Source of the DNA: Minisyncoccota bacterium
GTDB taxonomy: Bacteria; Patescibacteriota; Minisyncoccia; Phycocordibacterales; GWA1-40-21
Reading direction: 5' to 3'
Assembly: GCA_036171775.1 (NCBI GenBank)
Contig: JAVHRR010000021.1
Span: forward strand, 1 to 41,097
DNA: 41,097 nucleotides
The notes under the pieces were generated by a model. The model ran no database searches and had not been told where the DNA came from. It saw only the letters and a program-made list of their open reading frames with translations. Positions 1 through 41,097 of this stretch are shown here, in pieces. The position numbers and the translations under genes were made by a program. Positions within the stretch are counted from its first letter, which is position 1. Every line of letters starts with the position of its first letter.

Positions 1-2
1 AC

Positions 3-260
3 CAAGCCATAATTATCGCTTCCGAAGAAAATCTCGAAGCCAAAAGAGATTTTCTCAAAAAGATTGGCTCGAACCCCCGCCTCGCGTCCCGTTCGCTCCT
101 TTTGGATTTCAAAATGCCGTGGTCTTTACTTGCCGAAACGTCGTTATCCACGCGAAGCGTCGCGCCGAATTTTTCTAAAAATGCAGACCTGCACGAATTG
201 CTGGGGGACAGGGACTCGAACCCCGATTGCATGCGCCAAAGGCACGCGTCCTACCATTAG
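3..260 (+). CDS. C-terminal fragment of a probable large serine recombinase, 5'-truncated by the window edge
   Basis: Frame 3 is open from the window start (QAIIIASEENLEAKRDFLKKIGSNPRL...) to TAG 258-260, inside the antisense of tRNA-Gln. The helical EAKRDFLKKIGSN segment resembles the tail of the recombinase at 17516-18832 (EAKRELLKCLKS). Not in the ORF track. Confidence 0.5.
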   Translation, partial: QAIIIASEENLEAKRDFLKKIGSNPRLASRSLLLDFKMPWSLLAETSLSTRSVAPNFSKNADLHELLGDRDSNPDCMRQRHASYH

Positions 261-271
261 ACGATCCCCCA
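201..271 (-). tRNA. tRNA-Gln(TTG), CCA not encoded
   Basis: Reverse complement TGGGGGATCGTCTAATGGTAGGACGCGTGCCTTTGGCGCATGCAATCGGGGTTCGAGTCCCTGTCCCCCAG folds as a cloverleaf; anticodon loop CTTTGGC; GTTCGA T-loop. Confidence 0.96.
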
Positions 272-416
272 ATATCCTATAAAAATTTAAAATAACTTTG
301 AAACTACTTTTCCCTTGGGTCCCAACCCAAGCTCAAACTGAGTAACAGATGAAAGAATACTAGAAAAATCAAATAAATTCAAGCCCAGATTAATAATCTT
401 ATCTTTTAATTTCACC

Positions 417-435
417 CCCGAGGTTTAACCTCGGG
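417..435. repeat. REP-like palindrome CCCGAGGTTTAACCTCGGG
   Basis: Perfect GC-rich inverted repeat in an AT-rich intergenic region, with no U-tract. Confidence 0.5.
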
Positions 436-520
436 ATTAGAAATGACTATCCTTGACTCTTCCTCCTAATCAAGCTCAGTGATATAATATATTCTATTAC
501 TAGCATTAACCAACAAACAT

Positions 521-805
521 ATGGGATTTGGAAATGGAACAGAGTATGTAGAAAGGATTAAGAGGGCTAATGAGATACTTAATGAATACGAGCAAACTAT
601 TAAACAGGAATCCCTTTCGCACGAAGAACTAAAAGAAATTGTTACAAAAATAAATGAATCAATTAGCAATGGTAGTCTTGATGTGCACACCACTCCTAGT
701 CTTAAGCGCGATACTCTTACTATCGGAAAGAATTATCTGAGAATTTCAGATTTATCAAAGGCCGAAGTTTTAGTCTTTATTAATAAAGTTAAAAAAATAA
801 TTTAA
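521..805 (+). CDS. hypothetical protein
   Basis: 94-aa ORF with ATG start and host-like composition. Confidence 0.65.
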   Translation: MGFGNGTEYVERIKRANEILNEYEQTIKQESLSHEELKEIVTKINESISNGSLDVHTTPSLKRDTLTIGKNYLRISDLSKAEVLVFINKVKKII

Positions 806-810
806 AATAT

Positions 811-957
811 ATGCAAATAAATAATCATACATCTCTAGGTTTATTGTGGATAATGGGTTGGATGTTTACCCTAGGATATTTACAACTATCATTTGGAACA
901 GGTATTCTTGCCTTTTTTGTTTGGCCTTACTATATTGGAGCATTCTTTGGAATCTAA
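811..957 (+). CDS. small membrane protein (48 aa)
   Basis: Translated by hand: MQINNHTSLGLLWIMGWMFTLGYLQLSFGTGILAFFVWPYYIGAFFGI. Hydrophobic, starts 5 nt after the previous stop, below the ORF-track cutoff. Confidence 0.75.
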   Translation: MQINNHTSLGLLWIMGWMFTLGYLQLSFGTGILAFFVWPYYIGAFFGI

Positions 958-981
958 TTATTAATATTAACGAGCAAATCA

Positions 982-1185
982 ATGAGATATCAAGACAAAG
1001 CTAAAAAGATAAAAGTTATAGAGAAGATAAGTGAGGAAAAACATGATATTGAAAAATATGTCGCAAATCTTCATGATTCATCTTCAAAATTGATGGCAAA
1101 TATGCACAAGCCGGCAGCTGAGAAACAAAAGATGCTCGCAAACATCTTTATCAACGCATATATCGCTGCTGAAAACTTGGAATAA
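982..1185 (+). CDS. hypothetical protein
   Basis: 67-aa ORF co-oriented with the two upstream genes and followed by a terminator. Confidence 0.55.
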   Translation: MRYQDKAKKIKVIEKISEEKHDIEKYVANLHDSSSKLMANMHKPAAEKQKMLANIFINAYIAAENLE

Positions 1186-1257
1186 AGGACGTGACACAAA
1201 TAATTCAAGATCGTGTAAAAGAAATAGCAGGTGGATCAAGTAATAAATAATTAAAAG

Positions 1258-1285
1258 AAAAAACCCGTGCTTTCACGGGTTTTTT
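1258..1285. terminator. bidirectional intrinsic terminator
   Basis: AAAAAACCCGTG-CTTT-CACGGGTTTTTT between convergent genes. Confidence 0.8.
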
Positions 1286-1306
1286 GTTGTTTCCAAGACC
1301 TATGTC

Positions 1307-1669
1307 TTAGAAATCGTAGTTTTCTGTTTGTGCCGACAATAGTGCCTTATTGGCGGCAGAATCACCAGTCCTTTTTATCTCTTTGCCATCCCAGTAGCCG
1401 ATACTGAGTGCGCTTGTTTCGCACACTGTTGCATCCGAGCTTTCAAGAATATAGTGGAATCCGGTGTGAACAATTATTTTCTTGCCCTTGTCTATCCCTT
1501 CAGCAACAGACTGACCAGGGAAAATGCGTTCTCCGCAAAGACCACACCTCGTTGTCAGTTTGTTCTTGATCGCTTCTTCAGCGTCCTTTTTCCACGCATC
1601 ATATTTTGCCTTGTCTGAAAACATAAACATGTACTCAATACCTTCAAGAATTTTTGTAATAAACAGCAT
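1307..1669 (-). CDS. hypothetical protein with CxxC...H...C possible metal-binding residues
   Basis: 120-aa ORF, GGGGA SD-like motif upstream, RCGLCGERI motif. Confidence 0.7.
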   Translation of the reverse strand: MLFITKILEGIEYMFMFSDKAKYDAWKKDAEEAIKNKLTTRCGLCGERIFPGQSVAEGIDKGKKIIVHTGFHYILESSDATVCETSALSIGYWDGKEIKRTGDSAANKALLSAQTENYDF

Positions 1670-1744
1670 AAGTTAATCCCCTTTTTTTCAAACTTGTACT
1701 TCTAAAAATAAGATAACACATTATTTCGTTATTCCAAAATTAAA

Positions 1745-2308
1745 TTACAGTCTGATGGTCTTTTTAAATTCTTTTCGCACTTTCAAATAGTCTGGAATAG
1801 TTCGCGCCACCAAATTCCAAAAATTTTGCGAGTGATTAAATTGTTCCAAATGACAAAGTTCGTGCACAATAATATAATCTGCCATTTTTTCTGGAAGTAA
1901 TGCTATTTTATAATTAAAATTTAAATTTCCTTTACTTGAACAACTTCCCCATCTAGTCTTTTGGTTTTTAATATTAATACTATTAAATTTGTAGTTATAA
2001 ACTTTATTAAAATACTCAACTTTTTGTTTTGCTAGTTGTCGAGCGAATTCTTTTCTTTTTAAATAATCTGCGCGTGTACTTTTAGGAAAAAATATATGAC
2101 CGGAAGATTTAAAATAGTTGATTCTATCCAAAACCCACTGAGATTTTTGAATAATAAATCTTTCAATTATTCCCTGATCTAAATATCTTGGTGTGGTCAC
2201 AACAAAACTTCCATCACAATACACGGCAAGCCTCATTCTTTTGGCTCGTTTGCTTACTTTAAGTGTGTAATTTATTTTATTCTCTTGTATTGTAATATTT
2301 TTTTGCAC
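1745..2308 (-). CDS. YgjP/DUF45-like M48 metallopeptidase-family protein
   Basis: SKRAKRMRL, KNQKTRWGSCS, DYIIVHELCHL (HExxH), NHSQNFW. Confidence 0.92.
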   Translation of the reverse strand: MQKNITIQENKINYTLKVSKRAKRMRLAVYCDGSFVVTTPRYLDQGIIERFIIQKSQWVLDRINYFKSSGHIFFPKSTRADYLKRKEFARQLAKQKVEYFNKVYNYKFNSINIKNQKTRWGSCSSKGNLNFNYKIALLPEKMADYIIVHELCHLEQFNHSQNFWNLVARTIPDYLKVRKEFKKTIRL

Positions 2309-2358
2309 AGATTTTACGAAATTATATTTACATTATACATGAATATTCCAGACAGTAA

Positions 2359-2385
2359 TAAAGCCCCGCCGTAGGCGGGGCTTTA
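2359..2385 (-). terminator. intrinsic terminator after the CYTH gene
   Basis: TAAAGCCCCGCC-GTA-GGCGGGGCTTTA perfect hairpin. Confidence 0.75.
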
Positions 2386-2418
2386 ACTTGTTTTTGAGAC
2401 AAGCTTATTCCTCTTGGT

Positions 2419-2892
2419 TTATTTGAGGAGAGTTCTCACCTCCTCTCTGATCGCGAGGTTCTTGTTCTTGAACCTCTTGTCGTCAGTGACGTCTTTCCCG
2501 TTGATGTGACTGGGCAGGACGTAATCCTTTGCCTGATCTTCGTTTGGGAACTCGATCTCGAGCGTAAAGAGACCTGATAAAGTCCCCAAATACTCATCGA
2601 ACTCCATTACGAGGCCATCACCAGTCGGGATAGTGTAGCGGATTTTCTCCACCCTGTGAACCTCTGTTTCTGACCACATGATGTTGAAGACCCACTCTGG
2701 TATCACCGTCTCCCACTCTTCGCGGGAAAGGTTGCCATCACCCTTCGCGGTCATGAAGCACTGCACGCCTTTTCTTCTGATGCGCAGTTCCTTTCCAGCT
2801 TCAGAGATCACGTAACCTTGGCTGATCTCAACCCCTTTCCCGATATTCTCGGGAAGCTGTGCTATCAAGTACTTCTTTTCTATTTCTTGCAT
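2419..2892 (-). CDS. CYTH-domain triphosphate tunnel metalloenzyme
   Basis: True start is probably ATG 2892 (MQEIEKKYL, ExExK motif) after GGAGGAGG. Also ISQGY, ELRIR, REEWE, KIRY, EIEF, DVTDDKRFKN. Confidence 0.9.
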   Translation of the reverse strand: MQEIEKKYLIAQLPENIGKGVEISQGYVISEAGKELRIRRKGVQCFMTAKGDGNLSREEWETVIPEWVFNIMWSETEVHRVEKIRYTIPTGDGLVMEFDEYLGTLSGLFTLEIEFPNEDQAKDYVLPSHINGKDVTDDKRFKNKNLAIREEVRTLLK

Positions 2893-3617
2893 GTTGTTCC
2901 TCCTCCTTCTTCGCTTAGTACGTACTTCACTATCCCGATGACTTGCGCTATCTTTCCATCGATTCCGCGTTTGCCATCGATAACTGTGTGATGCTCGTGT
3001 TCCTGCCACGCCGCTTTTGTAGCTAGCTCAAGCTGTTGAGCTCTCTCCAAAGGTTCGAAGCGCGTTTCGTTGTTTGCGTTCCCATATTTCTCGGGGCAAA
3101 CAACTGACAGCGATTCAAGGTGTATAACAGCATTGTATCTGGTGAGTTCTTTTTCAGCGACCAGCTTGTTCTTATCACAGAACTCTTTTATGCCGCCGGG
3201 TGTGTATGCGGCGCCGTCGAGAGTGCCGCGATCGCATATTATTACCCCAGCACCTTGTGCCCCAGCCACTAAAGCTGAAGCGTCCTCTATGGCCCTTTGC
3301 AGAGGAAGAACAGCTGCTTGCAAGCAAGACTGCCATTCCTCACTCCACTCCAGATCTTTTCCAGGTACCGGAAACCCCCCTGAAAGTAACATCGTTGCCA
3401 CTTCAGGTACGAAACACACTTTGTTTCCGAACTCTTCACGAAGTGCAGAAAGAATAGTTGTTTTCCCGCTAGACGGACCTCCAGTTAGTACAATCCGTTT
3501 CGCCTGGTAATTCTTCTCTCCGGTGAACTGAGCCAGCTTGAAGGCGTCCACAACGCTTTCATATGGCAACCCAAGACTCGTAGCTACACTTTTTAGTACT
3601 GCGTTGTTTATTTTCAT
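2880..3617 (-). CDS. AAA_28 (NadR/Ttd14-like) P-loop kinase/ATPase
   Basis: RIVLTGGPSSGKTT, VPEVAT, IICDRGTLDG, RYNAVIHL, NETRFE; AAGGAGG SD; overlaps the CYTH start. Confidence 0.88.
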   Translation of the reverse strand: MKINNAVLKSVATSLGLPYESVVDAFKLAQFTGEKNYQAKRIVLTGGPSSGKTTILSALREEFGNKVCFVPEVATMLLSGGFPVPGKDLEWSEEWQSCLQAAVLPLQRAIEDASALVAGAQGAGVIICDRGTLDGAAYTPGGIKEFCDKNKLVAEKELTRYNAVIHLESLSVVCPEKYGNANNETRFEPLERAQQLELATKAAWQEHEHHTVIDGKRGIDGKIAQVIGIVKYVLSEEGGGTTCKK

Positions 3618-3903
3618 TCTGCCTCCTTAGCTGAGTTAGATAAAAGCACCGCTTTTTGAAAAGTGGTTTTTTCTCGCGAGAGCGAGTTGTTATAGTGTCA
3701 GTGAGCTTCTAAAGTCCCATAGTATCATTATGAGTATTATTTGTCAAGTAAGTAACATACTATCATATTTTAGTCTCAAAACACGAAATTGTTTATTTTA
3801 TTCAAAAATAGCGACCATGGACTATAACCTTTTTTTGAGTTGCAATTTTTTTAAAAAGGAGTAAATTCATTAACACTGTTCTAATTTAAGGAGGAAGGCG
3901 AAA

Positions 3904-4167
3904 ATGTCAAAGCTGAAACCTTTAGAAAGAATGATCACAAGGGGCACAAAGGTTAGGATAAAATTATGCACCGCGCCGGAGCACGTTCTGTCAGAAAAAA
4001 CCTGTGTTTGCGGTTTTATCGGGCAGATCGTCGTCATCGGCAACTTACATTTAACAAATATCCCAACCGCGCCGCGGACTTATAATGTTAATATTCACGG
4101 ACAATATAAGCTCGTTACGAGAAAAGAAATCGTGATACTGAGGAATCAGAAAGTGAGGTTGGAGTAG
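3904..4167 (+). CDS. hypothetical protein
   Basis: 87 aa, AAGGAGG SD, followed by a terminator. Confidence 0.7.
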   Translation: MSKLKPLERMITRGTKVRIKLCTAPEHVLSEKTCVCGFIGQIVVIGNLHLTNIPTAPRTYNVNIHGQYKLVTRKEIVILRNQKVRLE

Positions 4168-4182
4168 CCTCACCAAACAACA

Positions 4183-4263
4183 AGGCCCGCCGTATATCGG
4201 CGGGCCTGTTTTTCTGCCTATTTTTATAAATAAAATCGCCGAGCCCTGTAAGAGGCTCGGCGA
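4183..4263. terminator. two back-to-back intrinsic terminators (+ 4183-4213; - 4232-4263)
   Basis: AGGCCCGCCG/CGGCGGGCCT plus T-tract; TCGCCGAGCC/GGCTCGGCGA preceded by an A-tract. Confidence 0.75.
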
Positions 4264-4305
4264 ACGAATAGTTTTATAAAGCGTATTCAGGCTTCTGTTT
4301 GCGTG

Positions 4306-4929
4306 TCAGAAACTAGTTCCGATTGTTGCAAACAATTTCTCAGATCCTGAGGTAGGGTTTTTCATCCCCCACAGTTTTACATAAACCCCGTGTGAAAGGT
4401 CTACACCGATCACAGGCCCTAGGTCTAATACGGCGTCAGCTCCTGAAGTACTCCATTCCCAGTACAGCTGCTCGCCGAAGCCTACCTGCAAGCGCTCTGT
4501 GACTTTCCAGAGCGCCTCGGTCCAGTGATATGCAAAACTCGGACTATCTTTCTCTGTACCGAAGGTCATCTCGTTCATGGTTATCCATGATAAGACCTTA
4601 CCCCCGTTTTCAATGTACAGTTCGGCAGATGTCGCCTTATACTCTTCTGACCACACTACTCCAACTGCTGGAGTGATGATCATCGAGTCATTCTTTTGGA
4701 ACGATTTGCCTATAAAAATACTAGGCGCACCAGACCAATCGAAGTTTGAGCGAACATCTACAAGAAAGCGTCCTGTGTCATAGGTCATCCACGGGATGAC
4801 GAGTGTGCTTTGCTTACGCTCTGTCATCACATTCATTGAGACATCCCCCTCTCCAGCAAAAACGAACGCGCGACAGAAGAGTACGAGCAATGTCACAGCG
4901 ACTGCTAAAATTATCAACAATTTTCTCAT
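4306..4929 (-). CDS. secreted protein, possible beta-barrel fold
   Basis: N-terminal signal peptide, aromatic-rich amphipathic strands, C-terminal Phe (ATIGTSF); AAGGAGG SD. Confidence 0.7.
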   Translation of the reverse strand: MRKLLIILAVAVTLLVLFCRAFVFAGEGDVSMNVMTERKQSTLVIPWMTYDTGRFLVDVRSNFDWSGAPSIFIGKSFQKNDSMIITPAVGVVWSEEYKATSAELYIENGGKVLSWITMNEMTFGTEKDSPSFAYHWTEALWKVTERLQVGFGEQLYWEWSTSGADAVLDLGPVIGVDLSHGVYVKLWGMKNPTSGSEKLFATIGTSF

Positions 4930-5086
4930 AGGTCCTCCTTTCTTATAATCTCTTTAAATTATAACATATATATTCTGCTTGTCAAAGTGGGGATGGTGGT
5001 GATTATTTATCAACCTTAGTATTTTATAGACAGATATAGTACTATATTTACTAACCAACTTAGTAGTGTGAGTTTAAAAAACTTCA

Positions 5087-5773
5087 ATGACTGAACAAAA
5101 TCTAGATGAAATAAAAACTGAAGAACAGCTTAAAGAACAAGTTGATATAATTTTTAATGATTTAATAAAAAAACCAGAAGTTTCTGAAGCACTTGATTTG
5201 CTAGATAAATTGCCTGAAAGTTTAAAATATCATAACAAAAACCACACTTTGGACGTGATAAAAGAGACGATTCTTTTTGCCGCGGCTGAAGATGCGAGCC
5301 AAGATACAATAGAACAACAAGTCATAGCTGCTGCATGGCATGATGTCGGGCATATCAAAGGTTCAGAAAATCATGAAAGCGCTTCTGTTGAGTTGTTTAA
5401 ACAAAGTGAGGCATATAAAAAACTTTTAGATATAAATAAAGCAGATATTATAAATAGTATTTTGAGTACAAAAATATATATAGAAAGCGGTTCTCCAAGA
5501 TTTGATTATAATACGAAAGGTTTTGGATATGTTCTTGATGCTGACGTAAGTAATTTTGGCAGAGAAGATTTTTGGGAGAATAGAAAAAAGGTGGTAGAAG
5601 AACTTGGACTAGATTGGGAAAATATTGAAATAAGAAAGAAATTCCTAAAATTCACAATTTATTTGTTAAAAAACCACGAATGGAAAACTGCCTCAGCTAA
5701 AAAATTACGTGAGGAAACAAAAAAGAAAAATCTCGCGCTTATGATAGAAGAATACAACCAGCTCGGTGAATAA
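5087..5773 (+). CDS. HD-domain metal-dependent phosphohydrolase
   Basis: YHNKNHTLDV, AAAWHDVGH, HESAS, LDADVSNFG. Confidence 0.88.
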   Translation: MTEQNLDEIKTEEQLKEQVDIIFNDLIKKPEVSEALDLLDKLPESLKYHNKNHTLDVIKETILFAAAEDASQDTIEQQVIAAAWHDVGHIKGSENHESASVELFKQSEAYKKLLDINKADIINSILSTKIYIESGSPRFDYNTKGFGYVLDADVSNFGREDFWENRKKVVEELGLDWENIEIRKKFLKFTIYLLKNHEWKTASAKKLREETKKKNLALMIEEYNQLGE

Positions 5774-5775
5774 TT

Positions 5776-5802
5776 AAAAAAACACCCCCACGGTGTTTTT
5801 TT
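5776..5802. terminator. bidirectional terminator
   Basis: AAAAAAACACC...GGTGTTTTTTT between the convergent HD gene and dnaX. Confidence 0.6.
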
Positions 5803-6835
5803 AAATTGTCTTTATTAACTTTGTTAATACGAGCTCGAGTGGAAGCTCTGGAATATACGCTTTTGACACCATGTCATAATATGACAAAAGCGTAAGTAAG
5901 GTATCAGAATTGATTGCAGAAGGTTTTTTCTCAGCAATTGCTTTTAAAAATCTAAAATCTGTATCAGTCATTTCTTCTTGCAACTTCCCTTCAGAACTCT
6001 TTAAGTTTCTAAGAAGAAGTATTGCTCTCATCTTGTGAAGTACTAGCTTAAAATATAAAAGCATATCAATATTTGCCTCATTTGCTTTTGAAATAGCTCC
6101 AAGACCTATGACAAGGTTGTTTTCGTCTATTGCCCTTATAAAATCATTCACCAGCTCTGTTTTTGGTGCACCTGTTACAATCTCCACTTCCTCAGGAGAA
6201 ATCTTCTTGTCTTTTGAAGCACTCATGACCTTCTGCAAAATACTTTGTGCGTCTCGGAAAGAGCCGTCTCCAAGTAAAGCAACTAGATCAGCAGATGAAG
6301 CTTCCAAAGAGAAACCTTCCTTTTTAGCGATAGCAACAACAACATCCTTTAGAACTTTCTGTGTGGGTTTTTTGAAAGAAAAACTCTGACATCTAGAAAT
6401 AATAGTTTCTGGGATTTTGTTTTCTTCAGTTGTGGCAAGAATAAATATTACATGTTTTGGTGGCTCCTCAATAGTTTTCAATAGAGCATTCCATGCAGAC
6501 TTTGAAAGCATGTGAGCTTCATCCAAAATATATACTTTATAAACAGATTCAAAAGGTAAAGTGCTTACTGACTCATTTAAAGCTCGAATATCATCTACAC
6601 CAGTATTTGACGCGGCGTCTATTTCAGAAATGTCATTTTGAGATGTACCTATTTCTTTTGCAAAAATCCTTGCGATACTTGTCTTTCCTGTTCCTCGAGA
6701 ACCCGCAAAAATATAAGCATGGGCAATGTTTCCATTTTTAATAGAAGACTCGAGTACTTTCACAATGTGATCTTGTCCAAGAACTTCCTTGAACTTCTGT
6801 GGACGATATTTTCTGTATAATGCTGTCTCTGTCAT
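5801..6835 (-). CDS. dnaX: DNA polymerase III subunit gamma/tau (short, gamma-like)
   Basis: ALYRKYRPQKF, GSRGTGKTS, EIDAASNTGVDDIR, LDEAHMLS, NALLKTIEEPP, TIISRCQ. Confidence 0.97.
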   Translation of the reverse strand: MTETALYRKYRPQKFKEVLGQDHIVKVLESSIKNGNIAHAYIFAGSRGTGKTSIARIFAKEIGTSQNDISEIDAASNTGVDDIRALNESVSTLPFESVYKVYILDEAHMLSKSAWNALLKTIEEPPKHVIFILATTEENKIPETIISRCQSFSFKKPTQKVLKDVVVAIAKKEGFSLEASSADLVALLGDGSFRDAQSILQKVMSASKDKKISPEEVEIVTGAPKTELVNDFIRAIDENNLVIGLGAISKANEANIDMLLYFKLVLHKMRAILLLRNLKSSEGKLQEEMTDTDFRFLKAIAEKKPSAINSDTLLTLLSYYDMVSKAYIPELPLELVLTKLIKTI

Positions 6836-7110
6836 TTACCCGAGAAAATTTTTGCGAATAAAAAAGTCAGCTGCGACTTTACCTAACTGACTTATTCTTA
6901 AAAACAATTTCATATACATATATATACACCATTTTAACCTAAAACTGACTTTTTTGCATTACGAGATATTTAATAAAAATATATGATTTGTGTGTTTAAC
7001 TAATATATAATCCAAAAACATAAAGTAAATAATCACGTAATGCGTTCGCAAAAACTTTAGCGGGTGAAGATTATATCATTCAATATACAAAAACAAAATT
7101 TAGATAAAAT

Positions 7111-7370
7111 AAAACTCAGGAGGCGCATGGCACCCCCTGAGCGGGTAATTATTTGTGTTTTTGCCTAGACTAGCCCAAAGAGTGTCTAAACTAGCTCCTT
7201 TTTGGGTGCTGAGTTTTATTCTCCTTGTTCCCCTACGTGAATCCATCGGCGGGTTCGTATTGTTATACTTATATTGACTAGCCCAAGCGCTCTTGGGTTC
7301 TTAGTTTTTTCCCCTCCTGTTGAATTTGTAAAACGGCTTCGATAAAACACTTCAAACCTAACCTGTGCGA
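7111..7370 (-). ncRNA. candidate small RNA with a duplicated hairpin motif
   Basis: Minus-strand TTGACA (7396-7401) and TAACAT (7374-7379); minus-strand terminator 7111-7141 with G-U pairs and U-tract; two copies of GACTAGCCCAA...TTGGGT; no credible ORF. Confidence 0.45.
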
Positions 7371-7468
7371 AGTATGTTATCAGATTTATTTTTCATGTCA
7401 AGTAGTTTGACAACTATATCAATATTATATAGTCTCAATACCAGAATTTGTTACTTAAGGGGAACATA

Positions 7469-7837
7469 ATGATATCAAACTATAAGCTGATGGTACACAA
7501 AATAATGTCGCAGTATCAAGGCGGCTACGTTGTAAGCCAGCTGATAGTAGATGAGCTCTTGAAAACGCCAGAGTTGAAATATGAAGCTAAAATACATAGA
7601 ATGCTACGGCGTGAAGGTGGAGATGGCTGGGATGCTGAAAAAACAACAAACTATCTTCAAAAGACATACCGTAAGGTTGTCAGAAGAGCAATCATGGATC
7701 TTAGAAAACAAAAGTTTGTTGAGACTGTGGAGCTCGAGAAAGTTCCAAAAGGTAAAGTCACGCTCTGCAAATCGAAGCTCACGAAAAAAGAAGTAGCTCA
7801 TAGAATAACTGAGGCCGGCATAAAGAAGCTCGGTTAA
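7469..7837 (+). CDS. hypothetical protein, possible winged-helix fold
   Basis: ATG 7469 after AAGGGGA; C-terminal HRITEAGIKKL resembles wHTH ends; TTGACA at 7407-7412. Confidence 0.7.
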   Translation: MISNYKLMVHKIMSQYQGGYVVSQLIVDELLKTPELKYEAKIHRMLRREGGDGWDAEKTTNYLQKTYRKVVRRAIMDLRKQKFVETVELEKVPKGKVTLCKSKLTKKEVAHRITEAGIKKLG

Positions 7838-7840
7838 AAC

Positions 7841-7874
7841 AAAACCTGTGGTCGCAAAAGCGGCCACAGGTTTT
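7841..7874 (+). terminator. intrinsic terminator
   Basis: AAAACCTGTGGTCGC-AAAA-GCGGCCACAGGTTTT. Confidence 0.85.
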
Positions 7875-7917
7875 AATTTACTATATATTTTATTTATTTT
7901 TTAAAAAAACGATTCCT

Positions 7918-7942
7918 TATTCTACTATTCGCGCGAATAAGG
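7918..7942. repeat. 25-bp inverted repeat, left copy, flanking the ArsR gene
   Basis: TATTCTACTATTCGCGCGAATAAGG matches the reverse complement of 8310-8334 at 24/25 positions. Confidence 0.85.
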
Positions 7943-7989
7943 CCTAATAAGACCTAATAGAACTTTGGGCGCAACCCGGTTTAGGTATT

Positions 7990-8256
7990 TTATAATAATG
8001 AAATTATTTTAGAAGCAAGCTCAGGGAGTTGCGAAGAGATTTTATAATAACATTGTGTATTTCTTTGTTCCTTATCCACCAGGTCGGCTGAAGCTAGTAT
8101 ATCAAGATGTTTTGAGGTTGATTTAAAAGAAAGATTAATCTTCTCGGCTATCAAACCAACGGTCGCCTCTTTTTTATTTTTTAAGAAACTTATGATAGCG
8201 ATACGCCTCTTACTAGCTAATGATTTTAATATTTTTTCAAATTCTTTTGGCTTCAT
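7990..8256 (-). CDS. ArsR/SmtB-family transcriptional regulator
   Basis: LKSLASKRRIAII, TVGLIAEKINLSFKSTSKHLDIL, LVDKEQRNTQCYY. Confidence 0.9.
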   Translation of the reverse strand: MKPKEFEKILKSLASKRRIAIISFLKNKKEATVGLIAEKINLSFKSTSKHLDILASADLVDKEQRNTQCYYKISSQLPELASKIISLL

Positions 8257-8309
8257 AATATTTCAATGTCTAAAGTACTTATTGTTGCTAAAACATTATA
8301 TCTTATATC

Positions 8310-8334
8310 CCTTATTCGCACGAATAGTAGAATA
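8310..8334. repeat. 25-bp inverted repeat, right copy, flanking the ArsR gene
   Basis: CCTTATTCGCACGAATAGTAGAATA. Confidence 0.85.
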
Positions 8335-8392
8335 TATAACCCTTACCCATCACATGACTTACGTTGTCTTTATTCATACCTTTTTACGTAAG

Positions 8393-9382
8393 TTACTGTT
8401 TTTTTAAAAACGAATTTATTATTTTAACTACTTCTTTAGAATTGTTTGTATCCATCAGTTCAATTCTGAGCTCTTTTGCTCGATCAAAACCACTTACATA
8501 TGCCTTAAAGTGTTTTTTCATATTTGCAAAGTTTCTATAATCCAAAAGTTTCTCATAAAGCTTTGTGTGTTCGACAAGAACCTTAAGTTTTTCTTCAGTG
8601 CTTGGTAAACTTTTTCTTTTAGAATCAAAAAACCATGGATTACCGAAAATTCCTCTTCCCACCATTATTCCATCAAATCCTGCATCTTTAGCAAGCTTTC
8701 TTCCCTGTTCCAAACTAAAAATATCTCCATTTGCTATAAGTACAACTTTTTTGTCATGTGCACGAACAACTTTTACAATATCATTTGCTAACTCAAAATG
8801 TGCTGGAACATCAGACATTTCTTTTTTTGTTCTAAGATGAATCGTAAGAGCAGAAATATTTTCAGCTAAAATTTTTGGAAGCCATTTTTTATATTCAATA
8901 GTATTAAAGCCTATTCTAGTTTTAACTGAGATTGGAAGTTTAGGTGCACCAGCTTTTGCAGCGCGAATTATTTCACACGCAAGCTTCGGTGTGTTTATCA
9001 AAGCAGATCCTGCACCTTGTTTTACCACTGACCTATCTGGACAGCCCATGTTGATATCTATCCCATCAAAACCGAGTTTAGATATTATCTGACACGTAGT
9101 TTTAATATTTTCTGGCTTTGCTCCAAATATCTGTGCGATTATTGGTTTTTCAATTTTTGAGAATTTCAAAATAGGTAAAAGCTTTTTTCTGCCTACAATA
9201 TTTGCTATACCGTCTGCAGAAACGAATTCTGTCCAAAAAACATCTGGGCCACCGCCAACTTTTCCATGTCTGCTATATTTTCCGATTATTTGTCTAAAAA
9301 CAATATCAGTAACATCAGCCATTGGTGCAAGACAAAAGAATGGTTTATTTTTTATAATTACTTTTTGCCAAATATTCATCAT
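8393..9382 (-). CDS. dus: tRNA-dihydrouridine synthase
   Basis: LAPMADVTD, TEFVS, IDINMGCP, GAGSALI, SVKTRIG, ANGDI, MVGRG. Confidence 0.96.
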   Translation of the reverse strand: MMNIWQKVIIKNKPFFCLAPMADVTDIVFRQIIGKYSRHGKVGGGPDVFWTEFVSADGIANIVGRKKLLPILKFSKIEKPIIAQIFGAKPENIKTTCQIISKLGFDGIDINMGCPDRSVVKQGAGSALINTPKLACEIIRAAKAGAPKLPISVKTRIGFNTIEYKKWLPKILAENISALTIHLRTKKEMSDVPAHFELANDIVKVVRAHDKKVVLIANGDIFSLEQGRKLAKDAGFDGIMVGRGIFGNPWFFDSKRKSLPSTEEKLKVLVEHTKLYEKLLDYRNFANMKKHFKAYVSGFDRAKELRIELMDTNNSKEVVKIINSFLKKQ

Positions 9383-9433
9383 AAGTCTATCGATACTATC
9401 ACTATTTCTAATTTTTGACCAATTTACTTAATA

Positions 9434-10012
9434 ATGTTATTGTATAATTACATGACTAAAGCAAAGGAACCAAAATTTCAAATACTACAAACCGGAAACC
9501 CTGTCCTAAGAGAGGTCTCTTCTGTCGTTCCTGCCACAAAAATTAAAACGGCTGAAATGAAAAAAATTATTACTTTGCTTAAAAAAACAATCGACAACCA
9601 GAGCGACGCGGCTGCTATCTCTGCAGTTCAGATAGGAAAACCAATAAGACTTTTTATCATATCGAGAAAGGTTTTTGGAACTGACGCAGATGATCCAAAG
9701 GATATAAAGATTAAGAAAGATATGGTTTTTATAAATCCTAAAATTACGAAAGTTTCAAAAGCGAAACAAGAGCTAGAAGAGGGGTGTCTTTCTGTAAGAT
9801 ATGTATACGGAAAAGTTTTGAGACCAGAAAAAGTTACTGTTGAAGCACTCGATGAAAGCGGAAAAAAATTTTCTAGAGGTTTTTCTGGTCTTTTGGCACA
9901 GATAGTTCAGCACGAAAACGACCATTTGAATGGAATTCTATTTATAGACAAAGCTACAAATCTTCAGAAAATCAGTCACGAAGAGTATGTTGAACTTCTT
10001 AAAAACTTATAA
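9434..10012 (+). CDS. def: peptide deformylase (start may be ATG 9452)
   Basis: GNPVLR, AISAVQIG (variant of GLAAPQIG), FINP, EEGCLS, QHENDHLNG. Confidence 0.96.
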   Translation: MLLYNYMTKAKEPKFQILQTGNPVLREVSSVVPATKIKTAEMKKIITLLKKTIDNQSDAAAISAVQIGKPIRLFIISRKVFGTDADDPKDIKIKKDMVFINPKITKVSKAKQELEEGCLSVRYVYGKVLRPEKVTVEALDESGKKFSRGFSGLLAQIVQHENDHLNGILFIDKATNLQKISHEEYVELLKNL

Positions 10013-10014
10013 AA

Positions 10015-10872
10015 ATGTTTAGCAACAATGTAAAAATTGCTTTCTTTGGAAATTCAGACTTTTCATTGATTGCACTAAAGGAGCTTAAAAACAACGGAGT
10101 TATTCCTAGTATCATAGTTACAACACCTGACAAACCACAAGGCAGAAAGATGGTTCTTACTCCTACACCAACAAAAGTTTGGGCAGAAGAAAATGGTGTG
10201 GAGTGCATTGAACCAATAAAACTTAAAGATGAAATATTTTTAGATAAGATTAAAAATTATAATTTATATATTGTAGCTTCATATGGAAAAATAATTCCGA
10301 AGATTGTTATTGATTTGCCTAAATATAAAGTTTTAAATATTCACCCATCACTTTTACCAAAATATCGAGGACCTTCACCTTTACAAGAACAAATTTTAAA
10401 CAACGAAAAAGAAGTGGGTGTTTCAATAATGCTTGTTGATGAACAAGTGGATCATGGAGCTGTTGTTTCTCAGAAAATAGTTGCTGTTGAAGGATGGCCC
10501 GCTGGTTTTAACTATCTTCAAGAAAAATTGGCTGCGGAAGGTTCACAATTACTAGCTGAAATACTTCCAGATTGGATAAAAGGCAAAATAGAACCTGTTG
10601 CACAAGATGACAGTCTCGCTACTTTTACAAAAAAAGTTCAGAAACAAGATGGTTTGCTAGATTTGTCTAAAGATTCATTGAAAAATTATTTGAAAATATT
10701 GGCATTCGAAGAGTGGCCTAAAACGTATTTTGAAATAGAAAAAGGGGCACAAAAAATAAGAGTTATTGTCAAAAAAGCTATATCGGAGAACGGTTTATTA
10801 AAAATATTGAATGTCATTCCTGAAGGTAAAAAGGAGATGTTATATTCTGATTTTTTGAGAGGACTTAAATAA
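10015..10872 (+). CDS. fmt: methionyl-tRNA formyltransferase
   Basis: IAFFGNSDFS, TTPDKPQGR, VASYGKI, LNIHPSLLPKYRGPSP; follows def. Confidence 0.96.
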   Translation: MFSNNVKIAFFGNSDFSLIALKELKNNGVIPSIIVTTPDKPQGRKMVLTPTPTKVWAEENGVECIEPIKLKDEIFLDKIKNYNLYIVASYGKIIPKIVIDLPKYKVLNIHPSLLPKYRGPSPLQEQILNNEKEVGVSIMLVDEQVDHGAVVSQKIVAVEGWPAGFNYLQEKLAAEGSQLLAEILPDWIKGKIEPVAQDDSLATFTKKVQKQDGLLDLSKDSLKNYLKILAFEEWPKTYFEIEKGAQKIRVIVKKAISENGLLKILNVIPEGKKEMLYSDFLRGLK

Positions 10873-10876
10873 AACC

Positions 10877-10909
10877 AAAAGGGGCTTCCGCGATGCGGAA
10901 GCCCCTTTT
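10877..10909. terminator. bidirectional terminator
   Basis: AAAAGGGGCTTCCGC-GAT-GCGGAAGCCCCTTTT. Confidence 0.88.
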
Positions 10910-10917
10910 AATTTGTT

Positions 10918-11292
10918 CTATTTTCCTGTATAAAAACCTTTTACAAACATTTTTAATTTCGCACCCGTTCTTTTTATTAGGCTAACTTTTTTATCTTTAA
11001 ATGATTTTAGTTCTTCTGTCATTTCTTCTGTAACCTTGTCTAGTGCAACATACAAATCTTCTTCACAAGCTTCGGCTCTAAAGGACTTTCCACCGACATG
11101 TACAGTAAACTCTGCTTTAAAAAATTGTCCTTTGTTGTGATGGTTTGTTGTTTTGCCGATTTCGATGTAACACATTGGAAGCTCTTCATATCCCGCATTA
11201 ACAAACTTATTTAAATGTGCCATTTCTTTTGCCACGTAATCTTTAATTGCGGGGGTCATTGAAAAATCCGTCATCTTTATATTATGTCGCAT
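10918..11292 (-). CDS. raiA: ribosome hibernation factor HPF/RaiA
   Basis: MTPAIKDYV, FKAEFTV, RAEACEEDLYVALDKV...KDK. Confidence 0.9.
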   Translation of the reverse strand: MRHNIKMTDFSMTPAIKDYVAKEMAHLNKFVNAGYEELPMCYIEIGKTTNHHNKGQFFKAEFTVHVGGKSFRAEACEEDLYVALDKVTEEMTEELKSFKDKKVSLIKRTGAKLKMFVKGFYTGK

Positions 11293-11331
11293 ATATTAAA
11301 TTTAAAGTTAAAAATGAAAAATGTAAAAATT

Positions 11332-11571
11332 TTACACTTCATCAATATTAATAATTTTACTTGGAGAGTGATGACCGCTCACAATCCTTACTTCCCCATT
11401 ATACACCTTAAAATATTCTCGCACTAGTTCCACTATCCTCTTGTTCGCAAGGTTTCTTTCGGCAGGCTCTTTTACAGATACATCAAAGTGGTCTTTGGTT
11501 TTTTTAACAAATTTTTCTGTCTTAGCGCCAGTCTTAACTTTAACTTTAATATACATATGACAATTATACAT
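11332..11571 (-). CDS. DUF167/YggU-family protein (start probably ATG 11556)
   Basis: VKVKTGAK, VSVKEPAERNLAN, IVSGHHSPSK. Confidence 0.88.
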   Translation of the reverse strand: MYNCHMYIKVKVKTGAKTEKFVKKTKDHFDVSVKEPAERNLANKRIVELVREYFKVYNGEVRIVSGHHSPSKIINIDEV

Positions 11572-11650
11572 TAATTATATAAAAGCTTCACTTTTAACAT
11601 TATATTTGCTATTATGTTGTGCATATTCCAGGGTGGAACAAACGTTTATT

Positions 11651-11780
11651 TCGGAGTAGTTGAAAAGCGGGTATGTGTAGCTTTTCAAAGACGGAATGAG
11701 CGAAGGCGAGTGAGTCGGGGTCGAGAGATTTTTCAGAGGAAAAATACTCGTGACCAGCGGTTCCGCTGAGCTACCCAGGA
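11651..11780. repeat. structured element ending in an inverted copy of the tRNA-Asn 5' end
   Basis: CCGCTGAGCTACCCAGGA (11763-11780) matches the reverse complement of tRNA nt 1-18 at 16/18; CGGAGTAG direct copy at 11652; internal hairpin GAGATTTTTC-AGAG-GAAAAATACTC. Confidence 0.55.
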
Positions 11781-11792
11781 AATATGTAATAT

Positions 11793-11864
11793 TCCGGAGT
11801 AGCTCAGCGGTAGAGCAATCGCCTGTTAAGCGATTGGTCACAGGTTCGATCCCTGTCTCCGGAG
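11793..11864 (+). tRNA. tRNA-Asn(GTT), CCA not encoded; island integration site
   Basis: TCCGGAG/CTCCGGA acceptor stem, ATCGC-CTGTTAA-GCGAT anticodon arm, GGTTCGATCC T-arm. Confidence 0.97.
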
Positions 11865-11879
11865 CAGTTAGATTTGGTG

Positions 11880-11914
11880 AAAGCGACCTGCCCCCGTCTG
11901 GGTAGGTCGCTTTT
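11880..11914. terminator. bidirectional terminator after tRNA-Asn
   Basis: AAAGCGACCTGCCC...GGGTAGGTCGCTTTT. Confidence 0.8.
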
Positions 11915-12341
11915 ACTTTATTTTGGTCTTATTAGTACCTTTAATCTCTTTCCATGAGTATTGAGTCACTTTACCTTTTTTATCTACAGAAAAAACATAA
12001 AGTAGTAATTTTTTAGCAACTTGCCAAGGAATACGTCGAAGGGCTATTTTTGCACTCACTTCTGGTAACCCTAATGCATAATAATTTCTAGTAGAGCCGC
12101 CGGATTTCATTCTTGTAACAATTTGACCTAGTGAATAAACAAAAGCCACTTCATCTCCCTGTCTTATCTTACCCTCACCTTTTGCTTCTATAAAAAAATA
12201 TCTAGAATATTTAAAATTTTTAGCTTTTATGTCTACTCCATGATCATACAATCCACCGAATTCAAAATGACCCCAACCATTTGCTGATAGCCATTTAATA
12301 ATTGAATGTTTTACAAAATCCTCAGATATTTTTTTATTCAT
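11913..12341 (-). CDS. small PD-(D/E)XK restriction-endonuclease-like protein
   Basis: SEDFVK...GVDIKAK...FIEAKG catalytic pattern. Confidence 0.78.
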   Translation of the reverse strand: MNKKISEDFVKHSIIKWLSANGWGHFEFGGLYDHGVDIKAKNFKYSRYFFIEAKGEGKIRQGDEVAFVYSLGQIVTRMKSGGSTRNYYALGLPEVSAKIALRRIPWQVAKKLLLYVFSVDKKGKVTQYSWKEIKGTNKTKIK

Positions 12342-12404
12342 AATTATTTATTTAAATCTTTCCTTAGCAATAACCTTTCTTGTTAGTTTGTGCTTAGTTT
12401 CGTC

Positions 12405-13319
12405 TTATTTTATAAGATCCACAAATCTTACAACCTTATTTTTACTCCAATCCATAATTTTTACATACCTTCCATTATGTTTATTTGGTCTATTATATTT
12501 ACAACCTTCACACTCATATTTCTCAACTTTACCAGGTATTTCACCGAAGAGTGTTAATTCACTAGGAATAACCTTATTTTCATGACGACAGCTCATAGGA
12601 ACAACATACCTGAGGCCATCCATTTGGAAAATATTCCAACTAATAATTTCGGCAAATTCTTCTTGTATTTTGAGTGTTGGTCGTCCATTAAACTGAGCCT
12701 TGTAATAATCAATAAACGTGTAAAGTAAATTCTCACGCGCAAGTAGAACGTTATCCCCCTGCCAATCATAGCCATAACTTGCCTTAAAGACCTCTTTTGC
12801 CCAAAATATCCATTCTTTTTTATCTTGGCAATATTTCGATAGTATTTTTAATTTTTTATCTAAAAAACCAACACGTTTATTTATTGGAATTATTTTTCCA
12901 GTATGTGCGGTAGTATCATAGCGACTCACTATAAAAGGTGCTTCCCCACACGTAATTTCTAGTTTGAGTTCTTTCACATATTCTTGCCAATTATTTTTAT
13001 CATGTAATTGGTTTTCTACTGCCTTATTAATTTGATTTATAGTTTTAAGTGGTGTAAAAACTTCAGCCTTATCTTTAGTACGGCGACGCTGCTCTTCCAA
13101 GCTCTTGGCTGCACGCGGTTGTATAAGTAATCCATTTTTGCCAGTCACTAGAGCAGGCGCAATACATTTTTTAGATAAATACTCTTTACCGCGCTCTTCA
13201 TACGAATCTGTTGCCCAGATAATATTCTTCTTTGTTGTTTGATCAATAAGCAAAATATCAAGCAAATCACCAGTTTTACGTAGAATATTTTCAAGTATAT
13301 CAATATTTGGCCTATACAT
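12405..13319 (-). CDS. R-M associated methyltransferase-like subunit
   Basis: LLIDQTTKKNIIWATD, RTKDKAEVFTP, LEITCGEAPF (motif I-like), YGYDWQGDNVLLAREN, WNIFQMDGL. No NPPY motif; C-terminal CEGC. Confidence 0.82.
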   Translation of the reverse strand: MYRPNIDILENILRKTGDLLDILLIDQTTKKNIIWATDSYEERGKEYLSKKCIAPALVTGKNGLLIQPRAAKSLEEQRRRTKDKAEVFTPLKTINQINKAVENQLHDKNNWQEYVKELKLEITCGEAPFIVSRYDTTAHTGKIIPINKRVGFLDKKLKILSKYCQDKKEWIFWAKEVFKASYGYDWQGDNVLLARENLLYTFIDYYKAQFNGRPTLKIQEEFAEIISWNIFQMDGLRYVVPMSCRHENKVIPSELTLFGEIPGKVEKYECEGCKYNRPNKHNGRYVKIMDWSKNKVVRFVDLIK

Positions 13320-13324
13320 GATAA

Positions 13325-16300
13325 TTAGTCAAAATAACCAACAATATTCTCCTCAGACTTTTCTTGAATATTCTTCAAAATAAAATTCTTAATTGTGTCG
13401 GGTATTTCATACTTTTTAATTAGTTCAATATCAATTTCCTTAATTGATTTTTTCCACCACGTTTCAGAATAATTCTGTACAGGAACAGCTGCCCAAGCAG
13501 TAGTTGAATGCTGGGAATGCTTATTAAGATATAAGAGTGCTCGTGCGAACTTGGTCATTAAGAATTTTGCGTGTTTTTTTGCATCCGTAATAGTATTGAA
13601 GGGGCCCTGTTCTTGGTAAGTCTCAGTAGAGATTTCATGAGGCTTACCTACTATAACATCAGAATAAGCACCGCCCAGACCTGTACCCTCTGACATATTT
13701 CCCCAAGCATATGGAACAAATACTTTAAATTTATCAAAGGCTTTAGTTTTCCTTGGTATCGGGTAATCCTTTTCTAAGTGACACACCATTCCAGAAAGAC
13801 CGTATAATTTAATGTCGTCTACATTTCGTTTTTCTTTACTTATTGGTGGTAGACAATATTTAGCAGGATCTTTAATTACATCCGTGCGTAAACCATATGG
13901 CTTGAGTACTGATGTAATTGATTGCATAGGAGAAAAGTTATTAAATGCCATGACTATTTTTGCCATTTCTCTAATCTCTTTAGGTTTACTGTCATGATTC
14001 TGCTCGGTTCGAAGTAATGTTATTTGAGGGTTCTTCCCATCTGTATAAATTTTTTGTTTACCTTTTAAGCCGTTGTTATAACTATGCTTCCACAAAATTA
14101 TGTTCGTCCATTCTACTCCGAGGATGCCAGGAAAGACATTCTGCCGATTATCTATAAAGACTATCTGAGGATCTTCCTTGATATCTTTATTATTAAGTAG
14201 CCTTAAATTATTACCGTTCTTGGGGTCCTGCCATCCAGTTGGAAAAATTAACGAAACATTTTCACCAAGCTCACGGCTTGCTAAATAAAAATAAGGGTAA
14301 ATCTGCTGATGATTTTCTCCTTGATATGGGGGATTTCCTACGACTGCTGTAAATTTCATATTTTTTCCAAATTTATTTTTAATTAAATCATACAAAGCAT
14401 TTTGATTTTGAGGCACTAATGTATCTTCGTTCTCAAAATATACAAAGTTCTTTTCTACCTTATACCTAACTTTTTTTAATTCTGGCTGTCCACGCATAAA
14501 GCCAAAAATGTTATCGCTAGATATTTAATGTAATATTTTTCTTGGCGCAAAACCGTAAACTTGGTGCGTTAATATATGTTCCAAGCGTTTATACTTATTG
14601 GGTATTTGGCGCTCTAAATTATTATACAGCCTTTTGACTATTTCAGTTATAAACAACCCTGATTTCATGTATGGATCAAAGAATGTGTGGTCTTTAGATT
14701 TAAATATGCCTGGATTCTGCTTTTCAAGGATATCGATTATTATCTTAACAACAGGTTTTGGAGTGTATATCTGGTTAGTTTGCTGCGGAGGGATATAATC
14801 AAAGATATCTAAACCGCTATCATTTTCATAATAATTTGCTAGCTCTGCTTTACGACTTAAAAATTCAGCAATTGAGGCATTAAAGACTTCTTCATTAAAA
14901 AGGTTATGCTTATCACGCAGTTCTTGAAACTGTTCTTTGGTAATACCGACAAGTTCTTGAAAGGTTGTGGAATCTATATATTTTTCAAAATTATCGAGTT
15001 TGGTATCTGGCTTACCGTATGCCATCAAAATCATTGGAATAGCACGGGCAAAGTAACGCAGGTGATCATGAATTGAATTCTCTTGTTCAATTTTTTCCTT
15101 ATCGGCCTGTTTTTCGAGCTTTATTTTTGTATCTGAAGGGGGTAAGTCATCAATAGTTGGAAGTCGATCTGTTGGTATATCTGGGTTGTCTTGTATTAAT
15201 TCCTCATATTTTTTCTTACCCAAGATTGATTCATTTAGAATAAGATTACCATCATCGTCGTACTCCAATTGTGGCTCAGTTATAGGATTTTTGTTTTTAT
15301 CATGTTCCACACGCCCTTTTTTAATAGTACCCATTTCATTCAATATCTCTCGAGCGCTAGCGGGCAGATGAAAAATATTGCCAATGTTGAAAAGTTTATT
15401 TGAAGTAATAAATTTTCCGTCAACGATCTCCTGTGTCATCAACTTAAGAGGCATAGTAACAACCTCGTTGGCATCGAGCTCTTTCATCTCACCGTATTCA
15501 TCTTCAGCTACCACAGTCAAGAAGTTGAGTAATTTTTTTACCTTATCTTTAGCTCCTTCGCCACCTCCGATAACACTCTTGGCGTAATCTTGAAATATAA
15601 GCAATAGTCTGTCTGGTGCAAAGTCAAATACATAACAGTTTTCTTTTACCATGTCATTACCACCTTCATCCTTGTAACGCCAAGGATTTTGTCCGCGGAA
15701 AGCAGCTTGAAGATACTTGGTGGCAGAAGTCTTACCACCCTCAGCACCATAAAGCATCAATACCGCAGTCCACGGCTTTACAGTTACACCAGTTGTAAGT
15801 TGACCACATGAAAGTGTGATAGTTTTTGTTTCAAGTGATTTTTTATCCTCTCCAATAATTTTTTTGATCTTATCTAGTGCGGTTTTACCTTCATGTTCAG
15901 TATCACCCTTAGCAGCAGCATCAATAATTTCATAATCTGCAAAAATCTTGCGTGAAGGAGTGTTCTCCCCCTGCTCCTGCATGAGTTTTTTAAGTGCTTT
16001 TACTGCAGAAACACCCGGTAATAGCCAAAATGTATGTCTAAGTTCATCACGAATTTCTCTATCAGCGAACGGGAAAGGTCGAGCACTTTGGTTATTTTTA
16101 CTGTTAATGCCAAACATATTATCTAGAAACTTTAATACCATTTCTTCATATACAAACTTGGTCTGTGAGGTCTTAAACAGTTCGTTGAGATCAAATGCGT
16201 ATTCACCATCGGCAACAGTGGCATTGAGTGTTTTAGAAAGTCTGTATGCAAACATATTCATGCGAGGAAGTTCGTAGTAAGGATTTTCGCCATCAGTCGG

Positions 16301-17353
16301 ATCCCAGTTTTCCTTGGCAGATTGTTCATCCTCGTAAGTCCAGTTAAAGATTTGTTTGGTATTGAATTTTTTACTTGTTAGTGCCTTAAACGGTGTACCT
16401 GAAAGATGGAGCGTAAAGTCAGCACGCAGATTTTTAAAAAGTTTATAAGCGTTTTCAGTTTCGGTCGCTTCATGACTTTCGTCTATAATGAAGAGATCCC
16501 AGGATTCATTAAAAATCCATTGATTCTTTTGCTTAAAAGCTTCGGAATTATCCGTCTCTCTACCTTTAATATCCTGCAATGATATAAAAAAAATCGTTGA
16601 CTCTCCATTTTTTATGGTAGCTTTAGTTTCACTAACATTTAGCGCACGACCTTGTAGATTACCTCCGGTAGTAATGTGCTTATTGTCTTTTGTAGAACCG
16701 AACTTAAAGATTCCTTTAGGTTGAATAAACTGTCGATAATCTGTATACCAAGAGTCAGAAATAGCTGGACGATTTGTGACAATAAGTACTTTTTTGGCAT
16801 TAATTTTCTCGGTGAACCAGTAACTAGTTAAAGTCTTTCCAAACCGTGGCTTAGCATTCCAAAGAAATTCACGCTTCCCATTGAGTGAGTTATTCCAATA
16901 TGCATAAGTTTGATCAATAGCATCCTGTTGTTCATCGCGAGGCTTAACGCTCAAGTCAATTTTATTTAGAATATCAGTATCAAAACCTTTCAAGTTTTTG
17001 CGTGCTTCTATGGCTTCGATAGCTTCCTTTTTTGTCATTTTATACCATTCCGAAAAACGTTCACTTTTAGAATTTTTCTTTTTCTCACGCTCATACTTTC
17101 CAGTAGCGTCAATTATCGCATGAACTTCATAATCACGGAATGATTTGCCATTTTTATCAATTGCTTCAGTTGTATAGAGTGTTTCCGCTTTAATATTATC
17201 AGCTTCATTTTGATCTTTAACACGACCAGAATTAATACCGGTTTGGTCACCAATTTTTAACCAACCTAAATGTTCTTTACTATCAGGGTGATGATAGACA
17301 TAAATTACTTTTTTCTCCTTACCTGTAGCTTTGATACTATTCATATAAATCAA
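13325..17353 (-). pseudogene. fused restriction-modification enzyme (nuclease, SF2 helicase, N6-adenine MTase, TRD; Eco57I-like), interrupted by one in-frame TAA at 14525-14527
   Basis: ORFs 14525-17353 and 13325-14497 are in the same frame, joined as ...FAPRKILH*ISSDNIFGFMRGQ. Upstream part has YVY..LKIGD (GIY-YIG/T5orf172-like), AKPRFGKT, DESH and FFDPYMKSG; downstream part has VVGNPPYQ. Confidence 0.82.
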
Positions 17354-17515
17354 ATATTTAGGCTCTTTTTGCCATAATTTGATTAAATTCTAGCATACTT
17401 ACTTATCAAAAAACAGTCGTTTGTCACAACTAAATTTTCAAAAAATAAATTAAATTACTTTTTTGTCACAACAAAACTAGATCGAGAGCGAATTTTTATC
17501 TCAATAATGTATAAA

Positions 17516-18832
17516 TTAATAATAAATTTTTTTATCCTTAATTTTTAACCTACTTTTTAGACATTTTAGTAATTCTCTCTTTGCTTCTCGTGTACCATTT
17601 TTAAGTATATGCTTGGTATAATTTCTTACGTCTGCATCAATAGGTTTATTATCAAATTCTGTTTCTTTACCCAGAACCATGTAACTAAATTGTTGATATT
17701 TTTGGATTTCTTTTTGTATTTCTTCTTTTATTCCTATTTCATCAATATCTATCTTGTCTATGATCTCTAATAGTTGAATTACAAGATCTTCTTCTCTTAT
17801 TGTTTTTTCTTTACAGTACCTATCTGCTCCATGAGTGCAATGATAATATACATATCGATGGGTTTTCCCATTTTTGCAGTGTTTAAATTTTTCTTCTGCA
17901 CTTATACCCGAACCACAAGCTCCACAGAAAAATAGTCTGGTAAAATCAAATTCGTTTGTTCCAGGATGTCTGCGCGGTGGAGCTTCTAAGTTTGCCCGGG
18001 CTTTTAAATACAATTCTTTTGTAATAATTGCATCGTGAGCACCTCTATACCATTTTCCGCTTTTCATAGGATATTCAAATTCACCATAATAATAAGTTTC
18101 CTTAAGAGTTGTGTAAATAATACTCAAGACAATTCTTTTACCTGATCGTGTTGTAAAATTTTTTTCTTTATTTAACCATGTAAGTAAGTCTCTACCGCTA
18201 ACATTGTCGAAAGCAACTTTTTCAAACATTTCTTTTATTATAGGGGCTCGTTCGGGATCAATGAGGACTCTTTTCTTTCCTTTGTCAGCATACTTATCAT
18301 GTATATATCCAAGCGGTGCCATTCCCGGTCTATATCCTTGTTCGCATTTAGCTCTTAATCCCCTTTTTACATTTTCCCCTTTATGATCGTTTTCTAGTTT
18401 TGCCTGTGAACACAAAATCATTAAAAGAAATTTCTCATTTGGAGAATTTGTAAATCTCTGGCCATGAGTTCTTATATCGATCATCTTTCCTTGATCCATA
18501 AGGTCAACAATTTGACCAAGATCTCCTGCATTACGACTTATTCTTGAAGGATCCCAAGCAATTATTCCATTAAACCTGCCTGATTTAATATCAGCTATAA
18601 GTTCTTGATATACAGGTCGTTGCCCTGAGTCCTTGGCTGAGTGAGATTCCATTTTGACCTCAACTACATTAAGTCCTTCTTTGGTCGCCATATCCATCAT
18701 TTCTTTGACTTGAGAGTCAATAGATAATGCCTGCAGCTCATCTTGCTCTGATGATTTTCGTGCATAAAGGCAGTATCTGGTAGGTACTACGACTTTTGGT
18801 ACAAATACTCGTTCTTGCAACTGAGTTTCCAT
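17516..18832 (-). CDS. large serine recombinase (resolvase, recombinase and Zn-ribbon domains)
   Basis: YCLYARKSSE..Q..SIDSQ, ESHSAK..GQRPVY, SRISRN, GYRPGMAPLGY, HDAII, FCGACG...YYHC...C. Confidence 0.95.
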   Translation of the reverse strand: METQLQERVFVPKVVVPTRYCLYARKSSEQDELQALSIDSQVKEMMDMATKEGLNVVEVKMESHSAKDSGQRPVYQELIADIKSGRFNGIIAWDPSRISRNAGDLGQIVDLMDQGKMIDIRTHGQRFTNSPNEKFLLMILCSQAKLENDHKGENVKRGLRAKCEQGYRPGMAPLGYIHDKYADKGKKRVLIDPERAPIIKEMFEKVAFDNVSGRDLLTWLNKEKNFTTRSGKRIVLSIIYTTLKETYYYGEFEYPMKSGKWYRGAHDAIITKELYLKARANLEAPPRRHPGTNEFDFTRLFFCGACGSGISAEEKFKHCKNGKTHRYVYYHCTHGADRYCKEKTIREEDLVIQLLEIIDKIDIDEIGIKEEIQKEIQKYQQFSYMVLGKETEFDNKPIDADVRNYTKHILKNGTREAKRELLKCLKSRLKIKDKKIYY

Positions 18833-18892
18833 ACATCAATCAATGACGCATGCCATCTAGTAAGTCTAGGTCTTAAAAGTTGATAATTATGC

Positions 18893-19579
18893 CTATTTCA
18901 GGTCTTGTTTTAATGCAGTTAATATTAATCCAGCCTCAACGTCTAAAGTGTCATCTATAACATTAGCTGGTATATGTTTAATATTTATATATTTAGGTCC
19001 CAAAGCAACAACGGGTCTTAACATATTTATCTGTGCTCTTTTAAAATCATTATCCAGTAGATGTTCAAGTTTTTTAAAAAAAGAATTGATACTTTTTTTG
19101 TATGAATCTATTCCATATACTTTCGATTCAATTCCTGTATTTATTAATTTAATAGTACTGTCAAAAATAAACGTCGGTTCAAATTCAACTGCTTCTAATA
19201 AAGAATTAAACTTTTTGCATGCAGAAACCGCAATATCAATTTGTTGTGATAACGTAAAGTTTATTCCTTTCTTTAAAACAAAGATTCTTTCTTCATTGAT
19301 ATAAACTTTATTAAATTTAGAATGCTGAAATACATGAAATTTTTTATCTTTTTTATCCAAATCTAAATTTTTGCGTACACTGGAAATATAATCGATTAAA
19401 TCTTTAACGGATTCTTCTGCGTCACGAGAAATCATAAGGAACATATCTTCAATTTCTTTTTTGTTGTTTTTTAGGCACTTATTTTTTTCATATAACTCCT
19501 TTAAATACCAAAGTGTGAGCGATGAAAAAATTGCTAAAAATGATCCTATTAATGCCTGATATTCATTTATAAATTTCAT
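18893..19579 (-). CDS. hypothetical protein with an N-terminal TM helix
   Basis: 228 aa; YQALIGSFLAIFSSLTLWYL; third gene of the RT operon. Confidence 0.75.
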   Translation of the reverse strand: MKFINEYQALIGSFLAIFSSLTLWYLKELYEKNKCLKNNKKEIEDMFLMISRDAEESVKDLIDYISSVRKNLDLDKKDKKFHVFQHSKFNKVYINEERIFVLKKGINFTLSQQIDIAVSACKKFNSLLEAVEFEPTFIFDSTIKLINTGIESKVYGIDSYKKSINSFFKKLEHLLDNDFKRAQINMLRPVVALGPKYINIKHIPANVIDDTLDVEAGLILTALKQDLK

Positions 19580-19595
19580 AGTAAATAATAATTAT

Positions 19596-20327
19596 TTATA
19601 ACTTTAACGTCTTCTTCTTTTCCCTACTGCCAAATATGTCCATAATTATATTTCCCACTCGACTTAGTGTAATATTAATACCACCTCCATCAACCTCAGC
19701 TTTATATTTGCTTGAATTAGGATTTTCACGTAATTTTTTATAATCATCCTCATCATCAACCCTAACATCCACAGGCTCGTATTCTAAATCAAACAGACCA
19801 GAGCCTATCAAACCTCTAACGTCTTCACTGTTCATAAAATCTTTTGCTTTATTCAAAAACCACTGTAAATCATAATTTGTTATTTTTTGAAGAACATTAG
19901 AAGTTTTTAAAAAATCATCATAACTAATTTTACCGTTAACAAAAAACTTAAAAACGTTCGCGACTCTTTCGGAATTTTCGAAATCATTGCAACTATCTAT
20001 AATGTAAAGCAATTTTTCCCCAACTTTAACTCGATATTTTTTAGATTCATCAATCTCTTTTATTATTTTATTTCTATCCTCAACAGAAACATTCTTTAAA
20101 CCATTCAGAAAAGAGATAATTTTCTTCAAAAATAATTTATCATGTATATTAGCACCGAGCTTTGTAATTCCTATTACAGTTCCAACGATAGGCAAACTCT
20201 GAACAGTTGGATCTTTAATAATTGAATCTAAAGCTAACTCTGTAATATCAATAGCAATTCCTTTTAAATCGGTATCTTTTAGTGTTGAATCAAAAGATTC
20301 TTGTATTGTAATATTATTGTTTTCCAT
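19596..20327 (-). CDS. hypothetical helical protein (possibly Abi-alpha/DUF4393-like)
   Basis: 243 aa; starts 12 nt after the RT stop; LPIVG...DKLFLKKIISFL pattern. Confidence 0.75.
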   Translation of the reverse strand: MENNNITIQESFDSTLKDTDLKGIAIDITELALDSIIKDPTVQSLPIVGTVIGITKLGANIHDKLFLKKIISFLNGLKNVSVEDRNKIIKEIDESKKYRVKVGEKLLYIIDSCNDFENSERVANVFKFFVNGKISYDDFLKTSNVLQKITNYDLQWFLNKAKDFMNSEDVRGLIGSGLFDLEYEPVDVRVDDEDDYKKLRENPNSSKYKAEVDGGGINITLSRVGNIIMDIFGSREKKKTLKL

Positions 20328-20339
20328 ATATAACCTAAA

Positions 20340-21989
20340 TTATTTTTTTGATTGTTTTATCAATTGTCTATATCCAAAAACACTAATAATTTTATATAGT
20401 GGTATTTCTTTTTGCTTACCATTATTTACTAAAAAAATTGTTTCATCATTAAGAACTATTTTGCTTTTATTTATATCAAAAAATGATTCAATCAACCAAT
20501 TAGACTTATATTTTTTAATAATCTTATTTGTTATTTTTTTATCTATCTCTAGCTTACATCTTCTAGTAATATACAAAGTCCAAATTAATGGAAAAATTTC
20601 GTCTTTTTCTAGAAAGCTTTCTATAAGTCTTACTAAATAATCTTGAATACATGTTTTAACTTCTTTGTTAGAAGTTCCTTTATAACAATAGTAAATAAAT
20701 GCTAAAAACGATGGCCACGCACTAGGAACTAGTTTACACAACGTACTAAAATGTGAAAAAACTGCAATATAATTTTCTTCAATATCCACCAAGTGTGGGT
20801 TTGCATCTGTTACTTTCTTTTTTATTTCTATTTTTTCGATACCTTCTCTTATAAAGTACCCGAGGATGGCTTTTATTATATACTGATCTTTGTACTTTTT
20901 ATAAAGGTCACGAGTAGTTTTTAACCAAAAAATTATATCCGATTCATCTAATTCAAAAATCTTTTCTTTTTTATTAAGTTTTTGATCAATTTCATTTTTA
21001 ATTTGTTTAAGTTCCACTTTCCAATACTTTGTATCTTCAAGTGAATCTACGTCGGAACAAAAAGTTTTGTCGTCATTTACGCCTAGGTGGTACTCATCGA
21101 GTATTTTTTGCATTTCCATCCGAATTTTATCAGCCAAATCCTGATTCTTTGTCAAAAAAACATAATCATCCTTAAATCTAAAGCCAATGTATTTATTACT
21201 TTGTTTAATAAATTTTTTTGAAAGTTCTTTGTCGATTGATCTTAACAATATTTCAGAACTAAAGTCTGATGTATATGGACCGATAAGAATACCTTTAGTT
21301 CTATTTCTGTTCAACTTTCTTGTTAATTCATCGAGCTTATTTGCTGGATAATTATAATTATGAAATTTACATTTATCACGCCCTTTGCATAAACATGTAT
21401 TATCATGACGTGTTCTTTTGTCCAATGCCCATGCAAGTGAATGGACATAAATACTTGGATAAAAATCTTTTATATCGAGAAAAACACAATGAGTATAGTC
21501 TCTTAGCAATGACTGTAGATCAATTTCTGATAGTACCTTGTGATTACTAATACCAATTTCTGATCTTTTTTTGCCTTCAATAAAAAGAGGTACACTATAG
21601 GGAATTATATTATCTTTTTTTTCATCTAGCGTTAAATGTTTTTTAAATATTTGCCAATTTTCTGAAACAAATTTCGTTAAATAAAGATGATTTATAAAAG
21701 GTGGAACAGATAAAGTTCTTAGTGTATATTTTGTTTTTGGAAAATACAATAAAGTTGGTTTGCCGTCGGGAATATATTTTGAATAATCAATTTTTTTAAG
21801 ATATTTTTTAACAGATGCGTTTTTAGCTAATCCGCATGAAAGAAAAAAATCTGACGGCAGAAATTGTTCCTCTGGAAAATAACCGTCATTAATAAAATAG
21901 TCAGAAATTTTTTCTTTAGTTAATTTATTAAGGTTATTATTTATTTCATTAAACCTCTTATTCTTTGTTTTAATGGTGTAACTGCTCAT
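20340..21989 (-). CDS. UG/Abi-type (defence-associated) reverse transcriptase with an alpha-helical C-terminal region
   Basis: GYFPE, FPKTKYTLRTLSVP, LDIKDFYPSIYVHSLAWAL, GILIGPYTSDFSSEI, FRFKDD, LGVNDDKT. Start is ATG 21989 or TTG 21995. Confidence 0.9.
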   Translation of the reverse strand: MSSYTIKTKNKRFNEINNNLNKLTKEKISDYFINDGYFPEEQFLPSDFFLSCGLAKNASVKKYLKKIDYSKYIPDGKPTLLYFPKTKYTLRTLSVPPFINHLYLTKFVSENWQIFKKHLTLDEKKDNIIPYSVPLFIEGKKRSEIGISNHKVLSEIDLQSLLRDYTHCVFLDIKDFYPSIYVHSLAWALDKRTRHDNTCLCKGRDKCKFHNYNYPANKLDELTRKLNRNRTKGILIGPYTSDFSSEILLRSIDKELSKKFIKQSNKYIGFRFKDDYVFLTKNQDLADKIRMEMQKILDEYHLGVNDDKTFCSDVDSLEDTKYWKVELKQIKNEIDQKLNKKEKIFELDESDIIFWLKTTRDLYKKYKDQYIIKAILGYFIREGIEKIEIKKKVTDANPHLVDIEENYIAVFSHFSTLCKLVPSAWPSFLAFIYYCYKGTSNKEVKTCIQDYLVRLIESFLEKDEIFPLIWTLYITRRCKLEIDKKITNKIIKKYKSNWLIESFFDINKSKIVLNDETIFLVNNGKQKEIPLYKIISVFGYRQLIKQSKK

Positions 21990-22149
21990 ATTCAATAAAG
22001 TATTCTATATACAAAATATGATCTTTAAGACTGCTAAAATTTAGTCAAAAATACTGTTGACAACCCCACTTCGCAAGGCACTCAACTTAAGCTAAGGTAT
22101 AGCACAATATCGTTTTTTACGATAGAATATCAATACAATTAAATAAAAG

Positions 22150-22340
22150 ACGGCCTAACCCCTTTAGTTTACTAGAGGATATGGTTGCAAACCCCGCTAG
22201 AGAATAAAGAACTCCTCGTCAGAGTCACTCTAGCGGGTCATATCTGGAAACGGGTATGGGTGGGGCCGAAAGGTTTCATCGCGATGGCGGGGAGCTCTTT
22301 GTTCACGAAGACTCTTCTCATTGCTAAAACCCGCTAGAGT
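22150..22340 (+). ncRNA. structured leader / c4-like antisense RNA candidate
   Basis: 20-bp closing helix (22202-22221 with 22285-22304), two GAAA-capped hairpins, and internal ACTCTAGCGGGT complementary to both upstream and downstream CCCGCTAGAG. Confidence 0.65.
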
Positions 22341-23414
22341 ATGTCAATAATAATTTCAACTAATGGCGATAAGGCTGTTAGATTAGATAAAACTTCTTTT
22401 GATAAAGAGAAGTTTCTCCAAGAATATATTTATAAGAATCCTGAAAGTATTCCTCTTTATGATATTAAAGAAGATATCAGATTACTTGTTTTGGCTCGCG
22501 AATTTAGAACTGAAAGTGGACCGATTGATGCCATCGGTATAGATGGATCAGGAGAACTATACATAATCGAAACAAAACTCTACACAAATGCTGATAAAAG
22601 AAATGTTATTGCTCAAGCACTAGATTACGGAGCATCTCTTTGGAATCATTCAAACGATTTTAATGAATTTTTGGCCACTTTAGATGAACATACACAAAAA
22701 GTATTTAAACTTAAAACAATAGAAAAGATTAAAGAGTTTTTTGGACTAACAGACGAAGATGTTCAGTTAGTGATAGAAAAAGCCAAGAGTAATCTTAACG
22801 ATGGAATCTTTCATTTCGTTGTTTTAATGGACAGAGTAGACGATAGACTCAAAGATCTTATACGTTTCGTAAACCAGAACAGTCAATTTGATATCTATGC
22901 TGTTGAATTTGAATATTACAAACACGAAAAACAAGAAATCATTATTCCTAAGATATTTGGTGCAGAGGTAAAGAAAGATATCGCAGTAAGTAGCTCTTCA
23001 TCAGGTGAAAGAAGAAAGTGGAATGAGGAGTTACTTCTCGCAGATGCAAAAAATAATTATTCTGACAAAGAGTACACAGCTTTCAAAAAGATTTATGATT
23101 TCTCAAAAGAAAAGGCGGATTATGTTAAGTATGGAACAGGTAATAAGTACGGATCATTTAATCCAGTGTTCGAGAAAATATGTTCAAGATCTCTTTATAC
23201 TTTGGGTACGGATGGAAGGATGTCATTTAACTTTGAATGGATTAAAAACAACGATATACAAGAAGTGGAGTTTATAGATAAGTATGCGAAAGCCATGAAG
23301 GATATTGGTTTTACTATTCCAGATAATTATAGAGAAGTTCGTCCAAGTGTCCTATCTGACGAATGGGCTAACAGAGCAGATGAATTTATTAAAGCAATCA
23401 GGAGCCTAATATAG
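22341..23414 (+). CDS. PD-(D/E)XK nuclease with a NucS/EndoMS-like nuclease domain
   Basis: EKFLQEYI, AREFRTESGPIDAIGIDGSGELYIIETK, RNVIAQALDY. Confidence 0.82.
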   Translation: MSIIISTNGDKAVRLDKTSFDKEKFLQEYIYKNPESIPLYDIKEDIRLLVLAREFRTESGPIDAIGIDGSGELYIIETKLYTNADKRNVIAQALDYGASLWNHSNDFNEFLATLDEHTQKVFKLKTIEKIKEFFGLTDEDVQLVIEKAKSNLNDGIFHFVVLMDRVDDRLKDLIRFVNQNSQFDIYAVEFEYYKHEKQEIIIPKIFGAEVKKDIAVSSSSSGERRKWNEELLLADAKNNYSDKEYTAFKKIYDFSKEKADYVKYGTGNKYGSFNPVFEKICSRSLYTLGTDGRMSFNFEWIKNNDIQEVEFIDKYAKAMKDIGFTIPDNYREVRPSVLSDEWANRADEFIKAIRSLI

Positions 23415-23895
23415 ATTGCTTTTCCTCATTGGTTAAATTATCATCTTTTTCAGAAAAATCAGTAATTATAAATTCAGTAGGTTTTTTTCCTTGTTTGGCT
23501 TGTTCATTTTCTTTTCTAAATTTTTCCATCTGATCTTCTGTTAGTTTTCTTGTTATTACTTCTATAGCAATTTTTCTTACTATTTCTGAGTCTTCAAAGA
23601 ATACATTTTCCATTCTTGGTTTAACATATCTCTTACAATTTCCACCTAACCAATACTTCATTGCCCAAGGTTCACCCTTAGTAGCTTGGCTTATCAATTT
23701 ACTTTCAACCAAGTCAGTTACAGAATCTCTGCCTCTCCAAAGACATTCGTCCATGTCGTCTGCAAAATTTTCCACTGTTTCTCTCCATTCATAAATAGTA
23801 GATTTTGCTATACAAGCTCTTTTTGCAGCAATTGATACGTTTGGGATTTCCTCGAGTATCTCCAGAAATTTTTTTCTTTCATTAGGCGTTTTCAT
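23398..23895 (-). CDS. HTH protein resembling a phage terminase small subunit
   Basis: KFLEILEEIPNVSIAAKRACIAKSTIYEWR...FADDMDE, DLVESKLI...GEPWAMKYWL; overlaps the methylase 3' end. Confidence 0.72.
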   Translation of the reverse strand: MKTPNERKKFLEILEEIPNVSIAAKRACIAKSTIYEWRETVENFADDMDECLWRGRDSVTDLVESKLISQATKGEPWAMKYWLGGNCKRYVKPRMENVFFEDSEIVRKIAIEVITRKLTEDQMEKFRKENEQAKQGKKPTEFIITDFSEKDDNLTNEEKQSILGS

Positions 23896-25219
23896 TTAAT
23901 TTAATAGCTTTTTTCCCAGTTAGATTTTCCCATCTCTTTTTTATTACTTCTGCATAGATGGGACACTTTTCCATGATGTAACATCTTCTTTTTAGCTTTG
24001 TTGCAGCTATAAGAGTAGAACCACTTCCACCAAACGGTTCAACTATAAGATCATCTCTCTTTGTTAAGACTTTGATGTATGGGATCAGAATTTCTATTGG
24101 TTTTGTTCCAAAGATAATTCCCTGCCCAGATGATTTTTCATCTGAAGCGATATTCTCTATGAAATCTGTAGGACAAATTTTCTTTCCAGCCTCATAACCT
24201 TCCCAATGAGGTTTACCAGACGTAGCAAATAATGCGGTCTCATATTCTTCTTGAAGTAATGGTTCATTTTCTGGTTCCATATTTAGTTCTACAGTTCCTG
24301 AACTACCAACAATTGCAAAGTCGTGTTTGTTAAAGAATTTATACTTAGCAGAAAATCCCTGAACTCTATTTGGAATGTGCCAGATAATTGTATTTCTATA
24401 TTTCCAGTGCTTTTCTAATTCATTCCATATTAATCTGAGATTTTTTGGATTCTCATAAATAATAATTGAAAAATCTGGTTTTTGAATCTTTGCCATATTG
24501 GCCATCCATAGTTCCGTAAAGTTATCAGGTAATGTTTCTGTTCCAATATAAACTCTGTCTCTCTTGTGACCAAAACCCGATGTAACTTCCCCATTCTTTT
24601 TCTTCTTTCCTTTTAAGTAATCTAAAACATAAGGGGGGTCTGTGAAGACCATACTAGCCTTTTCTGTTCCCATGAGTTTGAGTACATCTTCCTCCTTCAT
24701 GGAGTCACCAACGAGCAATTTAGAGCCATCTAGGTCATACATATCGCCTGTTTTAGCTTCTATTTCGCCAATTTCCATCTTAGCTAGTTCTTTCTCAATA
24801 TCGAACTCTTCAGGAACATCTTCGACTGCAAAAATGTCATCGATCTCTTCACTTGAGAATCCTACGTTAGATAATATGTTTTCATCAAACTCTGATAACA
24901 AATCTAGATCCCATTCACCTTGGTTCTTATTTAATCTCATATTCAACTCTTTTTCTTTTTCAATCGTAAGATCAACATAAACAACAGGCATTTCCTTAAA
25001 ACCAATCTCTTTACATACTTCTAATCTGAAATGTCCACCAATTACAATATTTTTTCTTTCACTATTACCGTTTGTAATAATTGGGTCAACATTTCCGAAT
25101 CTTTTTATGCTTTCTGTTAAATCTTTCTTTTGTTCTTCATCCCATTTTCTTGGATTGTATTCAGATGGAATTAATAAACTAATATCTACATACTCTATTT
25201 TTAAATTTTCTTTATTCAT
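23882..25219 (-). CDS. ParB/Srx-N domain fused to an N6/N4 DNA methyltransferase (phage-type)
   Basis: LIPSEYNPR, IGGHFRL, LLVGDS, FTDPPY, TKPIE, EPFGGSGSTLIA. Confidence 0.92.
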   Translation of the reverse strand: MNKENLKIEYVDISLLIPSEYNPRKWDEEQKKDLTESIKRFGNVDPIITNGNSERKNIVIGGHFRLEVCKEIGFKEMPVVYVDLTIEKEKELNMRLNKNQGEWDLDLLSEFDENILSNVGFSSEEIDDIFAVEDVPEEFDIEKELAKMEIGEIEAKTGDMYDLDGSKLLVGDSMKEEDVLKLMGTEKASMVFTDPPYVLDYLKGKKKKNGEVTSGFGHKRDRVYIGTETLPDNFTELWMANMAKIQKPDFSIIIYENPKNLRLIWNELEKHWKYRNTIIWHIPNRVQGFSAKYKFFNKHDFAIVGSSGTVELNMEPENEPLLQEEYETALFATSGKPHWEGYEAGKKICPTDFIENIASDEKSSGQGIIFGTKPIEILIPYIKVLTKRDDLIVEPFGGSGSTLIAATKLKRRCYIMEKCPIYAEVIKKRWENLTGKKAIKLNENA

Positions 25220-25239
25220 TTTTGTAATTTAGTACTAAT

Positions 25240-25310
25240 AAAAAAACACCTAGACACGAGTCCGTATTTTCATACAGGCTAATGTCTGGGCGTTCCAGAC
25301 GATGCTCTTC
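25240..25310 (-). promoter_or_regulatory. terminator/attenuator hairpin in the methylase leader
   Basis: Minus strand AACGCCCAGACAT...CTGTAT-GAAA-ATACGG...GTGTCTAGGTGTT plus U-tract; upstream GTCTGG can pair with CCAGAC instead. Confidence 0.55.
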
Positions 25311-25329
25311 TAATTGTACTAACTTAAAC

Positions 25330-25596
25330 TTATTGTATTTGTATTATTTCAGAATAACTAGCGATAAGGATTTTCATTTTACATTGAGGACAAGTGATGG
25401 AAATTTGAGATGGATTACCCGGTATCTCTATGTAGGTAAATTGTGGAGACTCTGATCTTCCACCAACCATCATTTGTATTCGGTCATTCCTTAAATCTTT
25501 CTTATATAATAATTTGCCACATTCGCAAGTATTTTCACTCCAAACTGAGCCATCTTGATGTTTAATATGTTTAACTCCGGGAGTTCTATTCTGCAT
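25330..25596 (-). CDS. zinc-ribbon protein, Mu Com-like
   Basis: TCECGKLL...ISITCPQCK; probable start ATG 25596; directly upstream of a DNA methylase. Confidence 0.65.
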   Translation of the reverse strand: MQNRTPGVKHIKHQDGSVWSENTCECGKLLYKKDLRNDRIQMMVGGRSESPQFTYIEIPGNPSQISITCPQCKMKILIASYSEIIQIQ

Positions 25597-25830
25597 GTGA
25601 TTAATTATTATGCTTATAAATGATACCTCCATATTTTCGACAAAATACTTAATATCATCAATACTAATTTTACGCGGGTTTTCTAATAAAAGAAGACCCG
25701 ATCTTTAAAGCAAACCAAAAATATTAGGTTGTAAAGCTCACCGTCACAAAATGACAAAATTAAAGGGTTTATTAGCAGAAATAAAGCAAAAAGTGACATT
25801 ATAACACCATTTTAAGCCATATTTTATATG

Positions 25831-26391
25831 CTATTTAGATAACTCTTTGTACATTTTTTGTATACCGTTTTCATCTAAATACTCACTTATAAAAAATTTT
25901 TTATCTTTATAATCAAAAGCTTCTTTCTTTTGGGGGTTTATCCAAATAAAAAAATTATAACTATTATCACCATAGGAAATTTTATATTTTTTAGCCAACT
26001 TTCTTATTACTTTAGTTGGAATAGCAATTGTGTGTGGTTTTAAAGTTCGTCTGCCTATTTTTGATGATTCACTTATCACATAAATTAAAAAAATAAAATA
26101 ATCCGCGGTTGAATTATCGATTACCTTTTTTGGAAAGAAAAACCATCCACCAGATCCATCACCGTGGTTTTTTGATTCTTTTTCTTTTGGTTCGTAAGCC
26201 CTACTTCCTTTTACTTGTATAGAAAGCAATTTTTTAGTTTTTGTATTTACTAGCATCAAATCAATATCTTTCATTTGTGCATTAAGAGGCATAAAAACAT
26301 CTATATTTTTATTGTGGGCGTCTCTTAGTATACCTGTGACAACAGCTTCATCTGTATTTAAACTCCAAAAATTTTTATATGCTTTTCCCAT
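25831..26391 (-). CDS. PD-(D/E)XK nuclease-like protein
   Basis: DEAVV...KDIDLML...SIQVKGSR, ADYFIF. Confidence 0.75.
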   Translation of the reverse strand: MGKAYKNFWSLNTDEAVVTGILRDAHNKNIDVFMPLNAQMKDIDLMLVNTKTKKLLSIQVKGSRAYEPKEKESKNHGDGSGGWFFFPKKVIDNSTADYFIFLIYVISESSKIGRRTLKPHTIAIPTKVIRKLAKKYKISYGDNSYNFFIWINPQKKEAFDYKDKKFFISEYLDENGIQKMYKELSK

Positions 26392-26444
26392 ATATCAATA
26401 TCATATCACAAAATTTTGTTTCAGTTTTTTTACCAAAATAATAA

Positions 26445-27350
26445 TTAGAATTCTTTTTTTAAACTTAATTTCCCTTCAAATTTGGTTGCGGTCCATCTTT
26501 TATAATGTTTCTTAAATGAATCATTGATTGGGTTGTCTGCAAAAGGGTTATTTACAAAATAACAATCATCACCAATATCATCTGGATGACTCGAAACTAA
26601 ATTATCTGAAAACAAAACACCACTTACAAAACTAAATTCATTATTTGTAAAATAATCTACTAAAACTGGCTCGTTGTTAGTTTTATTAATACTATTTCGG
26701 TGCGTATAATTTGTTTCCCCAGTTTTTATATTAATACTCATAAACTGGAAACCGAATAGGGCTTTTATAATATTTGGCATATTCGAATCCTCAACATGCT
26801 GTAAATCTGCTGTATTCAATGCAATAATAAAAGACATCTTATTATTAAACCAGCTTTTACTTTTCCATTTTTCATATTGATCTAATGCCTTACTTTTTAT
26901 TGCCTGTGTAATACGTAAGATCATTTGATCTGTTGGTACATTCATGACACGTATTTCCTGTGGCGTTTTAGCCACATACATTTCTGGAACAGAATCTGAT
27001 TTTATTGAATCTCCTTTTGTTGGGGCAACACACTCAATATAAATTGACTCATCTATAATAAAATCTGGACCTTCGTCTTTGGAGCTTATTATAGTTGCAT
27101 CTTTAAGTAATATGTTGCCAACATACATCTCCCATGACCTTTGATGAAAATTTATTTTAATTTGATCTTTAAAATGCGTGTCCGCATATGGTTTATAATT
27201 TTTCCATAATTTATCAAATTTTTCTCGGTATTTTTTTAAACTAGAACACACTATAAAATATGGATCATATTGAGGGTATTTTTCTTTTAATTTCTCTACT
27301 TCGCTACTTTCTACTACTGGAAGTTCATCTATAAAAATTGAATCGCTCAT
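26445..27350 (-). CDS. hypothetical protein with a PD-(D/E)XK-like motif
   Basis: FHQRSWEMY, EGPDFII..IYIECVAP, FVNNPFA. Confidence 0.72.
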   Translation of the reverse strand: MSDSIFIDELPVVESSEVEKLKEKYPQYDPYFIVCSSLKKYREKFDKLWKNYKPYADTHFKDQIKINFHQRSWEMYVGNILLKDATIISSKDEGPDFIIDESIYIECVAPTKGDSIKSDSVPEMYVAKTPQEIRVMNVPTDQMILRITQAIKSKALDQYEKWKSKSWFNNKMSFIIALNTADLQHVEDSNMPNIIKALFGFQFMSINIKTGETNYTHRNSINKTNNEPVLVDYFTNNEFSFVSGVLFSDNLVSSHPDDIGDDCYFVNNPFADNPINDSFKKHYKRWTATKFEGKLSLKKEF

Positions 27351-27524
27351 TTTGCAATATTACCACGCAGTGTCCGATTTGTCCGATTCTTGTCAAAAAA
27401 GCTATATATTACTTTGACTCAAAGTGACCTGTTTGCATCCCGATCTAGCTTCAAAAGTAGCTGGAAAAGCCTCGCAACATCTCGAAGGTCTTGGTCCTGA
27501 ACCTGTATGGGGAGCAGTTAGTAC

Positions 27525-27690
27525 AATAGCGCCTTAGGGTGCTATTTTACTTTACTGCTCCGAGAAGTCAGCGAATAGCTGACGTGACAGGGATCGAAAA
27601 CCTTGAGTGTATCGCACGGAACGTAGTGAGTACGATACGAAAGGTCTACTGTCCTCGTAGAGAAAGATGCCCTGTCATTCAGGAGTTAGG
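27525..27690. repeat. hairpin plus inverted and direct partial copies of the tRNA-Asn 3' end
   Basis: AATAGCGCC-TTAG-GGTGCTATT hairpin; GACAGGGATCGAA (27586-27598) is the exact reverse complement of 11845-11857; CTGCTCCG at 27555; GATGCCCTGTC at 27666-27676. Confidence 0.6.
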
Positions 27691-27790
27691 GAATTAAAAC
27701 CTTGATTCATTTGAGTTTCTTAGTTCACTAACAATTTCATTTATTTTCTCTACTTTACACATGACAAAAAATCAACTAAAATGATTATAT

Positions 27791-28735
27791 ATGAAAAAAT
27801 ATTTAATGTTTTTGTTTTTTATATCTATTTTTACTATTATAAGTTTTTTGCCAAAAAGCACTTCTGCAGCTGGTGTGTTTGAAGTAGACGATATTAAAGA
27901 CTCATACTCTGCGATTGTAGGTCAGGATTTTATTGCTACAATTTCTTTTTTTTATTCTGGTTCAGAATATAAACCAAAAGTAGTACTAGTCAGTAGAAAC
28001 TTTCCTCCTGGTCTAAAAATTGGGGCGGTCAATACTTTGGGGACTAGCTTTTACAATGTTCAATATGAAGGAGTTCCAGAAGCTATTGGTGATTATTCAT
28101 TAACATTTTCATTCACTGATGATTATGGGGCTATGGTAAATAAAAAAGTAAGTATTAAAATTATAGGATTAGTTTTTAACAATATATCAAATTTACCTAG
28201 AGCAATAGTCAACACACCATATTCATATGACATATATTATGATTACCCACAAATTTTTGGGGAAACACCCCGTATAACTTATTACAATATTCCTGAAGGG
28301 TTAGATTTATCAGAATCATTTAAACAACCGAATGCAGTTACAAATTTTTTTCACTTAAGACTAACCGCGAAAAAATCAGGAATTTATACTTTCTTAGCTA
28401 AAGTTTATTGGGGTAAAGTGCTTCTGGCATATGATATACCTCTTACTATAATTGTCGATGATGTAACCACAGTTCAAGAAAACAATCAACAACCTGTTGT
28501 TAATATTGTCCCTGTTAATGTTCCCAAGCCAATAATTGTTCCAACAAAAACTAAAAAGCAAACGACTGAAAAAATTGTTAGTGCTACAACAACTAGTGCA
28601 ATAACCACTGTAACAATCGATGCTGTTTCTAGTTCAACAACTAATTCGTTGACTGAACCAACAACAGATAAAAAAATAATTACAAAAACTGAAAAGTGGT
28701 ACACCAAACTTTGGAAATTTATCTGGAAATTATAA
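27791..28735 (+). CDS. secreted/surface protein with Ig-like beta-sandwich repeats and a Thr-rich linker
   Basis: Signal peptide; FPPGL...GVP..GDYSLTF and LPRAIVNTPYS...IPEGL repeats; amphipathic C-terminus KWYTKLWKFIWKL. Confidence 0.75.
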   Translation: MKKYLMFLFFISIFTIISFLPKSTSAAGVFEVDDIKDSYSAIVGQDFIATISFFYSGSEYKPKVVLVSRNFPPGLKIGAVNTLGTSFYNVQYEGVPEAIGDYSLTFSFTDDYGAMVNKKVSIKIIGLVFNNISNLPRAIVNTPYSYDIYYDYPQIFGETPRITYYNIPEGLDLSESFKQPNAVTNFFHLRLTAKKSGIYTFLAKVYWGKVLLAYDIPLTIIVDDVTTVQENNQQPVVNIVPVNVPKPIIVPTKTKKQTTEKIVSATTTSAITTVTIDAVSSSTTNSLTEPTTDKKIITKTEKWYTKLWKFIWKL

Positions 28736-28795
28736 TTTCGTTTTAATATTACCTGAGCCGCCACTTGAAAAAACCAAGATAATATTATTATCAAC

Positions 28796-29149
28796 ATGAA
28801 CATTTCAAGAAAAAAATTCACTATTCTTTTCATCATTTGCGGGTTCGCCTTTCTTTTTATTACCACCTCACTTTTGGGATCTACGGGCCCACGAGGCTTC
28901 CCTAAGCCACCAGACTCTTTGCTGTTAATAGACTCGCCTGTAGGCTGGAAAAGCACAATATCCACAATTATCTCACCGATAAAAATTGTGCTGATAGGAC
29001 CCTTATTATTACCAAGTGTTAATTTTTTGAAGGAAGATCCGCCACCACCATTTGTTGGAATATATTTTATTTTCTACTGGACTATCCTTGCCTTAGCTAT
29101 CCACTATCTCATCAACAAATTAATACGCTTCAAACTAACTCAGAAATAA
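28796..29149 (+). CDS. hypothetical membrane protein
   Basis: 117 aa, 2-3 hydrophobic segments, DPPPPF motif. Confidence 0.7.
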   Translation: MNISRKKFTILFIICGFAFLFITTSLLGSTGPRGFPKPPDSLLLIDSPVGWKSTISTIISPIKIVLIGPLLLPSVNFLKEDPPPPFVGIYFIFYWTILALAIHYLINKLIRFKLTQK

Positions 29150-29290
29150 AGGATCTTTTGGTGTAAGCTTAGGGCTTATGATAACGTTCTAAAGATAATA
29201 ATATAATCGAACAAAAATCTAAACTTATATACAAAACTATTATATTTGTATATAATTTAATTAATATTTAGCAATTAATAATTACATATT

Positions 29291-29992
29291 ATGAATTTTG
29301 ATCAAATTCCAACCGGAATGGAAGCTGAGCCCACAATAGTAAACATAGAAACAGATAAAGACGAACCTGAAACATTACCTGAGAAAAAAATTATTGAGGA
29401 AAATGTTGAAGCAAAAGCAAATATGGAAAACCGCTTTAAGGAGCGCCTAGACAACTTACTGTTGGAAGAAAGTGCTTTGTCAAAACATAGTGATTTATCG
29501 AGTGCAGATATTCATAATATTATCAGTTTTTTTAATTCAGGCATGGATATAGAAAATAGTTCAATATTAAATGATGAACTCAGAAAAAGAATATTCTCAG
29601 GTAATATTAATAATGAAACTATGGATAAACTTAAAAAACTAGCAGCGGAAAAAATGCAGCTTTCTACATTTCTTTATGAAAGGAAAAGAGCATATCAAGA
29701 TCTTTCTGAAGAACAAAATAACCAAAACAACGAAAATAAGCTATCGATGCTTAACGCCATCATAACAGCTCAAGATTATTTTGAAGATCATTTTTATAAA
29801 CTAGACGAAGAAAAAAACAAATTGCTAAGTTTACAGAGCCATACAGAAGAAACTCAAAAGATTGATTATGCGCAAATGAGACTAAACGAACTATATCATG
29901 CTATAACATTTAAAATTAACTCGGGTCAAAAAGACGCCCCATTATCAAAAGATCAGATAGCACAGTTTTTAAATATTGATAAATATTTATAA
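29291..29992 (+). CDS. hypothetical coiled-coil protein
   Basis: 233 aa, acidic and helical. Confidence 0.72.
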   Translation: MNFDQIPTGMEAEPTIVNIETDKDEPETLPEKKIIEENVEAKANMENRFKERLDNLLLEESALSKHSDLSSADIHNIISFFNSGMDIENSSILNDELRKRIFSGNINNETMDKLKKLAAEKMQLSTFLYERKRAYQDLSEEQNNQNNENKLSMLNAIITAQDYFEDHFYKLDEEKNKLLSLQSHTEETQKIDYAQMRLNELYHAITFKINSGQKDAPLSKDQIAQFLNIDKYL

Positions 29993-30017
29993 TCAGCGGA
30001 ATCTAAAGATAAACTAA

Positions 30018-31022
30018 GTGGAAAAATATAAAAAAAAATTATATATTGCATCTTCTGTCTTTCTACTAATTGTATTGATAGTATTGTTGCTGCCAGCTTT
30101 TTTGAGATATTCTATAAAAAACAATGATACTTTGCGAGTAGACGCAATCAGCGAATTCCCCGTTACCGTCGACCCTAAAAATAAAACTATAACTGAAGAT
30201 AAGGTGGTCAACGAATTTCTAGCAGAAAAACATTCTTTATTGGGAGCAACCGTCATCGAGAGCGGAGGTTATTTATGGAATATGTTCGAAAATATCGCAC
30301 TATCGATAGTAAACGCACCTTGGTATCAAAATACAGCTAGTGTTGGAGATCGATTTGTAACTATCAAACCAGGCATGAGAAAAGAACAAGTTGCTAATAT
30401 TTTTGGAAACATTTTGAGTTGGAACAATAAGCAAAAAAATGAATTTATTACCCCTACAGGCAGCTCAACCTTACCGCTAATAGAGGGGTCTTTTACTCCG
30501 GGACTTTACCCGATCATAATCGGTATGACTCCAGGAGAAGTACAATCAATAATAAACGAACGTTTTTCTGATAAAATATTGTCTCATTATGGATCGTCTA
30601 CGCAGGAAATCGTTCCGTTGGAAGATGCTTTAATAATAGCTTCGCTTATACAAAGAGAAACAATAAGTACAGACGGCATGCGTCTAATATCAGGCATTAT
30701 GTGGAATAGACTGTTTCTGGGAATGAATCTTCAAATAGACTCGTCACTCCAATATGCGAAGGCAAATAAAAGCTCGAAAGCTGGCTGGTGGCCAAAAGTA
30801 GTACCGAGCGATAAATATATAGCGTCACCTTTCAATACATACAAATATAATGGTCTGCCACCGACTCCGATAGCAAGCCCATCAGTTGAGGCTGTTTTGG
30901 CAGCATTAAATCCAATAAATACTTCCTGCTTATTTTACTTTAATGACAGAACTGGGGCTTTTCATTGTTCTGACAATTATGCAGGCCATGTATCGTCAAT
31001 AAAAAAATATTACAATAATTAA
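30018..31022 (+). CDS. mltG: endolytic transglycosylase MltG (YceG)
   Basis: N-terminal TM, TIKPGMR, IEGSFTPGLY, IASLIQRE, NRLFLGMNLQID, SPFNTYKYNGLPPTPI. Confidence 0.93.
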   Translation: MEKYKKKLYIASSVFLLIVLIVLLLPAFLRYSIKNNDTLRVDAISEFPVTVDPKNKTITEDKVVNEFLAEKHSLLGATVIESGGYLWNMFENIALSIVNAPWYQNTASVGDRFVTIKPGMRKEQVANIFGNILSWNNKQKNEFITPTGSSTLPLIEGSFTPGLYPIIIGMTPGEVQSIINERFSDKILSHYGSSTQEIVPLEDALIIASLIQRETISTDGMRLISGIMWNRLFLGMNLQIDSSLQYAKANKSSKAGWWPKVVPSDKYIASPFNTYKYNGLPPTPIASPSVEAVLAALNPINTSCLFYFNDRTGAFHCSDNYAGHVSSIKKYYNN

Positions 31023-31129
31023 TCTGGTATATAATAAAATCAAAATGTTGATGAAAGAAAGTGGCGTGAATATAAAGTTAATAAATAAATACACACTAAA
31101 ATATTTAAGGATATGTATAAAGGCGTCCG

Positions 31130-31321
31130 CTACTGCGGACGCCTTTCCTCATTTTCATTTTTGGGAAGTAGATCAATTAAGCCGGGCCGTTTTGGTGTTT
31201 GTTCATCGGCTATTACAAATACGACTTTAAAATCAGAGCCGTATTTGTAAATAATTTTTTTGAGTTTTTTCCCACTTAACCCCTTGGTTTTCACCATATA
31301 CACAGCCATTTTTTTCATAAT
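31130..31321 (-). CDS. hypothetical small protein (start near 31318-31321)
   Basis: GGAG SD before MKKMAVY; basic protein of about 62 aa. Confidence 0.45.
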   Translation of the reverse strand: MMKKMAVYMVKTKGLSGKKLKKIIYKYGSDFKVVFVIADEQTPKRPGLIDLLPKNENEERRPQ

Positions 31322-31524
31322 CTCCTCCAGAGCTATTTGATACTTACTCAAAAAGTTTACCATGTATATTAGTCTATGTCAATGTCTATGTCCCAGATGT
31401 ATTAATCAACTTTATATATTTCAAAACCTCATTTTTTTTATGATATAATGTGCAAAGTCAATTTATCAGTTTTCTTATTTATTTTTAACACAAAATAAAA
31501 AATACTAACAAAATTTTAACTGGT

Positions 31525-32154
31525 TTGTCCTTATTAATTATTTTAATTTCCATCCAAACGTTAGTTGCCTACAAATTGCATAACGATGTCATTTTCAATA
31601 CAGAACAAATCAAAAATATTGAAATTCCTTTACAGTTGTCGGTTCAAAAAATTTTAAGTTATGATTCTATATTGACTGTCGATGCTGATGCTAGTCTAAT
31701 TCATGCCCAAAAGGGAGACTATACCAAAACTCCTTATCATAAAACACGATATGATGAGTACGAAGTAAAATTAGACAACCTTTTAAAAAATGACATCGAA
31801 GTTTTGTTAGCTCAAAGTAAAATTGAACAAGAAAATAAAGATAAAATTATTGCACTTATTGCAGCGAGACGAGAAATTAAAATGGAAAGAGTTGATATTG
31901 AGAAAAAAACTTTTCAGGCAATTGAGCAAAAAGATATAAATACTGCATATAATTTATTAAGTAGCGATAAGTATGACGCACTCAAAGACACGCTTTATAA
32001 AAACTGGGGCGATATTGTTTCCGAATTACCTTCTGATTCAATCAGTAAAAGTGCTACTGATAAATCTCAACAGGACTTATACTTTAATTTAATTGTTTCA
32101 ATTTTGAACGTTATTATTATAATAATAATATTTAAAACTCGAAATTTGTTTTAA
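31525..32154 (+). CDS. membrane protein with a four-helix-bundle extracytoplasmic sensor-like domain
   Basis: TM-helical domain-TM; YDSILT, EKKTFQAI...AYNLLSSDKYDALK; no cytoplasmic output domain; start uncertain. Confidence 0.62.
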   Translation: MSLLIILISIQTLVAYKLHNDVIFNTEQIKNIEIPLQLSVQKILSYDSILTVDADASLIHAQKGDYTKTPYHKTRYDEYEVKLDNLLKNDIEVLLAQSKIEQENKDKIIALIAARREIKMERVDIEKKTFQAIEQKDINTAYNLLSSDKYDALKDTLYKNWGDIVSELPSDSISKSATDKSQQDLYFNLIVSILNVIIIIIIFKTRNLF

Positions 32155-32197
32155 TATTAACAAACCACATCAGTTCAGAGCACACTAAGTAGCTATT

Positions 32198-32228
32198 AAA
32201 AAAACCCACCAGTTGGTGGGTCTTTTTT
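32198..32228. terminator. bidirectional terminator
   Basis: AAAAAAACCCACC-AGTT-GGTGGGTCTTTTTT. Confidence 0.75.
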
Positions 32229-32271
32229 GTCATTTCTCCAATCCTCCTTGGAAAATGATTGGTATCGTAAA

Positions 32272-32733
32272 CTACTTGCGGATAGCTGCGAATCTGCAGA
32301 TATCGCTCCAGTCATTCTTGATATTGTATAAACGAAGCTGGCGGCTAAGGGAGAAACCATAGATGAACGCCACGTGGCTAACTCCTTCGAGCGCGCACAC
32401 GGATCCAAACGCTACGATAAGGTGCTCCCTCTGAAGGTTTGGGTATTTTACAGCCAAGCTGAGCAGGTCTTGTATCGTTATAGGTACATAACCCCTCTTC
32501 TTCATCTCGCTTATCGCGACTTCAGAAGAAACGGACTTGTTGAATGAAAAAAGCGCAATCTTCTTCACAGTGCTTTTTCCACCGCTCACCTTAGGAAAGT
32601 GAACAGAAGTGATCTGGCTGTTGCTGAAAGTAAGCTTCGCATTCTCAACCATTTTTTCTACGTTGAGAGTCTCGTCTACAGGAACCGTTACTGTCATGGC
32701 GATACGGCATTTAACCTTTGTGGCTGTTTTCAT
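32272..32733 (-). CDS. hypothetical protein
   Basis: 153 aa, GGGGGA SD; EMKKRGY.P....LL.LA..YP.LQR pattern. Confidence 0.72.
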   Translation of the reverse strand: MKTATKVKCRIAMTVTVPVDETLNVEKMVENAKLTFSNSQITSVHFPKVSGGKSTVKKIALFSFNKSVSSEVAISEMKKRGYVPITIQDLLSLAVKYPNLQREHLIVAFGSVCALEGVSHVAFIYGFSLSRQLRLYNIKNDWSDICRFAAIRK

Positions 32734-32891
32734 TTTTCCCCCATAACTCGTTTTATGATAGCTTTTGAAAGCTTTGCTGAAAGAACAAGATGAATTTATA
32801 TCTCAATTTTACATATTAGTCAATTGATATAGACAAAGCTCACACAGCATTGCGCTGTTGACAGCAAATATTTATGTGCTAAAATATTACC

Positions 32892-33070
32892 AATCTCGAA
32901 ATCGCTTGGCGGGTAGCGAGACAATAAACCAACAGCCAAGTCACTTGCTGCAGTAACGATTCCCGGTTAGCAAGTGGTCGACAGGGACTAATCCATAGGC
33001 GGCTACGGCTTATGGAGGTAAAAAACAGTGGCCCTCCGGATCGCTATCAAGGCGCGTCCGGAGGCTTTTT
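32892..33070 (+). ncRNA. candidate ~180-nt structured RNA
   Basis: TTGACA 32858-32863 and TGcTAAAAT 32877-32885; several helices; terminal CCTCCGGA/TCCGGAGG hairpin plus T-tract; no credible ORF. Confidence 0.5.
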
Positions 33071-33073
33071 CAT

Positions 33074-34900
33074 TTATTTATAACCTTTTGCTTGAATGTT
33101 AAACGCAGTGTAATACTTCCCTTTCAGTTTCAAAAGTTGTCTATGGTTTCCGCACTCAACAATTTCTCCTTTATCTAATACATATATTTTGTCAGCATTT
33201 CGTACGGTAGAAAAACGGTGTGAAATAATAATAACGGTTTTGTTAGTAAAGAATTTATAAATCTTTCCAAATATTTCTGCTTCCGAAACTGCGTCTATAG
33301 ATGCAGTCGGTTCATCAAATACCACCACTGGTGAATTACGATAAAAAAATCTTGCAATGGCAATCTTTTGCCATTGTCCTGTGCTTGGTCTTGTTCCGCC
33401 TTTAAATTTCTCACTTAATATCTGTTCGTATCCTTTCTTATAGTCACCTACAAAAGAATCAACATTGGCCTGTTCTGCGGCTGCTTTTATGTGAGCAATG
33501 TTTAATGATTTACTAGCTTCTCCCAAATGAATGTTTTCTTTAAGAGTCAAATATCCATATGTGTTGAAATCTTGAAACAGCACACCCAAATTTTTGTACC
33601 AATCTTCTATTTTGATTTCATTAATATTGATATCGTTCAATAAAATTTCACCTTTATCAATTTTGTAAAATCTACTCAAAAGCTTTACAAGGGTTGTCTT
33701 TCCAGCGCCGTTTTCTCCTACTATAGCTATCTTTTCTCCTGGTTTAATGTCGAAACTTAAATTTTTAATAACGTGCTTGTCTGCACCTGGATATTTAAAA
33801 CTAATATTATTAAATTTGATAGAAGGAGCATTTTCAAGCTTTGGTAATTTAATATTGCCATCTACTACCATAGTTTTCATTTCAAAAACCATCTTGATTT
33901 CTCTTGTTCTTGCAGATCGTTCGTAAAGTGAACTAAAATTGCTACCAAAAGATGACAGATTACCAACAAACATATCCAAAACTCTCATCTGGAAAGTGAC
34001 ATCTCCTATTGATATTATTTTGTAGAACAAATTCTTCAATATTGAAAAATATCCAAAAATACTTGCGATATCCGTAATAGAACCCAAAAAAAAGCCATAG
34101 GTCTGCCAACTTCTCATTATTTTTAAATCAACAGAGACATATCGTTCTGCAAATTCGGTGTAAACATTTCCTAACGATTTAAACGCAGAAGTTATTGTTA
34201 TTTCTTGTAGGTTTTCGGTATTGTTTAATGAACCGACCGCTGAGTTGGCTCTACGTCTGTTTTCAGTCTGTGAACGCCACCATTCCCAATCTTGTTTCAT
34301 ATGAATTCTATTAGAAATAAGCTCTGGTATAATTGCAAGAATGATAATCAAAGCGATAATTGGCATTATCTTTATGACGATAACTGATGCTGAAATCAGT
34401 ACAATAATTCTAGAAAAAAACATTATCATTCTTTCAAAGTCACCGCTAAGCGAGCCTATTGTGTCTTTTGCTCTTTGGACCTTATTAACAACTTCTGGGT
34501 TCTCTAATGTTTGAATTCCGAGCGAATTGATATGCTTAGCCAAAATTAACGGTACCGTATATCCTGAAGCTTGATTCATAACACTAGAGACGTAACCGTA
34601 AATAGAGTTTAAGGCAGAAATTGCCAAATTAAAAATAAGCAAAAGACCTAACAGTGGAATGGTGTCGTTAATATTTGAATTGGAGCTGCTAGCAATAATT
34701 ATTATTTTATCAATAAGTCTTGCGAAAATAAAAGCATTAAACAAAGGGCTAGTGTCTAAAATAGTCCTTATTACAATCTGCGCTGTAGCCGCCCAAGGAG
34801 AAAGCTTAAAATTAAAAACAAATAACCACTTGAGTGTGGCTAGGAATTCAAAGAAAGAAAGTGTCTGCTTCTTATTGTCTATTGTTTTATTATCCATCAA
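33074..34900 (-). CDS. ABC exporter, fused permease/ATP-binding protein
   Basis: N-terminal TMs; GENGAGKTT; variant signature PSTGQWQKIAIAR; VVFDEPT; ISHRFST. Confidence 0.95.
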   Translation of the reverse strand: MMDNKTIDNKKQTLSFFEFLATLKWLFVFNFKLSPWAATAQIVIRTILDTSPLFNAFIFARLIDKIIIIASSSNSNINDTIPLLGLLLIFNLAISALNSIYGYVSSVMNQASGYTVPLILAKHINSLGIQTLENPEVVNKVQRAKDTIGSLSGDFERMIMFFSRIIVLISASVIVIKIMPIIALIIILAIIPELISNRIHMKQDWEWWRSQTENRRRANSAVGSLNNTENLQEITITSAFKSLGNVYTEFAERYVSVDLKIMRSWQTYGFFLGSITDIASIFGYFSILKNLFYKIISIGDVTFQMRVLDMFVGNLSSFGSNFSSLYERSARTREIKMVFEMKTMVVDGNIKLPKLENAPSIKFNNISFKYPGADKHVIKNLSFDIKPGEKIAIVGENGAGKTTLVKLLSRFYKIDKGEILLNDININEIKIEDWYKNLGVLFQDFNTYGYLTLKENIHLGEASKSLNIAHIKAAAEQANVDSFVGDYKKGYEQILSEKFKGGTRPSTGQWQKIAIARFFYRNSPVVVFDEPTASIDAVSEAEIFGKIYKFFTNKTVIIISHRFSTVRNADKIYVLDKGEIVECGNHRQLLKLKGKYYTAFNIQAKGYK

Positions 34901-34987
34901 TAATTATATTAATTAATAACTAATAAATTGATTGCAACTAAACTGAGTCAAAGTATACCATATATACTAAATTAAAAAAAAGACATG

Positions 34988-35543
34988 AAAAAAGGGACAA
35001 CCGCAAGCGGCTGTCCCTTATTTAAAGTGTGAAAGTCTTCCTAGGTGGCTGTACACCTATGGGATGATATTGTCGCCAATTTCGTTGAGCTTTGTAGCCC
35101 ATTGATTTCGTTGACGTCGTACCTGCTAATTGGTTGTAAGCGGGTTTGACTGTTAATCAGGAAGAACTTTCTGCCTTGGCCAGAGTAGATATCAGGTTGG
35201 CAACCCGGTATCTTGTGCCTATAAAGACAGACCAGCGGTCCGTAGTTATTCTAGGGGATAAGAAAGTGTTTTAAAGACCTTGCGGTCAGTAACACTCAAG
35301 CGCGATGCCGGCTTGGGAACCTTTAGGGTTCGCCGAGCTTTGCATTGCGCTCCTGCACTTTTTCCTGTTCGCGGTTTTGGGCGACTCTATTGATGACTTG
35401 TTAAAGGCCATCTTAGTGGAAGCTTACGTCTGCGGTTGGTTCGGCTTGTCTTGTCTGCAAGTCGGACTCAGGCATCTGTCGTACGTGTACGAAGAAATTT
35501 GTTTGGCTTTAAAAGAACACTTCACTTACACTTTTTATGGTGT
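34988..35543 (-). ncRNA. candidate large (~550 nt) multi-hairpin RNA
   Basis: Minus-strand TTGACA (35572-35577) and TATACT (35550-35555); terminator 34988-35019; GC-rich with many hairpins; no minus-strand ORF of 60 aa or more. Confidence 0.55.
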
Positions 35544-35698
35544 CATACGAGTATAGACGATTATAAATTATTGTCAAACTTCACCTGTGGATAACTTTTT
35601 TAATACACCTTTGACAGAAATAGATTTCTTTTGTAAAGTATTTCGGGAATGTCATCATGATTTTCTTCGAGCAAAACAAATCAAGGGGGAAATTTAAA

Positions 35699-35875
35699 AT
35701 GTCAAAGAAAATGGATGAGAACGAAAAGAAAGTGAAGAAGCTTCTCAAGGATGGAGAATACGACAAGGCTTCAGAAAAGATCATCAAGCTTTCGAAAGAA
35801 AAGCAGACCGAATACTTCGATGTTCTCGTGCAGCTGCGGCTGAAGGCCGCCGAAAAAGAAGAAGTGGCCGACTAA
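35699..35875 (+). CDS. hypothetical small helical protein
   Basis: ATG 35699 after AAGGGGGA; followed by a terminator. Confidence 0.65.
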   Translation: MSKKMDENEKKVKKLLKDGEYDKASEKIIKLSKEKQTEYFDVLVQLRLKAAEKEEVAD

Positions 35876-35889
35876 GTCCGGCAAAGAAT

Positions 35890-35919
35890 AATGAGCGCCC
35901 ATTTATGGGCGCTCATTTT
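35890..35919 (+). terminator. intrinsic terminator
   Basis: AATGAGCGCCCAT-TT-ATGGGCGCTCATTTT. Confidence 0.8.
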
Positions 35920-35981
35920 GCATATTAATTAATCACTTAATATATCTTTGCATTATTTTAAGTAACATATAGAATATTGTC

Positions 35982-36596
35982 ATGATATTGGCATCAATTG
36001 TTACCTTAATAATTATTTTTATAATAAATGTTATTCCAGCTTTCATGCCACCCACATGGATTTTACTATCCTTTGTGGGTTTTACTTTTAATTTTAATAA
36101 TTATGATCTTATTGTTATCTCTATTTTTGCAGCCATAGCTGCTACGTCAGGTAGAGCGGTACTCGCCATATTTGCAGACCGAATAATAAGAAATAAAATA
36201 CTGAGTGAATCTAGCAGGGACAATGTTGATGTTTTAAAAAACAATATTGAAAAAAAGAAAGCATTTACCTTTGGCTTTTTTCTTTTTTATGCATTTTCTC
36301 CGCTACCGTCGGGACAATTATTTTTGGCTTACGGTCTTACCGAATTAAAATTAATTTTTGCGATAGCGCCATTTTTTATTGGAAGACTGATAAGCTATTT
36401 ATTTTGGGTATTCACAGCCTCTGGGATTTCAGAGCTCACCAGCTTAACCAACCTACAGTCTGGATTTTTCTTTGGTGGATATTTTATTGTTGCCCAATTG
36501 TCGGCTTTATATTTAGTTTACTTATTTGTTAAAATTGATTGGAATATTTTATTTACTGAACGCAAAATTAAGTTTATAAAGAAAATCGTAGACTAG
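35982..36596 (+). CDS. DedA/VTT-like membrane protein
   Basis: NVIPAFMPPTW, ATSGR, FSPLPS, FFIGR; multiple TMs. Confidence 0.75.
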   Translation: MILASIVTLIIIFIINVIPAFMPPTWILLSFVGFTFNFNNYDLIVISIFAAIAATSGRAVLAIFADRIIRNKILSESSRDNVDVLKNNIEKKKAFTFGFFLFYAFSPLPSGQLFLAYGLTELKLIFAIAPFFIGRLISYLFWVFTASGISELTSLTNLQSGFFFGGYFIVAQLSALYLVYLFVKIDWNILFTERKIKFIKKIVD

Positions 36597-36645
36597 TCTA
36601 ACTCTTTTTTACTATTAAAACTGTGAGCTATGATACTCCTTATTC

Positions 36646-36726
36646 TGTCATCCTCGCTTCGGCGGGGATCCAGGTTGCATTATGTTAATTCAATTCGCTT
36701 GGATCCCCGCATCCGCGAGGATAACA
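36646..36726. repeat. REP/RPE-like paired palindromic element
   Basis: TGTCATCCTCGCTTCGGCGGGGATCCA...TGGATCCCCGCATCCGCGAGGATAACA, the GTCATCC.CGC...GGATCCA/TGGAT.CCCGC...GATGAC type, between convergent genes. Confidence 0.75.
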
Positions 36727-36756
36727 ATTCAGGGAGTTGGTAATTCAAAATTTTAA

Positions 36757-38013
36757 CTACAAAAAAAGTAAGTCGCGATCTAGATCATCTGAATCAGTCC
36801 CCTTTACTTCACGTTTGAGTGCATCATGAGTAGACGCAAGATAAACTAAGCGTTTTCCAAACTTATGTTCAAGTGTATCGATTTGTTTGTGTATTGCCTC
36901 AAGTTTGTCTTCCACAGTGGAGCCACCAAACAAATCACCCTGAGATGACTTGGCTGTATTAAGGTCCTGTAAAGTCACTCCTGTAGTACGATAAAGGACT
37001 TTTGGCAAATGCATCGCTTTAAATTGTTTATGCGCTAGCGCTATTAATGTTTCTGGTGCGTTCGAAGGTGTTGAAAGCTGAATTAAACAAGTTGTGTATT
37101 TAAAATCTTTAGTTTTAAGAAAAATTGAAAACTTTTTTGGCGTTAGTCCGTAATGTCTAGCTTTTCTACAGGCGTCTTCAATGTTTTTTGAAAGCTGAGA
37201 AAGAAGAAAAACTTTATCATTTGTTGATGGGTGAAATGAAAGCGTTTTTTGTATTGAGGAGTAAATAGTTTTTGGCTTAGGATCAAGCTCCATTACTAAT
37301 TCACACTTTAATTCTCGCCAGATAGCCTCGTAAGGTTTGGAAAGGTTTCCAACGATCCATTTAATATCTTTATTTACAAAATCTTGTGCTGTGTAAATCA
37401 TTTTCTTTTTAAGAAATTCGGAAGTCTTTGGACCAATGCCCCAGATTTTCTCTATTGATGTTTTGACAAGGAAGTCTGAAACTTTATCACTATTAATTAT
37501 GGTCAAACCATTTGGCTTTACCCATTTTGATGCGACTTTTGCCAAAACTTTTGTTGGTGCAATACCAACAGAGATAGATAAATCTAGCTCGTCCTTTATC
37601 TCACGCTTTATACGTTCTGCAATTTCTTTATAAGTCATTTTAAGCAAGGGCTCGAGTCCGGTAAGATCGGCGAAACATTCGTCTATACTATATTCTTCAA
37701 TATCATCGGCATATCTTCTAACAATATCAAACATCATTCCTGAATAGCGAACATAGGCTTGATAATCTCCTGGAAGAATAATAACGCTAGGAAAATCTTT
37801 CTTTACTCTAAATATTGGCATTCCGCGAACTATACCAATAGCTTTTGCTTCGTATGAAAGCGCTGAGACTATCCCCCTTTCTTCTCCAGTGACAACAGGC
37901 AATCCTCTGAGTTTTGGATTTTTAGCAACTTCTACGCCAACAAAAAAGGCATCCCCGTCCATATGAAGGATTACTCTCTCTGTTATTTTTTTGCCCAAGA
38001 TTGTACTGTTCAT
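36757..38013 (-). CDS. dinB: DNA polymerase IV (Y-family); start ATG 38013 or 38049
   Basis: ILHMDGDAFF, SYEAKAIGI, YSIDECF, SVGIAPTKVLAKVAS..KPNG, IWGIG. Confidence 0.95.
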   Translation of the reverse strand: MNSTILGKKITERVILHMDGDAFFVGVEVAKNPKLRGLPVVTGEERGIVSALSYEAKAIGIVRGMPIFRVKKDFPSVIILPGDYQAYVRYSGMMFDIVRRYADDIEEYSIDECFADLTGLEPLLKMTYKEIAERIKREIKDELDLSISVGIAPTKVLAKVASKWVKPNGLTIINSDKVSDFLVKTSIEKIWGIGPKTSEFLKKKMIYTAQDFVNKDIKWIVGNLSKPYEAIWRELKCELVMELDPKPKTIYSSIQKTLSFHPSTNDKVFLLSQLSKNIEDACRKARHYGLTPKKFSIFLKTKDFKYTTCLIQLSTPSNAPETLIALAHKQFKAMHLPKVLYRTTGVTLQDLNTAKSSQGDLFGGSTVEDKLEAIHKQIDTLEHKFGKRLVYLASTHDALKREVKGTDSDDLDRDLLFL

Positions 38014-38195
38014 ACGTCTATTATATGTAAAGTATTGAGTACTGTCCAAACAATCTGGTTTCCCGCAGGTAAACTTGATTATTGATATATTTGATAATAG
38101 AATATATCTAAGAGTAGCCCGACTACCAGTCTCATTTTTGACTGAAGATTAGTCACTACAGTCAAACCTATTTATTAGTTTTGTAAAAAATTGCA

Positions 38196-38465
38196 ATGGC
38201 AAAACAAGTTATAAAGAAAGATGGTAGTAAAGTACCATTTGACGCTAAGAAAATTATTAAAGGTATAACAAGAGCAGCTCAAGATGCAAAACTTGCTCCA
38301 GCAGAAATTAATAAACTGGTGAATGAAGTTTCTGCTACAGCGATACAATTTGCAGATTCAAAAGATAAGGTTATGTCTAGTGAAATAAGAGATGTTATTT
38401 TGTCCGAACTTGATAACAAGGCACCAAACGTGGCCTTTGAATGGAGAAAGTTTATGAACTCATAA
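38196..38465 (+). CDS. stand-alone ATP-cone domain protein
   Basis: QVIKKDGSKVPFDAKKI...SSEIRDVILSEL. Confidence 0.88.
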   Translation: MAKQVIKKDGSKVPFDAKKIIKGITRAAQDAKLAPAEINKLVNEVSATAIQFADSKDKVMSSEIRDVILSELDNKAPNVAFEWRKFMNS

Positions 38466-38483
38466 ACAAAATATAGTAATCAT

Positions 38484-38522
38484 AAAAAACCGCTTCGCCT
38501 TTAGAGAAGGGGCGGTTTTTTT
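38484..38522. terminator. bidirectional terminator
   Basis: AAAAAACCGCTTC...GGGGCGGTTTTTTT. Confidence 0.75.
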
Positions 38523-39543
38523 ATGATTTTTTTTGAATAAGTATTTTATACATATCCACCAATGATACAAAAAGTGACAAAACTATTGGTCCGAAAATAA
38601 ACCCAAGTGGTCCAAAGAAAATAATTCCTCCCAAGATTGAAAACAAAACAAAAATTGAAGGAACGTCTAAGCCTTTACCAAAGAAATATGCTACTAGTAG
38701 ATTGTCGATAAAAAAAGTGATCAAAATACCCAAGACAATCAGTATAATAACGGAAGCCAAATTACCATATAATAGTAAGTATATACATGCTGGAATAATA
38801 ACGATTGGTGTACCTATACCTGGAACAGCACCAATAATCCCAGCAATACTTCCCCACAATATAGCATCAGGAATACCTATAAAATAAAAAGACGAAGAGA
38901 CCAGAACAAAACGGATTAGTCCGACAAAAAGTGTTCCTCGTATAACAGAAGTAATCGTTCTATCTATTGAGCTTAAAATCTCCTTGTTTTGTGACTTTTC
39001 AAAAGGACTTAAAGAAATAAGTGAACTTAGCATCTTTTCTCCATCACGCAAAAAGAAAAAGAAAGTGAATAACAAAAGAAATGTTTGGAAAAATAAATAG
39101 GTAGTTTGTGACAATAAACCACCAAAATTACTAGATATAAACGTCAAAATATTATTAATAAGATCGGAAACGTTAAAAGAAAATGTTGGGATTATCTGTT
39201 GTACAAAATTATTAATACTGAATTGAATAGACTGTATATATTGACTTTGATCAGCTTGCGCTAATGAGAAAAAATTCTGTGCTTGTCCAGAAATTTGTAA
39301 CCCTAAAAATAAAATGGGTATTATCAAGAAAAATAAAGCAAAGGCCAGCAAAAGACTAGCAGAAAATGTTTTATTTCCCCAAAAAATATCTACAATTTTC
39401 TTGTAAAGTGGATAAAATAGAACCGAAAGAACCATTGCTAGAACTATAATATGTAAAAATGGTTTGAAAACAAAAAAAGTTAGGACGGACAATCCTGCGA
39501 TGAGCGTAGAAAACATTAGAAGCTCGAGTTTCTTATCCTGCAT
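38521..39543 (-). CDS. AI-2E family transporter
   Basis: Start ATG 39543; LFYPLY, FFFLRDG, AVPGIG, IDNLL, LGGIIFFGPLGFIFGP. Confidence 0.92.
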   Translation of the reverse strand: MQDKKLELLMFSTLIAGLSVLTFFVFKPFLHIIVLAMVLSVLFYPLYKKIVDIFWGNKTFSASLLLAFALFFLIIPILFLGLQISGQAQNFFSLAQADQSQYIQSIQFSINNFVQQIIPTFSFNVSDLINNILTFISSNFGGLLSQTTYLFFQTFLLLFTFFFFLRDGEKMLSSLISLSPFEKSQNKEILSSIDRTITSVIRGTLFVGLIRFVLVSSSFYFIGIPDAILWGSIAGIIGAVPGIGTPIVIIPACIYLLLYGNLASVIILIVLGILITFFIDNLLVAYFFGKGLDVPSIFVLFSILGGIIFFGPLGFIFGPIVLSLFVSLVDMYKILIQKKS

Positions 39544-39623
39544 ATCAAAATTGTAACATATTTTTATAGTAAGCAAAAACTGAAATTTAATAATGTTTTT
39601 TGCGCTTGTGATATAATGCTTGA

Positions 39624-40577
39624 ATGAAAAAACTATCAATAATCTATGTGGTAATACTTACTATAATATTACTAGTCTTGTCTGCTGGCGTTTACAAGTT
39701 TAATTTTACGAATAAAGATATTTATAATATAAACGGTACGCAAATCAACACACACGACGCTACATATACAATAAATGGTGAAAACGTAACACTTAAAAAT
39801 GGCATATCGGAAACTAAATCACCCACCGATTCTGCTTCAAAAACAATAACTCGCTACTTTGGAAACGATCTTCGACACGACCTTGATGGAGATGGTACCG
39901 AAGATGTTGCATTTCTTTTAACCCAAGAGACCGGCGGAAGTGGAGTATTTTATTATGTTGTTGCCTTGTTGAATACAGCAAATGGTCCTATAGGCTCAGA
40001 CGCTGTACTTCTAGGTGATCGTATAGCCCCACAAAATATCGTAATGGATGAAGGCGAAACAATTATGGGTACAAAAAGACAAAATGTGATTGTTGTTAAC
40101 TATGCAGACAGAAATCCTGGCGAGCCGATGACAACAAAACCAAGTCTTGGTAAAAGTATTTGGTTAAAATTAGATCCTAAAACAATGCAATTTGGAGAAG
40201 TCGCACAAAACTTTGAAGGCGAAGCGGATATTTCTAGAATGACTCTTGATACGAAAACCTGGAATTGGGTTAACACGGTATATAGTGATGATAAAAATGT
40301 TAAGCCACTTGTTGAAAATAAATTTACAATTACATTTAATAAAAACGGTACTTTTTCAGCAACAACAGATTGTAATAGTGTGGGTGGTGAATATATTGTT
40401 ACAAAAGATCGACAAATCACGTTTAGTAAAATGATGTCTACCTTAATGTACTGCGAAAACTCACAAGAAAGTGATTTTACGAAAATGCTTGAACAAACAC
40501 AAAGCTATATGTTCACCTCAAAAAAACAAATGGTTTTACTTCTTAAATATGATAGCGGCTCTGTGATTTTTAAATAA
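39624..40577 (+). CDS. secreted protein with a C-terminal META domain
   Basis: N-terminal TM; DLDGDGTED (Ca-binding-like); GGSGVFYY; TTDCNSVGGEY...STLMYC. Confidence 0.85.
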   Translation: MKKLSIIYVVILTIILLVLSAGVYKFNFTNKDIYNINGTQINTHDATYTINGENVTLKNGISETKSPTDSASKTITRYFGNDLRHDLDGDGTEDVAFLLTQETGGSGVFYYVVALLNTANGPIGSDAVLLGDRIAPQNIVMDEGETIMGTKRQNVIVVNYADRNPGEPMTTKPSLGKSIWLKLDPKTMQFGEVAQNFEGEADISRMTLDTKTWNWVNTVYSDDKNVKPLVENKFTITFNKNGTFSATTDCNSVGGEYIVTKDRQITFSKMMSTLMYCENSQESDFTKMLEQTQSYMFTSKKQMVLLLKYDSGSVIFK

Positions 40578-40590
40578 TCAATTGATTGCT

Positions 40591-40639
40591 AAACAAAAAA
40601 ACCACTTGGAAGCCCGGCTTCCAAGTGGTTTTTTTGTTT
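40591..40639. terminator. bidirectional terminator
   Basis: AAACAAAAAAACCACTTGGAAGC-CCG-GCTTCCAAGTGGTTTTTTTGTTT. Confidence 0.9.
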
Positions 40640-40654
40640 ATATTTTTAATAAAT

Positions 40655-41097
40655 TTATTCCCCTTTATCGTATCTCTCCAAATAAGAAGTTAGCTGTCTG
40701 TTTACCTTCAAAAACGTGGCTCTCTTAGGAAACTCCTTAAGCTGTCTTGCTCCAATATATGTCGCTGTACTTCTTAGAGAACCCGTAAGCTCTTGGATAA
40801 AATCATTTAAATCACCCTTATGTGGCATTAGAACATATCTCCCCTCACTTGCCCTATATTCTGCCTTCTTTCCATAATAATCCACCATGGCTTTATTTGA
40901 AGATGAACCGAAAAATTCTTTAAACTTTTTTCCGTCTTTTACGATAGTTTCTCCGCCGCTTTGTTCGTATCCAGAAAATAATGATCCGCACATATTAAAA
41001 TCGGCACCGCCACAAAAAGCTTTTGCAATATCTGATGGATATTGTTGTCCGCCATCAGCTATTATTCTTCCCACACCTCGCTCATTGGCTACTCCAT
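40655..41097 (-). CDS. guaC: GMP reductase, C-terminal part (5'-truncated)
   Basis: IIADGG..PSDIAKAF.GGADF.M.GS, FFGSSS, YRASEGR, GSLRSTATYIGA..LKE..KRATF. Confidence 0.9.
   Translation of the reverse strand, partial: GVANERGVGRIIADGGQQYPSDIAKAFCGGADFNMCGSLFSGYEQSGGETIVKDGKKFKEFFGSSSNKAMVDYYGKKAEYRASEGRYVLMPHKGDLNDFIQELTGSLRSTATYIGARQLKEFPKRATFLKVNRQLTSYLERYDKGE

Follow-up and report, generated by a model that had tools for sequence, protein, structure and literature searches.

The reverse transcriptase (RT) at the head of a three-gene cassette in the window, by which we mean the whole 41,097-nucleotide stretch of Minisyncoccota DNA analyzed here, is judged from its motifs, its profile matches and its place in a tree to be a Class 1 UG/Abi reverse transcriptase, and it belongs to a small, separate and unnamed clade of about 10 sequences that falls in no assigned subgroup. 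It is rather probable that this RT is a stand-alone, protein-primed Class 1 defence enzyme, with which the two genes behind it, ORF2 and ORF3, are stacked as independent cargo. The cassette and its surroundings are listed in Table 1. The three open reading frames (ORFs), their coordinates and the gaps of 12 nt (RT to ORF2) and 16 nt (ORF2 to ORF3) given in a first-pass annotation of this DNA are real according to the ORF list, in which the three are also co-directional on the minus strand; all are intact, and ORF3 is separated from the serine recombinase gene by 60 nt. A sequence scan found no terminator-like site within 17300-22500, and a promoter-like scan returned 23 sites, against a mean of 26.7 in shuffled sequence, i.e., no excess.

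Table 1. The cassette, the neighbouring recombinase gene and the island that carries them, with positions in the window.
Feature	Position	Strand	Description
RT gene	20340..21995	-	551 aa from TTG; 549 aa from ATG at 21989 (protein-database form)
ORF2	19596..20327	-	243 aa, large unnamed family
ORF3	18893..19579	-	228 aa, rare protein
Large serine recombinase gene	17516..18832	-	Pfam Resolvase, Recombinase, Zn_ribbon_recom; phrog_95 integrase 3.6e-59
3.4-kb block, RT, ORF2 and ORF3	18767..22134	.	absent from the G715 island
Genomic island, ~15.7 kb	11861..27521	.	tRNA-Asn 3′ end, 11-bp direct repeat
tRNA-Asn	11793-11865		gene at island insertion point

The RT passes the Pfam RVT_1 cut-off (34.3 bits vs 29.6), and its best PADLOC profile is RT_UG14 (7.3e-58, 194.6 bits), with further matches to Drt6 (4.1e-55, 185.6 bits), AbiP2 (7.6e-30) and AbiK (3e-17). 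Residues 11-540 of the protein cover positions 4-490 of the 493 in the RT_UG14 profile, so that the C-terminal tail is included in the match. The motifs FYPSIYVHSLAW, GILIGP and FRFKDDYVF are found in the RT. Motif C, RFKDDY, closes its RT domain, and beyond it, at the C terminus, lies an alpha-repeat-like helical tail; in this C-terminal stretch, residues 405-489 align with the repeats of DRT4. A C-terminal alpha-repeat domain is required in Class 1 RTs (PMC9226505, available text), and the window RT, as read from these alignments, carries such a helical tail. Both D276 and D277 are invariant across the alignment of the RT's own clade, in which LDIKDFYPS and GILIGP are also present. The best matches among solved structures are 9wy8 (an MBP-fused RT; E 2.5e-37) and UG15/DRT4 chains (E 5e-27), the latter including the C-terminal repeats, weakly; PDB entries 7r08 and 7r06 also matched. 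No RNA family of Rfam lies on the RT strand. A LOOT RNA upstream of the RT was considered as its non-coding RNA (ncRNA) and rejected, because it lies on the opposite strand and within a segment that the related island of genome G715 shares without the RT.

The first-pass annotation had drawn attention to FKDD in place of YxDD at the active site. The motif is present but does not distinguish the window RT, because it is common to UG14: a regular-expression scan of 158 related RTs recognized motif C in 103, and the 30 of these with FKDD are all true or near UG14. The expression missed the RT's own clade, for which motif C was read from the alignment. FKDD is thus not unusual, RFKDDY being, in the sequences compared, the normal motif C of UG14, and UG14-type FKDD active sites reach beyond UG14 itself.

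In an exhaustive search, 7 representatives of the own clade were recovered at E ≤ 2.5e-68, and the next match appeared only at 2.5e-36. The same separation is seen in profile scores among 55 of 90 scanned proteins, where RT_UG14 and Drt6 each give own-clade RTs 157-217 bits, against 353-724 bits on RT_UG14 for true UG14 members (24 sequences) and 342-645 bits for true Drt6/Drt4 members (Drt6, 420-575). In a tree of 59 rows (IQ-TREE, LG+G4, quick search, rooted on Drt3b), the 10 own-clade rows form one group (SH-aLRT 100, stem 0.66) that is sister (99) to UG14 plus Abi-P2-like RTs, while Drt6, Drt4 and UG30 fall outside; the window RT therefore nests among the Class 1 groups, beside UG14 and Abi-P2-like RTs. 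Assignment to UG14 is contradicted by the score of 194.6 bits against 353-724 and by the position of the clade outside UG14 plus Abi-P2-like RTs, and assignment to DRT6 (UG12) by 185.6 bits against 420-575 and by the grouping of Drt6/Drt4 rows elsewhere. For DRT4 (UG15), the NCBIfam Drt4 score of 120.5 bits is below the cut-off of 450, and the priming Tyr125 (PMC12783706, available text) is not conserved: it aligns with His in the window RT and reads H/H/Y/F/Y/H/F across 7 clade members. The earlier description of the RT, as UG/Abi (AbiK/DRT-like), helical-tailed and of no assigned subgroup, is thus borne out by RVT_1, by the PADLOC profiles and member score ranges, and by the tree, whose placement of the RT is in a separate clade and not inside any characterized DRT clade. 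No relative of the RT was found in a scan of viral contigs, and matches in a plasmid collection have at most 30% identity and cover the RT domain only. The Class 1 UG/Abi tree thereby gains a small, well-separated lineage; its source is environmental bacteria with tiny genomes, a group whose defence RTs have received little study.

Among known systems, UG14 shares with the window RT its length, domain order and motif C (RFKDDY), has the PADLOC profile that this RT matches best and along the full length, and belongs to the sister lineage. The two differ in that identity is only about 30-36%, mainly in the first 300 residues, and in that the window RT scores below the member range; in the comparison, 4 of 8 aligned members have a Cys/His-rich insert behind the SLAWALD motif. 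UG14 is a predicted defence gene for which a published mechanism was not found. AbiK and Abi-P2, protein-primed abortive-infection RTs that occur on lactococcal plasmids and P2 prophages, resemble the window RT in joining an RT to a helical C-terminal domain, in the lack of an ncRNA and in the structures matched (7r08 and 7r06), but their sequence similarity to it is much weaker, its host is a tiny-genome environmental bacterium and its relatives sit in type I restriction-modification (R-M) operons. DRT6 (UG12) and DRT4 (UG15) are single-gene, protein-primed, template-independent single-stranded DNA (ssDNA) polymerases, whose untemplated product is protein-linked and which need no ncRNA (PMC12783706, available text). 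They resemble the window RT in class, in architecture and as its best structure matches, and by analogy a common mechanism is probable; however, their motif C is Y[VI]DD rather than FKDD, both lie outside the clade of the window RT, and the DRT4 Tyr125 is a His in the latter.

On the favoured reading, the RT would be a self-sufficient, single-gene anti-phage enzyme of the unnamed clade. By analogy with AbiK, Abi-P2, DRT4 and DRT6, it would form an oligomer, use a residue of its own as the primer for DNA synthesis and make untemplated ssDNA to which it remains linked. The ssDNA would harm the cell or the phage only once infection disturbs its turnover, and abortive infection would result. Protein-primed, template-independent synthesis and anti-phage activity have been shown for relatives (PMC12783706 and PMC9226505, available text). 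In the window RT the priming site, and with it protein priming, is putative, because the position of Tyr125 is a His and is variable across the clade. A clade that has not kept the DRT4 priming tyrosine is a natural test of the protein-priming start in Class 1; these results leave unchanged what is currently understood of the way such RTs act. ORF2 and ORF3 would be separate cargo that shares defence hot-spots and became stacked behind the RT, and the block would have been gained as one piece, between the serine recombinase and nuclease-like genes on the tRNA-Asn island of a groundwater bacterium whose genome is tiny and which resembles members of the Candidate Phyla Radiation (CPR).

In both own-clade loci with DNA, a type I R-M operon holds the RT gene between its hsdM and hsdS genes. 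The hsdM stop overlaps the start of the RT in one (L007); the other (L008) has the order hsdR-hsdM-RT-218 aa-hsdS, with the RT split into two ORFs. The same slot is used by homologues of ORF2, which have type I R-M genes as neighbours in four loci (L010, L011, L012 and L014). The cassette of the window shares this likeness to defence genes embedded between hsdM and hsdS through its relatives, but it lies outside any hsd operon and adjoins the serine recombinase gene.

The family of ORF2 is large (275 matches) and unnamed, with LFLKK and KVGEKLLYIID as conserved stretches (alignment A2), and the closest relatives of ORF2 have 55-75% identity. No family was assigned to it in the profile libraries searched, Pfam, PADLOC and NCBIfam among them. 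Its predicted fold (model pLDDT 83) comprises an N-terminal helical domain and a small C-terminal domain of helix and beta-hairpin; Foldseek gave no match in the PDB at E ≤ 0.001, and VIA-align in a wide search gave a best Z of 4.7, no clear match, with only weak winged-helix-like rows for residues 148-239 (Z 3.3-4.2). Members of the family are found in R-M operons, beside Gabija-like genes, on plasmids and alone. Besides the hsdM-hsdS slot, their neighbours include an Eco57I-type enzyme (L036), a SNF2/DUF4391/methylase set (L013), an OLD-type ATPase with UvrD (L009), HD-CE, PIN, Schlafen and BrnT genes, integrases, plasmid Rep and housekeeping genes, and these neighbourhoods show no partner family shared by unrelated loci. 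The viral contig scan found two near-identical ORF2 loci, and the phage collection gave no match.

At its N terminus ORF3 is predicted to have a hydrophobic helix, which leads into a bundle of four helices (model pLDDT 87.5), and its conserved stretch is SQQIDIA (alignment A3). The single N-terminal hydrophobic segment called for by the earlier description of ORF3 as a TM-anchored protein is present (residues 8-26), but a membrane anchor is only plausible, because the Kyte-Doolittle mean of 1.47 is moderate. A fold search returned generic or designed helical bundles only (Z up to 12.4). Nine relatives of ORF3 were found; searches of 400 genomes of the same order (4 of them of the same genus) and of 400 of the phylum did not find it, and it has no match in the phage and plasmid collections. 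One doubtful match (L002, hhalign probability 45%) came from the viral contig scan. Atlas look-ups led to unnamed clusters only.

The island is bounded by the 11-bp direct repeat GGAGCAGTTAG at 11861-11871 and 27511-27521, and its insertion site is empty in a genome of the same genus (G404). In G715, also of the same genus, a related island keeps the same recombinase and lacks exactly the 3.4-kb block, the content of which is precisely RT, ORF2, ORF3 and ~140 bp upstream of the RT. The GC content of the block is 27% (26.5, 29.1 and 26.6% for the three genes), against 33.7% in the rest of the island. The cassette thus behaves as one unit in composition and in gain and loss, as a functional operon also would. 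No repeats flanking it were found. On one side it adjoins the serine recombinase gene and on the other a nuclease-like gene, and a helicase-methylase restriction gene is 1.5 kb away. One study, possibly the source of the window itself, includes four groundwater runs in which extra contigs at least 90% alike cover ~19255-19851, spanning the ORF2/ORF3 junction, and diverge on both sides, so the ORF2-ORF3 pair may exist elsewhere. Candidate cassette-less variants among the run contigs were set aside, the joints across the cassette being single, short-sided and from one run.

This unity bears on how the three genes are to be understood. RT, ORF2 and ORF3 could form a true three-gene defence system, in which the RT would sense infection or make DNA, ORF2, helical and with a possible winged-helix-like end, would be the adaptor, and ORF3 the membrane-anchored effector. 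The close spacing without a terminator, the gain or loss as one unit relative to G715, the uniformly low GC and the recurrence of RT-ORF2 adjacency with another Class 1 RT all speak for such a system, which would be comparable to other multi-gene Class 1 systems in which the RT has transmembrane or nuclease partners. Class 1 groups pair with SLATT, NUDIX-TM, HEPN and other partners, which is a precedent for it, and a partner of this kind may be accessory (PMC9226505, available text). We nevertheless regard it as unlikely, though worth keeping in view, since ORF2 or ORF3 accompanies the RT in neither of the two own-clade loci, a very small sample from a clade of about 10 sequences, and since among 37 other ORF2-family loci, where the ORF2 relatives have 27-42% identity, a Class 1 RT is adjacent in one (L016, in which the ORF2 homologue directly follows a different, Abi-P2-like RT) and an ORF3-like gene in none. 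The proteins that follow the RT in L008 and ORF2 in L014 are both unrelated to ORF3, and the relatives of RT, ORF2 (120 of 275 listed) and ORF3 share no contig size, which suggests that they lie on different contigs. The possible new partners suggested by the first-pass annotation thus find little backing in the co-occurrence counts, and its fallback, that the neighbours may be independent cargo, becomes the favoured reading. A prediction of the RT-ORF2 complex (score 0.00, run without controls) speaks neither for nor against binding. It is a bold and improbable extension that CPR-like bacteria have, in these three genes, a new Class 1 UG/Abi system of three components. ORF2 would read the DNA made by the RT and switch on ORF3 to stop the infected cell, and, being portable, would act as adaptor for other defence genes as well, among them its type I R-M, Gabija-like and Abi-P2-like RT neighbours; if true, the system would combine an RT without the DRT4-type priming tyrosine with an ORF2 of new fold and a possible winged-helix end.

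A stand-alone RT could instead be joined to a separate ORF2-ORF3 unit, a soluble sensor or regulator with a membrane-anchored partner. We think this quite doubtful: the gap between the two genes is short (16 nt) and the run contigs span their junction, but the run evidence comes from one study, possibly the source of the window, the 37 other ORF2 loci hold no ORF3-like neighbour and the listed ORF2 and ORF3 relatives have no contig size in common. The closest ORF2 relatives are about as few as the 9 of ORF3, so a pairing specific to that sub-family is possible. That the cassette has no part in defence, and instead concerns island maintenance, transfer or control of the recombinase or consists of decaying passengers, is very improbable. 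Its position directly upstream of the co-directional serine recombinase gene with no terminator would suit such a role, as would the split RT of L008; however, each ORF is intact and the clade shows no change in the catalytic residues, the recombinase does not need the cassette, being present in G715 without it, and R-M operons are where relatives of the RT are found. UG14 and UG12/DRT6, the families nearest to the RT, are moreover defence-associated or have been shown to defend (PMC9226505, available text).

Independent of the stacked-cargo reading of the window, two leads had connected ORF2 with Abi_alpha (PF14337, formerly DUF4393), namely the source name on P0028 and, at 0.81, an Atlas cluster with the family in 25% of its members. 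None of 39 family members matches the PF14337 profile at E ≤ 1, and the profile finds nothing in 5 genomes with ORF2 homologues, nor in 14 control genomes. The ORF2 family as defined here is widespread and unnamed. It recurs in type I R-M operons, at the hsdM-hsdS slot, as well as in other settings linked to defence, and is a candidate stand-alone defence gene or R-M accessory gene.

The cassette consists of the genes for a reverse transcriptase (RT), ORF2 and ORF3, and the ORF listing of the window confirmed the first-pass annotation of three co-directional ORFs, which are separated by 12 nt (RT/ORF2) and 16 nt (ORF2/ORF3). The source genome comprises 50 contigs, 759 kb in total, and is 92% complete. 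The window carries the bacterial housekeeping genes def and fmt and those for DNA polymerase III delta-prime, YceG and a hibernation factor; with Patescibacteria supplying the nearest named ORF2 relatives, this points to a probable CPR-type host. Because a def-fmt-hpf-tRNA-Asn stretch is common to the window and four genomes of the same genus up to position 11866, the sequence of the same-genus genome G404 picks up 21 bp later at 27534, and an 11-bp direct repeat is present at both borders, the region is an island of ~15.7 kb at tRNA-Asn. On this mobile island the cassette lies amid defence-type genes, the content being a helicase-methylase restriction gene, a serine recombinase, the cassette, a PDC-S11/NucS-like gene, a small-terminase-like gene and a ParB-methylase.

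Features of the island and the cassette in the window
Feature	Position	Strand	Remarks
Direct repeat, 11 bp	11861-11871 and 27511-27521		
T5orf172/ResIII helicase ORF and Eco57I-type methylase ORF	13325-17353	-	942 aa and 390 aa, same frame, stop between; junction near 14497-14540
Large serine recombinase gene	17516..18832	-	60 nt beyond ORF3, same strand as cassette
ORF3	18893..19579	-	228 aa
ORF2	19596..20327	-	243 aa
RT	20340..21995	-	551 aa; 549 aa from ATG at 21989
LOOT RNA (RF03000)	22152-22277	+	Rfam 73 bits vs gathering score 46.4
PDC-S11/NucS-like gene	22341-23414		LOOT RNA directly upstream
Further island genes	23398-25219 and 25831-27350	-	small-terminase-like HTH gene (phrog_4044, 1.7e-6), ParB-N6 methyltransferase fusion (phrog_498, 1.2e-76), unknown genes

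The RT is an intact Class 1 UG/Abi enzyme: its catalytic residues are in place and it ends in a repeat domain. It matches Pfam RVT_1 above the cut-off, and all the motifs quoted earlier were found in it. The top PADLOC profile is RT_UG14, matched over positions 4-490 of its 493 (7.3e-58, 194.6 bits), followed by Drt6/UG12 (4.1e-55, 185.6 bits) and then by Drt4, AbiP2, UG31, Drt3b, UG30 and AbiK; on NCBIfam Drt4 the RT scores 120.5 bits, the cut-off being 450. Seven relatives of 39-47% identity, all metagenomic, came out of a word-indexed search that covered 5.8 billion proteins. With HMMER, an exhaustive search through 1.84 billion representatives gave 2442 related proteins at E <= 0.001, led by seven representatives of the RT's own clade at E <= 2.5e-68, with the next match only at 2.5e-36. 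In PADLOC figures from 55 of the 90 hits scanned, RT_UG14 and Drt6 alike give 157-217 bits for nine members of the own clade (UG14 is better for five and Drt6 for four); RT_UG14 gives 353-724 bits for at least 24 sequences, and Drt6 or Drt4 gives 342-645 bits for at least seven. A maximum-likelihood tree was built for 59 rows with IQ-TREE (quick search, LG+G4), with two Drt3b sequences as the root. In it, the ten own-clade rows form a single group with SH-aLRT 100 and a long stem (0.66); its sister is a group of UG14 and Abi-P2-like sequences (support 99), and Drt6, Drt4 and UG30 fall outside both. Scores and tree together place the RT in Class 1 UG/Abi but in none of the profiled groups; it is a distinct small clade within a known kind. 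Our search for literature on UG14-like RTs found nothing beyond PMC9226505; sequences of this clade may already be among the group members or neighbour clusters tabulated there.

The FKDD active site had been regarded as a peculiarity of this RT, which did not hold. Motif C was picked out by regular expression in 103 of the 158 related RTs scanned, and the 30 of these that read FKDD are essentially true UG14 members with RFKDDYR[I/F]; FKDD is therefore a UG14-type feature held in common. In the alignment of the clade, R-F-[K/R]-D-D-Y is invariant. Behind the SLAWALD motif, four of eight aligned members, the window RT included, have an insert rich in Cys and His that may be a zinc knuckle (residues ~197-216 of the window RT, alignment columns 198-224); the other four lack it.

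The window RT matches the solved structures of AbiK and Abi-P2, whose biology is part of the basis for the mechanism proposed here. By analogy with AbiK, Abi-P2, DRT4 and DRT6, the RT would oligomerise, prime DNA synthesis on a residue of the RT protein itself and make untemplated single-stranded DNA without an ncRNA, and a phage factor that upsets turnover of this product might then trigger abortive infection. The other basis is DRT4 and DRT6, as described in PMC12783706, and Class 1 DRTs make untemplated DNA according to the abstract of a further source (10.64898/2026.05.04.722794). The step after DNA synthesis is debated even for DRT4: one proposal is toxic accumulation of single-stranded DNA, and the abstract of a 2026 preprint names an effector RNase (10.64898/2026.10.21.760695). 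PMC12783706 gives Tyr125 as the priming residue of DRT4; it lies in the stretch IMNYED, opposite which the window RT reads ISNHKV, and the residue aligned with Tyr125 is H/H/Y/F/Y/H/F in seven own-clade members. In this alignment, the DRT4-type priming tyrosine is not conserved in the clade.

Whether ORF2 and ORF3 act with the RT was judged from two own-clade RT relatives seen in DNA context and from ORF2 loci that are mostly distant (27-42% identity among the matches listed, so that closer loci are possible). We lean towards a stand-alone RT with stacked cargo genes. Both RT relatives lie within restriction-modification (R-M) operons: in one (L007), the RT start overlaps the hsdM stop and the RT is the last gene before the contig end; in the other (L008), the order is RadC, NYN, Phd/ParE, hsdR, hsdM, RT, a 218-aa hydrophobic-start protein, hsdS and DUF3800. 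A phmmer search found no ORF2 or ORF3 homologue in either. The L008 RT (8001-9600) is split into overlapping ORFs at 8130-8597 and 8554-9600 by a frameshift or sequencing error, and its 218-aa neighbour was ruled out as an ORF3 relative by hhalign. The listed contig sizes of RT, ORF2 (120 of 275 matches listed) and ORF3 relatives have none in common, which hints indirectly that these relatives lie on different contigs. A three-gene system of RT, ORF2 and ORF3 is rather unlikely, but the layout of the cassette would fit such a system: the recombinase (66% nucleotide identity) and nuclease-like gene (81%) are divergent neighbours separated by 334 bp in the same-genus genome G715, versus 3.4 kb holding exactly the three cassette genes in the window (18767-22134), and no terminator-like site was found in 17300-22500. 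The cassette genes have 26.5-29.1% GC versus 33.7% for the remainder of the island, and contigs of four groundwater runs of one study, maybe the source of the window, bridge the cassette fully. A Class 1 RT directly precedes an ORF2-family gene in one Omnitrophota locus, and that RT falls in the Abi-P2-like group.

A separate ORF2-ORF3 pair is improbable. In favour of it, extra contigs of the same four runs show at least 90% likeness over ~19255-19851, across the ORF2/ORF3 junction, with unlike flanks; against it, no ORF3-like gene occurs in the 37 ORF2 loci inspected. These loci comprise 30 loci from viral and genome collections, among the matches listed, and seven Bacteroidota loci from a 400-genome sample (7/400 with the family), one of them on the same contig as L024; several are near-duplicates or at contig ends. 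ORF2 lies between the type I R-M genes hsdM and hsdS in L010, L011, L012 and L014, and elsewhere beside an Eco57I-type enzyme (L036), a SNF2/DUF4391/methylase set (L013), an OLD-type ATPase and UvrD helicase (L009), HD-CE/HATPase and PD-(D/E)XK genes (L018), PIN (L019), Schlafen (L020) or BrnT (L015), resolvase, integrase or plasmid Rep (L025, L031, L032), and housekeeping genes (L017, L024). Outside syntenic genomes, no family of neighbours recurs. A non-defence role of the cassette is very improbable.

Pfam, PADLOC, NCBIfam and PHROGs gave no family match for ORF2, nor did the family libraries for 39 members of its family at E <= 1. Its 275 homologues, where the source is named, come from Patescibacteria, which supply the nearest named relatives, and Bacteroidota; genome loci add Omnitrophota, Gammaproteobacteria and others. 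The ORF2 model (pLDDT 83) has a helical domain and a small helix/beta-hairpin domain, and fold searches found no clearly related solved structure. ORF3 has nine relatives of 44-62% identity, except for a truncated one with 69% over two thirds of its length; none was found in phage or plasmid collections, in 400 genomes of the phylum or in 400 of the same order (four of the same genus), where the sole other match was 18.4 bits over 34 residues. In the ORF3 model (pLDDT 87.5), a long helix at the N-terminus, hydrophobic over residues 8-26, leads into a four-helix bundle; the fold matches are generic.

The LOOT RNA was rejected as the RT's own: it lies within a segment 81% identical in G715, which is without the RT cassette, and therefore goes with the nuclease-like gene. 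The terminase-like HTH gene, ParB-methyltransferase and unknown genes hint at a phage-derived or satellite-like element. All contigs of the four runs have other bases at 14511, 14526, 14534 and 14540, with which the helicase and methylase ORFs form one stop-free stretch of 1354 aa; at this type IIG/ISP-like restriction gene the window may carry a variant or an assembly error. In L016, the Omnitrophota locus, 1019-5645 holds DUF6119, a 147-aa ORF, the RT (511 aa, YRDD) and the ORF2-family gene 16 nt downstream. Homologues of the ORF2 N-terminal domain occur on small Empedobacter plasmids and non-mobilizable Klebsiella plasmids of ~110 kb; on one Klebsiella IncFIB plasmid (L049, 111,674 bp), the homologue, a hypothetical protein (4016-4627), adjoins an FRG-domain gene and an IS1 transposase. 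Similar matches come from 89 plasmid records, for the most part those of enterobacterial plasmids that are non-mobilizable. In the same-genus genome G518 (L040, 3708-4339), a 555-bp insert interrupts the tRNA-Asn gene at the anticodon; the insert scores 47.7 bits (gathering score 50; E 8.5e-11) against the group I intron model.

Follow-up and report, generated by a model that had tools for sequence, protein, structure and literature searches.

What is the function of a structured element that stands directly before a protein-coding gene in a Minisyncoccota genome, and is it an RNA of a known kind? The element lies in a contig of 41,097 nucleotides (JAVHRR010000021.1), which we refer to as the window. 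A sequence-only reading of this DNA had proposed an undescribed system, namely an antisense RNA similar to P1 c4 and P4 CI that silences a toxic PD-(D/E)XK nuclease, with RNA-antitoxin or abortive-infection behaviour as a consequence. The host is one of the candidate-phyla-radiation bacteria, where, to our knowledge, Shine-Dalgarno sites are largely missing and very few regulators are known. The answer therefore bears on translation control in this group.

The element is a LOOT RNA

The element belongs to the Rfam family LOOT (RF03000), of which it is a complete copy. The cmscan match at 22152-22277 on the + strand reaches 73 bits, where the gathering score is 46.4 (E-value 5e-12), spans model positions 1-121 of 121 and was found again by a whole-genome search. 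Its core is thus a catalogued motif and not an undescribed RNA. Nor does it belong to the families that had been suggested as relatives: the C4, c4-2 and c4-a1b1 models give no match at gathering score anywhere in the window, and none at E<=10 in 21900-22500.

LOOT originates from the motif collection of Weinberg et al. 2017 (PMC5737381). It is absent from the discussion in the main text of that paper, although the supplements may already describe parts of the extended unit presented below. In the accessible parts of PMC7779021, PMC11701678 and the CaCoFold preprint the LOOT structure is mentioned and its function is not. In short, this motif has been catalogued since 2017 and the literature found, as far as its text was accessible, describes a structure and no function. 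The results presented here turn this orphan motif into a testable regulatory device.

Of 151 related genomes, 49 carry LOOT, as do 30 genomes in a sample of 151 drawn from the whole phylum; the window's own genome is counted in both sets. The relatives are labelled as Candidatus Saccharibacteria and other candidate-phyla-radiation groups, and the window's own genome (759 kb) hosts three copies. Our main comparison set holds 73 loci from related small genomes (the P4 hairpin of one of these, L025, was placed by hand). A replication set consists of 36 new loci counted of 40, leaving out L090, L112, L119 and L120, for which P4 was not located automatically.

In the Rfam alignment the window's copy has a P1 helix that encloses P2, a long P3 hairpin and two terminal GNRA hairpins. 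The outer 10 base pairs of P3 are perfect, and the inner part is a poor fit that carries non-canonical marks in the RF03000 alignment. The coordinates of these and of the further features are collected in Table 1.

Table 1. Features of the LOOT locus, in window coordinates.
Feature	Positions	Strand	Basis
Predicted -10 hexamer TAGAAT	22124..22129	+	Conservation only
5' leader motif ACAATTAAATA, predicted transcript start	22136..22146	+	Conservation; outside Rfam model
LOOT RNA core: P1/P2, P3 and GNRA hairpins P4 and P5	22152..22277	+	cmscan, RF03000
5' box, the P3 5' strand, CCCGCTAGAG	22193..22202	+	Pairs with 22228-22237 in Rfam consensus
Long-range helix, 5' strand: A-rich part and ACUCCUCGUCA	22202..22221	+	Hand check; family covariation
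Middle box ACTCTAGCGGGT, pairs with either the 5' or the 3' box	22227..22238	+	Complementarity, duplex energy
P4 hairpin CATATCTG-GAAA-CGGGTATG	22239..22258	+	Rfam alignment; nearly invariant across loci
P5 hairpin GGTGGGGCC-GAAA-GGTTTCATC	22259..22280	+	Rfam alignment, folding
Long-range helix, 3' strand, including U-rich run 22296-22303; alternatively the P6 5' arm	22285..22304	+	Covariation; window fold
3' box ACCCGCTAGAGT, which repeats the 5' box and ends directly before the ATG (22341)	22329..22340	+	12-nt exact match, 0 nt from ATG
Downstream ORF, 357 aa, conserved hypothetical, weakly nuclease-like	22341..23414	+	ORF list, profile searches

A conserved unit larger than the Rfam model

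The Rfam model stops at P5 and the family is typed 'Gene; sRNA', whereas the conserved unit that we describe is longer, with a predicted promoter, a 5' motif, a long-range helix, a P6 hairpin and, in one subtype, a 3' box.

The sequence-only reading had described a closing helix of 20 base pairs with three G-U pairs and one mismatch, and this is present exactly as stated. The strand at 22202-22221 (GAATAAAGAACTCCTCGTCA) pairs with 22285-22304 through 16 Watson-Crick pairs, 3 G-U pairs and one A.C mismatch (22211/22295; checked by hand). Both GAAA hairpins, the three boxes and the complementarity of AGAGTC (22221-22226) to GACTCT (22310-22315) are likewise in the sequence as it had listed them.

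This helix, which is not part of the Rfam model, is long-range, conserved and strongly covarying, and it connects the P3 loop with a strand 3' of P5. Across the LOOT loci 91.3% of its cells are paired, compared with 44-53% when the partner strand is slid. Both sides have changed in 13 of its 15 pairs, and the observed values were matched by 0 of 500 shuffles. The A.C mismatch is itself conserved (52/73 loci). The helix is followed, or overlapped, by a U-rich run (CUCUUUGUU) which also pairs with the A-rich 5' strand, again with covariation. A further hairpin, P6 (22281-22301 with 22306-22324), is part of the window's minimum-free-energy fold and is enriched across loci.

The fold predicted for the 206-nt region has an energy of -78.9 kcal/mol (z = -5.0), and 0 of 200 shuffles are equally stable. 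In addition, a search for the box at a length of at least 10 nt returned these three sites only in the 759-kb genome. Given the fold z-score, the rarity of the box in the genome and the covarying recurrence of the arrangement, the pattern of boxes and helices exceeds chance.

A locus-specific box at the start codon

The outer stem of P3 has 9-13 perfect pairs in all 73 loci, and its sequence is highly variable. In the window the 3' strand of this stem, the middle box, is complementary both to its P3 partner and to the 3' box, with duplex energies of -18.3 kcal/mol for the 5' box and -21.7 kcal/mol for the 3' box. The third box does adjoin the start codon, as had been noted at the outset.

A 3' box, here an exact complement of at least 8 nt to the middle strand of the same locus, occurs in 29 of the 73 loci, compared with 69 of 5028 cross-locus controls (1.4%). 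When at least 9 nt are demanded, 27 loci retain it, and 14 of the 5028 controls. The replication set gives the same picture, with 9/36 loci against 3/1226 controls (0.24%), and the box is also found on one viral contig and in one Kaiserbacteria MAG. In 27 of the 29 box-bearing loci it is located at most 5 nt from the start codon. A comparison of homologous leaders had been suggested as a check on whether the boxes covary: they do, with 16 different 3' box sequences that are each matched within their own locus, so the boxes are not invariant, and the long-range helix covaries too.

The distribution of the 3' box is uneven. It is present in 20 of 21 loci with a CUCC-type helix versus 6 of 50 with a CCC-type helix, and the box is an add-on of one LOOT subtype, the window included. 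Because 44 of the 73 loci host no 3' box, the LOOT core must have a further function. The same box triple stands before unrelated genes, and the same gene family bears a different triple at another locus (L068, protein identity 68%); the box therefore belongs to the leader and not to the gene. The flanks of the 3' box gave no signal of RNA-level selection in a comparison of G-U with A.C, a test that is uninformative here because the flanks are conserved A's.

Leader position and downstream genes

The region 5' of the Rfam model is also conserved. The motif ACAAYURAAUA (at most 2 mismatches) is found in 65/73 loci, and in 52 of these it lies 16-20 nt 5' of the model start. A TAnnnT hexamer, typically 6-8 nt ahead of this motif, is found in 62/73 loci, 22 of which have a TGn extension. 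A generic pattern scan of 21950-22450 found no sigma-70 promoter on the + strand, hence it is conservation on which we base the predicted -10 assignment. On the other side of the core, an ORF on the same strand starts at most 110 nt past the model end in 66/73 loci (median 63 nt). The upstream neighbour is divergent in 43/70 loci. This arrangement suggests that in mobile elements LOOT is a promoter-proximal leader, with predicted transcription, of genes for accessory functions, defence and lysogenic conversion. A search for sequencing runs that contain this sequence gave 12 of DNA type and no RNA run.

The downstream genes have little in common. Their products are diverse, including membrane and secreted proteins, methyltransferases and superinfection-immunity proteins; Pfam matches are found for 27 of 69 of these ORFs, and their lengths range from 52 to 487 aa. 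The cargo genes that follow LOOT in integrative or phage-like elements are unrelated to one another. The suggestion that the leader serves specifically to control a nuclease or toxin gene does not agree with this, as the same leader, and even the same box triple, precedes unrelated genes. A dedicated toxin-antitoxin pair of type I was also considered and is rejected on the diversity and the size range of the downstream products.

The nuclease itself has become less certain. The protein encoded downstream in the window matches the PADLOC candidate family PDC-S11 at 2e-19, and its match to NucS (E-value 1.7e-4) reaches 20.8 bits, far under the cut-off of 216. Sequence searches returned no Pfam match and no PDB match. 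The AlphaFold model has a mean pLDDT of 68, with a poor N-terminal part, and a fold search with it gave no match at E<=0.001, NucS chains appearing only at E ~0.1. A D..ExK-like motif (IDAIGID...IIETK), spotted by eye, is invariant in the protein's family. There are 1960 homologues; the matches listed are all unnamed or hypothetical, and the Atlas neighbours are unnamed. Taken together, the PD-(D/E)XK assignment is weak, and we found no direct support for RNA-antitoxin or abortive-infection behaviour.

A proposed translational switch and its alternatives

The explanation that we favour, as somewhat more likely than not, is that LOOT is the 5' leader of a cargo gene, equipped with its own promoter, and acts in cis as a translational on/off switch within an integrated phage-like element. 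The assignment to LOOT, the covarying helices and the place of the 3' box are observed; what we infer is that the RNA is produced, that two folds interconvert, that one of them is the default state and that something flips the switch. LOOT would be transcribed from its own promoter as the leader of the cargo gene. As the P3 5' strand is copied before the start codon, the middle strand has two pairing options. Pairing with the 5' box would give the LOOT fold and leave the start region open; P3 and the distal long-range helix together could lock this open state. Pairing with the 3' box, on the other hand, would give a four-way junction that closes P4, P5 and P6, and would bury positions -12 to -1. 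A buried start region should block initiation, because Shine-Dalgarno sites are rarely used here (a Shine-Dalgarno-like core is found in only 21 of 298 long ORFs) and start regions are normally A/U-rich and unstructured. The G+C fraction at -16 to -2 is 0.43 in loci with a 3' box versus 0.20 in loci without one.

The two folds, when imposed as constraints, differ on average by 1.8 kcal/mol over 28 loci (-78.0 and -74.1 kcal/mol in the window), although these energies are rough, as the folding is nested-only and ignores pseudoknots. When 'state 1' was forced in RNAfold, P4 was opened to pair with the 3' box region, which we judge to be an artefact of nested folding.

A broader proposal is more tentative, and we would not expect all of its parts to hold together. 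In candidate-phyla-radiation bacteria, LOOT may serve phages and integrative elements as a portable expression cassette made of a promoter, a structured core and a rewritable address. The address, 10-13 nt long, would be freely rewritable and written three times, as the 5', middle and 3' boxes. With the address in triplicate, each cargo gene would be masked by its own leader, and the 1-4 copies in a cell would not interfere with one another. The invariant part of the cassette, with P1/P2, P4, P5 and the long-range helix, might then be read by a single shared factor or signal that flips every copy simultaneously; prophage induction and superinfection are candidate signals. If this is correct, LOOT represents a new class of programmable, Shine-Dalgarno-independent translational switch. 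An arbitrary address combined with a constant core would, if functional, be of interest to RNA engineers.

Other explanations have to be weighed against the switch. It is doubtful, in our view, that LOOT acts as a c4-like antisense RNA, that is, as a transcript terminated or processed to a stable small RNA whose middle box pairs with the 3' box of the mRNA, in trans or in cis, and silences the gene, with immunity-like or toxin-antitoxin-like behaviour as the result. The strongly covarying long-range helix does close a loop that holds an unpaired middle box, P4 and P5, yet the family consensus places the middle box in a helix strand and not in a hairpin loop. The helix and the U-rich run on its 3' side could terminate transcription ahead of the 3' box, which would also count against the switch; a pattern scan of 21950-22450 finds no simple terminator. 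The Rfam typing as an sRNA and the location of LOOT in phage-like islands agree with an antisense role, as do box sequences that are locus-specific in the way specificity determinants should be; against it, even E<=10 yields no match to a c4 family, and most of the downstream genes are not toxin-like. Furthermore, one box-less LOOT of the same genome (contig C6) has no convincing target in trans: its best other match, 12 nt in an ABC-transporter ORF at window position 33694, is what we judge to be about chance.

An unlikely explanation, though one compatible with the switch rather than opposed to it, is that the core works as some other type of sensor or effector, with the 3' box as the expression platform of one subtype. 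It could for example be a ligand or protein site, a ribozyme or a modifier of RNA polymerase, as the put RNAs of phages are. Nothing points to a ligand, a protein partner or a cleavage site. Nevertheless, the core is conserved whether a locus has a 3' box or, like the majority (44/73), has none; it is located directly behind the predicted promoter, and it combines a nearly invariant P4, two GNRA loops and an A.C mismatch that is kept in 52/73 loci.

We consider it very improbable that the boxes act as DNA, either as protein-binding operators or as recombination junctions that bound exchangeable gene cassettes. The 5' and 3' boxes are direct repeats with the middle box inverted, but the 5' and middle boxes are also the two strands of a covarying RNA helix, a strand-specific structure, and many of the G-U pairs in the long-range helix become A.C mismatches on the other strand. 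An operator should be conserved, whereas the boxes are hypervariable. Junctions would agree with the similarity of box-sharing loci, which stops just past the 3' box, and with the serine recombinases that are frequent neighbours (11/69 loci); however, there is no further copy of the box at the far end of the gene, and at the DNA level there is no reason for so tight a spacing to the start codon.

Hardly credible, finally, is a link to the neighbouring reverse transcriptase, with LOOT as its ncRNA partner or template in a defence system of the DRT or retron type. A UG14/Drt6-like reverse transcriptase gene does lie 157 nt upstream of the window's LOOT, but it is on the opposite strand to the RNA, and a reverse-transcriptase domain is found in 0/69 other upstream neighbours and 0/69 downstream ORFs scanned. 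The orthologous locus L041 shares the boxes and has a downstream protein of 79% identity, yet the gene directly upstream of its LOOT encodes a serine recombinase and a reverse transcriptase is missing. Gene context thus largely refutes such a link, and the neighbouring gene is incidental.

Relation to known regulatory RNAs

In phage P1, c4 is a leader RNA segment complementary to an upstream and a downstream site, the latter at a translation start. The C4 RNA carries a' and b' loops that correspond to a1b1 and a2b2 target sites, and in c4 and P4 CI the leader is processed to a stable small RNA by RNase P. Of the likeness to P1 c4 and P4 CI that was originally proposed, the logic has survived and the family membership has not. 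As in P1 and P7 c4 and P4 CI, a segment of the leader RNA is complementary to sites on both sides of it within the same transcript, and the downstream site lies at the translation start. This general c4-like logic holds because the helices are real, the boxes covary and the third box lies at the start codon.

The likeness is one of mechanism only. LOOT shows no sequence or structure match to the c4 families, and has one recognition segment where c4 has two. Its middle box is the 3' strand of P3, unpaired only in the fold that is closed by the long-range helix, in contrast to the hairpin loops of c4. The host differs too, being a candidate-phyla-radiation bacterium. The accessible text of PMC8198154 describes a c4-icd-ant operon in which C4 RNA is required for ant repression; the genes downstream of LOOT are, by contrast, diverse cargo rather than an antirepressor.

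Translational riboswitch platforms and RNA thermometers likewise hide a start region through two mutually exclusive pairings of one strand, the sequestor, with either an anti-sequestor or the start region. The two pairings predicted for LOOT are close in energy. Unlike riboswitches, LOOT would mask an arbitrary, locus-specific address and not a Shine-Dalgarno site, and its downstream genes share no function, none of them suggesting a ligand or signal.

A further parallel is provided by the PeSLs of T4-type phages, which are mobile promoter-stem-loop cassettes located before variable accessory genes in mosaic phage genomes. LOOT similarly combines a portable, predicted promoter with a structured element ahead of variable accessory genes. 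It differs from PeSLs in being a far larger RNA of tertiary appearance, in its covarying long-range pairing and in the mask that it would place over the start codon.

RESULTS

A LOOT element in the leader

The sequence-only reading had proposed an antisense RNA resembling P1 c4 and P4 CI in front of the ORF at 22341-23414, whose product we refer to as the downstream protein. All of the helices and boxes that it described can be read in the sequence, as listed in the table. However, cmscan found no c4-type match at the gathering score, nor at E<=10 in 21900-22500, and membership of the c4 family is not upheld. Instead, a full-length LOOT RNA (Rfam RF03000) was found at 22152-22277, at 73 bits (gathering score 46.4), and judging from this match we assign the element to LOOT. 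Helix P3 of the LOOT consensus is formed by the upstream box and the loop segment, and the GAAA hairpins are P4 and P5. What survives of the c4/CI-like architecture is a likeness in logic only, a middle box with one upstream and one start-adjacent partner. The c4-icd-ant arrangement itself is supported in PMC8198154.

Features of the leader and of the surrounding island
Feature	Position	Strand	Remarks
tRNA gene	11793-11864		beside the island
Eco57I-like methylase	13325-14497		island
T5orf172 + ResIII helicase	14525-17353		island
Large serine recombinase	17516-18832		island
UG14/Drt6-like reverse transcriptase, 551 aa	20340-21995	-	PADLOC RT_UG14 7e-58, Drt6 4e-55; FKDD active-site motif
Predicted promoter hexamer TAGAAT	22124-22129	+	conservation across LOOT loci
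Conserved 5' motif (ACAAYURAAUA)	22136-22146	+	conservation across LOOT loci
5' box CCCGCTAGAG	22193-22202	+	complement of middle box
Long-range helix	22202-22221 with 22285-22304	+	16 Watson-Crick, 3 G-U, one A.C mismatch (22211/22295)
Middle box ACTCTAGCGGGT	22227-22238	+	complementary to both 5' and 3' boxes
GAAA-capped hairpins P4 and P5	22239-22258, 22259-22280	+	inside long-range helix
3' box ACCCGCTAGAGT	22329-22340	+	complement of middle box; ends at ATG of 357-codon ORF
Terminase-small-subunit-like gene	23398-23895		island
ParB-N6/N4 methyltransferase	23882-25219		island

The region folds at -78.9 kcal/mol (z = -5.0), a stability reached by 0 of 200 shuffles. At a length of at least 10 nt the box occurs at only three sites in the 759-kb genome (0.76 Mb at 92% completeness), all within this leader. 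Two sets of 151 genomes were searched for LOOT: 49 of the relatives and 30 of the phylum-wide sample have it, the window's own genome being counted in both, and 14 control genomes have none. Of four IMG/VR viral contigs that matched the P4 pattern, three have a LOOT above the cut-off. The window's genome has three copies with three different P3 sequences; the other two, on contigs C6 (13971-14096) and C47 (12402-12539), each adjoin a divergent serine recombinase, and a 3' box is found on C47 and not on C6.

LOOT goes undiscussed in the main text of its source paper (PMC5737381), the supplements of which may already describe its gene context or an extension on the 3' side. In the parts available, the Rfam 14 and 15 papers (PMC7779021, PMC11701678) and the CaCoFold preprint give its structure only, and a search of the full-text literature on LOOT together with the bacterial groups it occurs in returned nothing on function.

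The 3' box across loci

We collected 73 LOOT loci, window included, and oriented all of them. For each, the complement of the 14 nt before P4 was compared with the 200 nt that follow the model end, and the longest exact match was kept; the boxes of unrelated loci served as controls (n=5028). Matches of at least 8 nt were found at 29/73 loci compared with 69/5028 controls, and of at least 9 nt at 27/73 compared with 14/5028. The box lies 32-57 nt past the model end, except at locus L020 (73 nt, inside its ORF), and in 27 of the 29 it ends within 5 nt of the start codon, the exceptions being L020 and L026 (13 nt away). Among the 28 start-adjacent loci, the match list contains 16 different box sequences, each fitting its own P3. 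The three sites therefore covary between loci, in line with the sequence-only reading. The box is largely a property of one LOOT subtype, occurring in 20/21 loci with a CUCC-type long-range helix versus 6/50 of the CCC type.

A phylum-wide search gave 40 further loci, 36 of them analysable, as an out-of-sample set. A box of at least 9 nt adjoins the ATG in 9/36, versus 3/1226 controls, and contributes seven new sequences. The same arrangement is seen on a viral contig (L074) and in a Kaiserbacteria MAG (L080). Since the 73 loci come from related genomes and are not independent events, the 16 + 7 distinct sequences are a better measure than the locus counts.

By its distribution, the box belongs to the leader and not to the gene. 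At L068, a downstream protein 68% identical to the window's follows a LOOT with a wholly different box triple; conversely, the window's triple ACCCGCTAGAG heads unrelated ORFs in L030, L043, L045, L048, L054, L056 and L058.

At another locus, L071 (G031:C73), the stretch between LOOT and the ORF contains a further, incomplete P1/P2-like element (GACCTAACCC...GGCACGGTC), about 60-100 nt past the model end, which is followed by a 7-nt box copy 3 nt before the ATG. This element may be left over from a tandem or recombined LOOT.

Conserved parts outside the Rfam model

On the evidence of the aligned loci, the conserved LOOT unit extends beyond the Rfam model. Upstream, the ACAAYURAAUA motif is found in 65/73 loci, 16-20 nt before the model start in 52 of them, and a TAnnnT hexamer in 62/73, typically 6-8 nt 5' of that motif.

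The long-range helix, which had been described as a closing helix, is a real, family-wide feature. The 73 loci were aligned with MAFFT, by sequence and not fitted to structure. Pairing over the 15 column pairs of the helix is 91.3%, a value that drops to 44-53% once the partner is shifted by 1-3 columns, and 13 of the 15 pairs have changed on both sides. Covariation scores 0.456, whereas shifted partners reach no more than 0.136, and none of 500 shuffles attained the observed values. As many of the pairs are G-U, the structure is specific to the plus strand. The A.C mismatch (alignment A2 columns 93/194), which sits between covarying pairs, is kept in 52/73 loci and may mark a tertiary or protonation-dependent contact.

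Instead of closing this helix, its 3' strand can pair further downstream into a hairpin, P6. Its duplex reaches -12 kcal/mol or lower in 39/73 loci versus 21% of 3166 cross-locus controls, and -14 kcal/mol or lower in 22/73 versus 8.4%.

A possible two-state switch

From the modelled folds we infer a two-partner switching mechanism. Paired with the 5' box, the middle strand would form P3 of the LOOT fold; paired with the 3' box, it would form a four-way junction closing P4, P5 and P6. With pseudoknots not scored, the window's leader has its minimum free energy in the junction form. In constrained folds of 28 loci, again ignoring pseudoknots, the two states differ by a mean of 1.8 kcal/mol and the masked state is the lower in 9/28; the window's two folds, under the same restriction, are at -78.0 and -74.1 kcal/mol. 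No linker separates P3 from the full 19-pair long-range helix, and G22202 belongs to both, so on steric reasoning the complete forms of the two should be mutually exclusive. P3 and the distal 10 pairs of the helix (-15.7 kcal/mol) could form an H-type pseudoknot, a combination to which nested folding gives no score.

The start regions of the window's genome suggest that initiation is largely Shine-Dalgarno-independent: a Shine-Dalgarno-like core is found for 21 of 298 long ORFs (7%) versus 11 of 298 when shuffled (3.7%), and these regions are about 80% A+U and 10% G. The G+C content of positions -16 to -2 is 0.43 with a 3' box versus 0.20 without. Given these values, we read the 3' box as a putative mask over a Shine-Dalgarno-independent start site, with the 5' box as its competitor for the middle strand.

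The downstream protein

The family of the downstream protein is large and unnamed, with 1960 matches, the best 120 of which are 58-84% identical. Among the matches listed, several phyla appear in the source names (Minisyncoccota, Yanofskybacteria, Lentisphaerae), and record titles of relatives include Candidatus Saccharibacteria, Kaiserbacteria, Parcubacteria and Paceibacteria MAGs. This high conservation suggests that the gene is horizontally mobile. All five homologues found in the species-genome collection lie behind a LOOT, which makes the gene a frequent LOOT cargo, and it is one of many.

The downstream protein is a weak candidate for the proposed PD-(D/E)XK nuclease. A match to the PADLOC candidate family PDC-S11, a sub-threshold match to NucS and a D..ExK-like motif invariant in the family hint weakly at a nuclease, but Pfam, PDB sequence and fold searches gave no significant match. 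The structure model is confident for the C-terminal domain (~230-357) and not for the N-terminal part.

Gene context

In 66/73 loci an ORF on the same strand begins no more than 110 nt from the model end (median 63 nt). Pfam matches were obtained for 27 of 69 downstream ORFs and none for 42; they include superinfection-immunity proteins (3), staphylococcal-type nucleases (2), HNH (2), methyltransferases (2), an Ltp lipoprotein, T5orf172, DUF4268 and a PIF1 helicase. The upstream neighbour is divergent in 43/70 loci. Among 69 upstream neighbours are 11 large serine recombinases and 6 of the ParB-methyltransferase type (5 with both domains, L068 with the methylase only), and many others are restriction- or defence-like.

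The window's LOOT sits within an integrated island (11793-29000) adjoining a tRNA gene. The reverse transcriptase upstream is incidental and was rejected as a LOOT partner, as none occurs among the 69 upstream neighbours and it is missing at the orthologous locus L041. That locus has the same boxes as the window and a downstream protein 79% identical, and the position directly upstream of its LOOT is taken by a serine recombinase that shares 53% identity with the one in the window. In the window, the reverse transcriptase is followed on the same strand by two unannotated ORFs of 243 and 228 aa, and together these genes (18893-21995, minus strand) are likely a DRT-type defence module, which is absent from L041.

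Follow-up and report, generated by a model that had tools for sequence, protein, structure and literature searches.

A large folded RNA unit with its own promoter and terminator in a Patescibacteria genome, probably the gene of an undescribed non-coding RNA

Large, highly conserved bacterial RNAs without a known function are rare. Earlier examples, namely RNase P, OLE, ROOL and GOLLD RNAs, were later recognised as ribozymes, membrane particles or RNA cages. ROOL and GOLLD occur in Bacillota and in samples from rumen and lakes, frequently within prophages and close to tRNAs, and their distribution is scattered, not lineage-wide. OLE is passed on vertically in Bacillota, where its partners at the membrane are the OapA, OapB and OapC proteins. 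The CPR (Patescibacteria) represent a large share of bacterial diversity, and our search of the literature on these bacteria found no paper combining them with large structured RNAs. Here we describe an RNA unit on the minus strand of a stretch of 41,097 nt from such a genome; this whole stretch, which was analysed in full, is referred to below as the window.

ROOL (RF03087) and GOLLD (RF01998) are reported to form RNA-only homo-oligomers (PMC12286853). The unit resembles them in its size of several hundred nucleotides, its many hairpins, its status as a transcription unit of its own and its apparent abundance as RNA. Unlike them, it matches no covariance model at E values up to 10, lies in a CPR-like genome of 0.76 Mb and has no phage gene adjoining it. 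OLE RNA (RF01071) is described as an abundant RNA of about 600 nt with an ornate fold and blocks of invariant nucleotides (PMC9723947, PMC10898510). The unit is also large and ornate and contains a near-invariant block, but it has no match to the OLE model and is missing from 25 species of the same genus. The VIPR guide RNA (vrRNA) loci are described as carrying 9-16 tandem YNNGG (GGY/NN) repeats (10.64898/2026.04.26.720920). They share with the unit a GC-rich, structured, promoter-driven non-coding locus, while the unit is devoid of the array of 9-16 YNNGG repeats. T-box and riboswitch leaders provide the last comparison, since in both cases a folded RNA, followed by an intrinsic terminator, stands just ahead of a co-directional transporter gene. 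However, the unit matches no Rfam family, and no such element precedes the orthologous transporter genes.

A large non-coding RNA, possibly of a new class, had been proposed for this locus in a sequence-only reading, which also named three ways in which the proposal might fail: a match to a known family or a decayed coding sequence, folding no better than that of dinucleotide shuffles, or a lack of transcription. The proposal is supported, as none of the three applies. The source genome, 0.76 Mb in 50 contigs and 92% complete, has a size typical of CPR/Patescibacteria. The unit had been singled out as a GC-rich stretch, and indeed it reaches 47% G+C inside a window of 34% G+C (0.466 at 34990-35543 and 0.486 in the core at 35054-35485, versus 0.343 for the whole window). 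Two structured RNAs of the same genome have similar values, namely RNase P RNA (0.481) and a LOOT RNA (0.50). This high G+C in an AT-rich window, matching that of RNase P RNA and LOOT, was counted in favour of a structured RNA gene. The Rfam 15 matches in the window are one LOOT RNA and two tRNAs, all of them outside the unit.

The unit was said to be bracketed by a minus-strand promoter and a G-CUUG-C terminator, and both are found. A sigma-70-type promoter lies on the minus strand at 35550..35577, with a -35 element TTGACA (35577-35572), a 16-nt spacer and a -10 element TATACT (35555-35550); 11 of the 12 consensus positions are matched. The RNase P RNA gene of the source genome is preceded by a comparable promoter, TTGCTA-17-TATAAT, which ends 8 nt before the RNA. 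At the other border, an intrinsic terminator on the minus strand (34992..35019) consists of a 12-pair stem, including 7 G-C pairs, closed by a CUUG loop and followed by UUUUUUCAUGUCUUUUUUUU. The predicted primary transcript, about 555 nt on the minus strand (34990..35543), extends from a start placed near 35543 through the U tract of the terminator, both ends being deduced from these signals.

The whole unit folds better than its dinucleotide shuffles, with z-scores of -6.08 on the minus strand and -4.65 on the plus strand and none of 100 shuffles as good on either strand. The core alone exceeds its shuffles only modestly, with z = -2.72 on the minus strand (2 of 100 shuffles as good) and z = -3.00 on the plus strand (0 of 100). 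Since the scores are similar on both strands, folding energy does not pick the strand, and it is natural variation (see below) that does so. All hairpins named in the sequence-only reading occur in the minimum-energy fold of the minus strand.

Reading this strand from its 5' side, the predicted fold includes a nested hairpin in three tiers (35298..35352) with the apex GAACC-CUAAA-GGUUC. It is followed by a hairpin AGUGUU/AACACU (35264..35297), which has an internal loop and an apical GACC-GCAA-GGUC at 35287-35276, where GCAA is a GNRA tetraloop on the minus strand. This second hairpin is a predicted one, over which the contigs described below show no variation. The next hairpin, with the tip CGGACC-GCU-GGUCUG (35221..35249), is likewise predicted by the fold only and is invariant among the contigs. 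A hairpin of variable length (35187..35213), in which GAUAC/GUAUC surrounds CGGGUU-GCC-AACCUG, is indicated by both the fold and the contigs. Further on, the fold predicts an irregular rod with A-rich 2x2 internal loops (35072..35115), whose tip is UGGGCU-ACAA-AGCUCA at 35101-35086. Each strand of this rod holds one copy of the 10-mer UCAACGAAAU, and the previously noted repeat ATTTCGTTGA is confirmed at 35079 and 35105. The last element of the series is a predicted hairpin UAGGUG-UACAGC-CACCUA at 35042..35059.

Relatives of the unit were found in RNA libraries. A word search of public runs yielded four groundwater runs, which may be where this DNA came from, two unlabelled runs (small shares) and five metatranscriptome runs (small shares). 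Contigs were compared over 34700-35900 for four RNA runs from four studies (X5, X6, X8 and X11); X7, X9 and X10, with small shares of words, were left out and do not count as evidence. Each of the four RNA runs gave one contig, and every contig lies inside the unit, the overall span being 35054-35485. The longest, from ice (X5), covers 35054-35485 in 455 nt at a depth of 22.6, with a likeness below 90%. A microbial mat contig (X11) covers 35063-35306 (244 nt, depth 3.3, likeness 90-95%). Two others are closer to the unit, with a likeness of 95-99% each: one from freshwater sediment (X6; 35221-35380, 209 nt, depth 2.7) and one from an estuary (X8; 35220-35395, 191 nt, depth 4.5). The conserved core of about 430 nt on the minus strand (35054..35485) is the sole part covered by contigs in the four RNA libraries.

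In these four runs the depth is zero over 34700-35027 and 35520-35900, and neither the signals at the borders of the unit (promoter and terminator) nor the genes on either side (the exporter and a small one) are covered by any contig. These uncovered flanks doubled as a silent-stretch control. The ice and mat contigs terminate within the unit and do not continue into unlike sequence; their ends (35054 and 35063) fall at or just short of the hairpin at 35042-35059. The short loose ends of the sediment and estuary contigs are a recognisably diverged form of the same RNA. As the evidence consists of assembled contigs rather than stranded reads, it does not show strand, ends or level, and RNA libraries can contain DNA; even so, the appearance of the unit without its flanks in four RNA libraries means that the objection of no transcription does not apply. 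An RNA that assembles alone in four habitats looks like an abundant, stable RNA.

The natural variants bear on the strand. The listed differences leave a near-invariant block of about 140 nt on the minus strand (35209..35348), with none at 35209-35303 and a single one (35304, estuary contig) up to 35348, keeping in mind that differences near contig ends go unlisted. At 35209-35303 no difference is listed even for the ice contig, whose overall likeness is below 90%, which speaks for strong constraint. Differences in the latter concentrate in a variable region at 35400..35444 on the minus strand, which takes 13 of its 27 listed substitutions and 1-base deletions at 35405 and 35428, and in the hairpin at 35187-35213. 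This hairpin receives many insertions in the ice contig, while the loose end of the sediment contig forms a shorter GGGU-GCU-ACCC hairpin there. In the mat contig it has two changes, both of which keep the pair (C-G to U-G and U-G to C-G).

At the tip of the rod, the pair U35096-A35091 is replaced by C-G in both the ice and the mat contigs. The ACAA loop that it carries becomes GUAA in the former and GCAA in the latter, and these are GNRA tetraloops only if the RNA is the minus strand. The C>U change at 35349, seen in the ice and sediment contigs, retains the pair with G35301 as U-G. When the listed substitutions are laid on the core fold of the minus strand, nine changed pairs are kept and four are broken, a score that omits four rows of the ice contig (35199, 35201, 35204 and 35207) lying among insertions scattered by the aligner. 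The kept pairs are mostly C-G to U-G, A-U to G-U and U-G to C-G. All seven changes at a pair probability of at least 0.88 are kept, and the four breaks all fall at 0.67 or below. On the plus-strand fold, the same changes keep five pairs and break nine, all nine breaks being in helices with a probability of at least 0.87. The G-U evidence for strand, earlier described as mixed, is thereby resolved in favour of the minus strand. One exception deserves mention. The change G35370>U, found in the ice and sediment contigs, breaks a pair with a probability of 0.99 in the full-length fold, and the small helix predicted at 35370 is probably either mispredicted or not conserved. As judged from these few sequences, the variation appears to fit the minus-strand fold; the compensatory evidence comprises five sequences, four of them partial contigs, and one pair with a true double change.

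It appears probable that the unit is a stand-alone gene for a trans-acting, stable, abundant and highly folded non-coding RNA of an undescribed family. The locus has transcription signals of its own, it is free of coding constraint (see below), it is present in RNA libraries without its flanks, and its variation preserves structure specifically on the minus strand. Action in trans and stability, and beyond them a partner and a biological role, are what we infer. A stable RNA acting in trans is suggested by several features together: the unit combines a promoter of its own with a strong terminator, a 140-nt block is conserved to an rRNA-like degree, a hairpin at the periphery varies, GNRA loops occur and the RNA accumulates. 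According to this model, transcription of the minus strand would run from the unit's sigma-70-type promoter to its intrinsic terminator and would produce a primary transcript of about 555 nt, some 430 nt of which form the conserved core. On the model of OLE, ROOL and GOLLD, the product may serve in trans as a structural RNA, either a ribonucleoprotein scaffold or an RNA-only assembly. It would then be neither a messenger nor the leader of the next gene. The novelty is at the family level, as there is neither an Rfam nor a protein family for the unit; the general kind, a large orphan structured RNA of bacteria, is known. What makes the unit a tractable candidate is that its borders are defined, that some 140 nt of it are near-invariant, that natural variants fix its strand and that there is evidence of its accumulation as RNA in nature.

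More tentatively, the unit may be the founding member of a new class. This would be a large, very abundant structured RNA of a narrow and barely sampled CPR lineage. It would stand out in the metatranscriptomes of ice, estuary, sediment and mat communities, while genome and metagenome collections contain almost none of its DNA, and it may be an RNA-only assembly or a ribozyme, not a regulator. The imbalance between RNA and DNA sightings would then reflect an RNA abundant enough to be assembled from communities whose few cells of this kind leave too little DNA for assembly. The bolder reading of the same imbalance, an element that also propagates as RNA, is unsupported. There is also a point of method here, namely that contigs from RNA libraries can reveal relatives of an RNA gene where every DNA collection is blind.

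Indeed, true relatives of the unit were absent from all DNA collections searched. By BLAST, 3 of 61 related genomes, which include 25 other species of the genus, have a match, the true one being that of the source genome and the others spanning 31-44 nt. The corresponding figure for 401 genomes of the order is 11, made up of the source genome and ten short matches of 19-44 nt. Among 401 genomes of the phylum and 401 of the class, the source genome alone is found each time. These genome draws are overlapping samples, and 'not found' holds for the genomes searched. A covariance model (R1) of the most conserved part, with 171 positions and 53 pairs and built from one sequence, found only the source genome among 151 related genomes. 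Five sites of the core supplied 20-letter words, which were searched for as exact matches in GTDB (one genome per species), JGI metagenome contigs and IMG/VR, and these scans returned no true relative. Four loci that came up (L063-L066) have only 20-22 letters in common with the unit and were rejected as chance matches. As no relative is found in the searched genomes, including the 25 species of the same genus, the RNA is not a core component of the lineage. No close sister of the source genome is present in the collection. This distribution is most simply explained by an RNA belonging to a narrow subclade that has been poorly sampled, or to a mobile entity inside that subclade.

The neighbouring genes raise the question of a leader. 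Downstream on the minus strand lies the gene of an ABC exporter-type fused protein of 608 aa (33074..34900; ABC_tran 9e-30), whose likely ATG, at 34897, is about 90 nt past the unit's terminator on the same strand. The spacer between terminator and exporter holds no promoter-like site matching at least 9 of 12 positions. By eye, an exact TATAAT is seen directly before the exporter ATG. In the four closest exporter orthologues, which come from the same genus and share 67-75% identity, other genes are found upstream and there is no GC-rich block. A co-directional frame lies about 10-35 nt upstream of the orthologous exporters in these four genomes, indicating that the exporter is normally co-transcribed and that the RNA unit occupies that place here. 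None of the other genes of the window is found within 10 kb of the four orthologues, so gene order is not conserved.

The main alternative, which we consider unlikely, assumes that the unit is a cis-acting leader, i.e. a very large 5' element of the riboswitch or attenuator type with a terminator that governs how far transcription proceeds into the ABC exporter gene. The arrangement itself invites this view, as the unit lies on the same strand directly upstream of the exporter and ends in a terminator, the exporter has no detectable promoter of its own in the spacer at the above threshold, and the unit takes the place of a gene normally co-transcribed with the exporter in relatives. The contigs, which cover the folded part but not the terminator, show what would be expected if a sensor were conserved and its expression platform were not. 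However, the conserved core of about 430 nt far exceeds known leaders, being to our knowledge roughly twice the size of the largest of the T-box and riboswitch type, and the four closest exporter orthologues carry no such element. The terminator is strong, and no convincing terminator/antiterminator alternatives were found in the folds, which were inspected by eye only. As for the missing promoter, AT-rich spacers can hide weak ones, and a TATAAT does stand just before the ATG. Should the unit prove to be a leader, no other transporter gene would be known to have one nearly as large.

A second alternative concerns the origin of the unit rather than its function, and is compatible with both a trans-acting RNA and a leader. 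It holds that the unit, instead of being a housekeeping RNA of the chromosome, was acquired horizontally as the cargo or remnant of a mobile element, phage or satellite and could be, for instance, an RNA for anti-phage defence, addiction or replication control. We regard this as rather improbable. The distribution would agree with it, a true match being limited to 1 of 61, 1 of 151 and 1 of 401 related genomes, always the source genome, and so would the high identity across four distant habitats and the lack of conserved local gene order in the four genomes of the same genus. Of the other neighbours, a 72-aa protein is an orphan for which 60 genomes yielded no relative, and a 204-aa membrane protein without a Pfam family is patchy, as it has 69% identity to a protein of another genus and occurs in only 1 of the 25 other species of its own. 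The patchiness of this nearby protein also agrees with mobility; no such RNA accompanies its relatives (5 of 61 genomes including the source; best E 0.65). A segment with a recombinase and a reverse transcriptase lies 10-20 kb away. Against a mobile origin, neither the 50,697 phage records and 72,556 plasmid records nor three exact-word scans over 2.9 million viral contigs gave any match to the unit. Terminal repeats and target duplications were not found, no mobility gene adjoins the unit, and a housekeeping gene of the YceG family stands between it and the mobile-looking segment.

The view of the unit as an undescribed family could also be mistaken if it were a very divergent member of a known one that the models miss (RNase P, tmRNA, SRP, 6S, a group I/II intron, OLE, ROOL, GOLLD, raiA, HEARO/omega RNA or VIPR). 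This is very improbable. The cmscan check suggested in the sequence-only reading was run with Rfam 15, and it places no family on the unit in the window at gathering score and none that is credible at E up to 10. In the permissive version (851 bases, both strands, E up to 10), all matches are to eukaryotic or unrelated small families far below gathering, and the best of them, to a microRNA family, has an E of 0.19. RNase P RNA (RF00010) has no match in the unit, and the genome's copy, which scores 131.9 bits, is on contig 7. The same is true of tmRNA (RF00023), for which ARAGORN detects nothing in the window and which sits on contig 47. The two slots that stay formally open are those of SRP RNA and 6S RNA, neither of which is detectable in the source genome. 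SRP RNA (RF00169, RF01854) matches neither the unit nor any other part of the genome; since Ffh and FtsY are undetected there (no match to SRP_SPB, SRP54, ffh or ftsY), no SRP RNA is expected. 6S RNA (RF00013) is a rod of about 180 nt with a central bubble and has no match, the predicted fold of the unit being multi-branched and three times larger. OLE, ROOL, GOLLD, raiA, HEARO and the remaining Rfam 15 families were rejected for want of a covariance-model match. A VIPR locus was rejected as well, as at most 2 consecutive GGY occur at period 5 in 34900-35660 versus the 9-16 required, and neither strand of the window has a run of at least three YNNGG-type repeats. No nuclease or reverse-transcriptase gene adjoins the unit.

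Coding potential was the remaining concern. In agreement with the earlier remark that the region has no credible ORF, the two longest frames have no protein relatives. A search of 5.8 billion proteins with the longest, a plus-strand frame of 83 aa, returned only the query itself, and a 41-aa frame on the minus strand gave no match. At 35132, 35405 and 35428 the ice contig differs by single-base indels, a kind of change incompatible with any reading frame; hence the unit is not coding. Its changes in a 33-aa minus-strand frame fall mostly at codon positions 1 and 2. Combined with the absence of any Rfam match, these results mean that the unit corresponds neither to a known family nor to a decayed coding sequence. 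The ten short matches in the order lie in ten different, unrelated reading frames, with a best protein-level E of 0.002 over 21 aa. A cluster of these matches in a single part of the query initially pointed to a GTPase gene in decay, a candidate that was rejected given the unrelated frames and the lack of a protein-level match. That the unit might be a protein-coding gene in decay, or a GC-rich insert of no function that is transcribed by accident, could be argued from its several short frames in different phases and its absence from relatives, but is barely credible in view of its longest frames without relatives and the unrelated frames of the short matches, and because a block free of listed differences (35209-35303) in four habitats, together with pair-preserving changes, is unexpected of decaying DNA.

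The signal recognition particle (SRP) pathway is not detectable in the source genome or in 40 relatives of its order, as judged from covariance-model and profile searches. In the source genome, no SRP RNA matches RF00169 or RF01854, profile searches found neither the M domain of Ffh (PF02978) nor the SRP54-type GTPase (PF00448), and NCBIfam models recovered no ffh or ftsY, the sole match scoring 14 bits. RF00169 likewise matches none of the 41 genomes of the order (the source genome plus the 40 relatives, many of them 95-100% complete). Across the same 41 genomes PF00448 gives only weak P-loop matches, in six genomes; one of these lies just above the cut-off, within an ABC protein. Every control for the SRP-pathway searches was positive in 12-14 of 14 model genomes. 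The loss of SRP across a whole order, if true, would be remarkable.

Orthologues of the fused ABC exporter-type protein encoded downstream of the RNA unit (33074-34900, minus strand) occur in four genomes of the same genus, with 67-75% identity. Of the remaining genes located from 22 kb on in the window, not one lies within 10 kb of these four orthologues. Either gene order in this region is very fluid, or the exporter gene is itself mobile.

On the other side, divergent from the RNA unit, lies a small K/E-rich gene (35700-35875, plus strand). Translation probably begins at the ATG at 35700, preceded by AAGGGGG, and the gene has a promoter-like site of its own at 35611-35639. A terminator-like hairpin (35890-35917) is found just beyond its stop codon and is called on the opposite, minus strand. 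The product belongs to no Pfam or PHROG family and has no relatives among 60 related genomes. A 204-aa polytopic membrane protein (35982-36596, plus strand), also without a Pfam family, is patchy in its distribution: a search of 25 further species from the same genus found it in only one, while relatives with 69% and 59% identity are found in another genus.

The stretch from 11793 to 25219 is mobile-looking. Besides a tRNA-Asn (11793-11865), it carries genes for a large serine recombinase (17516-18832), a reverse transcriptase and a 942-aa helicase that includes a T5orf172 domain. Also present are a frame with weak resemblance to a small terminase (23398-23895) and a ParB-DNA methylase fusion (23882-25219).

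Three copies of LOOT RNA (RF03000), scoring 66-77 bits, are present in the genome. The window copy (22152-22277, plus strand) is flanked on one side by a reverse-transcriptase gene (RVT_1; 20340-21995, minus strand) and on the other by an orphan frame of 357 aa (22341-23414, plus strand); the others are on contig 6 (13971-14096) and contig 47 (12402-12539).

Further GC-rich stretches of the window, at 2400-3600 and 4200-4800, have a G+C content of 0.46-0.52. No family was found for the 207-aa frame at 4306-4929; the stretch at 2400-3600 is coding, its products being a kinase-like protein (AAA_28) and a protein with a weak match to the CYTH domain.
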